Assembly: GCA_041666265.1 (NCBI GenBank) | Contig: JBAYHH010000002.1 | Coordinates: 9,096-73,095, forward strand | Reading direction: 5' to 3' | DNA from: Candidatus Magasanikiibacteriota bacterium | GTDB taxonomy: Bacteria > Patescibacteriota > Patescibacteriia > Magasanikbacterales > GWA2-37-8 | DNA length: 64,000 bases | Part shown: positions 1 to 64,000 of the stretch, in pieces | Position numbering within the stretch: position 1 is the stretch's first letter | How the letters are laid out: every line of letters starts with the position of its first letter | Made by a program: the position numbers and the translations under genes | Notes under the pieces: generated by a model | Seen by the model: only the letters and a program-made list of their open reading frames with translations | Told to the model about the DNA's origin: nothing | Databases searched by the model: none

Positions 1-432
1 TTCGTATTGCTCGATGCCGAGGATGGTGCCAAAAGCGATGACTAATAAAATGATGACAAAAAACATGTTGGCCATGTCGCGCACCAGGACCCAACCGATC
101 TCGACCGCGGGCGAGCCGAGGTAGTCATTGTAGGACGCGACTTGGATGAGAAATTGGAGGAAAAACATGATCAGACGCAGAACCCAGCCGGTGAGCCAGA
201 TGGCCATTTGAGCGACACCTTGGGTGATCCAATTTTTGGCATCTTCGAGGGTAGTGTCTGAAGTCGGGGCGACACCGGTGGCGGTGCCGGCTGTATCCGC
301 CTGCGCCCACACATGCCCCACCCACCCGAGTGTCACCACGATCGCGAACGCGCCGACAAACACAAACAGCCGTCGATGCGCGCGGGCGAAGACGACGAGT
401 GTTTGGATAAATTGTCGGGTTTTATTTGGCAT
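1..432 (-). CDS. Partial CDS (N-terminal part; continues beyond window start). Secreted/membrane protein with signal peptide and two hydrophobic helices; possibly a VirB2/TrbC-like pilin-type protein
   Basis: The reverse complement from 432 reads MPNKTRQFIQTLVVFARAHRRLFVFVGAFAIVVTLGWVGHVWAQA|DTAGTATG...MAIWLTGWVLRLIMFFLQFLIQV...MANMFFVIILLVIAFGTILGIEQYE. The frame stays open to position 1. It is missing from the ORF track because no stop lies within the window. Confidence 0.5.
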   Translation of the reverse strand, partial: MPNKTRQFIQTLVVFARAHRRLFVFVGAFAIVVTLGWVGHVWAQADTAGTATGVAPTSDTTLEDAKNWITQGVAQMAIWLTGWVLRLIMFFLQFLIQVASYNDYLGSPAVEIGWVLVRDMANMFFVIILLVIAFGTILGIEQYE

Positions 433-440
433 AATTTGTT

Positions 441-600
441 AGATTCTTCGACTCCGTTTCACTGCGCTCAGAATGACACACGGCAATGACACACGGCATT
501 GTCATCCTGAGCGAGGCCGTAGCCGAGTCGAAGGATCTATTACTGTATATCCACAGATTCTTCGACTCCCCGCCTGCGGGCGGGTCGCTCAGAATGACAG
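441..600. repeat. Family-A GC-rich nested palindromic dispersed repeat (intergenic copy: about 1.5 units with arms GATTCTTCGACTC / GCTCAGAATGACA / TGTCATCCTGAGC / GAGTCGAAGGATC)
   Basis: The inverted-repeat arms are visible directly. The same core recurs at 11 or more other sites in the window. Confidence 0.8.
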
Positions 601-610
601 CGTGGTTGGG

Positions 611-3600
611 CTAATTCATCTCCGACGGCAACACGATGATGTGCCCATCATACGGAATGTAGGAATAATTGCCGGCATCGGGGAAATTCAAATTCAAACT
701 ATTTTGGTATTTACTGCAATATTGGGTGCCGTCGGATTCGCGCGCGATCGTATTGGGATTGTCCGGGAAATTATAGCAACCTCGTTGGATACCACGCGCG
801 TTTTTGGCATCGCCGGCCGCGGTCGAAGCGTAGCACCCGCCCGTGCACCAACCCCAATTATCCACGAGCTGGATGCGGGGGCGATAGGCGCAGACGATGT
901 CGCCGGTCTTGAGGAACGACCCGATGTGGGTTTCGGAAATTTCGATCTCGTCCGGCTTGAGCGGATTGGCGCCGACTTTCATGAGAGCATACGGCCCCTG
1001 CGGAAATTTCTTGTGTTGCGGGATATTATCCCAGGTGGTCGATGGCATGGGGCACTCGTAGATGTAACCGACTTCGGTGTAGCCCGCTTCGCAACCGGTA
1101 TCGTTGGAACTGCCAAAACCGCCAAAATATGTCTCGACATCGGACGGAACATTGGATAGGTAAGCATGGCACTGCCCGGTAGATTCGCCGATAGCGCAGT
1201 CTTTTGCGCTGGCACATGGCACTTCCGGATAGTTGGTGCAAAAATATTTTGTTGCATTACTGGCAAAACACCGCGGTTTGCGATTGGCGAGCGGACCGAT
1301 TGACGGCAAAGTAGCCTGATCCACATCTTTGAAAGTATCGGCAAAATCCACTTCCATCGAAGTGATCGGCATTTGGTTCGGATGCGCCCAAGAATAATAC
1401 CGAATCTTCACTTCAGCGCCGGCTTTGACCAAGATATCTCCGCGGATTTGATTATTCACGGAAAATCTGTCCAATGCGGATATTTTACAATTTCGTCCTT
1501 GATCTTCGCTGCAATCCTGGTAGATACCTTGCTCCTCATCGCCATAATGTGAACGATCCAAATCTGGCGCGGCGACGATCGGCGGAAAACGGGTGAAACG
1601 AGTCGCTCCCGGGGCAGCAGTATCAAAATATGAATTTGATTTTAATGGGTAATCAACTACTGTTTCTGAGATTCCCGGCCTTTCAGTATAATTAACTATA
1701 TGGCTATTTAATTCATAAATACCGTAAATTCGTCTGAACAATCTTTCCACCCACAAACAATAGATACTGTCTATGCTGGGCGAGCTGTTTACATTGAAAC
1801 CTGAACATTCGGTTTTAACAAAATTACTTGCTTCGTAGTCACGATTAATAAGCAAGGGGATACCGCTATCGCCAAATTCACTGAAACTACTGTCATAAGA
1901 TACTCCAAGACTAACCTGGTCACGAATTGTGCTACTATTAATATCAAACCAACCCAACGGTATTGTGTCGCCAACATCACCGCGATAATAATTGTTAAAA
2001 GTAAAATCGTATGGCCTGCCCGTTGAACGCAAATACCCGATCTCAAAAACATCCTTCATCAAGCCATATGGTTTATCGGGGACAAATACTGACCATGGAA
2101 TAATAAATTTCTTTTGAATTACGGTATCAGAAATAGATCGGTAATCATAAGGTTGACGCGCGCGCCAGGTACTTAGTAAAAAATTATTTTTACCTGCTTT
2201 CACTTGTGCGATACTGCGACAATATCCGAGAGTGATATCTTCAAAATAACCGACTACAACATATCCCAATTTCATTTCATTATCCAACGATCCGCAATAA
2301 CTTTCTCGAGCAGGTATGAACGGCGGGATATTACCTTGATCACAATCCGGTGGCACATCAAACCCTTTACATAAATCGACATTTACATACGATGTTTGAT
2401 TTGGAAATCCTGTCTCTATTGAACAAGTATACGACATCCGACGAAATCTTGATCCTGATTTTGTGATTCCAGCTCCCAAACCAGCATCCTCTTTATGATA
2501 AAATCCTCCATTAGCTATTTGAAACACAAGCGCTTTGTTATTTGTGCTCTCAATATTAGTTTCGCTAACTTTAATTTGAACAGATGAATAAGGTAAAACA
2601 TCGTATATCTGAAAAATACCGTTGTCAGCGCTACTTTCAGCATTTATATTTTCTTCGCAAAATGACCCACTGCTTTCTACGCCAGTCGTCATACAAGTTT
2701 TGTATTTTGACATCTGAGGCTGCGAAAAAGTTTGATGAAGTAAAATATATTTAATAGCATTTAGTCCTTCATGATCATCAATTATTGTCGAGCGATCAGG
2801 TTGAGTGGTTTCCCCGATATTCTTTTGTAGACGACTAATAACTTGATCGTTAGTTAAAATCGCATCTGTCCCTACTGCATTATATGTATTATCAACTCGT
2901 ATGGCTCGCCACTGATATACTGGAATTGGAGGCGACGAAGAACCGTCCAAAGTTTCTGTTAGCTGCTCAAATTTGCTCTTGATTTCCACATTTTGTCTTG
3001 TATTGGAAAGTGTGGAAACGGTATGATCTTTAATACCGGAATACAAGTTGTGATCACTGCTAATTTTGTCAAAATCAAACACCACTACTCCCGGAGCAAT
3101 CGGATAATTGCCGTGCTCCCACATGCCATTAATATTTTCGAGTGTCCAGACTGGGTCTGAATTAAGATTGATTGCTCTCGTCAAATATACTTCAGCTTTT
3201 ATTAAGCGATATTTTGTTTTGTCCCAAGTAAAATTATTCAGTACTTGTAGCTTGCCACTACCGGGATCAACCGTGCCCGATCCTAACACTGTATTAAACT
3301 TACTTTCCGTGCGACGAAATATAACATTTGTGCTTTGAGGTTCAGAATTGTGAATACATGCTAATTGCGCATCTGGGACTATCGACGACGACTGTGGAAA
3401 TACCACTCCAATATTTTCATCCAAACCCTGTCCTATGCAATCATTTTTCCAAATATTTCCATCGACAATATCGACCAACGCAGTATAGAATGGATCACCA
3501 AGCTGTAGATTTGTAATGGTATTTATACTGCTTTCGATACATTTAAAACGAGAATTATCGCCATCAAAAGTATCGCCAATATTACTATTATTGTACCATG

Positions 3601-6600
3601 TTCCACTCTCGTTTGCCGTAGCTCGATTATTCACCCCGGCCGGGCTATTCACCGGCAACCAACTAAGACACGCGTAATCGGGCGCATTGCTCATGGCCGT
3701 GCCATTGAGCGGACGGCGCAAATCATGCTCCAGACAATAACCTTTCCAGCCTGGGATTTCTTGGGTGGATTGGCGCGGGAGGCAGGTGCCGGCGAGGGTG
3801 GGGTTCTCATACACTTCAACTGTTTGCTGTATACCCAAACCACTATTTGTACACCTAAATATCAATGAAGAGTCACCGATTTGCATTTTTTCAGAAACAC
3901 CATCTGATATAGATACTGATCCTTCACAATCATGATAATAGACTTTATCGGTGCGATCACCTGCTACAAGGCAAGAATACACGCAAGTCGGCGGTGAACT
4001 ATAATTCTTCAATGACACTGAATCACCATCTTTTGCATACAAATTTCTTGGAAATGCAAGGTACTTCAAGCCAGTAGTCGCTATTCCGAAACTTGACGAG
4101 CTAAATCGATAATATGTCTTACCAACATTTGACGCATCATTTGCTGCACAATTCCACGGCTCCCCGGTCACGCTCCAATACCCTTTGGGCGCGCCACTAC
4201 TATCGAGCTCATTGGTCGGCACCTGTGGCCAATAAACAATTTTTTGATTGGACGGACTACTCCCCTCGGCGCCATATCCGAGCTTGTAATATCCACAATC
4301 ACAATCCTTCCCGCCGTTGGACTTGTCCTCACACAGTTTGACATTATCGAAACCCGGCCAAGAGCCGTCGCTCGATGACAGAGAATTTTTAAATACCGAC
4401 AACGGGAACGGCGAATTTGCCTCGGGATAACCGCGACAAGTGAATGAGCTCGTCACCACCTCGACATCGGACGGCGAAAAATGCGGCTGGTCACTGCGAT
4501 CAGTAAACATCGAAAAACCGGTGTAGTCGGGCCCGCCCCAGGTGATATCGCGATCGAGATAATTGACCATGCCGGCGCGCACGCTGAGGGCGCGATCGAC
4601 GATCACCTTGTCTTTGTCGGCGCGGGTCTCGGTGACATCGTGGGCGCATTTATTATCTCCCGAGCTGGGGAGAAATTTATCGCACACGCCGAGCATGTAG
4701 CACTCTTGTTCTTGTTTATTGGTAATCGGATTAAACCGGTAATTCGCCAGCCGGCAATAATCCCACTCGGCGCAAGCGCGGTCGGGCAAAGCTTGGACGA
4801 TAATATTGGCATCGAGCGTGCCACTGGCGATTGGCGCCACTTTTTCGCCGTTCTGGCGATTGCTGTCGCGATAAGTCAATCCGGTGTTCCAATATTTATT
4901 GACGATATCGGTCTGGTCGAGAAGCACGCACCCGAGATTGAGACTGGCCATGCCATTGCAGGCGCCGAGGCTGGGTTTGATTTTTTCGTTCATTAGTAAA
5001 TAATAACTCTGGCAGGGTTTGCCCGGCTGACAATCGTTTTTGTCGGTAAATTCGGTACAACTGTTTTGGCTAAGCGGACACTCGCCCACGAAACCGTTGT
5101 ATTTATTGTTGGTGCCATACGACCACAGATCATATTTCTGATAATCCACCAGATAATCCGGATAGCAGGCCTGCTTGTCGGTGTCGATGCATTTGGTCCC
5201 CTCGGCGCCTGAACAATCTGAGTCGACTTTACAATACGCGGGCGACTGCTCGCTGCTTTGGTCGCACCTACCCACGCCTTTCCAAAACCAGCCATAAGTG
5301 ATGCCATAGGGCGCTTTTTCGACGCGTGTTTGCCAACTGCAGATTTTTTGACCGATGACTTTGGGATCTTTAAAATACAAATCACCTTTGGACGAGCCAT
5401 ATTTATTACAACCGACTGCCTCGTTGGTGCACAAGGTGCCCGCGGAATTATTTGATCCAAAATAACCGTCCGGCAAATTTTTGACGCGCGTAGCGGTGAA
5501 TTTCGGACCGGATGGGGTGTCTGTTTGTTTGCCCGCGTCCATACAACCGACATTAGCGGCGGTGCAGGCGGATTTCTTGTCGGCTACGAGATAGATCGGG
5601 GTGGTCGAAGGGGTGTCGGCCGGAATGTGGATGGTGGAGGAAGTAATTTGGGCGGTAGTCGCGACAATATCCGCATAACTCTGATGTGAGATATTGGTAT
5701 AACACCCATAAGCGCCGGTTTCCGCGATACACGAATATTCAGTTCCACCAACCGTCACCGTTAATTTTCCGGCATCTCTTGGCCCGGGCAACCACACATT
5801 ATAATACCCTTCGCCGGTATCGCTCTGGGTATTTTGGGTGTCGATCACCGCGGTACAACCGACCGCATCCTCGCGACACAAATAACTGAAATTAGTGAGA
5901 TAAAATGGATTGTTATTTGGCGTCTGATAACGCGCGCAACCAAGGGCCTCGCCCGGCAAATTGTCGAGAGGATTGCTATCGCAAAGAGTGTTTACTGATA
6001 GAGATTTTTTGACGAGATAAATATAGTCTACCACTTCCATCAGTTTAATATTGTCAATATAGATTCGACCGGAATTATTGAGAGTAAATTTTAATTGCGC
6101 GGTCGAAGTGGCGCCGGCGAGCTCCACCGGCCCGAGATGATAATGTCTCCAAGAATCGCCGATCTCCACATCGCCGAGCGCTGTATTGGCATTATTAGCC
6201 AAGCTAATAGAAACTTTTTGCGTGCCACCGTTCGCACCCGTGCCTTTGGCCCAAAATGTCAAATCATAGCCTTTTTCCGGATTGAGTTTGAGATTTTTGG
6301 CGACAACGGCACTGCCGGCCGAAGCATAAAATGACAGCGAGTGTTCGCCGGTCTTGGTTGATTCACTGACGAGAGAAATACTGCCATTATTCGTGACCCA
6401 GCCCGCGAGCGCCTCGGTCGTAGAAGTATTTTCAAATTGATCGTAAAAAATATTACGGACATTATTGCCGGCATTGCCTTTGTAAGCGCGACAGGTCTCA
6501 ACCGCGGCCGAGCACACTCGGCTCACGCCCGCGGTGTTATTTTCACCGGCCGGCAAGCCATTGTAGTAGCAAAATCCGTCTTTGTACTCGCCATTATTGA

Positions 6601-9600
6601 AACAGAGCTCGCAATGATCGGTATTCCAATAGCCTTTTTTGGCGCTACATTCGGTTGCGTCCAAGCCGTCGGTTTCGGATTTCGCCGGCAACGCCTGCAA
6701 TTCGGCGGTATTTAATCTATAAGGCGTGCAGGTCTGCGACACCGGCACGGTCTGCGAAAGAATGCGATAATAGGTATGACCCTTATCGTCGGTAAATTGT
6801 CGACAATCCGGACTAACCGCATCGTCCCAGTCAACACTTTTTGACCCCTGGGCATACACCGTGGCATTGCAAACCAGTTTGAAATAATCCAAATCAGCCT
6901 GCGTGCGATAAAAATACGCCGGGCCGTCTTTGATCGCGTCCGCGTCCGCTTCGCCGGATTTATCTATTTTCAAAACATAACTTTTTAATTGAACACCCTC
7001 GGCTTGCGTGCTCTCGTAAGTGAAAAATTTCCCGCTTGTCGCCTGATCGGGCGTGATGCATGGGCGCAGATAGGCGTAGTAGTCGATTTTTTCCATTTGC
7101 CCCACGAGAGCGCTCATATTGGTAAAGGCGCTACAGCCCTCCTCGACAGCCGAACAGGTATTGCCGGACTTGGGGATAATATAGGCTAAATTTTGGCCAC
7201 GACTATAATTGCTCGGCATCTCGCGATAAGACGCGTAGCCCACGCATTTGGCGTCGCATTGGTCGTTCCAATTGAGCACCAGGCCATTGGCAATTTCCGC
7301 CGGATTAAATTTGCCCGGGATCTGCTCCCCGCTCGCCGAGGCCGTATACATATTACAATTTTCCTCGGCTGCGATACAGGGCTGGGCGTATTTGGCGCAC
7401 TCGGTTTTTTTCCAGGGCAATAAATTGGTGTTGATGCCATTGAGATCAGAAAGTGAATCGGGCCAGACGGTCGCGACCGATTCGGGACGGGCATTGTAGC
7501 ACCCGAGATAGTCCGGCGCCCGACGCAAATAAAGCGAGGCATCGTCGAGCGTGGCGGTATAGGCCGTGCAACCCGAGGAATTGCCGGTACAATCGGTCGA
7601 AACTTTGCCGTTGAAATGAATCGCGGTATTTTGAAAATTATTTGATGGTGTCGGCGCGCTCGCGGTGAGCCAATTACCGGCATCGTCTTTGGTCAAACTA
7701 TAAATGGCGCAACCGGCATTGTCGGCGTTGCATTTACCGGTGTCGAGCGTGCGATAAAGATAGCCGACTTGTTTGCCCGAGACATCTTTGAAACTGACAC
7801 AAGACGCGTATTGCTCCTCGCAATTGTCGGCGTTAAATTTCCAGACATTTTTTTCTTTGAGACAATAACCATAGCTCTGACAGCTCTTGCCGTCGAGACT
7901 GTAGCCCACGCACCCCTGCAAATCGGCGCATTCTTTGGAGCGATTGCCCGAGCCCGGCACCTCGATATCCGACCCGAAAACAAGCGCGTTACAGCGGTGG
8001 GGCGGGACTTTGATCACCCAATTCGGATTGATGAGGTGGCAAAACGGTTTCTTGGCATCATGGACAACATGGCCCTGCGCGTCATAGGTGCAATCATAAA
8101 ACCCGTTGACCACATCTTCGAGGGTCCAGGGGGCGTCCGGGTTGCTGTTGCGGGCGGCAATTTCAAACCCGAGCGGTAAGATGCGCGCCTGACGCATTTT
8201 TTTGACATTGCTATAACAATAGTATTTTTGATAGCACTGCGGGCTGGTGTCCTCGCTATTGGTGGGCGGGATCAGTTTGAATTTTTTGTGCAAAAGATCG
8301 CGTTGCATCGCCTGGGTGATGGTGAGATAGCGACCGGTGCTGTTGGGCTCGTTGAGCGCGGAGGCGAGGGCGTAATCGATGATACAATTATCCGGCGTGG
8401 GATTGGCCGGGCAAGCACCAAAAAGATTGACTAAATTCCATTCATCGATCGAATTGATTGGGGATTTGAGCAGATCGATAAACATCGCTTCGGCGACTTG
8501 GCGGCCGGATGCCGTGGTAGCGTCGGGATCTTTAGGATCCGGACCACCATCGTCATCCTCTGGTTTTGGTTCCCAGCTACCGTCATCATTGCCGATTTCA
8601 TCCAATCCCAATTCCGGCATCTCCGGCCAATCAAATTCTTGTTTTTTACAGACATCGGACACGCAAAATCCAAAAAGCATGCCGTTGTACATGAAGTTAT
8701 TAAGAACCTGAGAAAAAAAAGTATTAAAGAATACTGCCGGCGTGTAAATTAGCAAATCCTTCATCCCCGAAGCCATCGACGAATTGATCACCTGCGTGTT
8801 GGTCTTGGCTTTTTCCGAAGCCGATTGATTTTGAAATTCTTTTTGCATCACTTGCGCCGGAGTCTTGACATTGCCCGAGATAATATCCGACATGCCGATA
8901 GCACCCTGGCCTTCATCGCGCTGTTTCTCGGCTCCATAGGTATTCTCTTTGACGGTGCGATCGACTTTGGCGCTGGCATCGAGATAAATGCCAAGGTCGC
9001 TTTGATCGGGTTTGATGGAAAAATTAAAATTCTGCGCCATGTTTTTCCAATAGCGACTGCTCCCTACTTGTTTCCAGTTGCTCAAAAATTGGGTAAAAGT
9101 ACATTTTGGTTTTTCCGGAAAATATTTACCTTTGAGGCCGAGCCGCAAAGCCAAATCCAAAAACAAGGTCGGCGGGGCGCACAAATCGACGCCCAATATT
9201 TCACCAAGACCCTGTAAAAAAAAACCGGCCGCGTCGTTGCCCACACTCGCCATATAATCGCCGAAATTGTTGTAATGTGAAAACGGCGTCTCGCCCTTGC
9301 CACCGGCGGCGAGATAAACCGCGCTATCATAGGCGACACGCGTGATAAACGACTGAATCGCCTGCGTGATGCCCATATAGGCGGCCAAAAGCATCACTTC
9401 ATACCATTTCATCTCCACTTCTTTGGCGAAATATTTGGCGCGCAGGGCTTGGAGGACTTCGTTGATTAAGGGTAAATTTTGAAAATTATCAATAGTGGGG
9501 CCTGGTGAGACAACTGTCGTTGGTGCCCCGGGCACCTGCGCTCTCACCGACGCCGGCACGGCCAAACTCCCAAAAACCGACACCGACAAAAATACCGTTA

Positions 9601-9646
9601 CCGCGAAACAATAGACGATTTTTTTGAGTGTGTTGGGCATAAACAA
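611..9646 (-). CDS. Giant (3011 aa) secreted cysteine-rich surface protein with at least one carbohydrate-binding-module-like / jelly-roll domain
   Basis: Single uninterrupted ORF with an N-terminal signal/TM (MFMPNTLKKIVYCFAVTVFLSVSVFGSLAVPASVRAQ). It has very many Cys, NG and DG motifs. A CBM4/9-like segment is present (...LKFTLNNSGRIYIDNIKLMEV). It starts 1 nt after the upstream co-oriented gene. Confidence 0.85.
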   Translation of the reverse strand: MFMPNTLKKIVYCFAVTVFLSVSVFGSLAVPASVRAQVPGAPTTVVSPGPTIDNFQNLPLINEVLQALRAKYFAKEVEMKWYEVMLLAAYMGITQAIQSFITRVAYDSAVYLAAGGKGETPFSHYNNFGDYMASVGNDAAGFFLQGLGEILGVDLCAPPTLFLDLALRLGLKGKYFPEKPKCTFTQFLSNWKQVGSSRYWKNMAQNFNFSIKPDQSDLGIYLDASAKVDRTVKENTYGAEKQRDEGQGAIGMSDIISGNVKTPAQVMQKEFQNQSASEKAKTNTQVINSSMASGMKDLLIYTPAVFFNTFFSQVLNNFMYNGMLFGFCVSDVCKKQEFDWPEMPELGLDEIGNDDGSWEPKPEDDDGGPDPKDPDATTASGRQVAEAMFIDLLKSPINSIDEWNLVNLFGACPANPTPDNCIIDYALASALNEPNSTGRYLTITQAMQRDLLHKKFKLIPPTNSEDTSPQCYQKYYCYSNVKKMRQARILPLGFEIAARNSNPDAPWTLEDVVNGFYDCTYDAQGHVVHDAKKPFCHLINPNWVIKVPPHRCNALVFGSDIEVPGSGNRSKECADLQGCVGYSLDGKSCQSYGYCLKEKNVWKFNADNCEEQYASCVSFKDVSGKQVGYLYRTLDTGKCNADNAGCAIYSLTKDDAGNWLTASAPTPSNNFQNTAIHFNGKVSTDCTGNSSGCTAYTATLDDASLYLRRAPDYLGCYNARPESVATVWPDSLSDLNGINTNLLPWKKTECAKYAQPCIAAEENCNMYTASASGEQIPGKFNPAEIANGLVLNWNDQCDAKCVGYASYREMPSNYSRGQNLAYIIPKSGNTCSAVEEGCSAFTNMSALVGQMEKIDYYAYLRPCITPDQATSGKFFTYESTQAEGVQLKSYVLKIDKSGEADADAIKDGPAYFYRTQADLDYFKLVCNATVYAQGSKSVDWDDAVSPDCRQFTDDKGHTYYRILSQTVPVSQTCTPYRLNTAELQALPAKSETDGLDATECSAKKGYWNTDHCELCFNNGEYKDGFCYYNGLPAGENNTAGVSRVCSAAVETCRAYKGNAGNNVRNIFYDQFENTSTTEALAGWVTNNGSISLVSESTKTGEHSLSFYASAGSAVVAKNLKLNPEKGYDLTFWAKGTGANGGTQKVSISLANNANTALGDVEIGDSWRHYHLGPVELAGATSTAQLKFTLNNSGRIYIDNIKLMEVVDYIYLVKKSLSVNTLCDSNPLDNLPGEALGCARYQTPNNNPFYLTNFSYLCREDAVGCTAVIDTQNTQSDTGEGYYNVWLPGPRDAGKLTVTVGGTEYSCIAETGAYGCYTNISHQSYADIVATTAQITSSTIHIPADTPSTTPIYLVADKKSACTAANVGCMDAGKQTDTPSGPKFTATRVKNLPDGYFGSNNSAGTLCTNEAVGCNKYGSSKGDLYFKDPKVIGQKICSWQTRVEKAPYGITYGWFWKGVGRCDQSSEQSPAYCKVDSDCSGAEGTKCIDTDKQACYPDYLVDYQKYDLWSYGTNNKYNGFVGECPLSQNSCTEFTDKNDCQPGKPCQSYYLLMNEKIKPSLGACNGMASLNLGCVLLDQTDIVNKYWNTGLTYRDSNRQNGEKVAPIASGTLDANIIVQALPDRACAEWDYCRLANYRFNPITNKQEQECYMLGVCDKFLPSSGDNKCAHDVTETRADKDKVIVDRALSVRAGMVNYLDRDITWGGPDYTGFSMFTDRSDQPHFSPSDVEVVTSSFTCRGYPEANSPFPLSVFKNSLSSSDGSWPGFDNVKLCEDKSNGGKDCDCGYYKLGYGAEGSSPSNQKIVYWPQVPTNELDSSGAPKGYWSVTGEPWNCAANDASNVGKTYYRFSSSSFGIATTGLKYLAFPRNLYAKDGDSVSLKNYSSPPTCVYSCLVAGDRTDKVYYHDCEGSVSISDGVSEKMQIGDSSLIFRCTNSGLGIQQTVEVYENPTLAGTCLPRQSTQEIPGWKGYCLEHDLRRPLNGTAMSNAPDYACLSWLPVNSPAGVNNRATANESGTWYNNSNIGDTFDGDNSRFKCIESSINTITNLQLGDPFYTALVDIVDGNIWKNDCIGQGLDENIGVVFPQSSSIVPDAQLACIHNSEPQSTNVIFRRTESKFNTVLGSGTVDPGSGKLQVLNNFTWDKTKYRLIKAEVYLTRAINLNSDPVWTLENINGMWEHGNYPIAPGVVVFDFDKISSDHNLYSGIKDHTVSTLSNTRQNVEIKSKFEQLTETLDGSSSPPIPVYQWRAIRVDNTYNAVGTDAILTNDQVISRLQKNIGETTQPDRSTIIDDHEGLNAIKYILLHQTFSQPQMSKYKTCMTTGVESSGSFCEENINAESSADNGIFQIYDVLPYSSVQIKVSETNIESTNNKALVFQIANGGFYHKEDAGLGAGITKSGSRFRRMSYTCSIETGFPNQTSYVNVDLCKGFDVPPDCDQGNIPPFIPARESYCGSLDNEMKLGYVVVGYFEDITLGYCRSIAQVKAGKNNFLLSTWRARQPYDYRSISDTVIQKKFIIPWSVFVPDKPYGLMKDVFEIGYLRSTGRPYDFTFNNYYRGDVGDTIPLGWFDINSSTIRDQVSLGVSYDSSFSEFGDSGIPLLINRDYEASNFVKTECSGFNVNSSPSIDSIYCLWVERLFRRIYGIYELNSHIVNYTERPGISETVVDYPLKSNSYFDTAAPGATRFTRFPPIVAAPDLDRSHYGDEEQGIYQDCSEDQGRNCKISALDRFSVNNQIRGDILVKAGAEVKIRYYSWAHPNQMPITSMEVDFADTFKDVDQATLPSIGPLANRKPRCFASNATKYFCTNYPEVPCASAKDCAIGESTGQCHAYLSNVPSDVETYFGGFGSSNDTGCEAGYTEVGYIYECPMPSTTWDNIPQHKKFPQGPYALMKVGANPLKPDEIEISETHIGSFLKTGDIVCAYRPRIQLVDNWGWCTGGCYASTAAGDAKNARGIQRGCYNFPDNPNTIARESDGTQYCSKYQNSLNLNFPDAGNYSYIPYDGHIIVLPSEMN

Positions 9647-9647
9647 A

Positions 9648-10607
9648 TTATTGAGCGGCGGTGGACTGGGCCAGCGCGTTTAATATTTCTTGCACTGTAG
9701 TCATGATTTGCGCGTCGGTCATCTGGTCCACGCTCGCTTTATCCATCCCCTGTTTGATCAATAAAACGCGCGCGGTAGTAGGATCGGATAATTGCTTGAG
9801 TAGGTCAGCCGGCAACGATACATTTCCGACCGTGGTATTGGGCGCGGTAGCGGGCGGTGTCGTCACTGTCGGCGCGATCGCTGCCGACACAGAGCTCGAT
9901 GTCATTTTGCCGCTAAGCGCGAGCGCGGTGAGCGAACCCAAAATCGATGGACTGGACGAACTATAGGCGGCAAAATCCCGATTGCTCTCTTCGATTGCTT
10001 TGGCCACCATCGCTTTGATATCCGCGTCACTTAGACTATTCAAATCATCGGCGCTCGTCCCCTGTCTTTGCAATAAATTACGCACCGCGGTCGGATCGTC
10101 TTTGAGTTGATTGAGGAAATTCATCTGAGCATTGCGCGCGTCGGCAGTGAAATCATGATCAGACGCGAATCCACCGGATAATTGCGCGTAAGAAAATGTC
10201 CCGCTCGCGCTGGCTGTGGCATAAGCGCTCGCTACCTGCGTCGAGCAATACTTGCCGTGCGGACAAAGCGGATTTTCATTTTGGACAATCTCTTGTTTGT
10301 CGGCGATGCCGTCGCTGTCGGTGTCGGCGAGATACGGACTCGTGCCATAGACATACAATTCCTCGAAATCACTAAGGCCGTCATTGTCGGTGTCGCGATA
10401 CGCGAGCGTCTCCACACCATTGACTTCATTGCTCACCTCGGCGGGCACGCCGCTCCCAAGCTGAAACGGGCTATACATGGTATTGCGCAGTTGGAGCACC
10501 CCGAGGCCCAGCGCGGATACGGCAAAAACCAGCAATAAAACAAAACCCACTTTCTGTTCATGCGAAAGTTTTCGGATAGATTGTTGGGGCGATGCCTGAT
10601 CGTCCAT
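9648..10607 (-). CDS. Membrane-anchored protein with thrombospondin-type-3-like Ca-binding repeats (DTDNDGLSDFEE, DTDSDGIADKQE) and an internally repeated C-terminal region
   Basis: The ORF track extends to 10685, but that extension overlaps a terminator hairpin of rsmA. A start at MDDQASPQQ (10607) is followed by a TM helix. The gene is probably translationally coupled to the giant gene. Confidence 0.65.
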   Translation of the reverse strand: MDDQASPQQSIRKLSHEQKVGFVLLLVFAVSALGLGVLQLRNTMYSPFQLGSGVPAEVSNEVNGVETLAYRDTDNDGLSDFEELYVYGTSPYLADTDSDGIADKQEIVQNENPLCPHGKYCSTQVASAYATASASGTFSYAQLSGGFASDHDFTADARNAQMNFLNQLKDDPTAVRNLLQRQGTSADDLNSLSDADIKAMVAKAIEESNRDFAAYSSSSPSILGSLTALALSGKMTSSSVSAAIAPTVTTPPATAPNTTVGNVSLPADLLKQLSDPTTARVLLIKQGMDKASVDQMTDAQIMTTVQEILNALAQSTAAQ

Positions 10608-10651
10608 AATCCAAATAGTTACGAAATTATTATACCATAATTTTTTACAAA

Positions 10652-10680
10652 AAACCACAGCCCTGGGGCTGTGGATAACC
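10652..10680 (-). terminator. Rho-independent terminator downstream of rsmA (stem CCACAGCC/GGCTGTGG plus T-run); contains the DnaA-box 9-mer TTATCCACA
   Basis: The minus strand reads GGTTATCCACAGCCCCAGGGCTGTGGTTTTTTGTAAAAAA. Confidence 0.55.
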
Positions 10681-10703
10681 TTCATAATTATTACTACCGA
10701 TAT

Positions 10704-11849
10704 TTAAAGCTTCTCTGCTAATATTTTCCACTGCTCGACCGACAACTCCTGCGCTCGGACGGTGTTTTTTAGCCCCATTTCGTCAAAAACTTTGGCTAAT
10801 TCCGATTTTTTGGCGAGTGATGACAAGTTTTTTATCAAAAATTTACGACGATTGGCAAAACCGAGGCGAGCGATATCGAAAAAGCGTTTGGTGAACGCGA
10901 CAGATTCTTCGACTCCGCCCCGCCAGTCGGCGGGGCTGCGCTCAGAATGACAGGTGGGATCAATTGCCGGCTCACCGCCACTTGTCATCCCGAACGAATG
11001 TGAGGGATCTTCGTTGGTTTTACTTGTTGTTGGAGATTCTTCGCTTTGCCTGCCTGTCGGTAAGCAAGGCTCAGAATGACAGACATGGCCGATCACCGAA
11101 TCACTATTTTTTATATTTGATTTTTTATATTTGATTTTTATAATCGCGCTATCCACTTTTGGCTCGGGCCAAAAATTATCTCGGGTCACGACTGCCACTA
11201 TCTCTGGCTCGCCGTAATATTGCACAGCCAAAGATAATAGCGACATATCGCCCGGTCGCGCGCAAATTCTTTCGGCCACTTCTTTTTGCACCATCACGGT
11301 CATCGTCTCGGGCGGATTATTTGATTCTAAAAATTTACGAAGGACTTGAGATGTTATCTGGTATGGTAAATTCGCGATAACCTTATATTTTGTTTGGGGC
11401 GAGAATATTTCTTGTGAGCGGGTTATGCGACCGCAGTCGCATCCTTTCGCGCTCGCGCGCGAAAAAAGCGAACAAGATGTATTCTCGCCCCAATCAAAAT
11501 TCGCATGCAAAACATTCCCCCAGATAATTTGTAAATTTTTTATCGGAGCCAATCCCTCGCTTTGATCAGACTGACAAAATCGAGCCCAATATTTTTGTAA
11601 TTTTTTTTCAATCTCAAACGCGACCACTTGACCGGCGGTTTCGGCGAGCGCAAATGTCAGTACGCCAAACCCGGGTCCAACCTCGACCACGGTATCATTT
11701 TTTGTCACCCCCGCGGCCGCGATCATTTGATCGATCACTTCCGGGTTGATCAAATAATTCTGCCCATATTGACGGCTTGGGCGCAATCCGGCCTGCTGGC
11801 ATAAGTGTAATAAATAGTCGGGATTGAATAGCTTTTCGCGCATACTCAT
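10704..11849 (-). CDS. rsmA: 16S rRNA (adenine1518/1519-N6)-dimethyltransferase RsmA/KsgA, carrying three in-frame repeat-derived insertions
   Basis: The N-terminus has the KsgA signature ...LRPSRQYGQNYLINPEVIDQMIAAAGVTKNDTVVEVGPGFGVLTFALAE. At 381 aa it is about 100 aa longer than usual. The extra segments map exactly onto repeat DNA. Confidence 0.9.
   Translation of the reverse strand: MSMREKLFNPDYLLHLCQQAGLRPSRQYGQNYLINPEVIDQMIAAAGVTKNDTVVEVGPGFGVLTFALAETAGQVVAFEIEKKLQKYWARFCQSDQSEGLAPIKNLQIIWGNVLHANFDWGENTSCSLFSRASAKGCDCGRITRSQEIFSPQTKYKVIANLPYQITSQVLRKFLESNNPPETMTVMVQKEVAERICARPGDMSLLSLAVQYYGEPEIVAVVTRDNFWPEPKVDSAIIKIKYKKSNIKNSDSVIGHVCHSEPCLPTGRQSEESPTTSKTNEDPSHSFGMTSGGEPAIDPTCHSERSPADWRGGVEESVAFTKRFFDIARLGFANRRKFLIKNLSSLAKKSELAKVFDEMGLKNTVRAQELSVEQWKILAEKL
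10903..11082. repeat. Family-A palindromic repeat copy inserted in-frame in rsmA (encodes ...[56 protein letters not shown]...)
   Basis: The arms GATTCTTCGACTCCGCCCC...GCTCAGAATGACA and TGTCATCCCGAACGAATGTGAGGGATCT...GGCTCAGAATGACA are present. Confidence 0.85.
11104..11145. repeat. Family-C AT-rich short tandem repeat (AAAAATCAAATATA x2) inserted in-frame in rsmA (encodes IKIKYKKSNIK)
   Basis: A direct tandem is visible. Nearly the same unit sits in uvrC in the same frame. Confidence 0.7.
11393..11492. repeat. Family-B element (core TGAGCGGGTTATGCGACCGCAGTCGCATCCTTTCGCGCTCGCGCGCGAAAAAAGCGAA within a perfect 22-bp inverted repeat TTGGGGCGAGAATATTTCTTGT/ACAAGATGTATTCTCGCCCCAA) inserted in-frame in rsmA
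   Basis: It encodes WGENTSCSLFSRASAKGCDCGRITRSQEIFSPQ between conserved KsgA segments. The core is shared with the copies at 16356 and 29552. Confidence 0.8.
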
Positions 11850-11982
11850 ATAATAAATATCGGAGACAAAATTACAAATATAAAATTACAAATTCCAAAT
11901 AAACCTCGCCTACCGGCAGGCAGGTAATAAATAACAAATTCAAAAAGCGACTTGAGATTTGTGATTTTAAGAATGACAGTTG

Positions 11983-13128
11983 TCATTGAGCTAAACCGAC
12001 ATCGCTATAAACATTGCGCGCGTTCCACAGTATCCACCCATCGGCACGGGCGTCATCGCTCGCCCGAATTTGCGCGCTGATCTTGTCGCTATCATAGATC
12101 GCCCCCATATTAAACGCCTGCACCCAGGCGCGCAGACGCGCTTTTTGACCACTCGCCTGCTTCACTCCCGCGCTCATGGCGCTATACACCACTTCATAGG
12201 GGTGGTCGGCCGGATTTTTAAAATTTAAATAATTCGCGGGGTAGTGCGACGGATATACCATCGGGCACACATAATCAAAAAATTTCACCGCGTCTCCGAG
12301 GCGCTGGCCGATGCGCATATCGTCTTCGCCGTATTTTTCCGTGGTCAGGCCAAATAAATCCGCCGAAAGATACACGGGTTGATCTTTCATCTGCTCGGAA
12401 AAATATTTAAAAAAGTCCGCGATCACTTCGTAGCGTTGGCGCCCGCCGAGCTCATACAAAATATCGCTCATGTTGCCGTCAGTGGGAAAACGAATATAGT
12501 CGAGATTGATCTCGTCAAAACCAAGCTTAGCCGCCTCCTTCGCGATCGATACGATATAATCCCAAATTTCCGGACGAGCGGCGTTGACCCAAGCCAAATT
12601 ATTTTTATCGCGCCATGACTTGGTCGGATCGGATTTTGATTTGATCGCCCACTCCGGTTTTTTTTCCGCCAAAATCGGATCTTGAAAAGAGCTAACGCGA
12701 GCGATGGTGTAAATATTATGGCTTTTCAATTTCGCGATCAAGGCGCGCATATTTTTTACGCGCGTGTCTTTAAGTTTATTTTTTATCACAAACGGCAATT
12801 GCGAATCATACAAAACATAACCGGAATAATCTTTGATGTCGATAACGATGGAATTGAGTTCGGTGCGCTCGATGAGGCCGATGATCTCGTCGATTTTTTT
12901 GAGGTTGCCGGCGGAATAAGCGGTGAGATAGAGTCCTTTCACTTTTATCGGCGCGTGCTTGGCGCGTGCTTGGTTTTGACCAAGCGAATTTTCGGTAAAC
13001 GCCGTCATGGTACTTAGATCGTCGATTTGAGCGACTGAAATCTCGGATAGCGAGACCACAAAAACACACGCAAAAATCGCCGTGGACACAAATACTATCC
13101 AGATGGTTTTTTGGTCGATGCCGGACAT
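11983..13128 (-). CDS. Putative glycoside-hydrolase-like TIM-barrel protein (DUF4015/GHL family) with N-terminal TM anchor
   Basis: The core reads ...GLYLTAYSAGNLKKIDEIIGLIERTELNSIVIDIKDYSGYVLYDSQLPF...IARVSSFQDPILAEKKPEWAIK.... The likely start is MSGIDQKTIWIVFVSTAIFACVFVV (13128); the track ORF extends to 13221. Confidence 0.65.
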   Translation of the reverse strand: MSGIDQKTIWIVFVSTAIFACVFVVSLSEISVAQIDDLSTMTAFTENSLGQNQARAKHAPIKVKGLYLTAYSAGNLKKIDEIIGLIERTELNSIVIDIKDYSGYVLYDSQLPFVIKNKLKDTRVKNMRALIAKLKSHNIYTIARVSSFQDPILAEKKPEWAIKSKSDPTKSWRDKNNLAWVNAARPEIWDYIVSIAKEAAKLGFDEINLDYIRFPTDGNMSDILYELGGRQRYEVIADFFKYFSEQMKDQPVYLSADLFGLTTEKYGEDDMRIGQRLGDAVKFFDYVCPMVYPSHYPANYLNFKNPADHPYEVVYSAMSAGVKQASGQKARLRAWVQAFNMGAIYDSDKISAQIRASDDARADGWILWNARNVYSDVGLAQ

Positions 13129-13304
13129 AGCTTGTGTATTATACTGTGGATAAACCATCTTGACAATCACCACAAAATGTTGTAGTATTAAAGTAATGGT
13201 AGGTTTAGCTGTAAAGAACATTTACGCTCCGAACTCCAAAGCTCCCGCAAGGGAGTTTTTGGTTTTTATATTGTGTGATATAATTATTGCGCTGTCACCG
13301 AGAC

Positions 13305-13376
13305 GGGCCGAGTGTAAGTGGTTCTTACAGCCGGACCTACCATTCCTGCTTTGGGGTTCGATTCCCCCTCGGTCCA
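13305..13376 (+). ncRNA. tRNA-like element. Acceptor stem, D-arm and T-arm are good, but the anticodon stem is mispaired; a degenerate or pseudo-tRNA, or a non-canonical tRNA
   Basis: GGGCCGA gt GTAA gtggttc TTAC a gccggacctaccattcc tgctt TGGGG TTCGATT CCCCC TCGGTCC a. The T-loop TTCGATT and the 7-bp acceptor (one G-U) are clear. The CCA end is not encoded. Confidence 0.3.
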
Positions 13377-13415
13377 CGGCATCCATGCCCACCCTTACCC
13401 GGTGGGTTTTGGTTT

Positions 13416-16310
13416 TTAAAGTACGCGTTTAAGGTAGTGGCCGGTCGAGCTCACGGATTTTTTGGACACCTCCTCGGGCGTGCCGATGGCGATGATTTCT
13501 CCGCCCTTATCCCCGCCTTCGGGACCGAGATCGATGATCCAATCACAAGATTTGATCACATCGAGATTATGTTCAATCACCAGCACTGTATTACCTCGAT
13601 CCACCAGTCGCTGTAAAACCACAAGTAATTTTTTGACATCTTCGTAATGCAATCCGGTCGTGGGTTCGTCGAGCAGATACAAAGTTTTGGTCGTGCCATA
13701 GCGAGCAAGCTCGCGCGAAAGTTTGATCCGCTGAGCCTCGCCGCCCGATAGGGTCGGCGCGCTTTGACCCAAAGTCAAATAATCCAAACCGACCTCATTT
13801 AATATTTTTAATTTGTCGTAAATCATCGGGATGTCGCGAAAAAAATCTTCGGCGTCGGCAATCGTCATCTCCAAAATATCGGCGATTGATTTACCATTGT
13901 AATGCACAGCCAGAGTTTCGTTGGTAAATCGTTTGCCTTTGCACACATCGCAAACAATTTGCACGCTTGGTAAAAAATGCATCTCGATTTCGAGCGTGCC
14001 TTTGCCTTCGCAATTTTCGCATCTGCCCCCGGGCACATTGAAACTAAATCGACTATGACTAAACCCGCGCATGCGCGCTTCGGCGGTCGAGGCGAACAAA
14101 TCGCGGATATGATCAAAAGCCTTGGTATAAGTGGCGGGATTACTACGACTGGTGCGTCCGATCGCGCCCTGATCGATCGTGATGACGCCATCGAGATATT
14201 CCGTGCCGGTGACGCTGTGACATTTAACTTCTTTATCGGTGCGAAAAAGTTTGTTGATTACCGCTTGGCGCAAAACATCGTTCATGAGGGTGGACTTGCC
14301 CGAACCGGACACGCCGGTGAGACAAACAAAACGGCGCAAAGGAATCTCCACGGAAATATTTTTTAAATTATGTTCAAACGCTTTTTTGATTTTTAATTTG
14401 GGGGTCGAACTGCCGACATCGCGCCGTCGAAGCGGGAGCTCGATTTTCTTTTCTCCCCGGAGATATTGACCGGTGAGCGATTTTTTCGCGTCGCCGATAA
14501 TTGCTGTCCCAAAATTGTCATTCTGAGCGGAGTGAAACGAAGTCGAAAGCCTGCCCTGAGCGACAGTCGAATGGGAATCTATTCGCTTTTTGACGCCCTT
14601 GGATCCTTCGACTCGGCCTTGGGCCTCGTTCAGGATGACATTAACCGGACCGCTATAGACGATCTCACCGCCGTGTTTGCCGGCGCCGGGACCAATATCC
14701 ACCATCCAATCACTCTCGCGAATCGTATCTTCGTCGTGCTCCACCACGATGATAGTATTGCCGGCCTCGCACAGCGCGCGCAGAGTTTTGACGAGCTGAT
14801 CATTGTCGCGCTGATGAAGCCCGATCGTGGGCTCGTCGAGCACATACAGAGCGCCCACGAGTTTGGTGCCGACTTGCGACGCGAGCCGAATGCGTTGAGC
14901 TTCGCCGCCAGACAAAGTGCCGGCGCGCCGATTGAGGGTGAGATAATGCAGTCCCACATCATACATAAATTGCAGACGATTTTGGATTTCTTTTAGTACC
15001 ATGCCGGATATTTCCAATTCGCGCGGATCCATGTCCAATTCCGCCTGCGCGAAAAATTCGCGCGCCTCGGCGATCGACAAATTGGCCACTTCCCAAATAT
15101 TTTTTTGATGAATTTTTACCGCGAGCGCGTTGGTATTGAGGCGTTTGCCGGCGCACTGCGGACAGATTTCCGTGCTAAATAATTCTTTGGTGCCGAGACC
15201 GGTACAGGCCTCGCAATATCCATACGGACTATTAAATGAAAACAGGCGCGGTTCGATTTCAGGAAAAGAAAAACCGTCGTTCGGACACGAATACTGGGTG
15301 GAAAAAATCTGCTCATGGCCATCGGGATAAATCACGGCGCACAAACCATTGGACAAGTCGACCGCCGTTTCCACCGCTTCGGCGAGACGCTGGCTCACTT
15401 TATCTGTCATCCCGAACGAATGTGAGGGATCTCCACTCGTTCGTTTTTTGTGTCTTGGAGATTCTTCGCTTCGCCTGCCTGCCGGCAGGCAAGGCTCAGA
15501 ATGACAATCGTCATACGAAATTTTATCCACCACCACCTCAATCGTATGCTTATTATTTTTTTCCAAATCTATGCGCTCGCGTAAACTTTTTATTTTGCCA
15601 TCGACGCGCACTTCCAGAAATCCGCTATTGTAAAAATCGTAAAGCATCTGATAATATTCGCCTTTCCGACCACGCACCACGGGCGATAATATCGTCAACT
15701 CACCAACATTGTCATTCTGAGCGGAGCGAAGCGGAGTCGAAGAATCTATTCGCTTTCCATTGTTTTTAGATCCTTCGATTCGGCCCGCCGATTGGCGGGC
15801 CTCGCTCAGGATGACAGCGCTCATTTCATCGACAGTCATTTTTTCTATTCGGTGTCCGCACTGGGGACAATGAGGCACGCCCACGCGCGCGTATAATACG
15901 CGCAAATAATCATAAATCTCGGTGATGGTAGCGACGGTCGAGCGCGGATTGCCGGAGTGCGCTTTTTGATCAATGGAAATCGCCGGCGACAAACCCTCGA
16001 TCTCATCGACATCGGGTTTTTGCATACCACCCAAAAATTGACGGGCGTAAGCGGAAAGAGATTCAATATATCGACGCTGGCCCTCGGCAAAAATAGTATC
16101 AAAAGCCAAACTCGATTTTCCCGAGCCTGACAACCCCGTGAATACCACCATTTTGTTGCGTGGTATTTCCAGGTTAATATTTTTTAAATTGTGCTCGCGC
16201 GCGCCTTTGATGATTATCTTGTCTTTCATATTTGTTTTGAAACGCCAAATCGGCCCGAAAATCGAACCGCCTAAAACACTACCATGAAAAGAGCGTGGGT
16301 ATAATACCAA
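13416..16310 (-). CDS. uvrA: Excinuclease ABC subunit A (UvrA) with three in-frame family-A repeat insertions
   Basis: Two ABC ATPase modules are present ([23 protein letters not shown]; [15 protein letters not shown]), plus Zn modules and LSGGEAQRI signatures. The likely true start is MKDKIIIKG (about 16229). Three segments ([33 protein letters not shown]; [35 protein letters not shown]; [37 protein letters not shown]) coincide with repeat DNA. Confidence 0.95.
14516..14640. repeat. Family-A palindromic repeat, in-frame in uvrA
   Basis: TGTCATTCTGAGCGGAGTGAAACGAAGTCGAAAG...GGATCCTTCGACTCGGCCTTGGGCCTCGTTCAGGATGACA. Confidence 0.85.
15405..15506. repeat. Family-A palindromic repeat, in-frame in uvrA
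   Basis: TGTCATCCCGAACGAATGTGAGGGATCTCC...GAGATTCTTCGCTTCGCCTGCCTGCCGGCAGGCAAGGCTCAGAATGACA. Confidence 0.85.
15710..15816. repeat. Family-A palindromic repeat (full unit with outer and inner inverted repeats), in-frame in uvrA
   Basis: TGTCATTCTGAGCGGAGCGAAGCGGAGTCGAAGAATC...GATCCTTCGATTCGGCCCGCCGATTGGCGGGCCTCGCTCAGGATGACA. Confidence 0.9.
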
Positions 16311-16355
16311 ATCAGTATGAGATTGTCAACAATTTATCACAACCATCATATTTAA

Positions 16356-16475
16356 CGACAAAAATAATTTACGACAATTTGTCTCTTGAGCGGGTTATGA
16401 CGCCGAAGCGTCATCCCCGAGACCTCGCGGTCGAGGAAAGCGAAAGAGATAAATTGTCGTAAATTATTTTTGTCG
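16356..16475. repeat. Family-B element: core TTGAGCGGGTTATGACGCCGAAGCGTCATCC...GAAAGCGAAAGAG within a perfect 30-bp inverted repeat (CGACAAAAATAATTTACGACAATTTGTCTC / GAGATAAATTGTCGTAAATTATTTTTGTCG); the right arm overlaps the last codons and stop of uvrB
   Basis: The palindrome is visible directly. The uvrB C-terminal codons VLKRQK* are encoded by the right arm. Confidence 0.8.
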
Positions 16476-18548
16476 CTTTAGCACCACCACTTCATCGCGC
16501 AGTATCGCCGCCAGCTCAAACTGCAAATCTTTGGCCGCCGCGCGCATTTGTTTTTCTTTGTCTTTGATAATTTCGCTAAGCGGTCGATCATCGGCTCGAA
16601 TTTCCAAATCTAAGATCGCTTGCGCCCGCGCCTCGGCGGTTTTGTTTTTCAGTCCTTTGACTTTGGAACCGGTCAAACCAAATTCTTCCAAAATATTTTT
16701 GATGGTTTTTTCAATCGTTTTGGGAGTAATGCCGTGGGTTTGATTATATGACAGTTGAATAGCGCGCCGGCGATCGGTCTCGGCGACGGCCCGCTCGATC
16801 GAACCGGTGATCTTGTCCGCGTAAATCACCACTTGACCATTGACATTGCGCGCGGCCCGGCCGATGGTCTGAATGAGCGAGGTGGTATTGCGCAAAAATC
16901 CTTCTTTATCGCCGTCCAAAATCGCGACCAGCGAAACCTCGGGCAAATCCAATCCCTCACGCAATAAATTCACGCCCACGATCACATCGATCTCGCCTCG
17001 GCGCAATGAAGTAATGATTTCAATACGCTCTAAAGTATCAATATCGCTATGCAGGTATTTAGTTTTTATTTTGCGCGCGCGCAAATATTCGTCCAAATCT
17101 TCGGCCATTTTTTTGGTGAGCGTCGTCACCAACACGCGTTCTTTTATCTTGACTCGCTCTTCGATGCGAATAATTAGATCTGCGATTTGCGATTGTTTGC
17201 CGATAACCGGCCGAATAATCACCGCCGGATCCACGAGCCCGGTCGGTCGGACGATTTGCTCTACCACCTGATCGCTCGCAGCGAGCTCAAAGTCATCGGG
17301 TGTGGCCGAAGTATAGATACACTGTCCCACTCGCTCTTCAAATTCGGCAAAATTCAAAGGGCGATTATCACGCGCGCTCGGCAATCGAAATCCATGCTCG
17401 ATAAGCACATCCTTGCGCGCTCGGTCGCCGGCGTACATACCGCGAATTTGCGGGATGGTCACATGCGATTCGTCGATCATGGTGAGAAAGTCTCTTTTGT
17501 CGGAGGAAAAATTGCCTTTTTGATCGATAGAATGCGCCAGGTAATCGAGCAAGGTGTAGGCCGGCTCGCCCTGACTGCGCCCATCGAAATAGCGCGAATA
17601 ATTTTCGATCCCGCTGCAAAAGCCGGTATTTTTTATCATCTCCATGTCATAGCGCGTGCGTCGTTTAAGGCGTTCGTATTCGAGTACCTTGCCGGCATCT
17701 TCGAACTCTTGGAGGCGCTCATCCAAATCACGATAAATATCATTAAACGCTTTTTCAGTCTCGCTTTTGGAAGCGGCGTAATGTTTAGCCGGAAACAGCC
17801 AAATTATTTCTTCTTGATTTTTCACGGCTCTCGTCACCGCGTCCAATTTTTCAATGCGATCGATTTGATCGCTGACCTCGACGCGATAAATCACCTCTTC
17901 CCCGACCGGCATCACTTCAAACACTTGACCGCGCAAGCGAAATTTTCCGCGAGTTAGATCGCTATTGGTACGCTCAAATTGCATATCGATAAGCGCAGCC
18001 GTGAGACCGACGCGATCAAATTTTTGTCCGCGCGCGATTTGGAATACTTTGTTTAAATATTCTTGAGGTGATCCGAGATTGTAAATCGCCGATACCGACG
18101 CCACGATGATCACATCACTGCGTGTGAGCAGCGCCTGGGTGCAAGCGTGGCGCAAGCGATCGATTTCTTGGTTGATCATCGCCTCTTTTTCAATATAAGT
18201 GTCGCTCGCCGGCAAGTAAGCCTCGGGTTGATAATAATCATAATACGACACAAAATACTCCACCGCGTTATCGGGAAAAAATTCACGAAACTCATTACAC
18301 AATTGAGCGGCCAAAGTTTTGTTGTGCGCGATCACGAGTGTTGGCATTTGCGCTTGCGCGATCACATTCGCCATGGTAAAAGTCTTGCCCGAACCGGTGA
18401 CGCCAAGCAGTGTCTGGCGGCGCATTTTTTTTCTCAAACCAAAAACCAGTTTCTCAATGGCTTGGGGTTGATCGCCGGCCGGCTGATAGGTGGAATGCAA
18501 TTTAAACACAATTATTTCAAATTTAAAGCAATAATTTTTTCTAACCAA
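16464..18548 (-). CDS. uvrB: Excinuclease ABC subunit B (UvrB)
   Basis: FKLHSTYQPAGDQPQAIEKL...GVTGSGKTFTMANVI... and helicase motifs are present. The true start may be a GTG at 18509 (giving MFKLHSTYQ...), which would remove the overlap with the upstream gene. Confidence 0.95.
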   Translation of the reverse strand: MVRKNYCFKFEIIVFKLHSTYQPAGDQPQAIEKLVFGLRKKMRRQTLLGVTGSGKTFTMANVIAQAQMPTLVIAHNKTLAAQLCNEFREFFPDNAVEYFVSYYDYYQPEAYLPASDTYIEKEAMINQEIDRLRHACTQALLTRSDVIIVASVSAIYNLGSPQEYLNKVFQIARGQKFDRVGLTAALIDMQFERTNSDLTRGKFRLRGQVFEVMPVGEEVIYRVEVSDQIDRIEKLDAVTRAVKNQEEIIWLFPAKHYAASKSETEKAFNDIYRDLDERLQEFEDAGKVLEYERLKRRTRYDMEMIKNTGFCSGIENYSRYFDGRSQGEPAYTLLDYLAHSIDQKGNFSSDKRDFLTMIDESHVTIPQIRGMYAGDRARKDVLIEHGFRLPSARDNRPLNFAEFEERVGQCIYTSATPDDFELAASDQVVEQIVRPTGLVDPAVIIRPVIGKQSQIADLIIRIEERVKIKERVLVTTLTKKMAEDLDEYLRARKIKTKYLHSDIDTLERIEIITSLRRGEIDVIVGVNLLREGLDLPEVSLVAILDGDKEGFLRNTTSLIQTIGRAARNVNGQVVIYADKITGSIERAVAETDRRRAIQLSYNQTHGITPKTIEKTIKNILEEFGLTGSKVKGLKNKTAEARAQAILDLEIRADDRPLSEIIKDKEKQMRAAAKDLQFELAAILRDEVVVLKRQK

Positions 18549-19438
18549 ATTTTTTGATAATACTCGCGGCGATCGTTTTCGTGTAATTTGATCACACTGC
18601 TATCGATCACGACAGATTGATCACGGCGCTCGGACGCGTTTTTTAATGATAGTTTAAATTTTTGCCACTGAAGCGCGCGCGCTTGTTTTTCAACCATGGC
18701 ACCATATACACCGCCCCACATTTTTTCCCAGATCGCTTTCCAAATTTTACCCCAGCGCGTCTCGCCTACCGCGGGTGTGAAATTATTCACAAAAGCATGG
18801 GGCAATAATTTTTCGACCCAGCTATTGGCGCCGATCAGTGATTCGTAGTATCGACTCGGATCATATAATGGAGACAAATTAAAAAGCCAATAGGCCAGGT
18901 AAATATCCGGCTCGGAAATTCGCAATGACGCTAAATTTAATTTTTTTTGATCCAGATAAAACGAGAGGCAAATTCGCCCGGCGCTATGTCCGCCATAAGT
19001 GCGCAGTCGAAATAATCGCAAAATCAAATTCGTGAATAAGCGCGCGATCCAGATCCTCCCCGTAGCGGTAATAATAAAAAAGTCGATGTCGCTATCGGCC
19101 GACGCTTGGCCGAAACCCACGCTATTGCAGATATAAATCGACCGCACGAATGGCACCGAGCGAATCAGTTTGGCCGCCCTGATCGCGATGGGCATTTTTT
19201 GCTCGCTTTGGCGATTGGCTTCGAGCCGCAGCGCTATCGTTTCACTGCGCCCGGGTAAAAAGTAATAACTATCTTTGGTTTCGATTTTTTTATCCGCTGT
19301 CAATTTTTCGATATTTTTTTTAAAAACCTCGTCATTTATCACTTTCATCGACCACAAAAATCGCTTAAGTTCATCGAACTTAAGCGGGTAATTAAAAATG
19401 TCGAAATACGCCAAAGTTTTTATGATCGCGCTTTCCAT
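18512..19438 (-). CDS. Hypothetical protein; possible minimal nucleotidyltransferase fold (NSVGFGQASADSDIDFFIIT resembles the GS-x9-13-DxD motif)
   Basis: Complete ORF, co-oriented and tightly packed with the neighbouring genes. Confidence 0.5.
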   Translation of the reverse strand: MESAIIKTLAYFDIFNYPLKFDELKRFLWSMKVINDEVFKKNIEKLTADKKIETKDSYYFLPGRSETIALRLEANRQSEQKMPIAIRAAKLIRSVPFVRSIYICNSVGFGQASADSDIDFFIITATGRIWIARLFTNLILRLFRLRTYGGHSAGRICLSFYLDQKKLNLASLRISEPDIYLAYWLFNLSPLYDPSRYYESLIGANSWVEKLLPHAFVNNFTPAVGETRWGKIWKAIWEKMWGGVYGAMVEKQARALQWQKFKLSLKNASERRDQSVVIDSSVIKLHENDRREYYQKIWLEKIIALNLK

Positions 19439-19443
19439 AATAA

Positions 19444-19713
19444 TTAAACCGCTGTTTGGCTGATAGAAATATTTTTTAACAACGGATTTGATTCGCGTAG
19501 CACCGCGTCATCCACCACCATTTTTTCATTACTAATTAAAATAACTTGGCTTGAGCCGATTACTAACTTTTTGCCGACCAAGCGCCTTCCCACGATGTAT
19601 TGACGCGCGCTATGATTTTCGATATCAAAAATCACATCCAGCACCATACCCAGCTTGACATTGGACGCCGTGACCACCGGCAAAGAAAGAATTTTTTTGA
19701 CCGGCATAAACAT
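19444..19713 (-). CDS. Small PRC-barrel-like protein (YlmC/YmxH-like)
   Basis: 89 aa; the pattern ...VKLGMVLDVIFDIENHSARQYIVGRR...GKKLVIGSSQVILISNEKMVVD is typical of PRC-barrel proteins. Weak call. Confidence 0.45.
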   Translation of the reverse strand: MFMPVKKILSLPVVTASNVKLGMVLDVIFDIENHSARQYIVGRRLVGKKLVIGSSQVILISNEKMVVDDAVLRESNPLLKNISISQTAV

Positions 19714-19728
19714 ATATTTGGAAGTTAA

Positions 19729-20487
19729 TTATTTTACCACTTCGCCTTCGATTATGTTTTTAGAAGATGGCTTATTTTTTCGGAACAACCAAACCTGTTG
19801 CGCGCCCATGAGCACTGTGCTCACAAACCAATAAAGAGTGAGGCCGGAAGGCAAACTAAGACCGATAAGCACAGTCATCGCCGGCATCATATAGGTCATT
19901 TGTTTGTTCATCATCGCCATCATGCTCTCGTCTTTAGATCCGGTGCCGGCATTCGCCGGAGGTCTCTGGCTCACTGTCATGCGCGCTTGCCAATATTGAG
20001 CGGCGCCAGCCATCACAGCCAAAGTCCAGTTGGCCTTCAGCATGTTAAAATGTCCGAATGAAATCGGATTGATAACGCCCGGGCTCGCTACAAAAGAGTA
20101 TAATTGCTCAGTCAAATTATGCGAAGCTAAACCATCGCGCAATACCATATAGAGCGCGATCAAAATCGGCAACTGGATGATCAAAGGCAAGCAGGAAGCA
20201 AACGGATTAACTTTGTTATTTTTGTACAATTCCATCAGCGCCTGTGATTGTTTTTGCTGATCACCCGCGTATTGTTTTTTGATCTCATCCATCTTGGGCT
20301 GGAGCTCTTGGAGAGATTTTTGCGCTTTGATCGCGGCGTTGGTCAAGGGATACACGAGCACTCGGATGAGCACTGTCATCGCGATGATCACGAGACCGAC
20401 ATCATGGCCCGGAATGAAATTATACAAAGCGACAAAAATATTAAAGATCGGCTGATAGAGCGCTGCATTAAAAATTTGAGAAAACAT
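19729..20487 (-). CDS. yidC: Membrane protein insertase YidC/Oxa1 family (short Gram-positive-type form)
   Basis: ...IAMTVLIRVLVYPLTNAAIKAQKSLQELQPKMDEIKKQYAGDQQKQSQALMELYKNNKVNPFASCLPLIIQLPILIALY... Confidence 0.9.
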   Translation of the reverse strand: MFSQIFNAALYQPIFNIFVALYNFIPGHDVGLVIIAMTVLIRVLVYPLTNAAIKAQKSLQELQPKMDEIKKQYAGDQQKQSQALMELYKNNKVNPFASCLPLIIQLPILIALYMVLRDGLASHNLTEQLYSFVASPGVINPISFGHFNMLKANWTLAVMAGAAQYWQARMTVSQRPPANAGTGSKDESMMAMMNKQMTYMMPAMTVLIGLSLPSGLTLYWFVSTVLMGAQQVWLFRKNKPSSKNIIEGEVVK

Positions 20488-20503
20488 AATTTATTATTGA
20501 TGG

Positions 20504-21748
20504 TTAGACCGTTTTTTCGTCTGTTTTTGTTTCTTCGACGACTGCTTCTTCGTCTTTTATTTCGACCAGGGCTTCACCAGCCAACACTTCTTCGCTACTC
20601 ACTTCTTGAGTTCCTCCTTCTTCTTTCACTTTGATTTTCCAACCGGTAAGCTCGGAAGCCAAGCGCACATTTTGCCCCCCGCGTCCGATCGCGAGCGAAA
20701 ATTGATCGGGCGCGACGAGAGCAGTGGCCAATTTTTCTTTTTCTTCCAATTCGACGCGCAGGACTTTGGCCGGAGACAAACCTTTGGCCACATATTCGCC
20801 GGCATTTTCATTGTATGCGATCACATCGATTTTTTCTCCGCCCAGCTCCTCGATGATGGTATTGATACGACTGCCGCGCTGACCGATACATGATCCGATC
20901 GGGTCAATCGATTCGTCGCTCGTCCACACCGCCACCTTTGATCTCCAACCGGCATCGCGAGCCACCCCTTTGATGATGATGGTACCATCGGCGATTTCCG
21001 GAATTTCTTGAGTAAACACTTCTTTGACCAAATTTACATGGTTGCGGGACAATAAAATTTCCGGTCCGCGCGCGGTCATATTCACCGACATCACATAAAA
21101 TTTCATCTTGGCGCCGGGCTTGTAGTGCTCGCGGTTGATTTGCTGATCGGACAAAAGGACACCAGTCACTTTGCCGATATCGATAAGCACTTTTCGTCCT
21201 TCCACGCGCTGAATCGAACCGACAATAATTTGATTTTCTTGTTTTTTGAAATCTTCAAACACCATGCCTCGTTCCGCTTCGCGTAATTTTTGAATAATCA
21301 CTTGCTTGGCGGTTTGAGCGGCCATGCGACCGAACTCGTGAGTGATCTCGAGCTGAATCTCAAGAGTTTCACCTACCTTGACTTTTTTCTGAAAAAATTT
21401 GGCGTCCTTGATCATCATTTCCAATTTCGGATTGAAGTGCGCCAAATCAGCCGTTTCTTCTTCGGTGAGTTCACGGCCTTCGGCTTTGGCTTTTTCACGG
21501 CGCGCGGCCAACTCTACTTGAGCTTTTTCCAACACCTCTTCGTCGATATCTTCGACGACGGTTTTTACATCCCAAGCCTGCATATCGCCGGTTTCGGGAT
21601 TAAATTTGACTCTGATATTTTGCTGTTTGTTGCCAAAATCCTTGCGATAGGCGGCCGCGAGCGCGGTCTCAATGGTGGCCAAAACCACATCATACGACAA
21701 ATTTTTTTCGTCGCACAAGGCCTGAATTGCTTTGGTGATGTCGGACAT
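20504..21748 (-). CDS. nusA: Transcription termination/antitermination factor NusA
   Basis: N-terminal domain, S1 and two KH domains are present (...GSCIGQRGSRINTIIEELGGEKIDVI...). The C-terminal acidic tail is typical. Confidence 0.95.
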   Translation of the reverse strand: MSDITKAIQALCDEKNLSYDVVLATIETALAAAYRKDFGNKQQNIRVKFNPETGDMQAWDVKTVVEDIDEEVLEKAQVELAARREKAKAEGRELTEEETADLAHFNPKLEMMIKDAKFFQKKVKVGETLEIQLEITHEFGRMAAQTAKQVIIQKLREAERGMVFEDFKKQENQIIVGSIQRVEGRKVLIDIGKVTGVLLSDQQINREHYKPGAKMKFYVMSVNMTARGPEILLSRNHVNLVKEVFTQEIPEIADGTIIIKGVARDAGWRSKVAVWTSDESIDPIGSCIGQRGSRINTIIEELGGEKIDVIAYNENAGEYVAKGLSPAKVLRVELEEKEKLATALVAPDQFSLAIGRGGQNVRLASELTGWKIKVKEEGGTQEVSSEEVLAGEALVEIKDEEAVVEETKTDEKTV

Positions 21749-21896
21749 ATAAAAAATTTAAAATAAAATATCAAAAAGCAAAAATATTTGATTTTTGAGT
21801 TTTTATATTTGATTTAAAAAAGGCGCCTTCGATTAAGCGCTTTATGCTATATTGTCAATAGTATAGCACGGGAGACAGCGCTTGTCAATAGCCAAT

Positions 21897-22553
21897 TTAA
21901 TTTTTGGCCGATGTAATTTTAACCTTGCCGGACGGGGTTTTGCCATAAACTTTGATCTTATCCCCCACATCTAAAAATTTGTAAATTTGACTGGCGTCGG
22001 CGGTGGTCAGATTTATGCACCCGCCGCTGCGCGGTCGAATGCCAAAATCATTATGCCAATACGCGCCGTGCAAATACAATCCGCGCTTGGCCTCAAACAA
22101 CATATTCCATTTGGTATTGGGATAGCTCCCGCCGGTCACCGTGCGATAAGTTTTAACCGGAATTTTTTTCAAAATTTTGTATTCTCCGGTCGGCGTCGGT
22201 ACTCCCGGCCGGCCGGTCGAAGCGAGCATCTCGCCGATGCGCACGCCATTGACCAGATAATAAAATTTTTGGGTGGTGAGGTCAGTCTCGACTGCGCGGG
22301 TGATTTTTCTACTGCGACCGCCCTCAAACGGACTAAAACCATTTTTGATTTCCGCGCCATCGTAATATCCGTCGTTATCAGTATCGGGATTATTGGCGTC
22401 TGTGCCCAGTTTGATTTCAATCGCATCGGATAATCCATCTTGATCAGCATCGACAATGGCGGCCCAAACCGGCTGACTGATAAAAAAACCGGCGGTCATA
22501 ACCGCGACAACGATGGACGCTAAAATAGCATTTGGTTTTTGTATGATCGTCAT
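21897..22553 (-). CDS. L,D-transpeptidase (YkuD domain) with N-terminal signal/TM and Ca-binding D-x-D-x-D-G repeats
   Basis: The catalytic motif HGAYWHNDFGIRPRSGGCINL is present, with N-terminal DADQDGLSDAIE and DTDNDGYYDG repeats. Confidence 0.85.
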   Translation of the reverse strand: MTIIQKPNAILASIVVAVMTAGFFISQPVWAAIVDADQDGLSDAIEIKLGTDANNPDTDNDGYYDGAEIKNGFSPFEGGRSRKITRAVETDLTTQKFYYLVNGVRIGEMLASTGRPGVPTPTGEYKILKKIPVKTYRTVTGGSYPNTKWNMLFEAKRGLYLHGAYWHNDFGIRPRSGGCINLTTADASQIYKFLDVGDKIKVYGKTPSGKVKITSAKN

Positions 22554-22570
22554 CTGAATTATATTTGGAT

Positions 22571-23410
22571 TTACCGCAGTATTATATCATTTTTTTGGTC
22601 AGTCCGCCAGATTTCAATCAAAGCCCGCTCCAAATGACGCATGACGCGCAACGATGGATGGCCGAAGGTATTTTTTCCGACCGATATGATGGCTATTTGC
22701 GGAGCAACTGCGCGAATGAAATCATCTCCCGAGGAGCTGTCGCTGCCATGATGTCCAACTTTTAAATAAGTGGCGCGCAATGCCGGACAAGTCGATGATG
22801 CCGTGCAATGCTTATCGACCAAAGCGTTTTCCAGCGACACCTCGGCGTCGCCCATAAACAAAAAACTTTTACTTTCATGGGATAATTTAAAAACAATCGA
22901 AGAATTATTACTGTCCTTTTCCTTGGCGGCCAAACCAAGCGCCCCATCGGGTGAAAAGAATTCTAATGATGTACCGGCAATCGTCCACAACTCGTGTCTG
23001 GTAATATTTTTGATTTTTGACATTTTATTTTTGATATTTTCGTTCCACACCTGCCAATATGGATCGTTTTCTTTGCTCAGACCATTTTCAATGATATTTT
23101 TGACATCATAGCGACGCAAAACATCGACACAACCTCCGTAATGATCACCGTCGGGATGAGAAATCAAAAGATAATCGATAGTACGATCATAAAATGGCAA
23201 ATACTGTCCCAACTTTGATAATATTTTTTTATCCGGCCCGCAATCGACGAGCATTTTTTGGCCGTTGGAAAAATTTATGAGCGCGCTATCGCCTTGGCCG
23301 ATGTTAAAAAATATGACGCGAAAACCGGTGAATTGAAAAAAATGATAATAACAAAATAAGCCAAGCAGTAAAACAGCGCCAACAAATAAAACAATCAATG
23401 ATTTTTTCAC
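22571..23410 (-). CDS. ComEC-type metallo-beta-lactamase-fold domain protein (stand-alone C-terminal ComEC nuclease domain), N-terminal TM
   Basis: ...NIGQGDSALINFSNGQKMLVDCG...LLISHPDGDHYGG...KVGHHGSDSS... gives the MBL motifs. Confidence 0.8.
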   Translation of the reverse strand: MKKSLIVLFVGAVLLLGLFCYYHFFQFTGFRVIFFNIGQGDSALINFSNGQKMLVDCGPDKKILSKLGQYLPFYDRTIDYLLISHPDGDHYGGCVDVLRRYDVKNIIENGLSKENDPYWQVWNENIKNKMSKIKNITRHELWTIAGTSLEFFSPDGALGLAAKEKDSNNSSIVFKLSHESKSFLFMGDAEVSLENALVDKHCTASSTCPALRATYLKVGHHGSDSSSGDDFIRAVAPQIAIISVGKNTFGHPSLRVMRHLERALIEIWRTDQKNDIILR

Positions 23411-23419
23411 AAAATATTG

Positions 23420-24028
23420 TTACTTTTTGGCGATTAAAATTTGATTTACCCAATTTTCCCCCGTTCTAACAAATACCTCGCGCTCCACTCCAAACGCCAA
23501 CTCCTCCAAGAGGCCGCGCACTCTTTCCGGCCGATGATAATATGATTCGATTTTGATTACACCGTCTTGGGTTTTTATTTCCGGCGGTTCTTTTTGATTG
23601 ATATTGGTCACCGCCAAAACACCGTCTTCTTTAAGCACCCGGTAGGCTTCGTCAAAAAACCGACGCGGGTCTTTGAGGTGAACAATCAAAAATGCGGCCA
23701 CCACTATGTCGAAAGAATTATCCGGAAACGGCAGTGATTCGGCATCACCAATCACCGATTCGATTTTATTGCTTTTGGATTTTAATTTGGCGAGCATTTT
23801 TTCCGACACATCAAGCGCTGTTACCGACGCTCCCATTTTTGATAACCGCACCGATAGTCGTCCGGTCCCCGCTCCCACATCCAATATTTTTTTATTTTTT
23901 ATATCGCCAAGCAATGACAAAAATTTTTCTTTTTCAAAACCGTCCAAATATGCTTCGCGCGCATCATAATCACCGGCCGCGAGATCGTAGCCAGGCGTTG
24001 ACCCGAGAATTTTTATTTTGGCTTTCAT
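23420..24028 (-). CDS. Class I SAM-dependent methyltransferase (Methyltransf_11/25-like)
   Basis: ILDVGAGTGRLSVRLSKMGASVTALDVSEKM...FDIVVAAFLIVHLKDPRRFFDEAYRVLKEDGVLAV. It overlaps the upstream gene end by 59 nt. Confidence 0.85.
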   Translation of the reverse strand: MKAKIKILGSTPGYDLAAGDYDAREAYLDGFEKEKFLSLLGDIKNKKILDVGAGTGRLSVRLSKMGASVTALDVSEKMLAKLKSKSNKIESVIGDAESLPFPDNSFDIVVAAFLIVHLKDPRRFFDEAYRVLKEDGVLAVTNINQKEPPEIKTQDGVIKIESYYHRPERVRGLLEELAFGVEREVFVRTGENWVNQILIAKK

Positions 24029-25655
24029 AAATTAAAAATATTATACCGGCATACGATATCGCCATCGTCGCTATCCCCACTCGCATATCAACGGCGGCCA
24101 AACTCCACCCGGCAAACCACTGCGTCAATATTATAACATACTTTAGACCGATGCCGGCTATCCAAGCTACGACTTGCCCCAAAGGAAATAATACCAACGA
24201 AAGCAGGACGGAAATAAAACCAAACAGCATCAGCCAGGGAATTATCCACAGTACGAGCACATTGACGACGGGCGCGACGATTGATAATCGACCAAATTGA
24301 AATAGGATTAGGGGCAAAGTGATGATAATCGCGGAAAGAGTAGAAATAAAAGTTTCAACTATCGCAGAATATATCACATTATCAACCTGAGCGGAGCGAA
24401 GGATCTGGTCACACTCGCATCTATTTGATAGATTCTTCGCGGAATTTATACTGAGCGGAGCGAATGTGCTCAAAATGACAGACTTTAAAACCGGACTCAA
24501 ATATACGAGGCCCATGGTCGCTAAAAATGACAACTGAAACCCCGCGTCCCAAATCAAAATATACGGATTCATCAAAAGCATCACGGCGGCGGTCAACGCC
24601 AGCACATTACCCATTTTTGATAACCGGCCCATTTGCTGGGCAATCAAAACAATAATCCCCATGATTCCGGCGCGAATTACCGAGGCCGAAGCGCCGGTAA
24701 ATATTACAAATAGTATTATTCCGGCGACACAAGCCCAAAAAGCTTGCGGGCGATACAAACCAATAGTGATAAGCGCGGTCATCAAAACAGACGCGATGAT
24801 ACTGATATTATATCCGGAAATCGCGATGATATGCGTGATGCCGACCCGGCTGAAATCATCTTTTAATTCCTGTGATAATCCGGCGCGCGCGCCATAGAGC
24901 AATCCGGCCATGAGCGATGACTCGGGTTCGGGCCAAAGTTTTTCTACTTGGGTGTTGATTTTGGATTTGAGAGAAAAAATTAATTTTAGCGGCGTTCCCC
25001 ACCAATTGTCATCCCCGCGAAAGCGGGGATCCAGACACCATTCACTCGATGCCTGGCTGGTCGCGACTGGATTCCCTTTTTCAAGGGAATGACAGCCGGT
25101 GATGGACGGTCGATAGCAAATCGAATAGATGCCGTCTTTAGCCAAATACTTTACATAATTAAATCGGGAATCATCTGAATTTTTGGGCGCTTGCAAATCA
25201 CACTTGATACGCAACACATCACCGAATCGATATTGCGGATGAAGCGGAGCATTGATAAGAACACGGCCTTTTTTACCGCTAATATTTCCGACCACATACT
25301 TCGCTCCGGCGATGCCAATATCTGGTTCCTGCGCCACCTGGCCGACAAATTCCCATTTATTTCCATTGTAATACGCGATTTGTTTTTCTGTTATCATTGG
25401 TGTCGCTGACAAATACCTGACCCCTCCGAGAATAATAAATATTATCATCAGTAACGCGCAACGCGCCCGCCAATCATACCAAAATAATATCAACAAAAAT
25501 ATTAATGCGAGCAAAAGAATATATAATCGAAATAGCCAATATTTTTCCCAATCAAACACTGAAAAAATGGAAACACCGGTAATGAAACAAAAACAAAGCG
25601 CCAAAAACGCTTTGCTTTTTGAATTGACAAATTTTTTGATCCCCTCCCCTTTCAT
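23970..25655 (-). CDS. comEC: ComEC/Rec2 DNA-uptake channel, transmembrane competence domain (DUF4131 plus Competence), with two in-frame family-A repeat insertions
   Basis: A multi-TM competence domain is present (...ELKDDFSRVGITHIIAISGYNISIIASVLM...). The inserted peptides LSINSAKNLSNRCECDQILRSAQVD and CHSLEKGNPVATSQASSEWCLDPRFRGDDNWWGT map to repeat DNA. Confidence 0.85.
   Translation of the reverse strand: MKGEGIKKFVNSKSKAFLALCFCFITGVSIFSVFDWEKYWLFRLYILLLALIFLLILFWYDWRARCALLMIIFIILGGVRYLSATPMITEKQIAYYNGNKWEFVGQVAQEPDIGIAGAKYVVGNISGKKGRVLINAPLHPQYRFGDVLRIKCDLQAPKNSDDSRFNYVKYLAKDGIYSICYRPSITGCHSLEKGNPVATSQASSEWCLDPRFRGDDNWWGTPLKLIFSLKSKINTQVEKLWPEPESSLMAGLLYGARAGLSQELKDDFSRVGITHIIAISGYNISIIASVLMTALITIGLYRPQAFWACVAGIILFVIFTGASASVIRAGIMGIIVLIAQQMGRLSKMGNVLALTAAVMLLMNPYILIWDAGFQLSFLATMGLVYLSPVLKSVILSTFAPLSINSAKNLSNRCECDQILRSAQVDNVIYSAIVETFISTLSAIIITLPLILFQFGRLSIVAPVVNVLVLWIIPWLMLFGFISVLLSLVLFPLGQVVAWIAGIGLKYVIILTQWFAGWSLAAVDMRVGIATMAISYAGIIFLIYESQNKNSRVNAWLRSRGR
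24386..24480. repeat. Family-A palindromic repeat, in-frame in comEC
   Basis: CCTGAGCGGAGCGAAGGATCTGG...GATTCTTCGCGGAATTTATACTGAGCGGAGCGAATGTGCTCAAAATGACA. Confidence 0.8.
25007..25094. repeat. Family-A variant palindromic repeat, in-frame in comEC
   Basis: TGTCATCCCCGCGAAAGCGGGGATCC...GATTCCCTTTTTCAAGGGAATGACA. Confidence 0.75.
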
Positions 25656-25685
25656 ACTTAAATACCAAATACTACATACTAAATA

Positions 25686-28600
25686 CTACGCCACAATGCT
25701 CACTAATTTTCCTTTGACATAAATAACTTTTTTGGGCGCCCGGCCCTCGAGCCATTTTTGCACTTTTTCACTGGCGAGCGCTCGGTCTTTGGCGTCCGTG
25801 TCGGAAATGTCAAACGGCACGACGATCGTGTCGCGCAATTTCCCATTGACCTGAATGGCCAGAGTGATTTCGTTGTCTTGAATTTTGGCGGGATTGTACT
25901 TTGGCCAATCGGCATTGACCACGCTACTTTTTTGATCAAGCATTTCCCACAGCTCTTCGCATAAATGCGGAGCAAACGGCGCGAGTAACAGGGTGAGATT
26001 TTTTAATTCATCAAAGCTGGTTTTTTCTTGCGCGCGCAATTCATTGACCCAAATCATGAGCTGTGAAATCGCGGTATTGAATTTCATCTCACTGATATCT
26101 TCCGTGACTTTTTTTATGGTCTTGTGCATGATGCCGACAGACGCGTCAGCGGTAAAATTTTTATCCAAGCGCGGAAATAGATCCCAAACTTTTTCCAAAA
26201 ATCTTTTGGCGCCCACGACTCCTTGCATATTCCAAGCGCAGGGCTGATCAAACGGCCCCATGAACATCTCGTAAACCCGCATCGCGTCCGCGCCAAAACG
26301 CGCGACGATGTCGTTGGGGTTGATGACATTATTCCAACGCTTACTCATCTTGCGACCGTCTTCGGCGAGGATTACACCCAGATTTTGTAGGCGTTTGAAC
26401 GGCTCGTCGTGCGCCACCATACCGATATCAAATAAAAATTTGTGCCAAAAACGAGCGTAAATCAAATGGCGAGTGGCATGCTCGGCTCCGCCCACATAAA
26501 AATCCACCCCGCCTTCGCCCTGCGCTTCGCTTGGGCTTCGCGGGGCAAGGCCGGATCCAATCCAATATTCAATCACTTTTTTGTCCCAGATGTATTTTCC
26601 TTTGACTCTCGGCATCGCGTAGGCCAAATAATACCAACTACTCCCCGCCCATTGAGGCATCGTGTTGGTCTCGCGCTTAGCCGGCCCGCTACATTTCGGG
26701 CATTTAGTATTAACCCATTTTTCGATAGTCGCGAGTGGTGATTCACCGGTGCCACTGGGTTCGTAGTGTTTGACTTTGGGGAGCTCAAGAGGAAGTTCTT
26801 CGTCGTCCACTACCGACCAACCCGAGTCAATGGACGCTCGCAATACCGCCGGCTCCGACTCCACGGCCCCGCCTCGACTGCTAAAATGATAATTCTGCGG
26901 AATAACCCACCACAAATCCGCCCCTAAATTTTTTTCCAGCTCAACTAAGTGCTCTTTTTTTATAATCGGTCGATGGATATCCCCTAAAACCACAATTTTG
27001 CCACCGTTGATTTTTATCTTTTTCCAATCAAATTGCCAATCACAGCTCGCCACCACTTCCGGACGATCCTGATCATTGAATCTGGGCCGCACCACCGGAT
27101 CCACCAAAACCGTACGAGCGATTTTTTTATTGATTGATTCCAAAATTCGATAAGTCACCGGACCGCCCAAGCTATGGCCGACCAAAACCGTATCTTCATC
27201 GATGCTAAATGGCGAGTTCTCCAAAACATACTTTGCTTGTTCGTTGACATTGGGATTGGTGGTATTCGGCAAATCCGGATTCCAGACCCGATGACCATCT
27301 TTCTCCAGCTCGGTTTTGAGCCACGGTTTGAAACCACGACTTGAATTGGAGGTAAAACCGTGAATTAAAATATAATTAAATTTTTTATTCGCGCACGCCT
27401 CACATTTTACCAGTGGGATCGGCTCGCCCCAATAGCGCTGACGCGAAAATACCCAATCGCGGAGTTTGTATTGAGTTTTTTTCTTGCCAATGTTTTTTTC
27501 TTCGAGCCAAGTGATCATTTTTTGTTTGGCTTCCGGTGTTTTTAAGCCATTGAGAAAATCAGAATTTGTGGAGATACCACCGCTGACATTACATTTTTCA
27601 CCTAACAATATTTTAGTCATTTCAACATCTTGATCTTTTTGAAAATTATCCGAAAAAGGTTTACTGGCGCTTTCTACTGAATACGCGTCTGGAATAACAA
27701 CACATCTAATAGGCAGATCATATTTTTTCGCGAACTCCCAGTCACGCTCATCATGCGCCGGCACGGCCATGATGGCGCCGGTGCCGTAATTGCCCAAAAC
27801 ATAATCGGCCACAAAAATCGGCACCTGCTCGCCATTCGCCGGATTAACTGCTTTTATTCCTTGGATTTCAATGCCGGTTTTTTCTTTGGCCAATTCCGTG
27901 CGCTCCATCACGGTTTTATTTTTGGCATTTGCAATATATTCGTTTACCTCTTTTTGATTTTTGATGTTAAATTTTTGATTTCTCAATAATTCGTGTTCAG
28001 GCGCTACCACACAATAAGTACACCCAAAAAGAGTATCGGGACGGGTGGTGAATACTTCGATAGACAAAGATTCCTCCGCTCGGCCTTGGGCCTCGGTCGG
28101 AATGACAGCGAATTTAACGAGTGCGCCCTCGCTTTTGCCAATCCAATTTCTCTGCATTTCTTTGATCGGCTCCGGCCACTCGGTCAATTTATCAATATCA
28201 TTGAGTAGTCGCTCGGCATAATCGGTAATTTTGATCACCCACTGGCGCATCGGTTTTTGCTCGACGATACTGCCACAGCGTTCGCATTTGCCGTCATCAA
28301 GGTCTTCGTTGGCCAGACCGGTCTTGCAACTCGGACACCAATTGATCGGCTCGTTTGATTCAAACACTAAACCGCGTTTATACATCTCGATAAACATCCA
28401 TTGGGTCCAACGGTAATACTCCGGGTCGGTAGTATTCACTTCCCGATCCCAATCATAGGTGAACCCCAAAAGTCCCAATTGTTTTTTAAAAACCTGGACA
28501 TTTTTTTCCGTGGACTCGGCCGGGTGCATTTTATTTTTAAGCGCGTAATTTTCGGCCGGCAACCCAAAAGCATCCCAACCCATCGGGTGAAGCACATTGT

Positions 28601-28811
28601 GGCCCTGCATCATTTTCATACGCGCCACGATATCGGTGGCAATGTAGCCCTTGGGATGGCCGACATGGAGTCCGGCGCCCGACGGATACGGAAACATATC
28701 CAAAACATAAAACTTCGGTCGGTCGGATGAATCGCTGGTTTTGAAAGTTTTGTTTTTCTCCCAATATTTTTGCCACTTTTTTTCGATTTTGGCCGGATGG
28801 TATTGATTCAT
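25686..28811 (-). CDS. leuS: Leucine--tRNA ligase (LeuS), 1041 aa, with an inserted YdeN/RBBP9-type serine hydrolase (alpha/beta hydrolase) domain in the ZN-2 region and a short family-A repeat insertion
   Basis: HVGHP (HIGH), the ZN-1 CxxC...CxxC, the editing-domain motif TTRPDTLFG and KMSKR are present. Between VKCEACANKK and CPKCSGPAKRETNTM lie about 230 extra aa: ILIHGFTSNSSRGFKPWLKTELEKDGHRVWNPDLPNTTNP...VLVGHSLGGPVTYRILE. Confidence 0.95.
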   Translation of the reverse strand: MNQYHPAKIEKKWQKYWEKNKTFKTSDSSDRPKFYVLDMFPYPSGAGLHVGHPKGYIATDIVARMKMMQGHNVLHPMGWDAFGLPAENYALKNKMHPAESTEKNVQVFKKQLGLLGFTYDWDREVNTTDPEYYRWTQWMFIEMYKRGLVFESNEPINWCPSCKTGLANEDLDDGKCERCGSIVEQKPMRQWVIKITDYAERLLNDIDKLTEWPEPIKEMQRNWIGKSEGALVKFAVIPTEAQGRAEESLSIEVFTTRPDTLFGCTYCVVAPEHELLRNQKFNIKNQKEVNEYIANAKNKTVMERTELAKEKTGIEIQGIKAVNPANGEQVPIFVADYVLGNYGTGAIMAVPAHDERDWEFAKKYDLPIRCVVIPDAYSVESASKPFSDNFQKDQDVEMTKILLGEKCNVSGGISTNSDFLNGLKTPEAKQKMITWLEEKNIGKKKTQYKLRDWVFSRQRYWGEPIPLVKCEACANKKFNYILIHGFTSNSSRGFKPWLKTELEKDGHRVWNPDLPNTTNPNVNEQAKYVLENSPFSIDEDTVLVGHSLGGPVTYRILESINKKIARTVLVDPVVRPRFNDQDRPEVVASCDWQFDWKKIKINGGKIVVLGDIHRPIIKKEHLVELEKNLGADLWWVIPQNYHFSSRGGAVESEPAVLRASIDSGWSVVDDEELPLELPKVKHYEPSGTGESPLATIEKWVNTKCPKCSGPAKRETNTMPQWAGSSWYYLAYAMPRVKGKYIWDKKVIEYWIGSGLAPRSPSEAQGEGGVDFYVGGAEHATRHLIYARFWHKFLFDIGMVAHDEPFKRLQNLGVILAEDGRKMSKRWNNVINPNDIVARFGADAMRVYEMFMGPFDQPCAWNMQGVVGAKRFLEKVWDLFPRLDKNFTADASVGIMHKTIKKVTEDISEMKFNTAISQLMIWVNELRAQEKTSFDELKNLTLLLAPFAPHLCEELWEMLDQKSSVVNADWPKYNPAKIQDNEITLAIQVNGKLRDTIVVPFDISDTDAKDRALASEKVQKWLEGRAPKKVIYVKGKLVSIVA
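28060..28106. repeat. Family-A partial repeat, in-frame in leuS (encodes IPTEAQGRAEESLS)
   Basis: AGATTCCTCCGCTCGGCCTTGGGCCTCGGTCGGAATGACA. Confidence 0.7.
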
Positions 28812-28895
28812 AATATTTGGTTATGGGCGTATTTTACCTAAATTATGGGAAAAAAGCAAATCATGATTGTTTTGACTTTTTAGCGAAAATACAGA

Positions 28896-29540
28896 TTATT
28901 TCTCAATTCGCACGCGCGCAAAAATCCAAATAATATCCCAAATCATTTTCACCCGCCGATATAATCCGCGCCATAATCCGTATTTTTTTTCTTTGATCGC
29001 ATGAGAAAATCCCGGCCACGATATCGCGCCGATTTTTTTGCCGGCGCGTTTAGCGGAATAATTCAAAGCGATTTCAATTTGAAATTTTACTTTAAATTTC
29101 TCGGGGACAAGATTCCATGTTTCTTTCGAAAGAGCGCGATTGCCGCTGATGATCGGCAGATGCGGTGTCAGCCAATTTATCCCCCAGATTGATCGGCCAA
29201 AGATGACCGCGAACATATCATATCGACCATCCACTACCGGCGCAATAATATTATTTAAAATTTCAATCGAAAAATTTTTTAAATCCGCGTCCAAAAAACA
29301 AATATAATCGTTTTTGGCAGCTTTGACCCCAGCATCCATGGCCTGCGCTTTGCCGCGATTGGGTGAGAGTGTGATGACGCGAGCGCCGGCACCGGTCGCG
29401 ATTGTGCCAGTCTCATCAGATGAGCCGTCATCGACAACGATAATCTCGTCGACATAATCGCATTTTTTTGCAACCTCAATAACTCCCTTGATGGTCCGGG
29501 CTTCGTTAAACGCGGGAATAATTACTGAAAAATTTCTCAT
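28896..29540 (-). CDS. Family 2 glycosyltransferase (dolichyl-phosphate/polyprenyl-phosphate sugar transferase-like)
   Basis: MRNFSVIIPAFNEARTIKGVIEVAKK...IIVVDDGSSDETG...AGVKAAKNDYICFLDADL. The track ORF begins 4 codons earlier, at 29552. Confidence 0.9.
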   Translation of the reverse strand: MRNFSVIIPAFNEARTIKGVIEVAKKCDYVDEIIVVDDGSSDETGTIATGAGARVITLSPNRGKAQAMDAGVKAAKNDYICFLDADLKNFSIEILNNIIAPVVDGRYDMFAVIFGRSIWGINWLTPHLPIISGNRALSKETWNLVPEKFKVKFQIEIALNYSAKRAGKKIGAISWPGFSHAIKEKKYGLWRGLYRRVKMIWDIIWIFARVRIEK

Positions 29541-29551
29541 ATTAGATAGCA

Positions 29552-29715
29552 TTGAGACATATTTGATTCTGAGCGGGTTATATTAAGATATATTCTCATT
29601 CGTTCGATAATCATTAAAATAATTAATGATTATACTCACTCATTTCGAATATGCGCCCGCAGGCGCATCCTTTCGCGCTCGCGCGCGAAAAAAGCGAAAA
29701 ACAAATATGTCTCAA
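29552..29715. repeat. Family-B element (core TGAGCGGGTTAT...GCGCATCCTTTCGCGCTCGCGCGCGAAAAAAGCGAA with an internal AT-rich palindrome, bounded by the inverted repeat TTGAGACATATTTG/CAAATATGTCTCAA), intergenic
   Basis: Compared directly with the copies at 11393 and 16356. Confidence 0.75.
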
Positions 29716-29717
29716 TA

Positions 29718-30584
29718 CTATTTTTGGCATTTGAGACAAAAATGCGTCCCCCGCCCGGCATGGCGCGTCTTTTTTATGATTGATTTGCATCGGCGACATT
29801 TCTCGCCATCGCGCTCATATACATTGAGAAAATTATAATGCCCGCCTTTTTCCCCTTGAGCGTCGACAAAATCATCAAATGAAGTACCGCGATTTTTTAA
29901 GGCTACTTTCAACACCTCGGTGATACTGCTAAATAGTCTCTTTAATTCACCCGCAGTCAAACTTCCCGCCTTTCGCCACGGCAATAGTCCGGCGCAATAA
30001 CAAGCTTCGTCAGCATAAATATTGCCAATACCGGCGATCAATTTTTGATTCATCAGCAACGCCTTGAGATTGGTTTTTCGCCTCGCGAACAAAGCTGAAA
30101 AATTTTTGAATTTAAAATTTTCAGTCAATGGCTCGATGCCGAAATTTTCATTAAAAATTTTTTCTTTTTCATCGGCGCTCGCCAGTTTCAAATACCCGAA
30201 TCGGCGCATGTCATTGAAAAATAATTGTGATTTATCGACAAATGAAAATATAACCCGAGTAAAATTATTGGGCACTTGCAAATCACTGGGGGATATTTTA
30301 TGTCCGCCGGCCACAATCTTTTCTTTACTCCTTGTTCTTTTTTCCTTATATATGAGCTGACCGGTCATCTTGAGATGCGCGAGCAAATATTGGCCATCGG
30401 ACAATAAAAATGCCAGAAGCTTTCCCCGCCTTTCAATCTTAATAAATTTTTTTCCAACCAAAATTTTGGCCAAATTTTTATCAGCCACTTTATGGTCGCG
30501 CGCGTCAAGCGCGATAATTTTTTTATCAACTACGCGCGTCGAAAGGTCGCGCCTGATAGTTTCCACTTCCGGTAATTCAGGCAT
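29718..30584 (-). CDS. mutM: Formamidopyrimidine-DNA glycosylase (Fpg/MutM)
   Basis: N-terminal MPELPEVETIRRDL; C-terminal zinc finger CRRCKSIIKKTRHAGRGTHFCLKCQK. Confidence 0.9.
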   Translation of the reverse strand: MPELPEVETIRRDLSTRVVDKKIIALDARDHKVADKNLAKILVGKKFIKIERRGKLLAFLLSDGQYLLAHLKMTGQLIYKEKRTRSKEKIVAGGHKISPSDLQVPNNFTRVIFSFVDKSQLFFNDMRRFGYLKLASADEKEKIFNENFGIEPLTENFKFKNFSALFARRKTNLKALLMNQKLIAGIGNIYADEACYCAGLLPWRKAGSLTAGELKRLFSSITEVLKVALKNRGTSFDDFVDAQGEKGGHYNFLNVYERDGEKCRRCKSIIKKTRHAGRGTHFCLKCQK

Positions 30585-30614
30585 ACTTATCTTGGTGTGC
30601 TATTTTGTGGTGAA

Positions 30615-30677
30615 GTATTGTGCCACGCTCCTTGTGCTTCGCAGTGTCGCTTTGGCACAATACTTCACCACAAAATG
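30615..30677. repeat. Perfect 22-bp inverted repeat (TTGTGGTGAAGTATTGTGCCA ... TGGCACAATACTTCACCACAA) forming a long hairpin between fpg and uvrC; possibly a terminator for uvrC or a palindromic element
   Basis: The palindrome is visible directly. No T-run follows it. Confidence 0.5.
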
Positions 30678-30678
30678 A

Positions 30679-31941
30679 TTATCTAAGCTTCCTTTTAGAC
30701 CGATTAAATTTAATCGCGAAACGATGCGCTTCGTCGCGTACCTGAATTAATAATTTAACATTGGCATAAGCCCATTTTTGGATTTTCAGATCGCGATCGC
30801 TAAAAATAATCTCATTGTTTTTTCGTGTTGGTCCTTTGGCAATGCCAATCACCGGGGTCGTTATTTTTGCGAAAGATAAAATCGATTTAACTTTATGCAC
30901 TTGAGGCACACCGCCATCAATCAAAATTATATTCGGCATGGGCCATTCGTCATGGCGAATACGACGAGAAATAACTTCGGCTAAGCAATCGACATCGCTT
31001 TGCCCCACTACAGTTTTGATATTAAATTTCCGATACTCTGATTTTATCGGCCCACTCTCGTCAAACACTACCATGCTCCCCACTTTATCCGTATCGCCCA
31101 AATTGGAAATATCGTAGCCTTCGATGCGGATATGCCCCGTATTTCGACCGAAAAAGTGGAGATCTCTCGCTTCGTTCGGGATGACAGCGTTGGTAAACCC
31201 ACTGTTTAATAGTGCGACATCTTGAATATGACGAAGCGCTTCGATCTGATCGCGCAACCGGCCCGCCTCTTCGAAATCTCCATACTTGGACGCGAGCTTC
31301 ATGCGATTGTTTAATTGATTCAGAAGCGACCGCTTTTTCCCGGACAAAAATAGCACCAACGGTCTAATCACTTTTTGACGATAATCAAGCGCGCTAATCT
31401 CTCCACTGCACACCCCGAGACACTGTCCAATCTGACGATATAGACATGGCCTGCCTTGCTGTGGCTGACAAAATGACACCGAAAATAATTTGCGCAGTAT
31501 TTTTTCAAATTCACGCATTTTTAAATGTGGATAAGGACCAAACAATATATTTGATTTTTGATATTTTATATTTGATTTGATTTCATGCTCACGCACAAAT
31601 TTCACCTGCGGATATTTGTCTTTCGAGATCGCGATGTAATTCCAGCTTTTATCGTCTTTCCAATCAATATTATATTTCGGGCGAAATTTTTTGATTAAAT
31701 TTCCTTCGAGAATTATCGCTTCCAAGGCCGAGTCGGTGGATTGTGTTTTTAAATTTACCACCTCATGAATCATTGCTTCGATCGGACGCACAGTGCGCGG
31801 ACCGGTGAAATAACTGCGCACCCGATCACGCAAACTGGTGGCCTTACCGACATAAATTAATTCACGCTCGGAATTGAAAAACAGATACACACCGGGAGTA
31901 TCTGGTAATTTCTTTAACTTTTTTTCGATAACGCTCTTCAT
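30679..31941 (-). CDS. uvrC: Excinuclease ABC subunit C, compact form (GIY-YIG, UvrBC-interaction and RNase-H-like endonuclease domains; lacks the C-terminal (HhH)2 domain), with in-frame family-C and family-A repeat segments
   Basis: GVYLFFNSERELIYVGKATSLRDRVRSYF (GIY-YIG); ...KYGDFEEAGRLRDQIEALRHI (UvrBC); RIEGYDISN...; only 420 aa. KSNIKYQKSNIL is encoded by the AT-rich tandem repeat. Confidence 0.85.
   Translation of the reverse strand: MKSVIEKKLKKLPDTPGVYLFFNSERELIYVGKATSLRDRVRSYFTGPRTVRPIEAMIHEVVNLKTQSTDSALEAIILEGNLIKKFRPKYNIDWKDDKSWNYIAISKDKYPQVKFVREHEIKSNIKYQKSNILFGPYPHLKMREFEKILRKLFSVSFCQPQQGRPCLYRQIGQCLGVCSGEISALDYRQKVIRPLVLFLSGKKRSLLNQLNNRMKLASKYGDFEEAGRLRDQIEALRHIQDVALLNSGFTNAVIPNEARDLHFFGRNTGHIRIEGYDISNLGDTDKVGSMVVFDESGPIKSEYRKFNIKTVVGQSDVDCLAEVISRRIRHDEWPMPNIILIDGGVPQVHKVKSILSFAKITTPVIGIAKGPTRKNNEIIFSDRDLKIQKWAYANVKLLIQVRDEAHRFAIKFNRSKRKLR
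31161..31186. repeat. Family-A partial repeat, in-frame in uvrC
   Basis: GATCTCTCGCTTCGTTCGGGATGACA. Confidence 0.6.
31546..31587. repeat. Family-C AT-rich tandem repeat, in-frame in uvrC (encodes KSNIKYQKSNIL)
   Basis: Coding strand: AAATCAAATCAAATATAAAATATCAAAAATCAAATATATTG. Confidence 0.7.
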
Positions 31942-32573
31942 ACGATTTTTAAATCGCCCTGGCGCAATATTCGCGTTTGTCCGGTGACCACACTAATGAT
32001 TGTGCTGGCCGGTCTAATCGGCAAAACACCGGCGTCAACGACGGCATCGGGAGAAATATCTTGTCCGGAAAATTGTTTGGAAATCTCGTCCGGATTATAA
32101 AGCGCCTGCGCTCCGGCAATATTGGCCGAAGTAGAAATAACCGGACGACCCAAGCGCCGACAAATATCCTGAAGAATAGCATGATGAGTGACGCGCACGG
32201 CTAAAGTATTTTCGGTCGAAAGCGCGGACGGCGCCAATCTCTTTATCAAAAATTTTTTCTGATAATTTCCCACTATCGTCAGCGGCAATCGAGCATCCTG
32301 ATCCCAATATTTTCCGGCTAATTTTTTTAACGGCGCGCTCCACGATAAATACTTTTTGGCCATCGAAATACTGTCCACCAAAACCAACACCGGCTTGCCG
32401 CTGGCTCGCCCTTTAATTTTAAAAATTTTATCCACCGCCGTTTGATTGGTGGCATCACAAGAAAATCCATAGCTGGTTTCAGACGGCAAAACCAAAACCT
32501 TGCCTTCGATTAAAGCATTGATGATTTCTTTGATTTGTTCTGCTTTGTAAATCATCATAATCATAGACATCAT
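31938..32573 (-). CDS. tsaC: L-threonylcarbamoyladenylate synthase, YrdC/TsaC family
   Basis: ...LVLPSETSYGFSCDATNQTAVDKIFKIKGRASGKPVLVLV... gives the YrdC domain. Confidence 0.85.
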   Translation of the reverse strand: MMSMIMMIYKAEQIKEIINALIEGKVLVLPSETSYGFSCDATNQTAVDKIFKIKGRASGKPVLVLVDSISMAKKYLSWSAPLKKLAGKYWDQDARLPLTIVGNYQKKFLIKRLAPSALSTENTLAVRVTHHAILQDICRRLGRPVISTSANIAGAQALYNPDEISKQFSGQDISPDAVVDAGVLPIRPASTIISVVTGQTRILRQGDLKIV

Positions 32574-32625
32574 TGAAATTTGTGATTTGAAATTTACTTG
32601 GAATTTGTAATTTAAGATTTGTGAT

Positions 32626-33720
32626 TTAAGTTTTGATCCATTTTAAATATGATTCACAAAGCGGTAAGAGTTCGCCTTCGAGCACGCCCTCGGGATCGCT
32701 GGACTCATACTCGGTGCGATGATCCTTGACCATATGATATGGATGCAAAACATAACTCCTGATCTGGTTGCCCCACTCGGCCGATTTGTATTCCCCGCGT
32801 AGTTCATTGCGTTCTTTGGCAATTTTTTCTTCTTCCAATTTGAGCAGTTTCGCTTTCAAAACCTTCATGGCGGTTTCTTTGTTTTGCTGTTGTGATCGTT
32901 CGTTTTGGCACGATACCGTAATATTGGTCGGAAGGTGAACAATACGCACGGCGCTATAGGTGGTATTCACGCTTTGGCCGCCTTTACCGCCGGACATGAA
33001 AGTATCAATGCGCAGATCCTTGAGATCGATCTCAAATTCCACGCGCTCATCGAGCTCGGGCAAAACCTCAATCAGCGCAAACGAGGTGTGGCGCATTTTT
33101 TCGGCGTCAAATGGAGAAATCCTGACCAAACGATGAGTGCCGCTTTCGGATTTGAGATAGCCATACACATTGCGACCGCTGATTTTAAACATGATGGATT
33201 TATAACCCGCTTCTTGTCCGCGCGACTCGTCAAGAATATCCGTTTTCCAGCTTGCCCCGCCTTGGCGGTGGCGCATCTTTTCGCTGAATCGAAACAACAT
33301 CCGCGTGAGCATCTCGGCCCAATCCTGCGCCTCGGTACCGCCACTGCCGGCATGAATCGCCACGATGGCATTGTTGTTGTCGTATGGCCCATCAAGCAAA
33401 AGAGACAATTCGTAACTTTCAAATTCTTTGGCGAGTTCAACAGATTGTTTTTCGATCTCGGTCGCGAGCGACTCATCGCCTGATGACGCGAGTTCGATCA
33501 GATCATCGACACGCCGGGAAATATTTTCCCATTTGTCCACTTCATTTTTGATATCACTAAAATCCTGCGACACCGTCTGCGCAGTTTTTTGATCGATCCA
33601 AAAATCCGGCGCTGACATCTCGGCTTCGAGTTGCGCCAGTTTGTTTTTTAAGTCGGCGATTTTTAACAACTGCATCGCCGCGATGATTTTGGCTCGCAAT
33701 TCAAATAACATATCCGGCAT
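32626..33720 (-). CDS. prfB: Peptide chain release factor 2 (single contiguous ORF, no programmed frameshift)
   Basis: The SPF motif (VRISPFDAEK) and GGQ ([22 protein letters not shown]) are present. Confidence 0.9.
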   Translation of the reverse strand: MPDMLFELRAKIIAAMQLLKIADLKNKLAQLEAEMSAPDFWIDQKTAQTVSQDFSDIKNEVDKWENISRRVDDLIELASSGDESLATEIEKQSVELAKEFESYELSLLLDGPYDNNNAIVAIHAGSGGTEAQDWAEMLTRMLFRFSEKMRHRQGGASWKTDILDESRGQEAGYKSIMFKISGRNVYGYLKSESGTHRLVRISPFDAEKMRHTSFALIEVLPELDERVEFEIDLKDLRIDTFMSGGKGGQSVNTTYSAVRIVHLPTNITVSCQNERSQQQNKETAMKVLKAKLLKLEEEKIAKERNELRGEYKSAEWGNQIRSYVLHPYHMVKDHRTEYESSDPEGVLEGELLPLCESYLKWIKT

Positions 33721-33723
33721 AAA

Positions 33724-34236
33724 TTAAAAAATCTTATCCGCTCCCACGGTTACGAGTAATGTAATCAGGCCGGAAATAATAATACCGCCAAAAACAAAAG
33801 GCCAAGATTTTTTGATGGGGATACCAAAAACAAACGCCGCCAATGCGCCGGTATAAGCGCCGGTGCCAGGCAAAGGCACGCCGATAAAAATCATCAATCC
33901 GATCAGTCCATATTTGGCAAAATCGCCCTCAAATTTTTTTTGCGCGCGCGCGAGCGCCCGGATCCATTTACCGGCAAAATAGCCGGATTTATTTTCAATC
34001 CAGCGATGAAACGGGCCGGCAAAGGCGAGGATTATCGTTGCCGGAATGGTATTGCCAACAATAGACCAGATCAAGGCTTCCCATCCGGGCAAATGATACC
34101 CCAATACCGCCACCGGCAACGCCAAACGCAACTCGCCCACCGGCGTCATCGCCATGAGCATTGTGGCAATCTCGGGTGGAAATTGAGAAAAAAAGTGCAA
34201 AATTGACCCCATCATAAATTTATTTTTAATGACCAA
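33724..34236 (-). CDS. Small integral membrane protein (COG2426 / putative small multidrug export family; PLPGTGAYTG motif)
   Basis: Four predicted TM helices; the conserved ...IGVPLPGTGAYTGALAAFVFGIP... segment is present. Confidence 0.5.
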   Translation of the reverse strand: MVIKNKFMMGSILHFFSQFPPEIATMLMAMTPVGELRLALPVAVLGYHLPGWEALIWSIVGNTIPATIILAFAGPFHRWIENKSGYFAGKWIRALARAQKKFEGDFAKYGLIGLMIFIGVPLPGTGAYTGALAAFVFGIPIKKSWPFVFGGIIISGLITLLVTVGADKIF

Positions 34237-34249
34237 ACATCACTCCAAA

Positions 34250-35443
34250 CTATAATTGGGTTGGAGAAATAAAATTACCTCGTTCGGAAATATTTTTGGA
34301 AATGATAAAGTATTTTTTTAAACCGATTGATTGCGCCAATTCGGATAAGCGCGCCTCATCGGCAGTAGTGCCGGTGGTTTTGATTTCCAACGCTATTTCT
34401 TTATTTAAAATCGCGTCAATCTCCGCGGTATTACGACGATTGTAAAATCCCAGTTCGCCATACTCCGCCAGTTGATTTACGACTGTATTCTCCAAAAGCT
34501 GCGCGTCGTTCACGCGGCCGATGGCATTTAAAATTCCATTGTCGGTAAAATAAACTTTTTTACCGCCGGCCACGGCGCGGTCAATGCTTTTGGAAAATTT
34601 GGGCAACAGACGAATCAAAAAGGTGCCTTGCAGAAATTCCAAATAATTATAAATTTTGGCGCGGTCGGCGCTTAATTCGGCCGCTAATTTGGTAATATCC
34701 AATCCCGAACCCACTCGCGGCAACAATAAAAGAATCAGATCGCGTAATTCGCGCACATCGCGATAATCAGACAGCACCTTCAAGTCCTTCTCAAAAAACG
34801 ACTTAAAAATATTTTTGAGAATCTCTTGTTTGGTCTCCGCGCCCGCAGTGCTAACCACTTCCGGAAACCCGCCAAATTTCAAATATTCATCGTATTCCGG
34901 CTCCAAACCCTTGGCAGAAATATAATCGGCCGGTCGCAAAATCTTATTCAGATCACGCGCCCGCGCTTCGTCCGCGCCCAATTGCCCGCGAAAATATAAA
35001 AACTCGCGAAACGATAGGGGCGGTAAAATATATAAAAATTTTCGCCCGCTTAAACTTTCCGGAAATAAATTCTTGAGATAATAATTGGACGAGCCGGTAA
35101 TAAAAAACTTGACGCCGTAATGATCAATCAAATATTTCACCACTTTGGTGACTTCCGGATAATTTTGCACTTCATCGATAAACACAAACAACCGTTCGCC
35201 ATCCGGCGTTCCGACCATTTGACGCAAGCGTTCATAAACATTGCGATAATCCGTTTCTTCAAACACTTTGGTGTCAATGGGGTTTTCAAAATCAAACCAC
35301 AATTTGGGCTTATTTTCCAAAGTTTCAGTAAAAACCTGCTTTAACAGCGTAGTTTTACCCACCTGACGCATGCCAGTGATAATTATGGCATTTTTATGCT
35401 CAATTTTGGCTAATATATCGTAAAAAAGCAATCGTTTCAGCAT
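34250..35443 (-). CDS. AAA+ ATPase (AAA_14 plus DUF4143 family)
   Basis: Walker A IIITGMRQVGKTTLLKQV; Walker B LFVFIDEVQ; the C-terminal DUF4143-like region is present. Confidence 0.85.
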   Translation of the reverse strand: MLKRLLFYDILAKIEHKNAIIITGMRQVGKTTLLKQVFTETLENKPKLWFDFENPIDTKVFEETDYRNVYERLRQMVGTPDGERLFVFIDEVQNYPEVTKVVKYLIDHYGVKFFITGSSNYYLKNLFPESLSGRKFLYILPPLSFREFLYFRGQLGADEARARDLNKILRPADYISAKGLEPEYDEYLKFGGFPEVVSTAGAETKQEILKNIFKSFFEKDLKVLSDYRDVRELRDLILLLLPRVGSGLDITKLAAELSADRAKIYNYLEFLQGTFLIRLLPKFSKSIDRAVAGGKKVYFTDNGILNAIGRVNDAQLLENTVVNQLAEYGELGFYNRRNTAEIDAILNKEIALEIKTTGTTADEARLSELAQSIGLKKYFIISKNISERGNFISPTQL

Positions 35444-35587
35444 ATTTGTAGAAAATTTTATACAAAATTACGCTTATTTGTAGGTATTTTAATACAGATT
35501 GGCATTGGTGTCAAACTGCTTATCCACAAGCACACAAAAAGAACGGGGTGAGCCCGTTCTTTTGTAATTACGAATAATTTGAGATAA

Positions 35588-35638
35588 AGATCCTTCGCTT
35601 CGCTCAGAGCCTGCCCTGAGCTTGTCGAAGGGATGACA
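35588..35638. repeat. Family-A partial repeat, intergenic (AGATCCTTCGCTTCGCTCAGAGCCTGCCCTGAGCTTGTCGAAGGGATGACA)
   Basis: Shares its arms with the other family-A copies. Confidence 0.7.
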
Positions 35639-35645
35639 TTTAAAA

Positions 35646-37316
<1,671 letters not shown>

Positions 37317-37434
37317 TCAATTTTTAATTTCTAAACAATTTCCAATTTCCTAATTTTTCAATTTCAAAATGTTCAAAATTATTAAATTGCGACATTGATA
37401 CATTGTTTTAAAATTGAAAATTAGAAATTGAAAA

Positions 37435-37749
37435 TTATTCAATCACCGCCACCACATCACTCTTGTCATCGTCTTTACCGACATACAAAATTTTGTATTC
37501 GACTTCATCTTGGCCACGACCGACTTTGATTTCCTCGCCTCCCCATTTTTTGTATAAAATTTTATCGCCGACTTTGAGACCAAGCGCCTTGACGGCATCG
37601 CCATTTCCCACGGCGACGATCTCGCCCTCGGCTTTCTTTTCTTTGCCGACGGTATCCGGCAAAACAATTCCGGACGCGGTTACTTCCTCCTCTTTTTTGG
37701 GCAACACGAGCACGCGGTCGCCGATCGGTTTGATAGACATAGTGAACAA
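37435..37749 (-). CDS. groS: Co-chaperonin GroES
   Basis: MSIKPIGDRVLVLPKKEEEVTASGIVLPDTVGKEKKAEGEIVAVG... Confidence 0.95.
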   Translation of the reverse strand: MFTMSIKPIGDRVLVLPKKEEEVTASGIVLPDTVGKEKKAEGEIVAVGNGDAVKALGLKVGDKILYKKWGGEEIKVGRGQDEVEYKILYVGKDDDKSDVVAVIE

Positions 37750-37863
37750 TTTTCAATTTTCAATTTTCAATTTCTAAACAATTATTGGATATCTGATTGT
37801 TTAAAAATTGCTAAATTGGAAATTGTTTAATAATTAGAAATTAGTGATTAAAAATTTCGCTTG

Positions 37864-37890
37864 TTATCACTCCCGACTATCGAGTGATAA
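37864..37890. promoter_or_regulatory. CIRCE-like HrcA operator upstream of groES-groEL (TTATCACTC-N9-GAGTGATAA; consensus TTAGCACTC-N9-GAGTGCTAA)
   Basis: A perfect 9-bp inverted repeat with the canonical 9-nt spacer lies about 115 nt upstream of groES. Confidence 0.75.
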
Positions 37891-37944
37891 CAGTATGACC
37901 ATTTTACCAAAGTCACATCGTCTGTCAAGGGCCACCCTTGACAA

Positions 37945-37953
37945 TTATCCACA
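37945..37953 (+). promoter_or_regulatory. Perfect DnaA box TTATCCACA
   Basis: Exact 9-mer. Confidence 0.5.
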
Positions 37954-38192
37954 ACTCGTTCTAACCATTGGTGTGGCTAAATAGAAATGGCTAAAATTAG
38001 CCGAAAATACAAAACCCGACTCCGAAAGCGAACTCTCTTAACCGTCCATATGGAGTTTCGGCTATGCCTGTCCGGTAAGCCAAAACAGATGGCGCGTTGA
38101 GAGCGTCCGCTCTCGATTCCGGGTCTTGGACAGTAATCATATCTCGTTTGCGACAAGCGGTCAACTTTGGCACCCCACCATCCGTCCACTGT

Positions 38193-38201
38193 TTATCCAC
38201 A
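38193..38201 (+). promoter_or_regulatory. Perfect DnaA box TTATCCACA (248 bp from the previous one, same orientation)
   Basis: Exact 9-mer. Confidence 0.5.
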
Positions 38202-38226
38202 CAAAAAGCCCGACCATCGGTCGGGC
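38196..38226 (-). terminator. Rho-independent terminator downstream of trmD (GCCCGACCGATGGTCGGGC plus TTTTTGTGTGG)
   Basis: A GC-rich hairpin followed by a T-run on the minus strand. Confidence 0.7.
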
Positions 38227-38235
38227 CCGCCATAT

Positions 38236-38874
38236 TCATGCAGCCTGGCTTTTTCGCCACTCGGCAATTTTTTTATGATCCCCCCGCAACAGCACCTCCG
38301 GCACCTTTTTCCCCAAAAAATTTTCCGGCCGCGTATATAGAGGAGCTTCGGCGGATAATTTACCGGTTTCGTCTTGCAAAGACTCTTGATTGCCAAGCAC
38401 CCCCGGGATTAAACGACTCGCAGCTTCGACGATCGTCAGAGCCGGTAATTCACCGCCTGACAAAACAAAATCCCCCACCGAAACTTTCTCATCGGCCAAA
38501 TCATAAACGCGCTCATCAAATCCCTGGTAACGACCGCAAACCAAAACTAAACGATCGAGCCGAGAAAATTCCCGCGCCATGGTTTGATCAAATTTTTTCC
38601 CGGCCGGATCCAAAATAATTATTTTAGATTTTTTTGCGCCCGATTTGGCCTTAATTTTTTTCAGACAATCGTAAATCGGCTGAACCAAAAGCACCATCCC
38701 CGCTCCTCCCCCATAGGGTGTATCATCTACTTTACGATGTTTATCCTTGGAGTATTCGCGAAAATTGTACGCGTGAATTTTAATATGACCCGCTTGCTGG
38801 GCGCGCCACAAAATACTGTCGGAGCAATAATTGTAAATTATATCCGGAAAAAGCGTTAAAATATCGAAGCGCAT
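38236..38874 (-). CDS. trmD: tRNA (guanine37-N1)-methyltransferase TrmD
   Basis: MRFDILTLFPDII...DDTPYGGGAGMVLLVQPI... Confidence 0.95.
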   Translation of the reverse strand: MRFDILTLFPDIIYNYCSDSILWRAQQAGHIKIHAYNFREYSKDKHRKVDDTPYGGGAGMVLLVQPIYDCLKKIKAKSGAKKSKIIILDPAGKKFDQTMAREFSRLDRLVLVCGRYQGFDERVYDLADEKVSVGDFVLSGGELPALTIVEAASRLIPGVLGNQESLQDETGKLSAEAPLYTRPENFLGKKVPEVLLRGDHKKIAEWRKSQAA

Positions 38875-38885
38875 ATATTTATGAA

Positions 38886-38919
38886 TACAAAACCACCCGG
38901 CGATTATATCACAGGGTGG
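38886..38919 (-). terminator. Rho-independent terminator after the giant surface-protein gene (CCACCCTGTGATATAATCGCCGGGTGG plus TTTTGTATT); the loop contains TATAAT and could double as the -10 element for trmD
   Basis: A hairpin followed by a T-run on the minus strand. Confidence 0.6.
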
Positions 38920-38945
38920 TCGATTTGTCCATGTTCTCGTGAGAC

Positions 38946-41900
38946 CTACTTCAATTCCACACTAAATCCAAAACTGTTTTCAGCGAGCAATTCTTTGGTT
39001 GTCCAATCATAGGCGCGGATACGAACAGCGTAGTCGCCGGCTGGCAAACTGGCGGACAAAGATTGAGAAAAAGTTAGAGAATCGACTTCGCCCGCGTTCA
39101 TCACCCACTTGCCGGTTTTGGTCTGAACGGCTTTGCCGCTCGGACCGATGAGTTCGCGCACCATCTTCACCGTATGCTTTGCATCGGTCGAATTAATATA
39201 ACTATATTTAACCTTAAACGAAGCCGGCATTTTGACATTGGTCTTGATCTTGGCCCATACTCCGGCATCAAACGCGATGTCGGTCGCGCCGGTCATCTCG
39301 CCCAAGCTAAAATATTTATTTTTCTTTTTCTCCACTGTGATACTAAAACTGTTTTGGTCGATTGCTTTGTTCTTGGCATCATAGATGGTGATTTTTACAG
39401 TGTAATCGCCAGCGGGTAAATTACTCGGCACGGCTTCATTGATTTTACCGGTGAAAGCCTCGCCTTTTTTGAGCGACTTATTGGCAACAGCCGACTTCAC
39501 CACTTTATTTTTACTATTCACCAACTGACGAACCACTTTCACCTTGGCTACTTTGCCGGTGGTGTTGGTGTAAGTATAGGTGAGTTTAAACGCGGCTCCG
39601 GGCTGGAAAGAATTTGAATTAAGATAGCCTATCGCTATATTAGAATCCGGGTTTAGAGCAACGGTAGAAACAGCTGGCTCAGTGGAACCCGACGAACTGC
39701 TTACAGCCGGAGCATTGGGCGCGTTATAGGTAACCGTCACGGATTGCACCGCGGTTTCACCGCCGGTAGCCGATCGAAATTTCACATAAATTTTCTTGAC
39801 TCCGGATGATTCAGATAAGACAAAGTTCTTATTGGCGCCATAAGTAAGCCAAGCCGATCCAACAAAACTGGCATTTTCCGATATTGCCACATAATCGGCT
39901 CCGGTGGCGCTTAAATTTAGATTTATTTCCCTGGTAGACACTGTAGTCGGTCCGTTGATAGATGCCGGGATATTGCCCAATACGGGCGCTATCGATGTAG
40001 TAATCGAACCACCGCCGCTACTGCCGGAACTGCTGGAATTGGTGGTGGCTGAAACAGCATCGGATTTTGATCCCTCGCCATTGCTATTTACCGCTGAAAC
40101 CTTATATGAATAACTGGTAGCTGCGGTCAGGCCGGAGTCGCTATAACTATTCGTGCTGGGACTACCGATTGCAGTCGTGTAACTATCGGTGTTGCGATAT
40201 ACATTATATGATGTGGCGCCGGAGACAGCCGTCCATGACAAACTCATGGTACTCGCGGAAGCGGCGGTAGCGGATAAACCTGATGGCACACCCAGCGACA
40301 CAGCAGAGGCGGTGGCGCGATCAGAATTCGGACCCTCGCCAACATCATTGATGCCAGCCACTTTATAATACCAAGTAGCGCCACCGGTTAAACCGGTATG
40401 ATTGTATGAAGCGACAGTAGTCGTGGCCAACAAAGTGCTGGTGGGAAACGCTGAAATATCAGTCGTAGTGGCATAAACCGCGTAATAAGTAACGGTCGCA
40501 ATCGGCGCCGACCAGCTTAAATTAATTTGTCCGGGTGTGGTAGTGGCCAATGTTAATCCGGAAGGCGCATCCGGACCGCCGATTACCGGAGCAAAATCTG
40601 TAAAGTGGTCAGTTTGCACCGTCACTTTATGATTGACGGTATCGATAGTCGCCGCCATTGGTTCCCACTGACCGGAGGTTTCATCAAAATACGCAAATTG
40701 TAAACTGGATTCCGGAACCTTTAACTCTGTCAGATCATCGGCATTTAAGGTTATCGACAAAGTGGCATTACTACTCAATGAACTCACTGCTTGACCGGAG
40801 CTATGTTGCGCGGCAATGCTAACAGTGGAATTTTTTAAAGCCGTAGCATTGGGAGCATTGCGCGGAGTGGTTGAAACCATTGAAACCGTGACTATGGAAC
40901 TGTTGGCGCCCAAAGCATTGGCTGGCAAATCCAGAGTAGTATTGGCGTTGGAAATCTGCCCGCCGGAAGTATCGGTGATGCTTTGCATGGTCGGCGCCGG
41001 AGCGCTCCATCCGCTACGAGCGGTCAATGCGATATTTACTGTGGCGCTATCCGCGACTACGGTAGAAGTACCGGATGATCGCTCATATCCCGGACCCTCC
41101 GCATACACCGTCCAAGTGCCATTATCGACATTCAAAGTATAATTGCCATTGTCATCGGTGGGGGCGCCGGACCATACTTCACCAACCGATTTTTTAGCCG
41201 AAACCCAAGCATTGCTCACTGCCGATCCGCCACTGGTAATTTGACCGGAAATTGACGACGCTGTGGTTACCAAAGTAAAATTATTGCCCGTGCTGCTAAC
41301 AGCGGCGACCGTAACATTGACATCACCTTCGCTAGCAATGTAAACCGGTGTTTTAACGCCCAAACGATAAGTACCATTAGCGGGTATATGCAAAGTATAA
41401 TTTCCGGAGGCATCAGTCAAAGCTGAAAAAAATCTCGGGCTACCCAAACGACTGGCCCAAACATTGATATTCTGCACCCCGACTGCGCTCAAACTAACAG
41501 TGCCGCTGATGGTTATTAGCTCCACACTGGCTTGGGCATTACCACTAACCACCACAGTCTCGTCCGCCACCACAGTTACCACTTCACTCTCAATGATCGG
41601 ACCGGTCACAGGAGAACCGGCGTTAACCACATAAATACCGGCCGGCACTCGAATATTGGCATATTTTGATGTTCCGCTTGCCGTCCAAGAATCAGTGCCG
41701 TTACCATGTCCGGTACTGGTATTAAACACACCGGCAAATAACTGACTTAAATTTGACGAATTATCGATATTAATTCTCACTGTGCCAAAACCACCGCTAA
41801 ATACCCAGTTTTTACCGGTAGCATTACCGGCAGTAACATCAATTGATTGGGGAGACAGTCCACCGGTATCCGGAGACCAGCCACCTACTTCATAAGTACC

Positions 41901-44885
41901 GGCAGACAAATACAAAGTATAATTACCGGAAGAATCAGTTTCAGCGCCGTTACCTCCATTGGTGCCATTGATACCGCGCGCGCCAATTTTTACGCCGGCC
42001 AAACCTGATCCACCCACAGTCACCTGGCCGGTCACAGTGCGTAAATTACCGGTATTAACTGTGAATGTTAAAGAAGGATTTGATCCATTGGCGACCGCCA
42101 CCCCGGCTTGAGCGGTAAGCGAACCAAACCCGGGAGCGAAACCCTCAACGCGATATGTGCCAATTGGAACATACAAAGTAGTAGTGCCGGCCGAACCGGT
42201 CATACCCTGCCCAAAACCACCATTTCCGTTGGCAAAAATACTAGCATTGCGGATTGCGTTGCCACTACTATCCTGCACCGTGACATTAATATAATTTTCC
42301 GCGCCACTTAAATAAATTGTTTTAGTGGTCGTATTACTGGAAATAGCCACTGGAAATTCAGCCGGTTGACCGGCGCCCGGTCGGCTAACAGAAATGGAGA
42401 TGGCGCCAGCCGGAACTTTAAATTGATAGTTATTACCGCTATTGGGTTGGCAAATAGTATCTTGCGCCCCCATAAACATACCTCCGCCACTGCGTTTCAC
42501 GCCAACACAGGCATTGGTAACCGGGGTTGAACCGCCGGCATACAACAATGAGATTGTCAGCGTCTTGTCGGCCGCGACATAGGCATAATCACCCAAATCC
42601 ACCGTGCCTGAAACTGCGATATAAGCCGAACTGATCGCCGGCGGCCAATATTTGGTGGTGCCGGAAGAAAAGTTGGTATTGGTGCCGTTGCTTTCTCCGC
42701 CCATTACATTGAAACTCCAGCTCTCGCCACTCTTCACCTTCACGCGAGCATAACCATTGCCGTCAGCATCAAACCCGGGCGTACTGCCGCCAGCTGTGGT
42801 ATACACCGGCGCAAACGACTGGTAATTAGCGCTTGTTCCCAGGACATAAGCATTTTGTCCTATTACGCCATTCGTCATGTGGATGGTGGTGGTAGCATCG
42901 GGAATTCCAAAATAAATAGTGGTGGTAACAGTAGTTCCGGCCGCGCTCAATAAAGATAGGTTGCGCATACCGGGAGTCAACGCGTAATCATAGACAGTGG
43001 CGCTACTTTTATTCAACAACTCCGCGCCCACCATATAAGTTCCATCGAGCAAACCGACATATTGGGCGGATGAATTAGTGTCTAATCGTCGCGAACCGAT
43101 AAAGTATCCCTTATCCGGGTTGCCAAGCGCCACTTTCATAAAAGCACTTTCTTCGGTGGTAAGATTTCTGGTGGTGGTAGCGGTATTCATCCTTACCAAC
43201 ACATTCAATGTGTGTTTACCGCCAATGGTTACCGATGATGGCGGTGGCGGTCCCATTTCACCGCCAAAATCACTACCCTCATTACCATACAAAGAACCAT
43301 CAAGCAAACCATTGTTGGACTTAGCGGTAAATTGCGCGAAACGATTGCCCGGACCGGCGCTATCACTGCCATAAACATCGGCAGTTGTCGGGTTGGTCAC
43401 TCCATAGATAGTTACACTTAAAGGATCGCCGGCAACGGTCGCTGTACTGGATACGGTCAAAGACAGGCGGCGCGCGCTATCACTCGTGGTCGAAGTGGCC
43501 ATCGCGCCAATAGTCGAAGTGGATGTTTCGCCCAAACTGATATATTGAGTGGTGCTAATAGATATGCCGCCAAGCAGGCTCGCGTAAGAAGATGGAAAAT
43601 CTATCACAATTTTCCCACCCACCGGCACACTGGATGTGGGGGTAAATCTAAAAGTATAATTGGCCGCGGTACCGGTAGTGTAATTTGATAAAAATATTCC
43701 CGTGTTGGCATCAACGATGAAATTCCCGCCGGCCCGAGTAACGCTGGAAGTGCTGGTTTGATTATATTTTTCTGTTTCCAAAGTGCCATGTCCGGGCTGG
43801 CCATTCGCCAATGTCCCGGCTTTGGCGGTCCAAGTCAGGCTCGACATGCTGGATCGTTCGCCCAATGGATTGGAAATCCCGCCCAAAGTAATGCCAAATT
43901 GAGTGCCGTTGGCTACAGTGGTAGTGCCAACATATCCAAAGACGGTCAAAGGGCCACCCGAAGAAACACCGGCAGTATCAGCGACTGACTCGGCAGAAAA
44001 GACGGTGGTGGTTGAATTGCGTTCAATTTGCGCCGCATCGATCAAAACAGTGGAGCTCGCGCCGGACACTACCCACATTACTATCAAATTATCTCCGGTA
44101 GTATTTAATTGAGGTACTGAATAAGCATAACGACTCCAACCATTCTCTGTGGCTACCGGAGTCAAAGTTTTGCTAATATCCGTATAATCACCACTACTAC
44201 CCCAAAAAGCTTCCGGAGTGGTGGTATTAAAATTAAAAAACTGTCCACCACCGCCACCTGACTTAATAAGCAAACCGGTGGACGGACTGCCGGTTACCAC
44301 CTTCATATATATTGACACAGTAAAGGTAGTATTGGTAGCGCCGGTTAGAATGGCTGTATTAACATTTGAAACCCAAAGACTATCCGCGCCCATCATTTCT
44401 AATCGCAATGATTTAGCGCCATGAACATATTCAGAGGTGCTGGCGGTCATCACAGCATCCGTCAGTGGCGCGCCACCCGCACCGGAAAAACTCCATGGAG
44501 ATGACGGAGTATTGGCGTCATCCCAAGTTTCAAAACTGGGATTGGACATCAAATTGGCTGAACTGGCGCCCAAAGCGCTGTATAGCTGAATTCCGCTGGT
44601 AGCCGTAGTGGTCACACCGGTCAAAACAAATGGCGACCCCGAGAAACCGGTGGGAAAAATGAACTGAACCACATCGCCGCGCGCCAAATCTTCGGTGGTA
44701 GTCATGGTAAACGACCAATTGGCGCTGGTGGCGGCAATTAGATTGTCAGTATTGTTTGCTTGCGGAGCCAGTGTAAAATTGGCTCCCACGCTGGCCAATA
44801 CAGTTTGGCCGAACAAAAACGCGCCCACGCCCATACCGATAATCAGTAACAACAAAAACGCAAGCACAATATTTCGTCTTGTCAT
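38946..44885 (-). CDS. Giant (1979 aa) secreted surface protein: N-terminal signal/TM, CBM4/9-like domain, many CarboxypepD_reg/Ig-like beta-sandwich repeats, two fibronectin-III domains, two C-terminal Ig-like repeats
   Basis: MTRRNIVLAFLLLLIIGMGVGAFLFGQTVLA...; ...NPSFETWDD...(CBM-like); FN3 (PSGLTLATTTPGQINLSWSAP...YYKVAGINDVGEGPNS; PSGLSATAASASTMSLSWTAVSGATSYNVYRN...); duplicated about 80-aa C-terminal modules. Confidence 0.85.
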   Translation of the reverse strand: MTRRNIVLAFLLLLIIGMGVGAFLFGQTVLASVGANFTLAPQANNTDNLIAATSANWSFTMTTTEDLARGDVVQFIFPTGFSGSPFVLTGVTTTATSGIQLYSALGASSANLMSNPSFETWDDANTPSSPWSFSGAGGAPLTDAVMTASTSEYVHGAKSLRLEMMGADSLWVSNVNTAILTGATNTTFTVSIYMKVVTGSPSTGLLIKSGGGGGQFFNFNTTTPEAFWGSSGDYTDISKTLTPVATENGWSRYAYSVPQLNTTGDNLIVMWVVSGASSTVLIDAAQIERNSTTTVFSAESVADTAGVSSGGPLTVFGYVGTTTVANGTQFGITLGGISNPLGERSSMSSLTWTAKAGTLANGQPGHGTLETEKYNQTSTSSVTRAGGNFIVDANTGIFLSNYTTGTAANYTFRFTPTSSVPVGGKIVIDFPSSYASLLGGISISTTQYISLGETSTSTIGAMATSTTSDSARRLSLTVSSTATVAGDPLSVTIYGVTNPTTADVYGSDSAGPGNRFAQFTAKSNNGLLDGSLYGNEGSDFGGEMGPPPPSSVTIGGKHTLNVLVRMNTATTTRNLTTEESAFMKVALGNPDKGYFIGSRRLDTNSSAQYVGLLDGTYMVGAELLNKSSATVYDYALTPGMRNLSLLSAAGTTVTTTIYFGIPDATTTIHMTNGVIGQNAYVLGTSANYQSFAPVYTTAGGSTPGFDADGNGYARVKVKSGESWSFNVMGGESNGTNTNFSSGTTKYWPPAISSAYIAVSGTVDLGDYAYVAADKTLTISLLYAGGSTPVTNACVGVKRSGGGMFMGAQDTICQPNSGNNYQFKVPAGAISISVSRPGAGQPAEFPVAISSNTTTKTIYLSGAENYINVTVQDSSGNAIRNASIFANGNGGFGQGMTGSAGTTTLYVPIGTYRVEGFAPGFGSLTAQAGVAVANGSNPSLTFTVNTGNLRTVTGQVTVGGSGLAGVKIGARGINGTNGGNGAETDSSGNYTLYLSAGTYEVGGWSPDTGGLSPQSIDVTAGNATGKNWVFSGGFGTVRINIDNSSNLSQLFAGVFNTSTGHGNGTDSWTASGTSKYANIRVPAGIYVVNAGSPVTGPIIESEVVTVVADETVVVSGNAQASVELITISGTVSLSAVGVQNINVWASRLGSPRFFSALTDASGNYTLHIPANGTYRLGVKTPVYIASEGDVNVTVAAVSSTGNNFTLVTTASSISGQITSGGSAVSNAWVSAKKSVGEVWSGAPTDDNGNYTLNVDNGTWTVYAEGPGYERSSGTSTVVADSATVNIALTARSGWSAPAPTMQSITDTSGGQISNANTTLDLPANALGANSSIVTVSMVSTTPRNAPNATALKNSTVSIAAQHSSGQAVSSLSSNATLSITLNADDLTELKVPESSLQFAYFDETSGQWEPMAATIDTVNHKVTVQTDHFTDFAPVIGGPDAPSGLTLATTTPGQINLSWSAPIATVTYYAVYATTTDISAFPTSTLLATTTVASYNHTGLTGGATWYYKVAGINDVGEGPNSDRATASAVSLGVPSGLSATAASASTMSLSWTAVSGATSYNVYRNTDSYTTAIGSPSTNSYSDSGLTAATSYSYKVSAVNSNGEGSKSDAVSATTNSSSSGSSGGGSITTSIAPVLGNIPASINGPTTVSTREINLNLSATGADYVAISENASFVGSAWLTYGANKNFVLSESSGVKKIYVKFRSATGGETAVQSVTVTYNAPNAPAVSSSSGSTEPAVSTVALNPDSNIAIGYLNSNSFQPGAAFKLTYTYTNTTGKVAKVKVVRQLVNSKNKVVKSAVANKSLKKGEAFTGKINEAVPSNLPAGDYTVKITIYDAKNKAIDQNSFSITVEKKKNKYFSLGEMTGATDIAFDAGVWAKIKTNVKMPASFKVKYSYINSTDAKHTVKMVRELIGPSGKAVQTKTGKWVMNAGEVDSLTFSQSLSASLPAGDYAVRIRAYDWTTKELLAENSFGFSVELK

Positions 44886-44969
44886 ATTTTTATATTAAAA
44901 ATAAAATAAAAAATTTTCATTTACATTATTATATCATATTTTTATAAATAATAAAAACCACTACCCGCA

Positions 44970-44982
44970 AGCTGTGGATAAC
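44970..44982 (-). promoter_or_regulatory. 12-mer GCTGTGGATAAC (contains the DnaA box TTATCCACA on the minus strand), about 90 nt upstream of the giant-protein start; identical to the 12-mer at 10668-10679
   Basis: The exact repeat is visible in both places. Confidence 0.5.
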
Positions 44983-45090
44983 TTTTTATAAATATTTTGA
45001 AGACAATACAAAAAACGACTTAACAGTCGCCTTTTGTGTTTAATCCGATCAAATTACCGGATCACCTTAGTTTGGTATTTAATGATATTT

Positions 45091-45954
45091 TTACTTCATC
45101 TGCTCCGCCACCTCGGCCGCAAAATCGCAAGCTTTTTTCTCGATCCCCTCGCCGAGCTCATAGCGAAAAAATTGTTTCACCGCGATGCCGGCACCTTTGG
45201 ACTCAAGAAACTTGGCAATAGTTTTGTCTTCGTCTTTCACAAACGCTTGATCCACGAGACATACTTCGCTGTAAAATTTCTCCATCTTGCCTTTGAGAAT
45301 TCCTTCAATAATATTTTGCGGCTTATTTTGCGCCTTTAATTGCTCGGTAGCAATTTCTTTTTCTTTCTCCAATACTTCGGCCGGCACTTCACCGCGGTTG
45401 AGATATTTGGGAAAAGCAGCGGCGGCATGCATCGAAACTTCGCGCGCGAGCGCGCTGTCGGTCGTGCCGGTCAATACGGTCAGCACAGAAATTTTGCCAC
45501 CCATGTGCAGATAATCGCCAAAGGCTTCATTGTCGGACTTCTCCACCACCGCAAAGCGACGCAAAGAAATTTTTTCACCGATCTTGCCGACTACGGTCGC
45601 GATTTTGTCGGAGAGTCCACCGCTAAGGGCGCTATCCAAATCAACCGGTTTTTTAGTAATCAAATCCGCGATGATTTCATCCGTCAATTTTTTGAAATCA
45701 TCACTACCGGCGGCAAAATCCGTTTCCGAGTTGATCTCGGCGACGACGGCGGTATTGCCCGCGACTTTGACGACAGTCGCGCCTTCGGCCGCGATTTTAT
45801 CCGCGCGCTTGGCGGCTTTGACCACGCCTTTTTTACGCAAAACTTCGCCGGCTTTTTCCATGTCTCCTTGGGCCTCCTCGAGGGCCGCCTTGCAGTCCAT
45901 CATACCCGCGCCGGTCTGGGCGCGCAATTTTGAAATGTCGGAAGCGGTAATCAT
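45091..45954 (-). CDS. tsf: Elongation factor Ts
   Basis: MITASDISKLRAQTGAGMMDCKAALEEAQGDMEKAGEVLRKKG... Confidence 0.95.
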   Translation of the reverse strand: MITASDISKLRAQTGAGMMDCKAALEEAQGDMEKAGEVLRKKGVVKAAKRADKIAAEGATVVKVAGNTAVVAEINSETDFAAGSDDFKKLTDEIIADLITKKPVDLDSALSGGLSDKIATVVGKIGEKISLRRFAVVEKSDNEAFGDYLHMGGKISVLTVLTGTTDSALAREVSMHAAAAFPKYLNRGEVPAEVLEKEKEIATEQLKAQNKPQNIIEGILKGKMEKFYSEVCLVDQAFVKDEDKTIAKFLESKGAGIAVKQFFRYELGEGIEKKACDFAAEVAEQMK

Positions 45955-46082
45955 ATGAAAATATTTAATTTCGAATTTTGAATTTCGAACTATATTTAAT
46001 TGTTAATTTTGCGATTTTGGAATTTATTATTTGAGATTTGTTATTTATTTGGAATTTGTAATTTTATATTTGAGATTTATCG

Positions 46083-46886
46083 CTATACGCTCTCCGCGAT
46101 GGTCGCGGCGCGATGAATCGCTTTTTCCACCTTGGCTTTTACCGGCGCGGCTTTTTCTTCTTTGGCGCGATCGGCGATTTGTTTGGCCTTGGCTTTTTCC
46201 CATTCGGCTTTGCCTTCAGTGACAGCTTCGGCGACGAGATCAGCCATCATTTTGATGGCATTCACCGCGTCATCATTGGCCGGGATAATATAGGTGGCAT
46301 CGAGCGGATTGACATTGCTGTCGCAAACACCGACCACCGGTATTCCGGTGCGATTGGCTTCGGCCAAAGCGGTTTTCTCGGTGCGCATATCAGAGATGTA
46401 TAGGGCATCAGGCATTTTTTCGAGGCTGGCGATACCGAGCAAATAGCGATCCATCTTGTCCAAATCTTTTTGTTTGCGCACCTGTTCTTTTTTGGTATAG
46501 CGTTCGATTTCGCGCGTAGCAAATTGATCTTTGAGCAAGCGATATTTTTTCAAACGAGTCTTAACTTCGGCAAAATTAGTAAGTAGCCCGCCGATCCAGC
46601 GCTCGGAAATATACGGCATACCACAGCTATCGGCCGCGGTCTGGATCAAACCTTTGGTCTGTTTTTTTGTTCCGACAAATAAAATAACCTTGCCCTCGGC
46701 GGTAAGGTTTTTGATGTATTCCAAACTTTTTTGGAGCTCTTCTTGGGTCTTCTCCAAATTGATTACATGCACGCCATTGCGATTGCCAAAGAGGTATTGC
46801 TCCATCTTCGGGTGCCAGCGCGACTTTTGATGGCCGAAATGCGCTCCGGCCGAAAGCATCTCCAACAATGTGGGGATTTTTACCAT
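46083..46886 (-). CDS. rpsB: 30S ribosomal protein S2 (with Lys/Ala-rich C-terminal extension)
   Basis: MVKIPTLLEMLSAGAHFGHQKSRWHPKM... The track ORF extends 40 codons upstream, to 47006. The internal Met matches the canonical S2 start. Confidence 0.95.
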   Translation of the reverse strand: MVKIPTLLEMLSAGAHFGHQKSRWHPKMEQYLFGNRNGVHVINLEKTQEELQKSLEYIKNLTAEGKVILFVGTKKQTKGLIQTAADSCGMPYISERWIGGLLTNFAEVKTRLKKYRLLKDQFATREIERYTKKEQVRKQKDLDKMDRYLLGIASLEKMPDALYISDMRTEKTALAEANRTGIPVVGVCDSNVNPLDATYIIPANDDAVNAIKMMADLVAEAVTEGKAEWEKAKAKQIADRAKEEKAAPVKAKVEKAIHRAATIAESV

Positions 46887-47072
46887 ATTTTTTCCTTTTA
46901 GCCTCCCCGTCCAACCCGCGGGAATGGCCCGGAGAGGAAAAATAGTGACGGGTGAGAGATAAATAATCGTGGGGTGATTATACCCCAAATGAGCGATTTT
47001 TGTCAAGTGTGGCGGGTATTTGGAAATAAAAAAGCACCTCGAGGGAGAGGTGCGAGAGAAAGGACTGGACGA

Positions 47073-47468
47073 CTATTTGCCCTCGGCGAGGAGGCGGAGA
47101 GCCTCTTGAAGGCAAACAATCGGGACGGGGCTCGGAAGCCGAAATACCCCGTTTTGAACATTTTGTGGCCACATCGCGCTCCGATTTGGCACAAAATTCT
47201 TTTCCGGGGGGTGTTTATCCTCCGGTTCAAAAAAAACCGCTTTGGCGCCAGGAAACACCGTGCGAACCGTTTGGTGAACCTCGTCGCCAAATTCAGTCGA
47301 GGTAACCACCGCATGGAGTGAGCCAACCACCCCATTGGCTAGCACATTGTTGAGATGATCAAGGTCGCACTCCACCACTTGCCACCCCATTGTTCTGATC
47401 AAGTAAGCGAGATTGGCTCGCTTCCCCTGCTGTCGAAAAACCACCAGCACACTTTTTCCTTCGACCAT
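47073..47468 (-). CDS. Hypothetical protein (131 aa; CheY-like alpha/beta pattern but lacking the acidic pocket) in an unusually GC-rich stretch
   Basis: This is the best-looking of three overlapping ORFs here: balanced composition, co-oriented with rpsB-tsf. Weak call. Confidence 0.35.
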   Translation of the reverse strand: MVEGKSVLVVFRQQGKRANLAYLIRTMGWQVVECDLDHLNNVLANGVVGSLHAVVTSTEFGDEVHQTVRTVFPGAKAVFFEPEDKHPPEKNFVPNRSAMWPQNVQNGVFRLPSPVPIVCLQEALRLLAEGK

Positions 47469-47531
47469 CCCTGATACCTCCCCAGGTATGATTTTTCGAT
47501 TCCGCCACCATTCTATGCTATTTTGCTCATT

Positions 47532-47561
47532 TTGTCAAGATTTGGCCATCTGTGGTATTAT
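47532..47561 (+). promoter_or_regulatory. Sigma70-like promoter for the DUF2207 gene (-35 TTGTCA; extended -10 TGGTATTAT, 18-nt spacer)
   Basis: TTGTCAagatttggccatctgtggTATTATaat lies about 30 nt upstream of the ATG at 47588. It sits at the divergent minus/plus strand switch. Confidence 0.5.
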
Positions 47562-47587
47562 AATAGTTGTTATTTATTCCAAATTTT

Positions 47588-49612
47588 ATGCCTAAATTCC
47601 AAACCATCATCGCGTCGATCGCGCTATCGCTAATTATTTTATCATCGCCGGCGCTGGCCCAAGTGACGACTCGATCAAACGAAGGGATCAAATTCGACAA
47701 CTACGCCGCGCGCGGATATTTTTATGAAAATATCAAAACCGACATAGCGGTCAATACCGACACCTCGTTTGATGTCAGTGAAACCCAGACATACTCCTTT
47801 ACCGGCGAGTATCATCAAGGGTGGCGCACGATACCTCTCAATAAAATCGACTCGGTGACCGACATCACCGTGATCGATACCGCCACCGGTCGCCCCCTCG
47901 CCTACTCTGCGAGTCGTCTCGACAAAACCAATTCCGCGAGCTGGGGGCGATACACTTTTTTCAAACAAGACGGCGCGGTGAATATCGAATGGTATTTCAA
48001 TGCTAAAAATGAAAACAAATCATGGATCTTGAAATACCGCGTGCATGGCGGACTAACATTTAACCAAAACAATGACCAACTATATTGGAATATTTTTACT
48101 GATTATTCCGTGCCGGTAAAAAACGCCACAGTAAATATCGCCCTTCCGCAAAAATTCCCATCCGTAAATTATTTTTCTTATCGTGGGCGCTATTCGACCC
48201 GTGATGAAGGCGCAACCAAAAAATACGACCCCGCAGTGGGAGTAGTTTCATTTTCTGCGAGCACCTTCGCCGAGCAAGAAAGCTTCACCGTGGACATCGA
48301 CTGGCCGCGCGGAGCGATTGATCGCAGCGCCTATCTATTGGATTTTGCCCAAACATATTATGGATATATCGGCGGAGCGCTGATAATATTGTTCGCGTTT
48401 TTATTCGCGTTATTTTATTGGTTGCGCACCGAGGTTTGGGTCAAAGGGCGAGGCGTGATTATCCCCCAATACGAACCACCCAAAAATCTTCCACCCGCGA
48501 TCATGCAGGTCGTCCTTAAAGAATCCACTGACACCCGCGCTCTCCCCGCCACCATCATCGATCTCGCGGTGCGGGGATATGTATCGATCGAACAAAAAAA
48601 CGCGCCCGGATGGTTGGATAAAATTAACAACGACCACCCGATCATAAAAATAATCGGACGAATTTTGCTGGCGCTCGCTCTCGCCTATTTCTTGGTCGCA
48701 GCGGTGATGATCAATACCGAAGGATCGTTCAACCGAATGCCTTTGCCGGCTATCTTGTATTTACTTTTCATCTTTTTTATATTCTATGGACTAACCAAAA
48801 AATTTTCTTGGGGTGTCAAAGATTTTGAAGTTAAAAAAATAAAAGAGTTTGCCGGCGACGACAATTTGACCGAATACGAAAGATTGTTTTTATCCGCTCT
48901 TTTTTCATTTAAAGACACTTTTTCCACCAAAGAAGCCGCGCGTGCCGGCAACACCCAAAAGCAAATGCTTTATCAAAAAATTAAAAAAGTTGACGAACAG
49001 ATTCTCAAAGACACTGAATTGAAAACCGGCGCTTTCGCTAAACCGGTATCCAAAGAAAAATATAAATTCATCATCATATTCGGTGTGGTATTTTTGTCAG
49101 TATTTTTTATTCGTTCACTCCAAACATTACCTCAATGGGGTTATTTGGTTTGCGCCATCATTGTTTCCCTGGTCGCGCTTGGTACGCAAATCCGTTTTGA
49201 AGCCGCGCTCAATCAAACCGGCCATGAACTCAAAGAAGAAATACTCGGATTTAAGATGTTTCTTTATACCGCCGAACGCTATCGCCTGCAAAATTTGACG
49301 CCCGACATGTTTCAAAAATTTTTGCCCTACGCGATGGTGTTTGGCATTGAAAAAAAATGGGCCAAACCGTTTGCGAGCATGCAGATGCCACCGCCAAACT
49401 GGTATCATGCCGGATTTGTGGCCGGACACATGGGGTCGAATAGCTCAATGTCTGGGATGACTTCTGGTTTTTCCGCCACAGCCTTTAGCGCGTCGTTCGC
49501 TTCGTCGTTTAGCAGTGCTTTTGCGTCCTCGGGCGCGGGCGGATCGTCGGGCGGAGCCGGCGGGGGCAGCTCGGGTGGCGGTGGAGGCGGTGGTGGGGGC
49601 GGAGCGAGCTAA
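47588..49612 (+). CDS. DUF2207-family membrane protein (signal peptide, extracellular beta-rich domain, several TM helices, C-terminal Gly/Ser-rich tail)
   Basis: MPKFQTIIASIALSLIILSSPALAQ...; TM segments; the tail reads ...SGAGGSSGGAGGGSSGGGGGGGGGGAS. The track ORF begins at a TTG at 47567. Confidence 0.8.
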   Translation: MPKFQTIIASIALSLIILSSPALAQVTTRSNEGIKFDNYAARGYFYENIKTDIAVNTDTSFDVSETQTYSFTGEYHQGWRTIPLNKIDSVTDITVIDTATGRPLAYSASRLDKTNSASWGRYTFFKQDGAVNIEWYFNAKNENKSWILKYRVHGGLTFNQNNDQLYWNIFTDYSVPVKNATVNIALPQKFPSVNYFSYRGRYSTRDEGATKKYDPAVGVVSFSASTFAEQESFTVDIDWPRGAIDRSAYLLDFAQTYYGYIGGALIILFAFLFALFYWLRTEVWVKGRGVIIPQYEPPKNLPPAIMQVVLKESTDTRALPATIIDLAVRGYVSIEQKNAPGWLDKINNDHPIIKIIGRILLALALAYFLVAAVMINTEGSFNRMPLPAILYLLFIFFIFYGLTKKFSWGVKDFEVKKIKEFAGDDNLTEYERLFLSALFSFKDTFSTKEAARAGNTQKQMLYQKIKKVDEQILKDTELKTGAFAKPVSKEKYKFIIIFGVVFLSVFFIRSLQTLPQWGYLVCAIIVSLVALGTQIRFEAALNQTGHELKEEILGFKMFLYTAERYRLQNLTPDMFQKFLPYAMVFGIEKKWAKPFASMQMPPPNWYHAGFVAGHMGSNSSMSGMTSGFSATAFSASFASSFSSAFASSGAGGSSGGAGGGSSGGGGGGGGGGAS

Positions 49613-49615
49613 CTA

Positions 49616-49644
49616 TTGACAATTTGCAAGACCCGTGATAATAT
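49616..49644 (+). promoter_or_regulatory. Sigma70-like promoter for rpmE (TTGACA, 17 nt, TAATAT)
   Basis: TTGACAatttgcaagacccgtgaTAATAT lies 37 nt upstream of the rpmE ATG. Confidence 0.6.
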
Positions 49645-49680
49645 TAGCCCACATTATTAATCGCTTCAAACTAAATTTGT

Positions 49681-49974
49681 ATGAAAGACAAAATTCATCC
49701 CGAATACCACAATTGCCAGGTGACCTGCGCCTGTGGAAACACCTTTACCACCGGATCGACCATGAAAGAAATCCGCGTGGAAATGTGTAATGTTTGCCAT
49801 CCGTTTTATACCGGCAAACAAAGATTTGTCGATACTGCTCGCCGTGTTGAAAAATTCGCCGAACGCGTTGGCAAAAAAGATGCCGCCGCCGCGACCCGCA
49901 AAGGCAAAAAAGTGAAAAAGGCCGCCGCGACCGCAAAAAAAGCCGCCAAGAAAGCGACCAAGACCGAGGCTTAG
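49681..49974 (+). CDS. rpmE: 50S ribosomal protein L31 (with Lys/Ala-rich C-terminal extension)
   Basis: [59 protein letters not shown]... Confidence 0.95.
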
Positions 49975-49987
49975 CAAAAACATTGAA

Positions 49988-50021
49988 AAACAGACGGGTA
50001 TTTCATACTGTCTGTTTTTTT
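49988..50021 (+). terminator. Rho-independent terminator after rpmE (ACAGACgggtatttcatactGTCTGT plus TTTTTTT)
   Basis: A hairpin followed by a 7-T run. Confidence 0.7.
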
Positions 50022-50157
50022 GTTATAATACCGTATATTGAAAATATCAAATTTTAAATTACAAATAAATCCCAAATTTAAAAACTCAAAGCGATTGGAA
50101 TTTGTTATTTGAAATTTATTTGTGACTTGAAATTTTGAATTTGTAATTTCGCCTATT

Positions 50158-51207
50158 ATGCTCCAAAAATATTTAGACCTAAAAAATAAATTTCTCGCGC
50201 TCGAAGCGGACCTCCAATCCCCCGCTATTATTAACGACCAAAAAAAACTAAAAGAAGCATCGCAGGAATACACGGATTTAAAACCGGTATGCGATAAAAT
50301 TCTCGCGCTCGACGGTTTTGAAAAAAGCCTAGCCGAAACCAGAGCAATTTTGACATCGGAGACGGACGCGGAAATGCGCGAACTGGCCGCGACCGAGGTG
50401 CCAGATCTCGAAGATCGCGTCGCTAAGCTGGAAAAAGAACTGCGCGACCTCACTCGCCCCCATGACCCCTTGGACAAAAAAAATATCATCATGGAAATCC
50501 GCGCCGGCGTAGGGGGAGATGAGTCGGCGTTATTTGCCGCCGAGCTGTTTCGCATGTATTCCAAATACTGCGAGGGACGCGGGTGGAAAGTGGAATTATT
50601 CGATACCAATCGCATCGGCATCGGCGGATACAAAGAAGTTATTTTTGGTGTCAAAGGACGCCATGTGTATAAAGATCTGAAATATGAAATGGGCGTGCAC
50701 CGCGTCCAACGCGTGCCGGACACCGAAAAATCCGGTCGCATTCACACCTCGACCGTCACGGTAGCGGTCATGCCCGAGATCGAAGAAACCGAATTCAAAA
50801 TCAATCCGGCGGATTTGCGTATCGACACTTTTTGCGCCGGCGGTCATGGCGGTCAAAGCGTCAATACCACTTATAGCGCCGTGCGCATCATCCATGTCCC
50901 CACCGGCACGATCGTGCAGTGCCAAGACGAACGCTCGCAAACCGCCAACCGCGAAAAAGCGATGGCCGTATTGCGTTCGCGCCTTTACGAAGTGGAACGC
51001 GAAAAAAAAGAAAAAGAATTATCTGAAAAAAGAAAAAACCAAATCGGCACCGGCGATCGCAGTGAAAAAATCCGCACTTACAATTTTCCTCAAGATCGCA
51101 TCACCGATCACCGCATCAAAGCCAACTGGAATAATATCGGGGCGATCCTCGACGGCGATTTCGCGCCGATCGTCTCGGCCCTGCGCGCGGCCGAGGAGGC
51201 GGAGTAA
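50158..51207 (+). CDS. prfA: Peptide chain release factor 1
   Basis: ...[20 protein letters not shown]...[23 protein letters not shown]... Confidence 0.9.
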
Positions 51208-51259
51208 AATAGAGACATTCTGAAACAACTGTCCAACTTTTGGTTTTGCTCAAAAATAT

Positions 51260-53070
51260 ATGTTCAATAAAATACAAAAAATGCCAGCACTGATTACTGT
51301 TGGTATTTTTATTTTATTCGACCTAATTATACGCCGACTATTCCCTTCGGCTCCCATCTCAAATTTTACTTGGTATGGAGTAAATATTTTTTTTAGTTTG
51401 ATATTCTGGTTCTGGATTCACATGATTTTCAATCTAACTAATTGCATGGCACTGCGAAAAATATTTGCCGGTATCATTGCCATCACCGCATCACTTATCA
51501 TTGGCATTAACTTAAAGATCTATCAATATTTTGGCAATTATATTAATTCTGATATTACTAATTTTTTAAGGCATAATCGCTTCTATATCATCGACTGCTT
51601 CAGATCATTTGTTTGGCTAAAGCCACAAAACTTAATTCCTGTGGCAGTGTTAATCGTGTTATTTTATTTGATCTGGCGGCCACCACTGTTAAGTACTTTT
51701 AACAATCACCGTCTTTACATATTTACCATTCCTTTATTACTCGGTTTAATTATGGCATTATCCGCAACCTCGCAATCAATTAATAATACCACCCTCGATG
51801 TGGCAACCATAAAAGCAACTATTATCAGACCGTTTATCAAAAATAAAGGACTGCACCAATCTGCCATGCGCTTCCGAATCAATCCGATCGCTCCGAAAAA
51901 TGACTATAACATCTTGTTAATTATTAATGAATCTTTGGGAAAAAGCAATCTATCATGTTACGGATATTCGATTGCTACCACGCCTTGGCTATCAGAATGG
52001 GTGAATAAAGAAAAAAATTTGTATTTATTTCAAAAAGCATTTACCAACTCCACAGCCACCGATGTTAGTATGCCTTCAATTTTTACGGGCGTTGGCCCGG
52101 AAGAAGGCAGTAATAAACTACACCGCCTGCCGCTGTTGTGGGATTGGGCGAAAGCCGCCGGTTATGAAACCGCCTACCTGACATCTCAAAAAATTGCTTG
52201 GGCGAATTTGGATCAATTCATCATTACCCCGTCTTTAGATTATCTTTTCTCGCCCGAAAATAGTCGCGCGCCCATTATTAATGATACCGGCATCGACGAT
52301 CGTATCACTATAAAAAATTTTGATAATTTTTTAAATAATTTTAAAAAAAATAAATTCTTGGCGGTAATTAACACCAACGCGCTGCACGCGCCCTACCAAC
52401 AAACAAGCGACTTCGTCAACCCCCCCCAGACTTCAACTCACGCTATGATAACGCTCTATTCTTATTGGATAAAACATTAAACCAAACCATCGATATTCTT
52501 AAAAAGAATGGCCGATACGATAATACGATTATTATTATCACTGCCGATCATGCGGATATGGAAAAACGATCCCATATTCCCGGCCGTTTAGCTTCATTTT
52601 ATAATGAAATGACAGCCATACCGCTAATCATCAAATTCCCAACTAATTTTTTTAATGATTATCCGAATAAAATGAAAACTGTAGCGACGAATACTACCGT
52701 CAATGTTGCCAATATCGATCTTTCCCCTACTATTTTAGAAATAATGGGCGTGGGCGCTGAAAATCAATCCATCACCAATCTATTACGCGGCCAAAGCCTG
52801 TTCACGCCCATTGCGCCCGATCGGCCCATGATTACCCTTAACACGAATGATTGGCGATCATGGTCGCAAGACGGCTTTGGGATTACCATTGATAATTTGG
52901 CTTATGTTTTTTCTAATATTGAGGGATTGCGATGCTTCGACCATCTTCGTGACCCCGGAGAAAAAAATAGCATTTGCGCGAATTTTGCTATAATTGATAA
53001 ACAAAAATTTAACCAAATTATCAACAGCAATCATTTCTTAAAAAATATTTATGCCTACGAAGCACCTTAA
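51260..53070 (+). pseudogene. LtaS/sulfatase-family (alkaline-phosphatase superfamily) membrane phosphotransferase, split by a frameshift in an 8-C homopolymer (52420-52427) into ORFs 51260-52480 and 52465-53070
   Basis: ORF1 has N-terminal TM helices plus ...LLIINESLGKSNLSCYGYSIATTPWLSEW...LHAPYQQTSDFVNPP. ORF2, in the other frame, continues DFNSRYDNALFLLDKTLNQTIDILKKNGRYDNTIIIITADH.... Together they form one canonical sulfatase domain. Confidence 0.75.
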
Positions 53071-54595
53071 ACTGTGGCTTTCCGTCATCATATTGTTCGC
53101 CGCTGGTTGGCGATTTTACACCATTATTAATTATGGCGCTTTTTCTTGGGACGAATTATTTAGTTTCCACTACAGCCAAATGCCCTGGATGGATAGTTTT
53201 AAATTTTGGACATGGGAAACAAATCCGCCGCTCCACATGTTTATTTTGAAATTATGGTGGTATATACTTCCGGCGACTGAATTTTGGGCGCGCGTGCCAA
53301 GCATGATTTTTGGTGTTGCCTCGATTTATTGTCTATATGATTTTACTAAACGCATATTCAATAACAATACCGCTTGGATAGCCAGCGTCTTACTCACATT
53401 TTCTCCCTATCACATTTTTATCTCCGCCACTGCGCGTGGATATTCTCTTTTGATTTTACTGACTATTTTGTCGGTAAATTATTTTTTTAAAATTTTTATT
53501 GACAACGACGACTCGCGTGAAAACCGGCTGATTTTTGCCGCGACTCACTTACTGTTAATGCTTACTCATCTTACTGGAGCTTTGGTAATTTTGGCTGAAT
53601 TAATTATTCTTTCGGGACTAAATAGAAAAAAAATTATACTATGGATAAAAACGGGATTAGCCCCGATGTTTCTTTGGTTGGCCTGGGCAGTACCGTCATT
53701 TATATCAAAAGCCAATATTAATACAGCCGGTAAATCATGGTTTTTTAATATCGATAACGATTGGCTTAACGCATTATTTTCTCTTCAAACATTAATTTTT
53801 GGCCTGACATCTATCCCCGCTCGAAGAATCGCTGCTTCGTTTCCTTTTGCGTTTTTTTGGATAACATTATTGGTGATCATGGCGATATTTTGTGCGAGTG
53901 TCGGTATTTGTATTTATTATCAAGTAAAAAATAAGATTGCCGATATAACTTTGCAAATCATTTCCTTGTTCTTTGGTTTGCCGATTCTTATCGCGATCAT
54001 TTTGCATTTATGGCAAGTTAAATTTTTTACAATAGCTCTGCCATTTTTTTTAATATTGTTAGCATATATATTAAATAAATATTTTCCGAAAATTAAAGAC
54101 GCGATTACAATTGCTATTGCAATCAGTTTATTTGGACTTATTATATTTGCTCGTGCTTTGCCAATAAATGATTGGTCGGGAATTAACAGCTACTTACAAT
54201 CACATCGTGATCCCGACAAAAATCAGATATTAATATACAATCATTTTGTGGACAAGCTATTGCTCGAACGATATTTAAAAGTTCCAATCAATACTCTGCC
54301 GTATCTTGGACCAGATGATGCGGGTCTAAATTGGGATCAATTACTGATAAAAACCAATTATTATCGCTACATTCATCCTGACATTGAGATGCTCAAATGG
54401 TACCGAGATAATAATCTGCTAACATATGATCAAATATTTTTACTAAAAGAAATCGGCGTCGGTATTGATATTGATTGGACGCTAATTACCAATCGGTGGC
54501 ATTTTGACGGGGGGATTGTCGGACGATTGGGAGACTTGCGGGCCTTAATGTTGTATGATCACCCTAAAAACCCTACTTCAACAATCAAAAATTGA
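53051..54595 (+). CDS. GT-C fold glycosyltransferase (PMT_2/ArnT-like, family 39/83), polytopic membrane protein
   Basis: ...WDELFSFHYSQMPWMDSFKFWTWETNPPLHMFILKLWW...RVPSMIFGVASIYCLYDFTKRIFNNNTAWIASVLLTFSPYHIF... Confidence 0.85.
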   Translation: MPTKHLKLWLSVIILFAAGWRFYTIINYGAFSWDELFSFHYSQMPWMDSFKFWTWETNPPLHMFILKLWWYILPATEFWARVPSMIFGVASIYCLYDFTKRIFNNNTAWIASVLLTFSPYHIFISATARGYSLLILLTILSVNYFFKIFIDNDDSRENRLIFAATHLLLMLTHLTGALVILAELIILSGLNRKKIILWIKTGLAPMFLWLAWAVPSFISKANINTAGKSWFFNIDNDWLNALFSLQTLIFGLTSIPARRIAASFPFAFFWITLLVIMAIFCASVGICIYYQVKNKIADITLQIISLFFGLPILIAIILHLWQVKFFTIALPFFLILLAYILNKYFPKIKDAITIAIAISLFGLIIFARALPINDWSGINSYLQSHRDPDKNQILIYNHFVDKLLLERYLKVPINTLPYLGPDDAGLNWDQLLIKTNYYRYIHPDIEMLKWYRDNNLLTYDQIFLLKEIGVGIDIDWTLITNRWHFDGGIVGRLGDLRALMLYDHPKNPTSTIKN

Positions 54596-55586
54596 CGCGC
54601 TCGACGCGGAAATAATTTGCGCCGAAGTTTGTAAAAAACCGCGAGCGTATATTTTGACGCATCCAGAATTTTTTGTAACCAAGGCGCAAGAAAGAAAAAT
54701 TTTGGCTTTATTCGATAGGCGTCAAGCGGGCGAACCACTCGCCTATCTCACCGGCCGCAAAGAATTTTACGGACTGGATTTTTTTGTGGACAAGCGAGTG
54801 CTGGTGCCGAGACCGGAGACGGAATTGATGGCGGAGACAGCGATTGATATAATTTTGAATTTTGAATTTCGAATTTCGAATAAATTTCGAAATATTAATA
54901 TCAAAAATAATACGGTGCTAATCGACATCGGCACTGGCAGTGGGTGCGTGCCGATTGCCATTGCCAAAAAAGTGATAGCTTCCCATTCGACTGTCGCTCA
55001 GAGCAGGCTTTCGACTCGCGGAGTTTACCCTGAGCACAGTCGAACGGGCTCCGCTCAGAATGACACTACGGTGATGGCCACCGACATTTCCGCGGACGCG
55101 CTCGCTGTCGCCAAAAAAAACGCCCACCGACATGGTGTAAAAATCAAATTTTTACAAGGCGACCTGCTGTCGCCGGTTATCAAATTCCTTATTCCTAAAA
55201 CCTTTCACCTTAAACCTACCACCTCACACCTAATCATCACCGCCAATCTCCCCTATGGCTGGAAAGCCTGGAAAAATAACTGCTCAATGGCAACACGCGG
55301 ACTGAAATTTGAACCGGCCAGCGCGCTATACACCGGAAAAAAAGGTTTGGAATTGTACGAAAAACTATTCAAACAAATAAAATCGCTTTTACTCCTCAAT
55401 CCTTACCTGCCTACCGGACAGGCAGGCTCCTTAATCCTTCTCATTGAATTTGATCCGCGCCAAACTGTCATGTTAAAAACACTTGTAAAAAAACACCTGC
55501 CGACCGCAAGTGTTTTAATCAAAAAAGATTTAGCCGGCCATGATCGCGTGGCGGTTATCTCCATTACCTACTCACCTCCAGCGTAA
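54555..55586 (+). CDS. prmC: Release factor glutamine methyltransferase PrmC/HemK, with two in-frame repeat insertions (AT-rich and family-A)
   Basis: ...LAYLTGRKEFYGLDFFVDKRVLVPRPETE...IDIGTGSGCVPIAIAKK[IASHSTVAQSRLSTRGVYPEHSRTGSAQNDTT]VMATDIS...ITANLPYG.... The upstream insertion NFEFRISNKFRNINIKNN comes from the GAATTTCGAATTTCGAA repeat. Confidence 0.9.
   Translation: MITLKTLLQQSKIDALDAEIICAEVCKKPRAYILTHPEFFVTKAQERKILALFDRRQAGEPLAYLTGRKEFYGLDFFVDKRVLVPRPETELMAETAIDIILNFEFRISNKFRNINIKNNTVLIDIGTGSGCVPIAIAKKVIASHSTVAQSRLSTRGVYPEHSRTGSAQNDTTVMATDISADALAVAKKNAHRHGVKIKFLQGDLLSPVIKFLIPKTFHLKPTTSHLIITANLPYGWKAWKNNCSMATRGLKFEPASALYTGKKGLELYEKLFKQIKSLLLLNPYLPTGQAGSLILLIEFDPRQTVMLKTLVKKHLPTASVLIKKDLAGHDRVAVISITYSPPA
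54836..54900. repeat. AT-rich short tandem repeat (TTTTGAATTTTGAATTTCGAATTTCGAATAAATTTCGAAATATTAATATC), in-frame in prmC
   Basis: A direct tandem of GAATTT(C/T) units. Confidence 0.65.
54983..55065. repeat. Family-A palindromic repeat, in-frame in prmC
   Basis: CCATTCGACTGTCGCTCAGAGCAGGCTTTCGACTCGCGGAGTTTACCCTGAGCACAGTCGAACGGGCTCCGCTCAGAATGACA. Confidence 0.8.
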
Positions 55587-56607
55587 TTTCCTTGGGCACA
55601 ATTTGAACCCAAATAACGCCTGGCCGCAAAGAAATTTCCGTCCCCGCGCTATCATAAAATCGCGTACGCGCCGAAACAGATTCTTTTTTCCAAGTTCCGC
55701 GCGCCATCACGCCATCACGCCAGACGCGCGCTTCGCCACCACCCACAGTGGTGATTTTTTTGCGATCCACCTCATCAAGCGAACGCACGCTGACAAACTG
55801 CACGATCACATTTTGGGCGTGAATATCCAATTGCTCTTTTGACGAAGCATCGCTCACAGTGCGCGCGAAATATTTATTCGCGCTATCCCAGGTCCACGCC
55901 ACGCTATAGCCAACTCGATAAGGAATACTAAACGCACGCACGCCCTGGGTCGTGCTGGCCGGTAAAATCTCGTCATTATACGCCCAGCCACTCCATGGTT
56001 GTCCGGTGTGCTTGGCGCCATAATCCGCGATTATTTTCTGCCAATTCTCGCTTTTGGTGAATAAATTATGCGGAGCATTGGCATGGTCATCGCGCCAGTA
56101 ATACTCTCCCCACCAAAACTCGTTGGTATCAAAAATCTTTCTTTCTTTGATCAAATCCAGCGCCTCGGCCGAACCGCCCGAATGCATATACACGCCATCA
56201 CCATATTCGGCAAGCCAATCCAAAAAATACGGACGCGCGCTCCGGACCGGACCGACTTTTTCCACCGCCAAATCGCTCGCGGAATAAATCGCCATAAAAC
56301 GCGTAAACCCACCCTCTACCGGCACCTCATAAACAATCGACGCTTGGTCCAGGCCGGATTGCGGATAGGCCACGGGGTGATTGTCGATCATTACCGCCAC
56401 CGCGCGCGGCCAAATCTGTGCCTCGGTCTCCACTCCCTCGCCGGTAAGCGCGCTAAAATAAATATATTCTTTCTCCGGCTCCGGCAAGATGCTATTTTTC
56501 CAAACTGTTTGAGAAAAAAAATAATTGTATAAAATATAGCCGAGCATGAGAGCCGACACCGACAAGAGCGCACCGATAATATACGCGAAATATCTTTTGG
56601 ACAACAT
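55564..56607 (-). CDS. DUF3048-family (YerB-like) secreted/lipoprotein
   Basis: N-terminal TM; ...RAVAVMIDNHPVAYPQSGLDQASIVYEVPVEGGFTRFMAIY... Confidence 0.75.
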   Translation of the reverse strand: MLSKRYFAYIIGALLSVSALMLGYILYNYFFSQTVWKNSILPEPEKEYIYFSALTGEGVETEAQIWPRAVAVMIDNHPVAYPQSGLDQASIVYEVPVEGGFTRFMAIYSASDLAVEKVGPVRSARPYFLDWLAEYGDGVYMHSGGSAEALDLIKERKIFDTNEFWWGEYYWRDDHANAPHNLFTKSENWQKIIADYGAKHTGQPWSGWAYNDEILPASTTQGVRAFSIPYRVGYSVAWTWDSANKYFARTVSDASSKEQLDIHAQNVIVQFVSVRSLDEVDRKKITTVGGGEARVWRDGVMARGTWKKESVSARTRFYDSAGTEISLRPGVIWVQIVPKEITLEVSR

Positions 56608-56737
56608 AAATGAAATTTCAAATAATAAATTACAAGCAACAAATTATTTTTTGGGATTTATTATTTGATATTTGTAATTTATTTGTGATTTGAAATTTTG
56701 AATTTGAGATTTCATGGTATCTTATCACAAAAAACGA

Positions 56738-56770
56738 AAACGCAGAAGGGTCGCCTCTGCGTTTTTAAAA
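56738..56770 (-). terminator. Bidirectional hairpin terminator downstream of rplY (CGCAGAAGGGTCGCCTCTGCG flanked by T/A runs)
   Basis: A hairpin followed by TTTTCGTTTTTT on the minus strand. Confidence 0.6.
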
Positions 56771-56784
56771 TCTGCTTATTGCGA

Positions 56785-57513
56785 TTATTTCTTATCGCCT
56801 TTTTTCTCATCTTTCTTTTCCGGAGCCTTATCGCCCGGTTTAGCGGTGGCGGCGCCCTCTTCGCCTTCAACCACGCCCTCTTCCGCTTCTTTCTTCTTGG
56901 CAAGCTCGATCTTACTGATATCGGCGGTCTTCGAGGCTTCTTCCATCGCTTTGATTTCATCCTCGGTCAAAGCGCGCTGGACCTTGGCCACCACATTTTC
57001 GAGCGGAGGCGACAGCACTTCGACACCGGCGGGGATCGCCAAATTTTTGACTTTGATCATGTCCTCGAAAGTTTTTAACACCGAGACATCCACGATAATT
57101 TGCTCGGGCAAATCTTTCGGCAAACACTTCACATGAATTTCATTGATGTTGTGCACCAAGGTACCGCCCATGGCTTTCACTACCGGAGCTTCGCCGGTGA
57201 ACTTCACAACCACGGTCGCGGTGATCGGTTTATTCATATCGATACGACGGAAATCAACATGGATAAATTGATCATTGATCGGATTGAATTGAACTTCATG
57301 CACGAGGATCTTGCCGGTCGGCTGACCATCAACCATGAGATCCACCAAAGTGGATTCACTCGCTTCTTTGTAAAGTTTGGCAAAATCTTTGTATGACACA
57401 CTCAAACTCTCGGTCGTAGAGCCGGCGCCATAAACCACGGCCGGGATCAAACCGTCCACGCGGGATTTTTCTCCTTGAAGTGTTCGTTTCGTAGCATTTA
57501 GAGTATAGGCCAT
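56785..57513 (-). CDS. rplY: 50S ribosomal protein L25 / general stress protein Ctc, with acidic/Lys-rich C-terminal tail
   Basis: MAYTLNATKRTLQGEKSRVDGLIPAVVYGAG... Confidence 0.9.
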   Translation of the reverse strand: MAYTLNATKRTLQGEKSRVDGLIPAVVYGAGSTTESLSVSYKDFAKLYKEASESTLVDLMVDGQPTGKILVHEVQFNPINDQFIHVDFRRIDMNKPITATVVVKFTGEAPVVKAMGGTLVHNINEIHVKCLPKDLPEQIIVDVSVLKTFEDMIKVKNLAIPAGVEVLSPPLENVVAKVQRALTEDEIKAMEEASKTADISKIELAKKKEAEEGVVEGEEGAATAKPGDKAPEKKDEKKGDKK

Positions 57514-57522
57514 ATCGTTATT

Positions 57523-57852
57523 TTAAAATTCAAACTGTTGAATAAATTGATGAGCATCCAAAACCTCATTGAGAGTAAGGGGTGGTAGAGACATTACGCG
57601 CTGCACATCCTGGTGATTGAGATCTGTGACCGTGCCCACCGAGCTGATGCCCGCTCCCATCTGCATCACCATGGTGATGAAATATCCACCACAGGCGTGG
57701 CAAGTGATATGCACCAGATGCACTTGATTTTTTTGAGCCGAAAGTTTGGCCTCACCCTCGCGATACGGGGCGCTACAGACCGGACACTGGTTCAAAAACT
57801 TAAGCGCCAGGCGCCAATTTTCAGATTTGGGAGTACCGGGTAATGTGGACAT
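57523..57852 (-). CDS. Small zinc-ribbon protein (CPVC...CHAC)
   Basis: An internal Met (MSTLPGTPKSENWRLALKFLNQCPVCSAPY...CHACGG...) avoids overlap with the upstream gene. The track ORF extends to 58065. Confidence 0.5.
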   Translation of the reverse strand: MSTLPGTPKSENWRLALKFLNQCPVCSAPYREGEAKLSAQKNQVHLVHITCHACGGYFITMVMQMGAGISSVGTVTDLNHQDVQRVMSLPPLTLNEVLDAHQFIQQFEF

Positions 57853-57901
57853 AATGATAATATATTTCGCAAAAAATGTCAAGTCTGGGCTGGGGGTAAG
57901 G

Positions 57902-58615
57902 TTAGTCAACCGATTGATCGTCCGGCGGGGCAAAATGCTCGTCGGCGTGCTGATATTTCTCAAGGGTGTCGGTCGGAAACCATTGGCCGGCATGGGTATG
58001 GGCAAAAACCACCCCCAGCAAGGCCATTTTTTCAAAACAATCCCTCTCAATTGATGATACACCATCGGGCAGGATATTCAAAATTTCTGGTTCGAGCACA
58101 TACCCGCCGGCGTTATTTAGATTACTCGGCGCCTCCTCGATTTTTGGTTTTTCGATAAATCGTAAAATCTTGCCATTGTCTAAATGAGCGATGCCGTATT
58201 GAGTCACATCTTCGACGGGAAATAACGACAAGGTGATTTGCGCGTTGTTGATCTTGTGGGTGGCGACCGCGCTCGTCCAATCAAAATCCGCGAGGTTATC
58301 GCCGTTGATCACCAAAAAAGTCTCGTCGATACCGGTAGCCGCTTTTTTGATCGCCCCGCCGGTGCCGAGTGGCTGATCTTCGATGCTGTAGCTGATTTTC
58401 ACGCCAAATTTTTCACCGGTATCAAAATAGTTTTTTATTTTTTCCGCGTAAAATCCGACTGATAATATAATATCGGTGATGCCATGTTTTTTAAAATTCA
58501 AAATCGCGTGCTCGATAATCGGACGATTCTTTATCGGCAAAAGTGGTTTGGGTGTATTTTCGGTGAGCGGACGAAGGCGCGTGCCGAGTCCGCCAGCGAG
58601 GATAATGGCTTTCAT
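57902..58615 (-). CDS. Sugar-phosphate nucleotidyltransferase (NTP_transferase; mannose-1-P guanylyl / glucose-1-P thymidylyltransferase-like)
   Basis: MKAIILAGGLGTRLRPLTENTPKPLLPIKNRPIIEH... Confidence 0.9.
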   Translation of the reverse strand: MKAIILAGGLGTRLRPLTENTPKPLLPIKNRPIIEHAILNFKKHGITDIILSVGFYAEKIKNYFDTGEKFGVKISYSIEDQPLGTGGAIKKAATGIDETFLVINGDNLADFDWTSAVATHKINNAQITLSLFPVEDVTQYGIAHLDNGKILRFIEKPKIEEAPSNLNNAGGYVLEPEILNILPDGVSSIERDCFEKMALLGVVFAHTHAGQWFPTDTLEKYQHADEHFAPPDDQSVD

Positions 58616-58730
58616 CGGAAATATTTAATATCTAATTTTGCAATTGCCGGTTCGCAGCCGGTATTTCGAATCAATTTTGAATATACAATTTCGAAATTCG
58701 AATATTCAGATTTTATTCAAAATTCTAAAT

Positions 58731-59273
58731 TCAAAATTTCACAACATTTATCAAATAATTGGCGGCTGCTCCCACAAACGCCGCCACTGCAAATCCGCCG
58801 ACGATATCTCCGGGATAATGCACGCCGGCAAAAATGCGACCAATCCCCACCCACAGCGCCAGCAAAGCCAATGGCCATGCCAACGGCAGATGCAATACCA
58901 GCGCGGTGAAAAAAATCGTAAACGACCACATCGAATGATCGGACGGAAAAGATTTCCAGGTAAATAATTTGGGGAAAAGCGGACGAAACATCTCCTTGTC
59001 GGCCGGTATCGCCAAAAACGGACGCGGCTCTCGGATGATCGCGGCCAAAATCCAATTCATCGCCCAGCCGACGGCGCCACTGGCCAGCAGTGTCAAAATA
59101 GCGCGCCCGACAAATTGACCGGAGAAATCCGGCACCATCCAAACCGACACCACAAACCAACCGAGCATACCAAAAATTACCAGCTCCCCGCCCGCGCGCG
59201 CGAGAGCGTCCAGCCAGCGATTTTTGCCGGAAAGTCCGTTTATTTTTTGAAATATGTATACATTCAGGTCCAT
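58731..59273 (-). CDS. PAP2-family membrane phosphatase (PgpB/BcrC-like)
   Basis: The three PAP2 motifs are present: K...REPRP; FPSDHS; GRIFAGVHYPGD. Confidence 0.8.
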   Translation of the reverse strand: MDLNVYIFQKINGLSGKNRWLDALARAGGELVIFGMLGWFVVSVWMVPDFSGQFVGRAILTLLASGAVGWAMNWILAAIIREPRPFLAIPADKEMFRPLFPKLFTWKSFPSDHSMWSFTIFFTALVLHLPLAWPLALLALWVGIGRIFAGVHYPGDIVGGFAVAAFVGAAANYLINVVKF

Positions 59274-59362
59274 AGCGCTAATATTCTAACAAATTCACTG
59301 GATTTTGTCCACCCATCGAAAACACCCGAAAAGCTTGAAAAATATTCAATTTGTGGTATGAT

Positions 59363-59435
59363 AGTCACACTCGCGCCTGTAACTCATCGGTTAGAGTGGC
59401 ACCCTTATAAGGTGCAAGTAGATGGTTCGATTCCA
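59363..59435 (+). tRNA. tRNA with anticodon UAU (tRNA-Ile reading AUA), canonical cloverleaf, CCA not encoded
   Basis: GCGCCTG ta ACTC atcggtta GAGT g GCACC ctTATaa GGTGC aagta GATGG ttcgatt CCATC CAGGCGC a. Confidence 0.85.
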
Positions 59436-59482
59436 TCCAGGCGCACAGCGCAATTTTCATCACCACATAATCATCCTATCCT

Positions 59483-60496
59483 ATGCCCGCCACCCCAAAC
59501 TTTATCGCCACCGAAAAAGACGCCGGCGTCCGCTTGGATGTTTTTTTGGCGGAAAAACTGAAAATCTCGCGCTCGCAAACTCAAAAAATGATTGAGGGCG
59601 GACAAGTCGCGCTCAACGGCCAACAACCGCAGAAAACCGGACCGCGCCTCGAAGCCGACGACAAGATAAAAATCAGCGCGCCGAAAAAAACAAAAATCAG
59701 CGCCGAAGCCCAAAAAGCGACCAAGCTTTTTACCATCAAAGATATTAAAATCATCGCCGAAACCGCGGACTACCTCGTAGTGGAAAAACCGACCGGCATG
59801 CTCACTCACTCTACAAACAAAAATGAGTCCGACTCGCTCGCGACCCTGCTCGCGCAAAAATATACGGAAATAAAAAAAGTAAAAGACAGCGCGCCTAAGA
59901 CAGTGGCAAAAAAATGGGGCAAACAAATCCCCGACGAATACAATCGCCCGGGCATCGTGCATCGCCTCGATCGCGAAGCCTCGGGACTACTGGTGGTGGC
60001 TCGCACTCAACCGATGTTTGACCATCTCAAAGAACAATTCAAAAATCGCACAGTGGAAAAAGAATACTCGGTGCTCGCTCACGGTCGCCTACCCAAAGAC
60101 TGGGATACGATCAATTTCCCTATCACCCGCTCGGAAACAAACGATCGCATGGCCGCCCTGCCCAAGACCAACAAAGGATACGACACCGAGGAGGGCAAAG
60201 AAGCGATCACCGAACTTTTTGTGGAAAAAAGATTTGTGAATTTCGCGCTTTTGCGCGTCGTGCTCCACACCGGACGCATGCACCAGATTCGCGCCCACCT
60301 CCTCGCTTACAACCATCCGGTCGTGGGCGATCCGATGTATTTCACCAAAAAACGCCCGCGTAAATGGGACGAAAAATGCGGACGATTATTTTTGCATTGC
60401 GCGAAACTCGGTTTCACCGATCTCACTGGCGCCAAACAAATTTTTTCTTCCCCACTACCCACTCCCCTCGCCAATTTTCTCACTACTCTCACCTAA
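59483..60496 (+). CDS. RluA-family 23S rRNA pseudouridine synthase (RluD/RluC-like, N-terminal S4 domain)
   Basis: ...GVRLDVFLAEKLKISRSQTQKMIEGGQVALNG...VVEKPTGMLTHST...GIVHRLDREASGLLVVART... Confidence 0.9.
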   Translation: MPATPNFIATEKDAGVRLDVFLAEKLKISRSQTQKMIEGGQVALNGQQPQKTGPRLEADDKIKISAPKKTKISAEAQKATKLFTIKDIKIIAETADYLVVEKPTGMLTHSTNKNESDSLATLLAQKYTEIKKVKDSAPKTVAKKWGKQIPDEYNRPGIVHRLDREASGLLVVARTQPMFDHLKEQFKNRTVEKEYSVLAHGRLPKDWDTINFPITRSETNDRMAALPKTNKGYDTEEGKEAITELFVEKRFVNFALLRVVLHTGRMHQIRAHLLAYNHPVVGDPMYFTKKRPRKWDEKCGRLFLHCAKLGFTDLTGAKQIFSSPLPTPLANFLTTLT

Positions 60497-60499
60497 TCT

Positions 60500-61078
60500 A
60501 TGCACCCAGCGATTATCATCAGCGGACCGGCCGGCGTCGGCAAAAGCACGGTCGCCAAAGCTTTGCAAAAACAATTCCCAAATTTATCAGCGAGTGTCAC
60601 CTACACTTCTCGCCCCCCGCGTCCGGGTGCCAAAGAGGATAAACAAATTTTTTATGTCAACGCCGGTGAATTTGAAAAAATGATTGCGGACGGAGAATTT
60701 TTGGAATGGGCCAAAGTACATGAAAATTATTACGGCACTCACAAAGCTAAAACCATGGCGCTACTTGAAGCCAATCCCGTGATTTTTAATATCGATGTCC
60801 AAGGCATGCTCCAACTATCGAAATTCTTTGAGCCAAAAAACCTGATCACAATTTTTCTACTTCCCGAATCGCACGAACAAATGGTCGCGCACATCAAGAG
60901 GCGCGGACATATCGACCCAAAGGACTTTGCCAATCGCCTCCAGTCAGCCGAGCGCGAGCTCTCGCAAAGCGGGCTATTTCAACACCAAATCGTCAATGGT
61001 GAGGGTAAACTGGCAGAAACAGTGGCCAAAATCGCCACTATTATCCAACCCTGTTTAGCGGTGGTATCCGGCACTTGA
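60500..61078 (+). CDS. gmk: Guanylate kinase
   Basis: MHPAIIISGPAGVGKSTVAKAL...TSRPPRPGAKEDKQIFYVNAGEFEKMIADGEFLEWAKVHENYYGT. Confidence 0.95.
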   Translation: MHPAIIISGPAGVGKSTVAKALQKQFPNLSASVTYTSRPPRPGAKEDKQIFYVNAGEFEKMIADGEFLEWAKVHENYYGTHKAKTMALLEANPVIFNIDVQGMLQLSKFFEPKNLITIFLLPESHEQMVAHIKRRGHIDPKDFANRLQSAERELSQSGLFQHQIVNGEGKLAETVAKIATIIQPCLAVVSGT

Positions 61079-61193
61079 CAAAAAAACCGATTTACGGTAA
61101 TATAAGGCCACTTTTTAAGATATAAAAAATGAAGAATTAATCATCAAAAACCAGTATTTTTGATTTTTGCTTTTTTATATTTGATCTAATAAT

Positions 61194-61520
61194 ATGACTG
61201 AAAAAACCGCTTTGGAGCTTAAACCGGGCTTGGTAGTTAAGGTCCATACCAAAATCAAAGAAACCAACGCCAAAGGCGAAGAAAAAGAGCGCATTCAGAT
61301 TTTTGAAGGCACGGTCATCGCGGTCCGCCACGGATCCGAAGAGGGCGCCACTTTCACGGTGCGCAAAATTTCCGAGGGCGTGGGCGTGGAAAGAATTTTC
61401 CCGATCAAATCCCCGGTCATCGCGAAGATCGAACCGGTCAAACAATTGGCGGTCCGCCGCGCCAAACTTCACTTCCTGCGCGACAAGAATTTTAAACGCA
61501 AGATCGAGGAAGTCAAATAA
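61194..61520 (+). CDS. rplS: 50S ribosomal protein L19
   Basis: ...[36 protein letters not shown]...[25 protein letters not shown]... Confidence 0.95.
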
Positions 61521-61537
61521 ATTTCATCAAACAAAAA

Positions 61538-61562
61538 AATCCGCTCACCAGGCGGATTTTTT
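61538..61562 (+). terminator. Rho-independent terminator after rplS (AATCCGCtcaccagGCGGATT plus TTTT)
   Basis: A hairpin followed by a T-run. Confidence 0.7.
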
Positions 61563-61574
61563 GTTGAGAAAATA

Positions 61575-61767
61575 AAAAACACGGATAATGATATTCTGAC
61601 AAATTATGATTGACGAGGTAAATTTGTAGACGAGCGGGAGCGGTCCGTCAGGATTTGAGCCAATGTGTGACCCGCCTCGCGGCGGGGAGTTTTGGCTCAA
61701 AAGCGACCGCGAGTCACAAATTTCGAGTCAGTCATCAATTTGGAAGAATATTATTATCCGTGTTTAG
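61575..61767. other. About 190-bp structured intergenic element bounded by an imperfect 19-bp inverted repeat (AACACGGATAATGATATTC / GAATATTATTATCCGTGTT), containing nested GC hairpins (GAGCCAA...CCCGCCTCGCGGCGGG...TTGGCTC); candidate small ncRNA or MITE
   Basis: Inverted repeats and internal stems are visible. There is no convincing ORF; the track ORF 61655-62131 is antisense to uvrA2. Confidence 0.35.
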
Positions 61768-61776
61768 TTTATTTTA

Positions 61777-64000
61777 TTACAAATACTTCCCCGTCCAACT
61801 TTTCTTGCATTTCTTGATCACCCCGGGCACGCCCTCGGCAATGATCTCGCCACCGTGTTTGCCTCCATCCGGACCAAGATCGATCACCCAATCGGCACAG
61901 CGAATGACATCGGTATTATGTTCGATAATCAAAACTGAATTGCCTTTTTCCACCAAGCGGTTCAAGACACCGAGTAGTCGCTTGATATCCTCGAAATGCA
62001 AACCGGTGGTCGGTTCGTCCAAAATATACAAAGTGTTGCCGGTGGATGGGCGCGCGAGCTCGGTCGCGAGCTTGATGCGCTGGGCCTCACCGCCCGAGAG
62101 CGTGGTCGCGGGTTGGCCAAGCTGGACATAGCCGAGTCCCACCTCGCGCAAAACTTGCAATTTTTCCGCGAGCGACGGTATGCCCGCAAAAAACAAACAG
62201 GCTTCTTCGGCAGTCATCGCCAAAACCTCGGCGATATTTTTACCGCGATAATGAATCTCCAAAGCATCCTGGTTGTAACGCGTGCCATTGCATTCGGCAC
62301 ACTCCATATATACATCAGCGAGAAATTGCATCGGAATGCGGATATATCCCTCGCCGGCGCACGCTTCGCACCGACCGCCGCCTTTGACATTGAAAGAAAA
62401 TTTGCCGGCGTCAAACACGCGCATCTTGGCTTCGGGCAAAGCCGCGAATAGATCGCGAATCAAAGTGAAAATGCCGGTATAGGTGGCGGGATTACTGCGC
62501 GGGGTGCGTCCGATCGGATCTTGATTGACCGCGATCACTTTATCGATATTTTCAAACCCTTTAATACATTTGTGTTCAGCCGGCTCTTCTTTGGAACGAT
62601 AAAAATGCTTATTGAGCGCCTTGCCTAAAATGTCGATAATCAGAGACGACTTGCCCGAACCGGATACGCCGGTAATGCACACCAATTTTTGAAGCGGAAT
62701 ATCGACATCGACATTTTTCAGATTAAACGCCTTGGCGCCAAGGATTGACAACGCGAGATTTTTCTTGGCCGGTGACTTGGATTTTTTGGGATCGGCTGTA
62801 TTTTTACCTTCGCGTTCGATGCGCGCCACACCGGACAAATATTGGCCGGTCAAAGAATTTTTTACTTTTTTAATATCAGCGACTGTGCCCTCGGCCACGA
62901 TCACACCGCCTTTGGTGCCGGCGCCCGGGCCCACATCGATCACCCAATCAGCCGCTTTCATCATCTCACTATCATGCTCGACGACGATCACCGAATTGCC
63001 GAGATCACGCAAATATTTAAGGGTAGAAATAAGTTTGCTGTTGTCGCGCGGATGGAGGCCGACCGACGGTTCGTCTAAAATATAAATCACGCCAGTCAGA
63101 CCGGACGACAATTGCGTCGCGAGGCGCACGCGCGTCACCTCACCACCGGACAAAGTATTCATCGAACGATCCAGACTCAAATACGACAAGCCGACTTTAT
63201 CGAGATTTTCGAGGCGCGGTAAAGTCTCGCGAATGATCGACTCGGCGAGACCGGGTTTGCCTTTGTTTTTTTCATTTTTATTTTTACCCAAAAGCGCGAG
63301 TAATTCGTCGATGCTTTGACCGGCCAAATCGGCAATGTTATGCCCACCCCATTTGACCGCGAGCGATTCACGGCGCAAGCGTTTACCGTGGCACTGCGGA
63401 CACACTTGCTCGCGCATATACTGCTCGATCTCTTTGCGCACATAATCCGAATCAGTCTTGAGGTGGCGCTCGGCCAAATCAGCGACCACGCCGGCGAATG
63501 TTTGTTGCTTGCCATCCACCAAATAAGTGTCTTTGCCGGTGCCACTTAGTAAAATTTTAATAACTTTTTCGGGAAATTGCGAAACCGGAGTGTCCATCGA
63601 AAAACCATTTTTGAGCGCCACCGCCGTGAGGATCTTTTGGTAGCCATTTTGATTGCCGGTGATGCGCGTCCAAGGCTGAATAGCACCCTCGGCCAAAGTG
63701 AGGCGAGGATTGGGTAAAACCAAACCGGCGTCCACCTCCATCGTCACGCCGAGGCCGGTACAGCGCGGACACGCGCCGTAGGGACTATTAAAAGAAAAAT
63801 TGCGAATGTCGAGCACGGGCATGGTATTACCGCATTCGGAACACAGGCCGACGGTGGAAAAAACAAAGTTAGATCCTTCGCTTCGCTCAGGATGACAATT
63901 AGTGGCGATGGTCACGAGACCATTGCTCAAATCAAGCGCTGTATCCACCATCTTGGCCGGATCTTGTTTTTTGATGTCGGTGATTTTTCCGGTCACCAAA
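61777..64000 (-). CDS. uvrA: Second UvrA paralog (excinuclease ABC subunit A-like), N-terminus truncated by the window end; contains a family-A repeat insertion
   Basis: ...[19 protein letters not shown]...LAEGAIQPW...CPQCHGKRLRRESL...LSGGEVTRVRLATQL...[11 protein letters not shown]...[15 protein letters not shown]...; the inserted CHPERSEGSNFVFS maps to repeat DNA. Confidence 0.9.
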   Translation of the reverse strand, partial: LVTGKITDIKKQDPAKMVDTALDLSNGLVTIATNCHPERSEGSNFVFSTVGLCSECGNTMPVLDIRNFSFNSPYGACPRCTGLGVTMEVDAGLVLPNPRLTLAEGAIQPWTRITGNQNGYQKILTAVALKNGFSMDTPVSQFPEKVIKILLSGTGKDTYLVDGKQQTFAGVVADLAERHLKTDSDYVRKEIEQYMREQVCPQCHGKRLRRESLAVKWGGHNIADLAGQSIDELLALLGKNKNEKNKGKPGLAESIIRETLPRLENLDKVGLSYLSLDRSMNTLSGGEVTRVRLATQLSSGLTGVIYILDEPSVGLHPRDNSKLISTLKYLRDLGNSVIVVEHDSEMMKAADWVIDVGPGAGTKGGVIVAEGTVADIKKVKNSLTGQYLSGVARIEREGKNTADPKKSKSPAKKNLALSILGAKAFNLKNVDVDIPLQKLVCITGVSGSGKSSLIIDILGKALNKHFYRSKEEPAEHKCIKGFENIDKVIAVNQDPIGRTPRSNPATYTGIFTLIRDLFAALPEAKMRVFDAGKFSFNVKGGGRCEACAGEGYIRIPMQFLADVYMECAECNGTRYNQDALEIHYRGKNIAEVLAMTAEEACLFFAGIPSLAEKLQVLREVGLGYVQLGQPATTLSGGEAQRIKLATELARPSTGNTLYILDEPTTGLHFEDIKRLLGVLNRLVEKGNSVLIIEHNTDVIRCADWVIDLGPDGGKHGGEIIAEGVPGVIKKCKKSWTGKYL
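63871..63897. repeat. Family-A partial repeat, in-frame in uvrA paralog
   Basis: AGATCCTTCGCTTCGCTCAGGATGACA. Confidence 0.65.

Follow-up and report, generated by a model that had tools for sequence, protein, structure and literature searches.

Magasanikbacteria are ultra-small candidate-phyla bacteria. The closest described relatives of the locus analysed here are the type IV secretion systems (T4SS) of Patescibacteria, which are related to the MPF_FATA conjugation machinery of monoderms and with which it shares a core of VirB4, PrgI/VirB3, TrsD/TraC-like and VirB6/TrbL-like proteins (PMC12102498; Southlakia SEML1_0006-0019, PMC10633639). A 2025 survey of these systems reported rsmA/KsgA as a neighbour of virB4, found the loci to be often origin-proximal, left genes without a profile match grey and recorded 'no adhesins, such as PrgB' (PMC12102498). 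In Southlakia, both the T4SS and glycan-binding adhesins are needed for epibiotic growth (PMC10633639). As in the described systems, the cluster presented here is chromosomal and adjoins rsmA/ksgA (Quinonero-Coronel et al. 2025; Wang et al. 2023). However, it differs from them in that it is accompanied by a gene pair, encoding a giant protein and a TSP3-repeat protein, that is absent from the listed components, in that the stretch from the giant gene to virB4 contains no VirB2 pilin, and in that its VirB6-like protein has a C-terminal extension of about 750 aa.

Two further comparisons concern the giant protein itself. Like the surface adhesins of Gram-positive conjugative T4SS, such as PrgB, the aggregation substance of pCF10, it is a large surface protein that is exported by Sec and whose gene stands in or beside an MPF_FATA-type T4SS locus, and by analogy it may likewise serve the cell-cell contact presumed there. 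It has no sequence or domain homology to these adhesins and no LPXTG motif, and it is far larger, disulfide-rich, CBM-bearing and paired with a TSP3 protein. Very large secreted proteins of Omnitrophota (bioRxiv 10.1101/2023.11.21.568195) and Apilactobacillus (Giant1-5; PMC12863079), symbionts or predators with small genomes or an episymbiotic lifestyle, are implicated in cell-cell interaction. They differ in architecture from the present protein, which has cysteine hairpin motifs and not Ig-like tandem repeats. We know of no homology between these giants and ours.

A type IV secretion locus beside the giant gene

The window, that is, the whole stretch of 64,000 nucleotides that was analysed, belongs to a 118.8 kb contig of Ca. 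Magasanikbacteria (ENA k141_944606), which was read past the window start. Its minus strand carries rsmA/ksgA (10704..11849, 381 aa; RrnaAD, E = 1.2e-49), the gene for a single-pass membrane protein with TSP3 repeats (9648..10607, 319 aa) and the gene for a giant secreted protein (611..9640, 3,009 aa; NCBI locus tag WCT40_00780, 'hypothetical protein'). An initial annotation of this DNA had placed the three in one orientation, with a 3011-aa giant ORF lying 1 nt from the TSP3 gene. All of this was borne out: from a TTG start the ORF spans 611..9646 and encodes 3,011 aa at a distance of 1 nt, while gene callers choose the ATG at 9640, giving 3,009 aa and a gap of 7 nt. At 1-7 nt, the giant is probably translationally coupled to the TSP3 gene. 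Upstream of rsmA, on the same strand, lies the gene for a putative glycoside hydrolase of the DUF4015 family that is anchored by an N-terminal TM segment (11983..13221; PF13200, E = 2.7e-99). The rsmA gene is lengthened by in-frame insertions of palindromic elements. A terminator-like hairpin on the minus strand (10655..10674; 8 bp, 6 of them G-C, followed by a T-run) intervenes between rsmA and the TSP3 gene and therefore co-transcription of rsmA with the pair is doubtful in this genome.

A type-IV-like apparatus had been suspected beyond the window start, and inspection of the source contig revealed one. What adjoins the giant gene is a type IV secretion locus of the Patescibacteria type, with the minus-strand order giant, VirB6-like, three unknown genes, PrgI, TrsD-like and VirB4; 178 nt separate the giant gene from the T4SS genes. 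The PrgI protein is VirB3-like (PF12666, E = 5.2e-11), the VirB4-type ATPase matches DUF87, AAA_10 and P-loop_TraG, and the TrsD/TraC-like gene adjoins both. Neither a relaxase nor a coupling protein is in view in this cluster; in one relative a bitopic protein with VirB8-like topology follows virB4.

Of the VirB6-like gene, the window holds the first 144 codons (1..432, minus strand; full gene L001 19209-22799). This truncated ORF had been read as a small signal-peptide protein of the VirB2/TrbC pilin type. A signal-like N-terminus and hydrophobic helices are indeed there, but the small size is not: on the source contig the ORF encodes a polytopic protein of 1,196 aa that has about 7 hydrophobic segments and, at the C-terminus, a charged extension that is probably coiled-coil. 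A profile search gave no match to the pilin families PF04956 and PF18895. TrbL/VirB6 (PF04610) is matched by 6/25 relatives (best E = 5.7e-8), homologues have precomputed PF04610/PF19590 assignments, and NCBI calls one a 'type IV secretion system protein'. The length, the hydrophobic segments and the TrbL/VirB6 relatives rule out pilin identity. A polytopic TrbL/VirB6 N-terminus followed by a long hydrophilic extension is shared with the extended VirB6 proteins, F-plasmid TraG and the Rickettsiales/Anaplasma paralogues (PMC7648143), although the extensions are not homologous. Between the giant and VirB6-like genes lies a structured spacer (433..610, minus strand) with palindromic repeat copies at 442-475 and 556-596 and an RNA fold of -75.8 kcal/mol (z = -6.6), and in relatives this gap ranges from 77 nt to 6 kb. 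Given so stable a spacer and so variable a gap, the two genes are probably separate transcription units.

Architecture of the giant protein and its partner

The giant protein opens with a Sec-type signal peptide (aa 1-36, 9533..9640), recognised by sequence, hydropathy and the family consensus PAxAQ, with a predicted cleavage site between PASVRA and Q. This is its single hydrophobic segment by hydropathy; no TM segment, LPXTG/sortase motif or other anchor follows. Described from the outset as cysteine-rich, the protein contains 105 Cys (3.5%) and about 14 C-x5-6-C hairpin motifs, compared with 0-6 Cys in other proteins of the T4SS locus. The N-terminal hydrophobic segment, the PAxAQ consensus and the richness in Cys are consistent with an extracellular location.

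Behind the signal peptide comes a conserved helical N-terminal domain (aa 37-340, 8621..9532), modelled as helices by AF2 at low confidence and without a PDB or Pfam match except for weak DUF4141 in 2/17 relatives. An acidic linker joins it to a family-specific alpha/beta domain (aa 395-562, 7955..8458), the most conserved part of the protein, with the motif RILPLGFEIAA; this 165-aa domain has no structural relative in the PDB and no enzyme fold match. Cysteine-rich region I (aa 563-1060, 6461..7954) has repeated C-x5-6-C-x2-[YF] motifs with invariant Cys pairs, and the conserved cysteine-rich region II (aa 1200-2025, 3566..6043) includes the motif GYCLExDxSR...ACLTWLP. Between them sits a CBM4/9/16/22-like beta-sandwich (aa 1064-1187, 6080..6451). 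The carbohydrate-binding module claimed for this protein in the initial annotation was upheld: the Pfam CBM_4_9 match only just clears its threshold (26.4 bits; cut-off 25.9), and the AlphaFold model matches the jelly rolls of CBM16, CBM61, CBM22 and CBM4 in Foldseek (E = 2e-8 to 1e-6; target-normalised TM-scores 0.6-0.7, identity only 13-23%). In common with CBM families 4/9/16/22/61, the domain has the jelly-roll fold of a beta-sandwich, spans about 125-150 aa and scores above the Pfam gathering threshold; it differs from them in being embedded mid-way in a non-enzymatic giant protein.

A core of 1,800 aa is conserved among relatives. After cysteine-rich region II comes a cassette that is hypervariable and low in GC and measures about 680 aa (aa ~2030-2715, 1496..3553). 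Here identity to relatives falls to 5-13%, aa 2190-2450 cannot be aligned even to the closest relative (57% identical), and the GC content is 0.37-0.41 against about 0.5 elsewhere in the gene. A semi-conserved C-terminal domain (aa 2716-3009, 614..1495; motifs VDWGD and DNWGWCxGxC) completes the protein; by eye it resembles PKD, a likeness without Pfam support.

The TSP3 ORF spans 9648..10685, with the called start at 10607. Its product has one TM helix (aa 20-38) and a TSP3_bac match scoring 27.7 bits (cut-off 25; E = 2.5e-6), and we propose that its repeats are extracellular and calcium-binding. An L,D-transpeptidase in the same window also bears a TSP3 repeat.

Synteny in related genomes

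The giant family comprises 96 close matches, with relatives in 372 GTDB species genomes, and its signature domain is found in 1,170 clusters at 50% identity. There is one giant copy per locus. In 52/54 related loci the TSP3 gene abuts the giant gene, the distance from TSP3 stop to giant start being -13 to +251 nt (median about 10 nt). The two are a conserved, unannotated gene pair in Magasanikbacteria, and form a two-gene surface module specific to this group and its close relatives (class ABY1, Patescibacteria). rsmA is upstream of the pair in 45/51 loci and the DUF4015 gene upstream of rsmA, always on the same strand, in 47 of the about 54 loci with sufficient upstream DNA. uvrA and uvrB are neighbours in 1/80 loci each.

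Of the 48 loci whose sequence extends 3 kb or more downstream of the giant gene, 32 have a VirB6-like gene after it, on the same strand and no more than 6 kb away, usually with p365, PrgI, TrsD and VirB4 next. This adjacency is kept down to 27-31% giant identity (L004, L005, L060, L084, L086). In the other 16/48 loci no VirB6-like gene adjoins although rsmA-TSP3-giant is intact, and therefore the T4SS link is not obligatory. The TSP3 gene is the strictly conserved partner and the T4SS adjoins in about two thirds of related genomes; DUF4015 and rsmA are steadier neighbours. Some of this synteny may be no more than a gene order inherited with the origin-proximal region. In locus L087, which is likewise origin-proximal, rsmA stands between VirB6 and PrgI. 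Given this and the reported proximity of rsmA to virB4, the pair is nested between two T4SS-locus landmarks, and the module lies inside the known origin-proximal rsmA...virB4 neighbourhood of Patescibacteria. Other Patescibacteria T4SS loci contain different large secreted proteins, of 1,758 aa (L087) and, Cys-rich, of 1,176 aa (L088), whose N-termini look, by eye, SLT-like and pilin-like.

Possible roles of the pair

Our preferred reading, to which we give a probability of about 0.45, is that the giant forms a lectin fibre, exported by Sec, stabilised by disulfides and retained by the TSP3 protein, that works beside the T4SS in host contact. Once exported, it would fold oxidatively into a rigid extended fibre. 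We propose the TSP3 partner as its holder at the cell surface because the giant has no later TM segment or sortase motif. Through the CBM and the variable cassette it would then attach to glycans of a partner or host cell and so draw the envelope and the adjacent MPF_FATA-like T4SS up to the target, a role that would resemble that of Gram-positive conjugation surface adhesins without homology to them. An adhesin role fits the signal peptide, the CBM fold, the disulfide-rich repeats and the hypervariable cassette; surface retention, glycan or host binding and functional coupling to the T4SS are what we infer from this arrangement. On this reading, the pair are candidates for the missing host-contact part of the Patescibacteria T4SS. 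The ligand of the CBM could, however, be a wall polymer of the cell itself and not a glycan of the host.

The last point leads to an explanation that we hold to be less likely, though the most serious of the alternatives, namely that the pair is a general envelope component unrelated to the T4SS which, with the DUF4015 hydrolase, builds or decorates the wall or an S-layer-like coat. Here the CBM would fix the giant on the wall glycopolymer of its own cell, and proximity to the T4SS would reflect shared origin-proximal placement, as is frequent for Patescibacteria T4SS loci (PMC12102498; L087). DUF4015-rsmA-TSP3-giant is the most conserved block and is kept in the 16 loci where no T4SS adjoins; the single copy with its conserved core, and the transpeptidase that ties the TSP3 motif to the wall, also suit such a component. 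Against this, two thirds of loci have the T4SS after the giant gene, over a range of 27-57% giant identity, while synteny with uvrA and uvrB is lost; hypervariability and low GC, as in the cassette, are more often features of a protein that recognises partners than of one that forms a structural coat; and the T4SS loci of other lineages have large secreted proteins of their own.

It is improbable that the giant is instead secreted and released, to act as a scaffold for polysaccharide processing or as an effector akin to polymorphic toxins; the cassette would then be the part with activity or toxicity, and the TSP3 protein would help in export or immunity. The AxA-type signal peptide site without a later anchor would allow release, the cassette towards the C-terminus varies as in polymorphic toxins, and a CBM and a hydrolase are at hand. 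However, Pfam detects no catalytic or toxin domain in the giant, the fold of the signature domain matches no enzyme, and the variable part is internal, with the semi-conserved C-terminal domain after it, unlike a terminal toxin tip. Moreover, the next gene is VirB6-like and not a small immunity-like gene. Scarcely any weight is left for the version in which the giants are adhesins borne on a pilus of the truncated ORF's product. It drew on the signal-like N-terminus with its hydrophobic helices, and Patescibacteria often have VirB2-like pilins close to virB4 (PMC12102498), but the ORF is of TrbL/VirB6 kinship and the tightly packed genes from the giant to virB4 include no pilin.

The initial annotation, which holds for the arrangement of giant, TSP3 gene and rsmA and fails for the small pilin-like ORF, had also credited a second giant protein (38946-44885) with a CBM4/9-like domain and FN3 modules. 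No CBM_4_9 was found in it by Pfam at E <= 0.1, while the modules are present as fn3 x2, together with CarboxypepD_reg x4 and E-set/ML-like domains. Its gene lies between trmD and tsf/rpsB, away from any secretion genes, and is unlinked to the giant/TSP3/T4SS locus.

Gene order around the giant protein and the adjoining secretion cluster

The giant protein is encoded by a minus-strand ORF at 611..9646 of the window. A TTG start in the ORF listing gives 3,011 aa, whilst gene callers begin at the ATG at 9640 and give 3,009 aa. Its exact sequence was found on ENA contig k141_944606 (118,786 bp), hereafter the source contig, and on a Logan contig; at NCBI it is WCT40_00780, from a Candidatus Magasanikbacteria MAG, and is named 'hypothetical protein'. 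Directly upstream lies a minus-strand ORF (9648..10685, called start at 10607) for a 319-aa protein with one TM helix (aa 20-38). This protein carries an Asp-rich TSP3 repeat (DTDNDGLSDFEE...DTDSDGIADKQE) of the calcium-binding pattern DxDxDGxxDxxE and matches TSP3_bac PF18884 at 27.7 bits against a cut-off of 25. Next upstream is rsmA (10704..11849, minus strand; RrnaAD E = 1.2e-49), and the arrangement of giant, TSP3-repeat protein and rsmA put forward in the initial annotation is thus real. Beyond rsmA is a gene for a TM-anchored DUF4015 putative glycoside hydrolase (11983-13221, minus strand; E = 2.7e-99), which could be a wall hydrolase in a VirB1-like role or act in envelope glycan metabolism.

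Downstream of the giant gene, a 178-nt spacer is followed by an ORF that begins at 432 and runs off the window. The initial annotation read this truncated ORF as a small pilin-like protein of VirB2/TrbC-like topology and suspected a type-IV-like apparatus past the window start. The apparatus is there, as VirB6-like, PrgI, TrsD and VirB4 genes on the source contig. The pilin is not: the truncated ORF encodes only the N-terminal end of a 1,196-aa protein, whose first 360 residues include about seven hydrophobic segments and which has a long charged tail, whereas a pilin would have ~100-130 aa, a signal peptide with two TM helices and a match to a pilin profile. Since no pilin profile was matched at E <= 0.1 to 0.5 either, this identity is ruled out. 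The relatives of the protein are instead TrbL/VirB6 proteins. They were gathered with its first 464 aa as query (the 144-aa fragment in the window gave 2 matches), and 6/25 aligned relatives matched PF04610 (TrbL/VirB6) on re-scan (best E = 5.7e-8). Moreover, relatives carry precomputed PF04610 and PF19590 (TrbL_3) annotations. The 1,196-aa protein itself has no direct Pfam match, and its membership of the VirB6/TrbL family is therefore by transitive homology; its profile gave only coiled-coil noise against PDB sequences.

The 1,196-aa gene is followed, in order, by genes for proteins of 666, 395 and 365 aa, a 144-aa PrgI, a 215-aa TraC-like/TrsD protein and VirB4. PrgI scores 43.4 bits with PF12666 (cut-off 27; E = 5.2e-11) and has two TM segments; a VirB3-like PrgI next to VirB4, as here, is one feature of a Patescibacteria or MPF_FATA-like T4SS locus. 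Upstream of VirB4, the TrsD protein has a precomputed PF26593 TraC-like annotation and a TraC_F_IV match (E = 7.2e-5) under the gathering score. The 624-aa VirB4-family ATPase has precomputed PF01935 DUF87, PF12846 AAA_10 and PF19044 P-loop_TraG annotations, a match of its first 255 aa to TraC_F_IV (E = 6.4e-6) and relatives that are 59-84% identical. No relaxase or coupling protein, either of which defines conjugative function and is usually missing in Patescibacteria, was seen within the window or in locus L001, which extends past the window start. Between the giant gene and virB4 there was neither a pilin-sized gene nor a PF18895/PF04956 match that would denote a VirB2-like pilin; such pilins are frequent near virB4 in Patescibacteria, not universal (PMC12102498). 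Patescibacteria T4SSs comprise VirB4, TrsD, PrgI/VirB3 and VirB6, usually lack a relaxase and often have KsgA nearby, and the downstream gene set matches this type, a relative of the monoderm MPF_FATA class (PMC12102498). A genuine T4SS cluster adjoins the giant gene.

The 666-, 395- and 365-aa proteins are soluble, have no Pfam matches and are encoded between the VirB6-like gene and PrgI at 22812-27131 of L001. The 365-aa protein is kept in most related T4SS clusters (25-49% identity) and is therefore a probable, as yet undescribed, part of T4SSs of this type. In one related locus (L084), a 190-aa bitopic protein with an N-terminal TM helix and a ~150-aa domain, a topology like that of VirB8/PrgL, is encoded directly after virB4 (27605-28177). 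Elsewhere the window carries ordinary chromosomal genes (uvrA/B/C, yidC, nusA, comEC, leuS, groES/EL, trmD, tsf, rpsB, prfA/B), and because it is housekeeping throughout, an ICE or plasmid origin of the T4SS is unsupported.

Conservation of the neighbourhood

Gene neighbourhoods were compared across 85 loci. The distance between the stop of the TSP3 gene and the estimated start of the giant is -13 to +251 nt in 52/54 informative loci (median ~10 nt), rsmA is the next gene upstream in 45/51, and in 47 of about 54 the DUF4015 gene lies directly beyond rsmA in the same orientation. The next genes in the window, uvrA and uvrB, were each found in only 1/80 loci, showing that the synteny is local and not genome-wide. 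Among 48 loci where 3 kb or more of DNA follows the giant gene, 32 have a VirB6-like homologue there, on the same strand and within 6 kb, and the genes after it usually encode homologues of the 365-aa protein, PrgI, TrsD and VirB4. In the remaining 16 no VirB6-like gene lies in that interval, and these mostly belong to a subfamily that is ~30% identical to this giant. The giant-VirB6 arrangement nevertheless occurs in both subfamilies, for instance in L060 and L084 at ~30% identity, and the same giant-T4SS arrangement recurs in L004, L005 and L086 at ~24-31%.

Two further loci were reached from distant VirB6-like proteins. In L087 the order is a 1,758-aa secreted protein, pilins, VirB6, rsmA, PrgI, TrsD, VirB4, yidC, rnpA, dnaA and dnaN, placing rsmA between VirB6 and PrgI with dnaA/dnaN 3.5 kb away. 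In L088 it is rsmA, VirB6 ... VirB4 and then a 1,176-aa Cys-rich protein. By eye, the L087 protein (1829-7105) shows a pilin-like TM pair as well as an SLT-like motif (KESSCG...GMGYAQFQP), and the L088 protein (17217-20747) looks pilin-like at its N-terminus and is Cys-rich in its body. From these two loci, large secreted proteins recur in Patescibacteria T4SS loci, and from them together with the giant loci rsmA is a T4SS-locus landmark across Patescibacteria. The giant/TSP3 pair of Magasanikbacteria sits between the landmarks of the T4SS locus.

A terminator-like hairpin with a T-run follows rsmA (10674-10655), which weakens the case for rsmA as an operon member even though the gene order is conserved. 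The spacer between the giant and VirB6-like genes folds at -75.8 kcal/mol (z = -6.6) and is built of palindromic repeat copies. The obligatory operon looks to be TSP3-giant only, and rsmA and the T4SS genes may be conserved neighbours that are transcribed separately.

Architecture of the giant protein

A word-indexed search recovered 96 relatives of 2,200-3,500 aa, all unnamed or 'hypothetical', and most of those with source-given names are labelled Magasanikbacteria. Moreover, when GTDB was scanned with each species represented by one genome, 372 species had relatives. Cysteines number 105 in the giant (3.5%), and its only strongly hydrophobic segment is the N-terminal signal peptide, whose consensus across the family alignment is PAxAQ; the signal is of Sec type and the cysteine content of extracellular type. 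No TM segment past the signal peptide and no LPXTG motif occurs in the protein, which ends ...HIIVLPSEMN.

Alignment of the family divides the protein into a conserved N-terminal domain (aa 37-340), an acidic linker with little conservation, a signature domain (aa 395-562) that is the most conserved segment and bears the motif RILPLGFEIAA, and two conserved Cys-rich regions with invariant Cys pairs (aa 563-1060 and 1200-2025). Fourteen of the 16 matches to C-x5-6-C-x2-[YFAVLI] in the giant fall within these two regions, and between them lies the carbohydrate-binding module (aa 1064-1187; Pfam, AF2/Foldseek). A hypervariable stretch (aa ~2030-2715, window 1496-3553), recognised by alignment and GC, separates them from a semi-conserved C-terminus (aa 2716-3009). 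This cassette is 5-13% identical to relatives, and at aa 2190-2450 no alignment is obtained even with the closest relative, whose identity elsewhere is 57%. Its GC is 0.37-0.41 against ~0.5 across the rest of the gene, and this low GC suggests that the cassette has been exchanged or recently acquired.

The sole Pfam match of the giant is CBM_4_9 PF02018 (aa 1064-1187; 26.4 bits against a cut-off of 25.9). In an AF2 model of aa 37-1210 (mean pLDDT 62), residues 406-546 and ~715 to 1205 were well modelled, with pLDDT ~80-90 in the CBM segment, whilst the N-terminal domain was helical and of low confidence. Foldseek hits to the PDB were mostly CBM16, CBM61, CBM22 and CBM4 jelly rolls (E = 2e-8 to 1e-6; target-normalised TM-score 0.6-0.7). 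Structure prediction thus upholds the CBM-like region named in the initial annotation and, since CBM jelly rolls dominate the hits, confirms a lectin-type domain. With the profile threshold passed and a beta-jelly-roll in the model, aa 1064-1187 is a predicted CBM4/9-type fold.

The 165-aa signature domain is confidently modelled and its predicted structure has no relative in the PDB. An exhaustive HMM search with it retrieved 1,170 representatives of 50%-identity clusters at E <= 1e-3, 1,112 of them at E <= 1e-10. Among the 150 matches listed, nearly all proteins of 2,500-3,500 aa hold the domain at about residues 300-610, and shorter entries are probably fragments. Therefore, the domain is a mark of the giant family and not a widely shared module. 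A VirB5-like or T4SS_pilin-like identity of the helical N-terminal domain found no support: a VirB5-type stalk or tip adhesin would have a secreted all-alpha domain of ~200 aa, and a 17-relative profile matched neither VirB5/TraC chains in the PDB nor the VirB5 Pfam family. Two of the 17 relatives weakly matched DUF4141 (E = 0.0075), and these and weak DUF3852 matches are taken as noise or leads only.

A second giant protein (38946-44885, minus strand; 1,979 aa) was also credited with a CBM4/9-like domain, a claim that was not confirmed, with no CBM_4_9 match at E <= 0.1. It contains four CarboxypepD_reg, two fn3 and E-set/ML-like domains and is encoded between trmD and tsf/rpsB, with no secretion genes nearby.

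Possible roles of the giant/TSP3 module

A large part of bacterial diversity belongs to the Patescibacteria, whose members in culture are, to our knowledge, epibionts. The one model that is open to genetics cannot grow as an epibiont without its T4SS, and epibiotic growth of Southlakia needs a T4SS and glycan-binding adhesins (PMC10633639); a survey of Patescibacteria T4SSs found no associated adhesin (PMC12102498). A view of the giant as an adhesin beside the T4SS, combining a surface fibre with glycan contact, would fit both reports. The giant would form an oxidatively folded surface fibre held by the TSP3 membrane protein, and would bind glycans on a partner cell while acting together with the T4SS, much as surface adhesins do for conjugation systems of Gram-positives. 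At its fullest, this reading makes the giant and its TSP3 partner an unrecognised extracellular arm of the Magasanikbacteria T4SS, a disulfide-stabilised lectin fibre; we hold this only tentatively, at a probability of about 0.3. The conserved N-terminal module would then dock on a VirB6/TSP3 membrane complex, and the fibre would bear the novel-fold domain as well as an exchangeable low-GC cassette, the latter setting host range. For the same role, other Patescibacteria lineages would use different large secreted proteins, perhaps pilin-fused, in their T4SS loci. Compared with PrgB-type T4SS adhesins of Gram-positives, the giant lacks an LPXTG motif, Ag I/II-type domains and any related Pfam domain; it may work alike, but is not a member of that family.

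The chief rival, kept alive by the 16/48 loci that have no adjacent T4SS, is a reading in which DUF4015-rsmA-TSP3-giant is an envelope module, the CBM binds the cell's own wall and the T4SS is a frequent origin-proximal neighbour. We regard it as possible and rather doubtful, much like the extracellular arm. Were the giant only an envelope protein, Magasanikbacteria would still have in it a surface component that defines their lineage. That the giant is released, as a toxin or an enzyme scaffold, is less likely, since its variable part is internal and a search for catalytic domains in it found none.

The giant is a candidate T4SS-locus surface adhesin that is not homologous to known ones. Being widespread, unannotated and beside a T4SS, with a lectin domain and a hypervariable cassette, the family is a testable candidate for a host-recognition component in one major class, ABY1. 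The locus also supplies the invariant pairing of TSP3 protein and giant and a novel 165-aa domain with no PDB relative. We found no prior description of the giant family in the literature searched, and whilst the T4SS itself is known, neither the giant/TSP3 module nor its signature domain nor its conserved placement has been described, as far as that literature shows.

Several other features of the window were recorded. A family of palindromic repeats (GTCATTCTGAGCG ... GAGTCGAAGAATC) is present in 4 exact-pattern copies, against 0 expected, and in further half-sites, at 442-475, 556-596, 10903-10949, ~11080, 14517, 15505, 15713-15746, ~15815, 35930, 55062 and 63894. Several copies lie in frame inside ORFs, and the family resembles Rickettsia palindromic elements in being inserted into protein-coding genes. 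Two in-frame copies in rsmA (peptides CHSE...EES) lengthen RsmA to 381 aa, whilst its relatives have 274-305 aa. Judged by coordinates, groEL, prmC and the second of two UvrA paralogue genes (13416-16310 and 61777-63999, both on the minus strand) contain half-sites too; the first paralogue gene holds several insertions of the element. In the leucyl-tRNA synthetase (25686-28811, minus strand; 1,041 aa), a segment resembling an alpha/beta-hydrolase (Abhydrolase_6, aa 481-584, E = 3.6e-8) is inserted between the editing and anticodon-binding domains. A sulfatase-family gene is divided between two overlapping plus-strand ORFs (51260-52480 and 52465-53070) covering Pfam Sulfatase positions 2-192 and 213-301, which may reflect a frameshift, a pseudogene or an assembly error. 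Lastly, an L,D-transpeptidase (YkuD; 21897-22553, minus strand) also has an N-terminal TSP3_bac repeat, and TSP3 therefore looks like a general extracytoplasmic motif here that is not specific to the partner of the giant.

What the first reader, a model, noticed from the sequence alone, without database searches (positions are those of the whole stretch)
10668..10680. Identical DnaA-box-containing 12-mer upstream of both giant-protein operons
GCTGTGGATAAC occurs at 10668-10679 and at 44970-44981, each time preceded by AAAAACCAC. It contains the perfect DnaA box TTATCCACA on the minus strand. The first copy lies just upstream of the TSP3-repeat gene plus 3011-aa giant gene, inside the rsmA terminator hairpin. 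The second lies about 90 nt upstream of the 1979-aa giant gene. The full 12-mer is perfectly duplicated, and the 9-mer occurs four times where about 0.5 would be expected by chance. This suggests a shared operator for the two surface-protein loci, bound by DnaA or another regulator.
Basis: partly seen in the sequence, partly recalled or inferred. Interest (0 to 1): 0.5.

Follow-up and report, generated by a model that had tools for sequence, protein, structure and literature searches.

The report
Conserved DnaA-box promoter element in CPR bacteria
A perfect copy of the 9-base site bound by the replication initiator DnaA sits just upstream of the promoters of both giant surface-protein loci in this candidate-phyla-radiation (CPR) bacterium, is conserved there in dozens of relatives, and also precedes the chaperonin and ribonucleotide-reductase genes, so it looks like a small DnaA-type regulon, not a private switch for the giant genes.

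Summary
GCTGTGGATAAC occurs twice, at 10668-10679 and 44971-44982 (not 44970-44981). TTATCCACA occurs 8 times, not 4, against 0.5 expected, and 6 of the 8 lie in the ~6% of the window that is intergenic.

The functional unit is the 9-mer, not the 12-mer. The extra bases and AAAAACCAC are one arm plus the T-run of the rsmA terminator hairpin. The copy-2 promoter resembles copy 1 more than its own orthologs.

The contig is a Patescibacteria (CPR) metagenome contig near Magasanikbacteria.

- **TSP3-giant operon:** 68 of 80 orthologous promoters carry the box (at most 1 mismatch), always in the same orientation. It usually lies 22-24 nt upstream of an extended -10; the window's spacing is 35 nt.
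- **Second giant gene:** all three lineages found carry a perfect box.
- **Other targets:** perfect boxes also precede groES in five lineages and nrdR-nrdD in six loci spanning at least four named CPR candidate groups.

Best explanation: a transcription-factor site, most likely for DnaA, coupling these promoters to replication status. Binding is inferred, not shown.

The site is conserved at both loci but is not specific to them. It is a new member of a known kind, of moderate interest.

The parts
10670..10678 (-). Copy 1 of the perfect DnaA-box consensus TTATCCACA. It lies 35 nt upstream of the -10 hexamer of the TSP3-giant operon promoter.
   Evidence: A box is conserved at the orthologous position in 68 of 80 relatives.
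10649..10674 (-). rsmA intrinsic terminator: CCACAGCC-CCAG-GGCTGTGG followed by T6. Its 5' arm is the 3' half of the box.
   Evidence: 8-bp stem, 6 GC pairs. (-17.5 kcal/mol, z = -3.7). The same hairpin design with different loops occurs in L091, L093 and L094.
10629..10637 (-). Extended -10 element TGgTATAAT of the TSP3-giant operon promoter. No -35 hexamer is present.
   Evidence: One search gives the coordinates. One search finds no -35/-10 pair. 59 of 63 orthologous promoters have TG-n-TATAAT.
9648..10607 (-). Small membrane-anchored TSP3-repeat protein gene (319 aa), the first gene of the operon.
   Evidence: PF18884; called start at 10607; family alignment A1.
611..9646 (-). Giant protein gene (3009/3011 aa, CBM_4_9 domain). 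It abuts the TSP3 gene, so it is the second gene of the operon.
   Evidence: The pairing of a TSP3 gene with a 2500-3200-aa gene is conserved in nearly all relatives.
44973..44981 (-). Copy 2 of the perfect box. It lies 39 nt upstream of the -10 hexamer and 88 nt upstream of the ATG of the 1979-aa gene.
   Evidence: Orthologs L088 and L171 carry a perfect box in the same orientation.
44928..44936 (-). Extended -10 element TGaTATAAT of the 1979-aa gene promoter.
44953..44972 (-). Weak hairpin-like stretch GCTTGCGGGTAGTGG followed by T5. It mimics the copy-1 terminator but is not significantly stable.
   Evidence: -7 kcal/mol, z = -0.62. tsf has its own terminator at 45008-45037. The copy-2 promoter resembles the window's copy 1 more than its own orthologs.
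38946..44885 (-). Second giant surface-protein gene (1979 aa; CarboxypepD_reg and fn3 domains).
37945..37953 (+). Perfect box in reverse orientation relative to groES. It lies 16 nt upstream of the groES -35 hexamer. The architecture is TGTGGATAA-N16-TTGACA-N16-TAAAAT, followed by a CIRCE-like repeat at 37864-37890.
   Evidence: The same architecture occurs in L083, L114, L119 and L130, and with CTATCCACA in L107.
38193..38201 (+). Perfect box immediately after the trmD terminator and 28 nt upstream of the -35 hexamer of a small structured-RNA gene.
   Evidence: L083 has TGTGGATAG at the same place.
35520..35528 (+). Perfect box between the groEL terminator and the -35 hexamer (5 nt away) of the AAA_14/DUF4143 ATPase gene promoter.
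13145..13153 (-). Perfect box inside the 17-nt spacer of TTGTCA-N17-TATAAT, the likely promoter of the DUF4015 glycosidase gene (probable start at 13128).
   Evidence: It is not conserved in L083, L084 or L087.
24242..24250 (+). Intragenic box inside the ComEC-like gene. It probably has no promoter role.
31526..31534 (-). Intragenic box inside uvrC, encoding P-Y-P-H. It is probably a coding coincidence.

Best explanation
The element is a single high-affinity DnaA box (TTATCCACA) that forms part of the promoter architecture of the TSP3-giant operon and of the second giant gene. It is not a 12-bp operator.

**Shown**
- The 9-mer is about 10-15 times over-represented in the window, and 6 of its 8 copies lie in ~6% intergenic DNA.
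- It is conserved at the same place and in the same orientation upstream of both giant-gene loci. This holds in relatives whose proteins are only 38-63% identical and whose surrounding intergenic DNA has diverged.
- In most relatives it lies at a fixed 22-24 nt from an extended -10 element (TGnTATAAT). That places it at about -43 to -35, where the missing -35 hexamer would be. The window's clade has a 33-36-nt spacing, with the rsmA terminator hairpin built onto the box.
- The same box is conserved upstream of groES (16-19 nt upstream of a TTGACA -35, in the opposite orientation) and upstream of nrdR-nrdD in six loci spanning at least four named CPR candidate groups.

**Inferred**
- The protein that binds is DnaA. 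It is the only known factor with this specificity, and it is universally conserved. It is already known to regulate ribonucleotide reductase and heat-shock genes elsewhere.
- Bound DnaA contacts RNA polymerase from a fixed face and position. This ties transcription of the costly giant surface proteins, the chaperonin and dNTP synthesis to replication and cell-cycle status, read through DnaA level and DnaA-ATP/ADP state.
- I lean towards activation, because orientation and spacing are fixed and a -35 hexamer is absent. Repression by occlusion cannot be excluded.
- The perfect 12-mer plus AAAAACCAC identity between the two window copies most likely reflects intragenomic copying or conversion of the TSP3-type promoter onto the second giant gene.
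For: **Over-representation.** The window holds 8 copies against 0.53 expected. Unrelated control loci give 0.79 per 64 kb.

**Intergenic bias.**
- In the window, 6 of 8 perfect boxes lie in 6.4% intergenic DNA. One-mismatch variants show no such bias, at 2 of 24.
- Across 897 kb of CPR sequence, 25 of 35 perfect boxes lie in 6.9% intergenic DNA.
- Excluding the TSP3 sites, the split is 15 intergenic to 8 coding.

**Orthologous conservation, locus 1.**
- L083 has a perfect box 35 nt from TGgTATAAT, while L084 and L087 have one-mismatch boxes.
- 68 of 80 metagenomic orthologs have a forward box with at most 1 mismatch at -53 to -125 from the start codon (most at -53 to -75).
- Only 14 of 533 control genes do.
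- TATCCAC is the commonest 7-mer in these regions, in 45 of 74. TATAAT is in 39 of 74.

**Spacing.** 42 of 63 promoters have a 22-24-nt spacing, and 59 of 63 have an extended -10.

**Locus 2.** L088/L089/L090 have a perfect box, the only one in 23 kb, lying 42 nt from TGtTATAAT. Contig L171 begins with the box, 27 nt from TATAGT.

**groES.**

**nrdR-nrdD.** L158, L167, L172, L174/L175, L176 and L177 each have a perfect box upstream. In most of these loci it is the only perfect copy; L174/L175 carry a second just after nrdD.

**Literature.** DnaA regulates nrdAB in E. coli, is proposed to do so in B. subtilis and Caulobacter, and represses rpoH (PMC8203912).
Against: - No dnaA gene, oriC or DnaA-box cluster is present in the window or in any fetched locus. 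The lineage's own DnaA-box preference could therefore not be checked.
- Common orthologous variants change positions 7 and 9 (TTATCCCCA, TTATCCACT). From memory, these positions matter for E. coli DnaA binding, so those sites would be weaker DnaA sites, or they fit another factor.
- The spacing is not uniform. It is 35 and 39 nt in the window and 27-42 nt at giant-2 orthologs.
- Box position and orientation differ between promoters, so a single stereospecific mechanism is not proven.
- The direction of regulation is unknown.
- Distant orthologs (under 37% identity) and the Uhrbacteria, Kuenenbacteria and Buchananbacteria rsmA-TSP3 junctions lack a forward-oriented box with at most one mismatch; L177 has only a degenerate TTATCAACA and L172 a reverse-oriented one-mismatch box.
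Confidence: 0.6

Rival explanations
1. The box is bound by a different factor, not DnaA. This could be a CPR-specific transcription factor or an RNA-polymerase-associated factor whose site happens to coincide with the DnaA consensus. It would act as a substitute for the -35 element at extended -10 promoters.
For: The box has a fixed 22-24-nt spacing and a fixed orientation relative to the -10, with no -35 hexamer. Clade-specific variants TTATCCCCA and TTATCCACT change positions that DnaA is thought to read. An A two positions upstream of the box (46 of 63) lies outside the classical 9-mer.
Against: The optimum at independent sites is exactly TTATCCACA (15 intergenic to 8 coding). The motif is invariant across several CPR classes at nrdR-nrdD, which suits a universal protein with frozen specificity. 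Any perfect box would be bound by DnaA anyway. At groES the box coexists with a normal TTGACA-N16-17-TAAAAT/TAAGAT promoter in the opposite orientation, so it is not itself a -35 element.
Confidence: 0.2
2. The boxes do bind DnaA, but they serve replication control or insulation, not promoter regulation. They could be datA/DBC-like titration sites, or roadblocks that reinforce termination at gene ends.
For: Several boxes sit directly at or after terminators. Copy 1 lies inside the rsmA terminator, 35520 follows the groEL terminator, 38193 follows the trmD terminator, and the L088 box abuts the tsf terminator. The window's density of 8 per 64 kb is high. B. subtilis has DnaA-box clusters outside oriC that modulate initiation (PMC3245932, listed).
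Against: The sites are single boxes, not clusters. The only cluster is 3 boxes in 260 bp at the trmD-groES spacer. The distance to the downstream -10 is fixed at 22-24 nt, while the distance to the upstream gene varies. Orientation relative to the downstream gene is conserved. These features point to the promoter.
Confidence: 0.1
3. The 12-mer GCTGTGGATAAC (with AAAAACCAC) is a dedicated operator that co-regulates only the two giant surface-protein loci.
For: The 12-mer and the AAAAACCAC-N9 arrangement are identical at the two loci and occur nowhere else in the window.
Against: Relatives conserve only the 9-mer. The flanking identity is explained by the terminator stem and T-run, and by the resemblance of the copy-2 promoter to copy 1. 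The same 9-mer is conserved at groES and nrdR-nrdD and sits at other promoters.
Confidence: 0.04
4. The match is a chance or structural by-product. The box is merely what a terminator stem (CCACAG...CTGTGG) happens to spell, or it is part of a dispersed repeat, and it has no regulatory role.
For: Copy 1 overlaps a real terminator.
Against: Relatives with a separate terminator (L083, L088) or with none still keep the box. The eight window copies share no flanks. 68 of 80 orthologs carry the box against 2.6% of control genes. The loop and 3' arm vary while the box does not.
Confidence: 0.02

Closest known systems
DnaA boxes acting as transcription-factor sites (E. coli dnaA, nrdAB, rpoH, mioC; B. 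subtilis sda, ywlC and others; Caulobacter gcrA, ftsZ, nrd)
   Same: The 9-bp consensus TTATCCACA is identical. The boxes are single or few and lie in promoter regions, in either orientation. A ribonucleotide-reductase operon and a heat-shock function are among the targets (PMC8203912). The sites lie outside oriC.
   Different: The targets are new: a conserved TSP3-giant surface-protein operon, a second giant gene, groES directly (not via rpoH) and the class III nrdD (not nrdAB). The organisms are uncultivated CPR bacteria. At the TSP3 operon the box sits at a fixed 22-24 nt from an extended -10 in place of a -35 hexamer. I do not know of this layout for DnaA-regulated promoters. Binding by DnaA was not shown here.
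Class II activator-dependent promoters and the MarA/SoxS/Rob marbox logic (asymmetric monomer site whose orientation depends on its distance from -35)
   Same: The site is asymmetric. In one orientation it abuts the -35 position (TSP3 operon). In the opposite orientation it lies about 17 nt upstream of a real -35 hexamer (groES). The promoters have an extended -10 and lack a -35. This comparison rests on my own knowledge of these systems.
   Different: The sequence motif and the presumed protein are unrelated. The window's own two copies lie further upstream (35 and 39 nt from the -10). Activation is not demonstrated.
B. subtilis DnaA-box clusters (DBCs) and E. coli datA
   Same: These are high-affinity boxes in intergenic regions outside oriC.
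   Different: They are clusters of several boxes. Here the sites are single boxes, and the only cluster is 3 boxes in 260 bp at the trmD-groES spacer.

Membership tests
DnaA box (DnaA-binding site) | 9-bp match to the consensus TTATNCACA (best form TTATCCACA) | tested here: met
   Perfect TTATCCACA at both copies and at six further sites.
DnaA box (DnaA-binding site) | Occurrence beyond chance, with selection (intergenic bias and conservation at orthologous sites) | tested here: met
   8 copies against 0.53 expected. 6 of 8 lie in 6.4% intergenic DNA. 68 of 80 orthologs carry it against 14 of 533 controls. Locus 2 orthologs carry it.
DnaA box (DnaA-binding site) | Physical binding by the organism's DnaA | not testable with these tools
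   This needs EMSA, SPR or ChIP. The organism is uncultivated.
DnaA box (DnaA-binding site) | The same box type is used at the lineage's own oriC or dnaA promoter | not tested
   No dnaA gene is present in the window or in 897 kb of related loci.
DnaA regulon | Boxes at genes known to be DnaA-controlled elsewhere (ribonucleotide reductase, heat-shock control) | tested here: met
   A perfect box lies upstream of nrdR-nrdD in six CPR loci and upstream of groES in five lineages. Literature: PMC8203912.
oriC / DnaA-box cluster (datA, DBC) | A cluster of several boxes within a few hundred bp | tested here: not met
   Both copies are single boxes. The only cluster is 2 perfect boxes plus 1 near-match in 260 bp at 37945-38201.
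oriC / DnaA-box cluster (datA, DBC) | GC-skew switch and adjacency to dnaA or dnaN | tested here: not met
   Cumulative GC skew falls steadily across the window. No dnaA or dnaN was found.
Rho-independent terminator | A stable GC-rich hairpin followed by a T-run just after a stop codon | tested here: met
   Met for copy 1: 8-bp stem plus T6, -17.5 kcal/mol, z = -3.7, about 30 nt after the rsmA stop. Not met for copy 2, where z = -0.62 and tsf has its own terminator.
Class II-type (-35-replacing) activator site | The site abuts the -35 position at fixed spacing and orientation, with an extended -10 and no -35 hexamer | tested here: inconclusive
   Met in most orthologs: 42 of 63 have a 22-24-nt spacing and 59 of 63 have TG-n-TATAAT. 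In the window itself the spacing is 35 and 39 nt. Activation was not tested.
Dispersed repeat (REP/MITE) | Copies share extended flanks or terminal repeats | tested here: not met
   The eight copies share only the 9-mer, and only two share the 12-mer.

The most novel reading that the evidence does not exclude
In genome-reduced CPR bacteria, which have very few transcription factors, the replication initiator DnaA may double as a conserved master regulator. Its regulon would couple replication status to the giant cell-surface proteins (candidate host-attachment machinery), the GroES/EL chaperonin and anaerobic dNTP synthesis. At the giant-protein operon a single DnaA box would take the place of the -35 element of an extended -10 promoter, a promoter architecture not described for DnaA.
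Probability: 0.45. Interest if true: 0.65.

Novelty: new member of a known kind. Interest (0 to 1): 0.45.

Why it matters
Almost nothing is known about gene regulation in CPR/Patescibacteria. Most are uncultivated, and their giant surface proteins are prime candidates for contact with host cells.

A single, easily recognised cis-element is conserved across dozens of lineages at the giant-protein operon, the chaperonin operon and the ribonucleotide-reductase operon. This gives a concrete, testable regulon.

If DnaA is the binder, surface-protein production in these organisms is tied to the replication cycle. That could be tested with purified DnaA and with metatranscriptomes ranked by replication index.

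I found no paper linking DnaA boxes to CPR promoters in the held library.

Tried and rejected
1. **Genome-contig scan with EF-Ts.** The protein is too conserved, and only Bacilli and other unrelated bacteria at about 50% identity came back. I reused those loci only as a background control.
2. **oriC in the window.** There is no GC-skew switch and no dnaA or dnaN.
3. **dnaA in related loci.** The test of whether oriC uses the same box could not be done.
4. **Dispersed repeat.** Rejected, because the flanks of the eight copies differ.
5. **Alternative -35 element.** Rejected, because at groES the box coexists with a TTGACA-N16-17-TAAAAT/TAAGAT promoter in the opposite orientation.
6. **NrdR, HrcA or LexA as the binder.** Rejected. 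CIRCE-like repeats, and (by eye) NrdR-box-like palindromes, are separate sequences at the same promoters. A LexA-like gene exists in L084, but its known box types do not resemble this motif (from my own knowledge).
7. **Copy-2 hairpin as a terminator.** It is not significantly stable.
8. **Conservation of the DUF4015 box (13145).** It is absent from L083, L084 and L087, so it is lineage-specific.
9. **Rfam match for the RNA upstream of groES.** None was found.

Full report
**1. The observation**

GCTGTGGATAAC occurs exactly twice, at 10668-10679 and 44971-44982. The expected number is 0.01.

Both copies are preceded by AAAAACCAC at an identical 9-nt distance. On the minus strand, which is the coding strand for almost every gene here, both read GTTATCCACAGC and contain the perfect DnaA-box consensus.

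The 9-mer occurs eight times, not four, against 0.53 expected. No shuffle reached eight. In 1.375 Mb of unrelated bacterial loci fetched by accident, the density was 0.79 per 64 kb.

**2. Context**

The window is part of a 118.8-kb metagenome contig, ENA ERZ27249449 k141_944606. RsmA homologs place it in Patescibacteria (CPR), near Candidatus Magasanikbacteria, with the nearest relative about 63% identical.

*Copy 1.*
- It lies between rsmA (10704-11849) and a 319-aa TSP3-repeat gene (9648-10607). That gene abuts the 3009/3011-aa giant gene.
- Reading the minus strand, the order is: TTATCCACA, then 35 nt, then TGgTATAAT, then 21 nt, then ATG.
- The box's CCACA plus the next G begin an 8-bp hairpin followed by T6. 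This is the rsmA terminator, at -17.5 kcal/mol and z = -3.7.

*Copy 2.*
- It lies after tsf, which has its own terminator at 45008-45037.
- It is 39 nt upstream of TGaTATAAT and 88 nt upstream of the ATG of the 1979-aa gene.
- Its hairpin look-alike is not significantly stable, at z = -0.62.

**3. Distribution in the window**

Six of the eight perfect boxes lie in the ~6.4% of the window that is intergenic. One-mismatch variants show no such bias, at 2 of 24.

Besides the two giant loci, boxes occupy these positions:
- Inside the spacer of the likely DUF4015 glycosidase promoter, TTGTCA-N17-TATAAT (13145).
- 5 nt upstream of the -35 of an AAA_14 ATPase gene (35520).
- 16 nt upstream of the groES -35 (37945). 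That promoter is followed by a CIRCE-like repeat.
- Directly after the trmD terminator, 28 nt upstream of the -35 of a small RNA gene (38193).

The copies at 24242 (ComEC-like gene) and 31526 (uvrC, codons P-Y-P-H) are coding.

There is no GC-skew switch and no dnaA, so the window does not hold oriC.

**4. Conservation at locus 1**

RsmA homologs led to syntenic loci with the order DUF4015, rsmA, small TSP3 gene, giant gene.

In the rsmA-TSP3 spacer:
- L083 has a perfect box 35 nt upstream of TGgTATAAT, with a separate rsmA terminator further upstream.
- L084 has TCATCCACA.
- L087 has TTATCCACT.

An alignment of the small TSP3 protein (A1) retrieved 80 metagenomic orthologs. Of the 80 upstream regions that could be analysed (these plus the window and rsmA-derived loci), 68 carry a box with at most one mismatch. 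It is always in the same orientation, at -53 to -125 from the start codon (most at -53 to -75). Twelve are perfect, and L098 adds another further upstream.

The comparison figures are clear:
- Chance expectation is about 1 of 80.
- Among 533 other genes in the same loci, 14 (2.6%) have such a box.
- Without any prior, TATCCAC is the most common 7-mer in these regions, in 45 of 74. TATAAT is in 39 of 74.

The architecture is box, then 22-24 nt, then TATAAT in 42 of 63 distinct promoters. Of the 63, 59 have the TG of an extended -10, and none has a visible -35 hexamer. The box therefore occupies about -43 to -35.

Secondary spacing classes lie at 33-36 and 42 nt.

The window's own clade (L091-L094) has the 33-36-nt class, and there the box doubles as the 5' arm of the rsmA terminator. 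The arms (CCACAG and CTGTGG) are constant, while the loops differ between relatives.

Distant orthologs (under 37% identity) and the Uhrbacteria, Kuenenbacteria and Buchananbacteria rsmA-TSP3 junctions lack a forward-oriented box with at most one mismatch; L177 has only a degenerate TTATCAACA and L172 a reverse-oriented one-mismatch box.

**5. Conservation at locus 2**

The N-terminal 700 aa of the 1979-aa protein has only two relatives in the protein collection.

- P0122 (38% identity) lies in the same rpmE-rpsB-tsf context. A perfect box, the only one in that 23-kb locus, follows the tsf terminator in the same orientation, 42 nt upstream of TGtTATAAT.
- The 1.5-kb contig of P0121 begins with TTATCCACA, 27 nt upstream of TATAGT and about 100 nt upstream of the gene.

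The flanks are not conserved. The window's copy-2 promoter aligns better with the window's copy-1 promoter than with its own orthologs. I read this as intragenomic copying or conversion, which explains the 12-mer plus AAAAACCAC identity. This step is inference.

**6. Other conserved targets**

*groES.* The architecture TGTGGATAA-N16-19-TTGACA-N16-17-TAAAAT/TAAGAT followed by a CIRCE-like repeat recurs in the window, L083, L114, L119 and L130. It occurs with CTATCCACA in L107.

*nrdR-nrdD.* L158 and L167 each have a perfect box about 215 nt upstream. Lookups of NrdD homologs all showed a perfect box upstream of the operon:
- Kuenenbacteria (L172)
- Falkowbacteria (L174/L175)
- Uhrbacteria (L176)
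- Buchananbacteria (L177)

In most of these loci it is the only perfect copy; L174/L175 carry a second just after nrdD.

Across 897 kb of CPR sequence, 25 of 35 perfect boxes lie in 6.9% intergenic DNA. Excluding the TSP3 sites, the perfect box splits 15 intergenic to 8 coding. Most one-mismatch variants stay near background, with TTATCCCCA, TTATTCACA and TTAGCCACA modestly enriched.

**7. Interpretation**

A short asymmetric motif with these properties is a transcription-factor site:
- It is conserved in position and orientation relative to the -10.
- It persists while the surrounding spacer diverges.
- It is shared by unrelated operons.

DnaA is the only known protein with this specificity. 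It is universal and its specificity barely drifts, which fits the invariance of the motif across CPR classes at nrdR-nrdD. It is already known to regulate ribonucleotide reductase in E. coli (and is proposed to in B. subtilis and Caulobacter), and to repress rpoH (PMC8203912).

I therefore take DnaA as the most likely binder, at about 0.6. I take transcriptional control as its role, leaning to activation because of three features: fixed spacing and orientation, the missing -35, and opposite orientation when the box lies upstream of a true -35.

None of this was shown. No dnaA or oriC of the lineage could be retrieved. The common variants TTATCCACT and TTATCCCCA alter positions that DnaA is thought to read. 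The spacing in the window itself (35 and 39 nt) differs from the majority class.

**8.

The idea of a shared regulatory site bound by DnaA or another regulator is supported for the 9-mer at both loci.

The idea of a 12-mer operator specific to the surface-protein loci is not supported.

I found no publication on this in the held library. It is a new set of members, with a slightly unusual promoter layout, of a known kind of regulation.

Noticed in passing
window 38005-38170 (minus strand); homologs at L083 ~1630-1793, L107 ~2188-2351, L114 ~3207-3370, L119 ~3007-3170: A structured small RNA gene of about 125 nt sits directly upstream of the groES promoter. It has its own TTGACC-N17-TATGAT promoter and its own terminator. 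RNAalifold on five lineages gives 46 pairs, 22 of them with compensatory changes, and conserved blocks CGCCAU, ACAGGCAUAG and AUAUGGACGG. There is no Rfam match at E <= 1. The 80-aa ORF called at 37997-38239 is probably spurious.
   Followed up: partly
window 13304-13376 (+), between the DUF4015 gene and uvrA: A tRNA-like element has a perfect T-arm and a 3' end reading ...CTCGGTCCA. ARAGORN and the Rfam gathering threshold both miss it. A sub-threshold tRNA-Sec match scores 24.7 bits at E = 0.006. It could be a degenerate or unusual tRNA, or a remnant of an integration site.
   Followed up: partly
window 37864-37890 (minus strand), and the groES leaders of L083, L114, L119 and L130: The HrcA-type CIRCE repeat has the variant half-sites TTATCACTC-N9-GAGTGATAA, where the classical form is TTAGCACTC-N9-GAGTGCTAA. 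The variant is conserved in five lineages.
   Followed up: partly
window, 8 copies, e.g. near 10945 and 11070 (inside the 3' part of rsmA) and near 590: The 12-13-mer GCTCAGAATGACA (reverse complement TGTCATTCTGAGC) is repeated 8 times. Some copies lie in the ~100-aa C-terminal extension that makes this RsmA 381 aa long, against 270-320 aa in relatives. Similar 'gaatgaca' and 'gtcatcccg' repeats flank the TSP3 promoters of several relatives.
   Followed up: no
window 25686-28811 (-): The leucyl-tRNA synthetase gene (1041 aa) carries an inserted alpha/beta-hydrolase domain (Abhydrolase_6, residues ~481-584) between the editing domain and the rest of the catalytic core.
   Followed up: no
L158 ~1925-1945, L172 ~9780, L176 ~270, L177 ~9235: A second conserved motif, TTT(A/C)CGACAC(T)TTTAAAAT, follows the DnaA box at variable distance upstream of nrdR-nrdD in several CPR classes. 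It is distinct from the NrdR-box palindromes nearer the promoter.
   Followed up: no
window 59373-59446 (+): This is the only tRNA gene in the window, a tRNA-Ile with the unusual anticodon TAT.
   Followed up: no
window 13416-16310 (-) and 61777-63999 (-): Two UvrA-like genes lie on the same contig. The second runs off the end of the window.
   Followed up: no
L103 2331-2347 and many TSP3 promoters (e.g. L101, L105, L114, L118): In the TTATCCACT class of TSP3 promoters, the box is often followed at once by a partial second copy (TTATCCAC-TTATCC/TTATCG). This gives an 8-nt direct repeat, and L103 has two full overlapping boxes.
   Followed up: no

Follow-up and report, generated by a model that had tools for sequence, protein, structure and literature searches.

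The rsmA gene and its product

The gene considered here lies within a 64,000-nt stretch of a Candidatus Magasanikiibacteriota contig (JBAYHH010000002.1), which is referred to throughout as the window. It is a single open reading frame on the minus strand (10704–11849), rsmA/ksgA, and a terminator-like hairpin with a T-run, detected by a consensus scan, lies about 30 nt past its stop codon (10655–10674, minus strand). An earlier note on this DNA had described the frame as one conserved methyltransferase ORF of 381 residues that carries three different repeat families in frame. Re-inspection of the ORF list bore out the first part of this description: the 381 codons are intact, with no stop and no frameshift. 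The gene order, DUF4015, rsmA, a TSP3-repeat protein and a giant protein, recurs in two other contigs from Magasanikbacteria.

Profile searches with the product recovered the NCBIfam equivalog model TIGR00755 (ksgA) with 209.4 bits against a cutoff of 171, the match falling into three collinear pieces, and the Pfam RrnaAD model with an e-value of 1e-49. The SAM-binding GxGxG motif (VEVGPGFG), the acidic motif II (FEIEKK) and the catalytic NLPY motif (ANLPYQIT) are all present in columns that are invariant in 120 sequences. All 46 such invariant columns are retained, including GxGxG, E79 of motif II, N160, P162 and Y163 of NLPY, and R335 and K336 of the RRK motif in the C-terminal domain. An AlphaFold model computed with the homologue alignment (pTM 0.77; 237 residues with pLDDT of 90 or more) predicts with confidence a KsgA fold, comprising a Rossmann N-terminal domain and a helical C-terminal domain. 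Foldseek searches with this model place KsgA structures first (TM 0.81-0.86, normalized to the target), the best match being 6IFT (E = 1e-22; target-normalized TM 0.81). The codons flanking the inserts were also compared with those of a syntenic orthologue (locus L001); identities at codon positions 1, 2 and 3 are 79, 80 and 45% in one flank and 68, 83 and 38% in the other, a pattern that points to purifying selection on the protein. From these sequence features we infer that rsmA is a working gene for a KsgA-type 16S rRNA dimethyltransferase, and that its protein is made and active.

Placement of the inserts in the protein

As had been claimed, the protein is longer than usual, for its 120 closest homologues mostly have 270-300 residues. 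It shares the two-domain fold and motifs I-IV with other members of the KsgA/RsmA family (TIGR00755; PDB: 6IFS/6IFT, 7V2L, 7O5H and 1QYR), but is about 100 residues longer, and all of this excess lies in three connecting segments. The earlier note had proposed placing the insertions by alignment with KsgA structures, expecting them in predicted loops, and the alignment with Bacillus subtilis KsgA (PDB: 6IFS, 7V2L) finds them there, and in frame. Residues 13-114 align with KsgA 17-110, residues 147-240 with 120-215 and residues 318-378 with 225-290, so that the alignment is interrupted exactly at residues 115-146 and 241-317, where there are about 30 and 75 extra residues respectively. These two junctions explain why the TIGR00755 match falls into three separate stretches.

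The three segments, which we term sites 0, 1 and 2, are respectively the stretch between motifs II and III (residues ~89-104, from the motif II strand to the strand at 106-110), the loop leading from motif III (GNVL) to motif IV (NLPY; residues ~115-154) and the linker joining the N- and C-terminal domains (residues ~242-317). In the model, pLDDT falls below 50 only at residues 123-141 and 248-310, that is, in the two large inserts. Translation of the inserts would add about 100 residues, which are probably disordered. On the 30S subunit KsgA is reported to contact rRNA through its beta6/7 linker and through loops 1, 12 and 14 (bioRxiv 10.1101/2021.09.15.460497), and these do not appear, in a mapping at the sequence level, to coincide with the insert sites.

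Repeat-derived segments within rsmA

All three repeat types named by the earlier note are real dispersed families. Its count of three insertions holds for the sites in the protein but falls short for the DNA, in which we distinguish at least five repeat-derived pieces that make up about 28% of the length of rsmA: one composite and two solo modules of the first family (family A), one element of the second (family B), and an AT-rich tandem tract. Inteins and group I or group II introns were considered as candidates for these segments and were ruled out by size (33-77 residues, about 100 nt) and by their missing motifs.

Site 2 begins with the AT-rich tandem, given earlier as 11104–11145 and placed by TRF at 11106–11139, which consists of 2.4 perfect copies of a 14-nt unit and encodes KIKYKKSNIKN; the peptide IKIKYKKSNIK quoted for it earlier was likewise found. 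Because 14 nt do not make up whole codons, each unit is translated in a frame other than that of the unit before it (first KIKYK, next KSNIK). Further into the gene the single palindrome formerly assigned to 10903–11082 resolves into two family-A pieces and a 29-nt spacer. The first piece is a composite palindrome of two inverted modules that encodes 33 residues (10983–11082, from the module listing), and the second a solo module whose tip is a GC-rich hairpin and which encodes CHSERSPADWRGGVEES (10900–10953, minus strand; recovered by the module regular expression and by folding). The spacer (10954–10982), which we read from the sequence as encoding SGGEPAIDPT, falls within the low-confidence loop at residues 248-310.

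Site 1 (residues ~116-154) is occupied by the family-B element, formerly placed at 11393–11492 and now delimited at 11387–11500 by its inverted repeat, its fold and a covariance-model match of 99 bits. Its arms (11387–11415 and 11472–11500) are 29 nt each and 90% complementary, and the predicted fold has an energy of -62 kcal/mol (z = -9.6 versus shuffled sequences). The conserved 57-nt core is read on the plus strand (11416–11472) and is accordingly antisense to rsmA. The peptide previously reported for this element, WGENTSCSLFSRASAKGCDCGRITRSQEIFSPQ, is present at residues 120-152, and the residues of lowest confidence at this site (123-141) lie within the insert.

Site 0 holds what is probably a degraded solo family-A module, which encodes CQSDQSEG at residues ~93-100 (11550–11577, minus strand). 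The 14 nt at 11564–11577 share 79% identity with the family-A end motif, the module regular expression has a hit at 11575, and the segment is about 75% identical to intact modules over 26 nt as counted by hand. This remnant was absent from the earlier list.

Family A is a dispersed hairpin module

The building block of family A is a hairpin of 25-55 nt, which runs from TGTCATYCTGAGCG through a variable tip to CGAAGRATCT. Tandem G.A mismatches occur in the stem, and the tip is either a 3-nt loop or a GC-rich hairpin. Modules are used alone or as inverted pairs, the resulting composites starting with TGTCAT and ending with ATGACA; no direct repeats that might represent target-site duplications were found beside the five composite elements checked. 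With up to two mismatches allowed, the end motif GCTCAGAATGACAG was matched 13 times in the window, as against 0.28 times in shuffled sequences, and none of 100 shuffles reached 13. Sixteen modules were recovered in the window by regular expression, 13 of them within ORFs and 10 in rsmA and uvrA taken together. The solo module of rsmA at 10900–10953 has an 81% identical intergenic copy at 553–600, and the composite has an 87.5% identical sibling in uvrA (15405–15506) that is translated in the same reading frame; the fold of the rsmA composite is weak (z = -2.5, versus -5.9 for the uvrA copy).

Translated copies of the end motif read CHSE or VILSE in the sense and AQND or (L/F)xMT in the antisense orientation. 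The two frames that contain TGA were never seen among in-frame copies in the window and in the homologues, which is the trace expected from selection acting after insertion.

Scanning viral contigs (IMG/VR) with the exact pattern TGTCATTCTGAGCG-N(3-30)-CGAAGAATCT recovered 94 loci with 131 modules, of which 76 are the minimal 27-mer and about 10% lie inside long ORFs, whereas by a rough estimate fewer than one match is expected by chance. Family A is thus a widespread environmental hairpin repeat, common to Magasanikbacteria and many other organisms or their viruses. Literature searches with its DNA string returned unrelated papers only, and no name for the family was found in the searchable literature.

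The AT-rich tandem likewise belongs to a dispersed set: its motif TTTTATATTTGATTT is matched 11 times in the window, where 0.93 matches would be expected. Related tracts, some of them intergenic, occur at 21777 and 61149 and also at 31540, where the tract is read in frame within uvrC.

Family B is a structured, mainly intergenic element

Two further copies of family B lie in the window. One separates the uvrA ORF from the uvrB ORF (16358–16474; covariance model, 110 bits) and has a 28-bp outer stem of unrelated sequence; the other is intergenic (29550–29718; 36 bits), and a nested insert of 68 nt interrupts its core. A common core unites the three window copies with the copy in L001, and differently placed copies have unrelated outer stems. 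Searching 166 kb with the covariance model added one decayed copy and the interrupted window copy, and nothing else.

Exact-pattern scans identified 11 loci in GTDB genomes and 85 more in metagenomes, and none in viral contigs (IMG/VR). The GTDB loci are mostly from metagenome-assembled genomes of Patescibacteria/Magasanikbacteria, although 4 of the 11 come from two such assemblies labelled Gammaproteobacteria. Within these scans we regard family B as confined to Patescibacteria. The resulting set comprises 93 distinct elements of 70-124 nt, about 90 of them from outside the window. The core is a three-way junction of ~57 nt, in which 22 of the 32 predicted pairs show compensatory changes across copies, and its two tip hairpins covary, with tandem G.A pairs frequent in one of them. 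About 30 unpaired or junction nucleotides (TGAGCGGGTTATG, CATCC and AAAGCGAA) are near-invariant, an invariance that is partly built in, since most copies were gathered by exact-pattern scans that fix part of the core. The outer stem, formed by the P1 arms, measures 6-33 bp; its innermost 8-10 bp are semi-conserved, whereas the outer 10-20 bp differ in each copy and are nevertheless palindromic. Such copy-specific palindromic arms might have arisen by insertion of the core into the tips of existing hairpins or, alternatively, by outward growth of the palindrome through template switching; both are possible.

The large majority of copies (83/93) are intergenic, their usual place being 8-12 nt (median) past a stop codon in either orientation. 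Copies near the 3' ends of genes are sense to the flanking genes in 28 cases and antisense in 42, and this lack of a decisive strand bias weakens a strand-specific RNA reading of the family. A U-tract-like tail is found on at least one side of 35 of 80 intergenic copies (~44%), as against 9-12% per control window further out, so that some copies probably double as terminators. Ten of the 93 copies lie in long ORFs, eight of them convincingly: three in rsmA, three in an ELP3-like radical SAM gene and one each in ftsK and a FolC-like gene, the hosts other than rsmA having been named by reading translations.

When the whole window was searched against Rfam 15 at the gathering cutoff, a single tRNA was recovered and neither repeat family was matched; relaxing the search to E = 10 yielded only long-hairpin miRNA and snoRNA noise for the family-A regions and the family-B regions alike. 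The hammerhead core motif was not seen by eye in either orientation of family B. We tentatively raise the possibility, which we rate as real but below even, that family B is an undescribed, Patescibacteria-restricted class of structured element.

The family-B copy in rsmA and its age

The family-B copies in the rsmA genes of the window and of L001 agree in their copy-specific outer arms. Identity between the two copies is 82%, almost even across the codon positions (84, 81 and 81%), and all three stems show compensatory changes between them. The neighboring third codon positions of rsmA are saturated in this pair (38-45% identity). Conservation that is even across codon positions is unlike that of pure junk, and the copy may be constrained or recently refreshed. 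Its sharing with L001 could accordingly reflect one of three situations, namely an insertion that happened once, long ago, and has since been constrained at the nucleotide level, arms that evolve in concert, or a source that the two acquired in common more recently. A neighbor-joining tree built from the core RsmA columns, to ask whether the insert shared with L001 was inherited vertically, took a star-like form without P0003 as the nearest neighbor; P0002, P0006 and P0005, the homologues ranked closest by the core columns, are without family B.

The usefulness of the locus for dating the insertions, which the earlier note had put forward together with a comparison of alleles from related assemblies, is not supported as stated and is weak at best. 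Among 5.8 billion clustered proteins there was no homologue with between 63% and 100% identity, and this gap means that there are no presence/absence alleles by which the insertions could be dated; an exact look-up of the self match (P0001) yielded no recorded contig. The sole dating signals are the family-B element common to the distant syntenic orthologue L001 and the 12.5% divergence of the composite family-A element from its uvrA copy.

Recurrent insertion at the same three places

Among the 120 closest homologues, nearly all from Magasanikbacteria/Patescibacteria where the source is named, 34 carry insertions of 12 or more residues at these sites, 10 of them at site 0, 21 at site 1 and 20 at site 2. 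At site 0, all ten are A-type inserts at the same place as the rsmA remnant. The inserts come from many families (e.g. CHSERSEES..., VIARS..TKQS..., SLRG...LAMT and a tandem KILDI). At site 1 of one homologue (P0095, locus L047), family B is inserted the other way round and is read as ...CERVMRPQAHPRALAGEESE..., which is an independent strike on the loop also hit in the window gene. Other genes of the window are loaded too: uvrA contains three composite family-A palindromes, and in-frame repeat copies also occur in comEC, leuS, prmC, uvrC and a second uvrA-like ORF, with uvrC carrying the AT-rich motif in frame as well.

It had been suggested that rsmA is a hotspot or a permissive target. Since unrelated inserts recur at the same sites and other genes also carry copies, the gene is better described as tolerant than as specifically targeted. 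The permissive reading is upheld by the 34 homologues with inserts at the same three places, and the reading as a special hotspot is at most weakly supported, rsmA being heavily loaded but not uniquely targeted.

Origin of the inserts and alternative explanations

The explanation that we favor, and regard as highly probable, is that short non-coding hairpin repeats have inserted at least five times into a working rsmA gene and survived where the reading frame and the fold could tolerate them. Elements of this kind would insert throughout the genome, and an intragenic copy would survive only if it kept the frame, introduced no in-frame stop and landed in a tolerable surface loop or linker. In RsmA such tolerant places are the segment joining motif II to motif III, the loop between motifs III and IV and the interdomain linker. 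That the elements are mobile at all we infer from their copy number and dispersal. As a guess by analogy, the mover might be a trans-acting transposase that recognizes hairpins, in the way that RAYT moves REP elements. Two rival accounts deny that a functional protein bearing the inserts is made. Given that about 28% of the gene is repeat-derived and that KsgA is dispensable in Escherichia coli, rsmA could be a decaying pseudogene whose frame has stayed open by accident; yet five or more insertions that are all in frame and stop-free, the retention of every invariant catalytic and RNA-binding residue, the purifying selection seen in the codon-position pattern and the spread of comparable inserts among homologues make this very improbable. 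Still harder to credit is a protein of normal length, obtained by removal of the hairpins from the mRNA in the manner of introns or by ribosomal bypassing. The elements are indeed strongly structured, and intervening sequences reportedly occur in rRNA genes of CPR bacteria, but removal at the RNA level would not constrain frames or stops, whereas every intragenic copy seen is open and the TGA-containing frames are absent; nor was there a match to an intron or ribozyme family in Rfam.

Two further explanations accept the translated inserts and differ from loop tolerance in what they add to it. The elements might favor particular DNA targets, such as existing hairpins or their own earlier copies, as could be argued from the two family-A pieces and the AT-rich tract lying side by side at site 2, the concentration of 10 of the 16 modules of 64 kb in rsmA and uvrA, the nested insert within the family-B copy at 29550–29718, and the arms of family B, which look as if the core had tipped another hairpin each time. 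Selection on the protein nevertheless accounts better for many unrelated families, dissimilar in DNA sequence, at the same three loops, and insert-free homologues have no palindrome at site 1; on balance we consider such targeting unlikely, though the least so of the alternatives. Exaptation, in which at least family B was kept in rsmA for a useful structure or peptide (a pause, an attenuator, a terminator, a binding site or a protein surface), seems less likely again. It would suit the even conservation between the window and L001 copies next to far less conserved third positions, the compensatory changes in all three stems and in most pairs across the family, and the U-tract-like tails of intergenic copies. 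However, the core is near-invariant wherever it was examined, the search pattern itself fixing part of it, and so is uninformative on rsmA in particular, while repair or template switching can by itself keep the arms of a DNA palindrome complementary, without any selection for structure. The element is moreover missing from the three closest core-column homologues, its opposite orientation at the same loop in another lineage speaks against one specific RNA function, and its peptide is predicted to be disordered. Accumulation of tolerated insertions thus remains our preferred reading.

Relationship to known repeats and implications

The closest known parallel is provided by the Rickettsia palindromic elements (RPEs), families of ~100-150-bp palindromes that lie in frame in unrelated housekeeping genes (Ogata et al. 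2000, via PMC10969869) and are translated with the host protein in a manner reported there to be compatible with its fold and function (PMC10969869). The likeness is one of behavior and the host is a different one, so that the present families are to be regarded as analogues of RPEs and not as members. Like RPEs, they are dispersed palindromic repeats that occur in frame (here in rsmA, uvrA, uvrC, comEC, leuS and prmC), and the inserts in RsmA lie in low-pLDDT loops compatible with the fold. They differ in that the host is a CPR bacterium, that the family-A unit is a shorter hairpin (25-55 nt) used solo or in inverted pairs, that several families are stacked in a single 1.1-kb gene, and that family B is mainly intergenic.

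With REP/BIME elements the present families share the form of short imperfect palindromes of conserved sequence, found solo, in inverted pairs or in clusters and, in the composite family-A elements checked, lacking target-site duplications, and family B shares a preferred place just 3' of stop codons. REP elements are, however, extragenic by definition, whereas 13 of the 16 family-A modules of the window are inside ORFs; family B is for the most part extragenic (83/93). The likeness to MITEs (Correia/NEMIS, ERIC, BOX, RUP and SPRITE) extends to a length of ~100 nt, the non-coding nature, the bounding inverted repeats and the many copies, as well as possible terminator action of the kind known from terminator-like SPRITE. 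Bacterial MITEs also form occasional in-frame fusions with host ORFs (PMC10969869). In contrast to MITEs, the composite family-A elements have no target-site duplication, and family B, being conserved at its center and variable in its outer arms, shows the reverse of the classic pattern. A literature search on MITEs or palindromic insertions in Patescibacteria found nothing relevant.

These observations suggest that the colonization of housekeeping genes by selfish in-frame palindromes, best known from Rickettsia, is also common in CPR/Patescibacteria. The genomes of these bacteria are small and about 90% coding, with little intergenic room. Translated repeats would explain a class of odd-length CPR proteins, along with low-complexity inserts that confuse annotation and alignment, and the natural inserts offer a map of the insertion-tolerant loops of KsgA. 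Two repeat families are gained, one environmentally widespread (A), the other lineage-restricted and structured (B). The latter is a lead that may merit a study of its own: should the insertion mechanism itself make the copy-specific arms, or should the core prove to be a ligand- or protein-binding or catalytic module that caps terminator hairpins, family B would represent a new type of element, mobile or regulatory, and one that is also able to live inside coding sequence.

Distribution of family-A modules

The short hairpin modules of family A, found singly or as inverted pairs that form a composite palindrome, are also carried by other genes of the window. The uvrA gene (13416-16310, minus strand) contains three of the composite palindromes, all in frame (14516-14640, 15405-15506 and 15710-15816), while a second uvrA-like ORF (61777-63999) has a solo module that is read as CHPERSEGS. 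A short family-A insert, VIPTEAQGRAEESL, lies in the 1041-residue leucyl-tRNA synthetase ORF (25686-28811, minus strand). An alpha/beta-hydrolase domain (Pfam Abhydrolase_6) is also embedded in this ORF, at residues 481-593.

The 27-nt minimal module, TGTCATTCTGAGCGNNNCGAAGAATCT, recurs exactly in viral contigs from IMG/VR, where an exact pattern allowing 3-30 nt between the ends recovers family A at 94 loci (L101-L180 and above; 76 of their 131 modules are the minimal form). These loci come from many unrelated metagenomes, and in some of them the copies are regularly spaced, e.g. three copies 138 nt apart in L155.

Structure and hosts of family B

Comparison of 93 copies of family B, a structured repeat with a conserved core (loci L001-L100 and the window), revealed that the outer 10-20 bp of the stem are palindromic in every copy and alike in no two. 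No standard transposition mechanism is known to account for such copy-specific inverted flanks. The core of the copy at 29550-29718 is split by a 68-nt insert with its own AT-rich hairpin, placed after GGGTTAT; this is a case of one element nested inside another.

Family-B elements are also present in two MAGs labelled as uncultured Gammaproteobacteria in GTDB records (L007, L011 and L014). Since the sequence flanking the element is near-identical in L014 and in L015, which is labelled Magasanikiibacteriota, the comparison suggests an error in the label or the binning.

The rsmA neighborhood and AT-rich tracts

Gene order around rsmA is retained among distant Magasanikbacteria (window 611-13221; the syntenic orthologue locus L001; L003/L004), with a DUF4015 glycosyl-hydrolase-like gene followed by rsmA, a TSP3-repeat protein and a giant protein of 2000-3000 residues. 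The AT-rich tandem within rsmA contains a putative sigma-70-like promoter, a consensus match (11117-11144, plus strand; TTGATT-16 nt-TATAAT, 10/12) directed antisense to the gene. In many of the window's intergenic regions (32564-32627, 45983-46078, 50093-50156, 56635-56712 and 11850-11900), AT-rich sequence repeats with a period of 7-8 nt (ATTTGTA/ATTTGAG/AAATTAC); one such tract immediately precedes the rsmA start codon.

The window additionally encodes a tRNA-Ile with a TAT anticodon (59373-59446, plus strand); in most bacteria, AUA is read by a tRNA with a lysidine-modified CAT anticodon instead.
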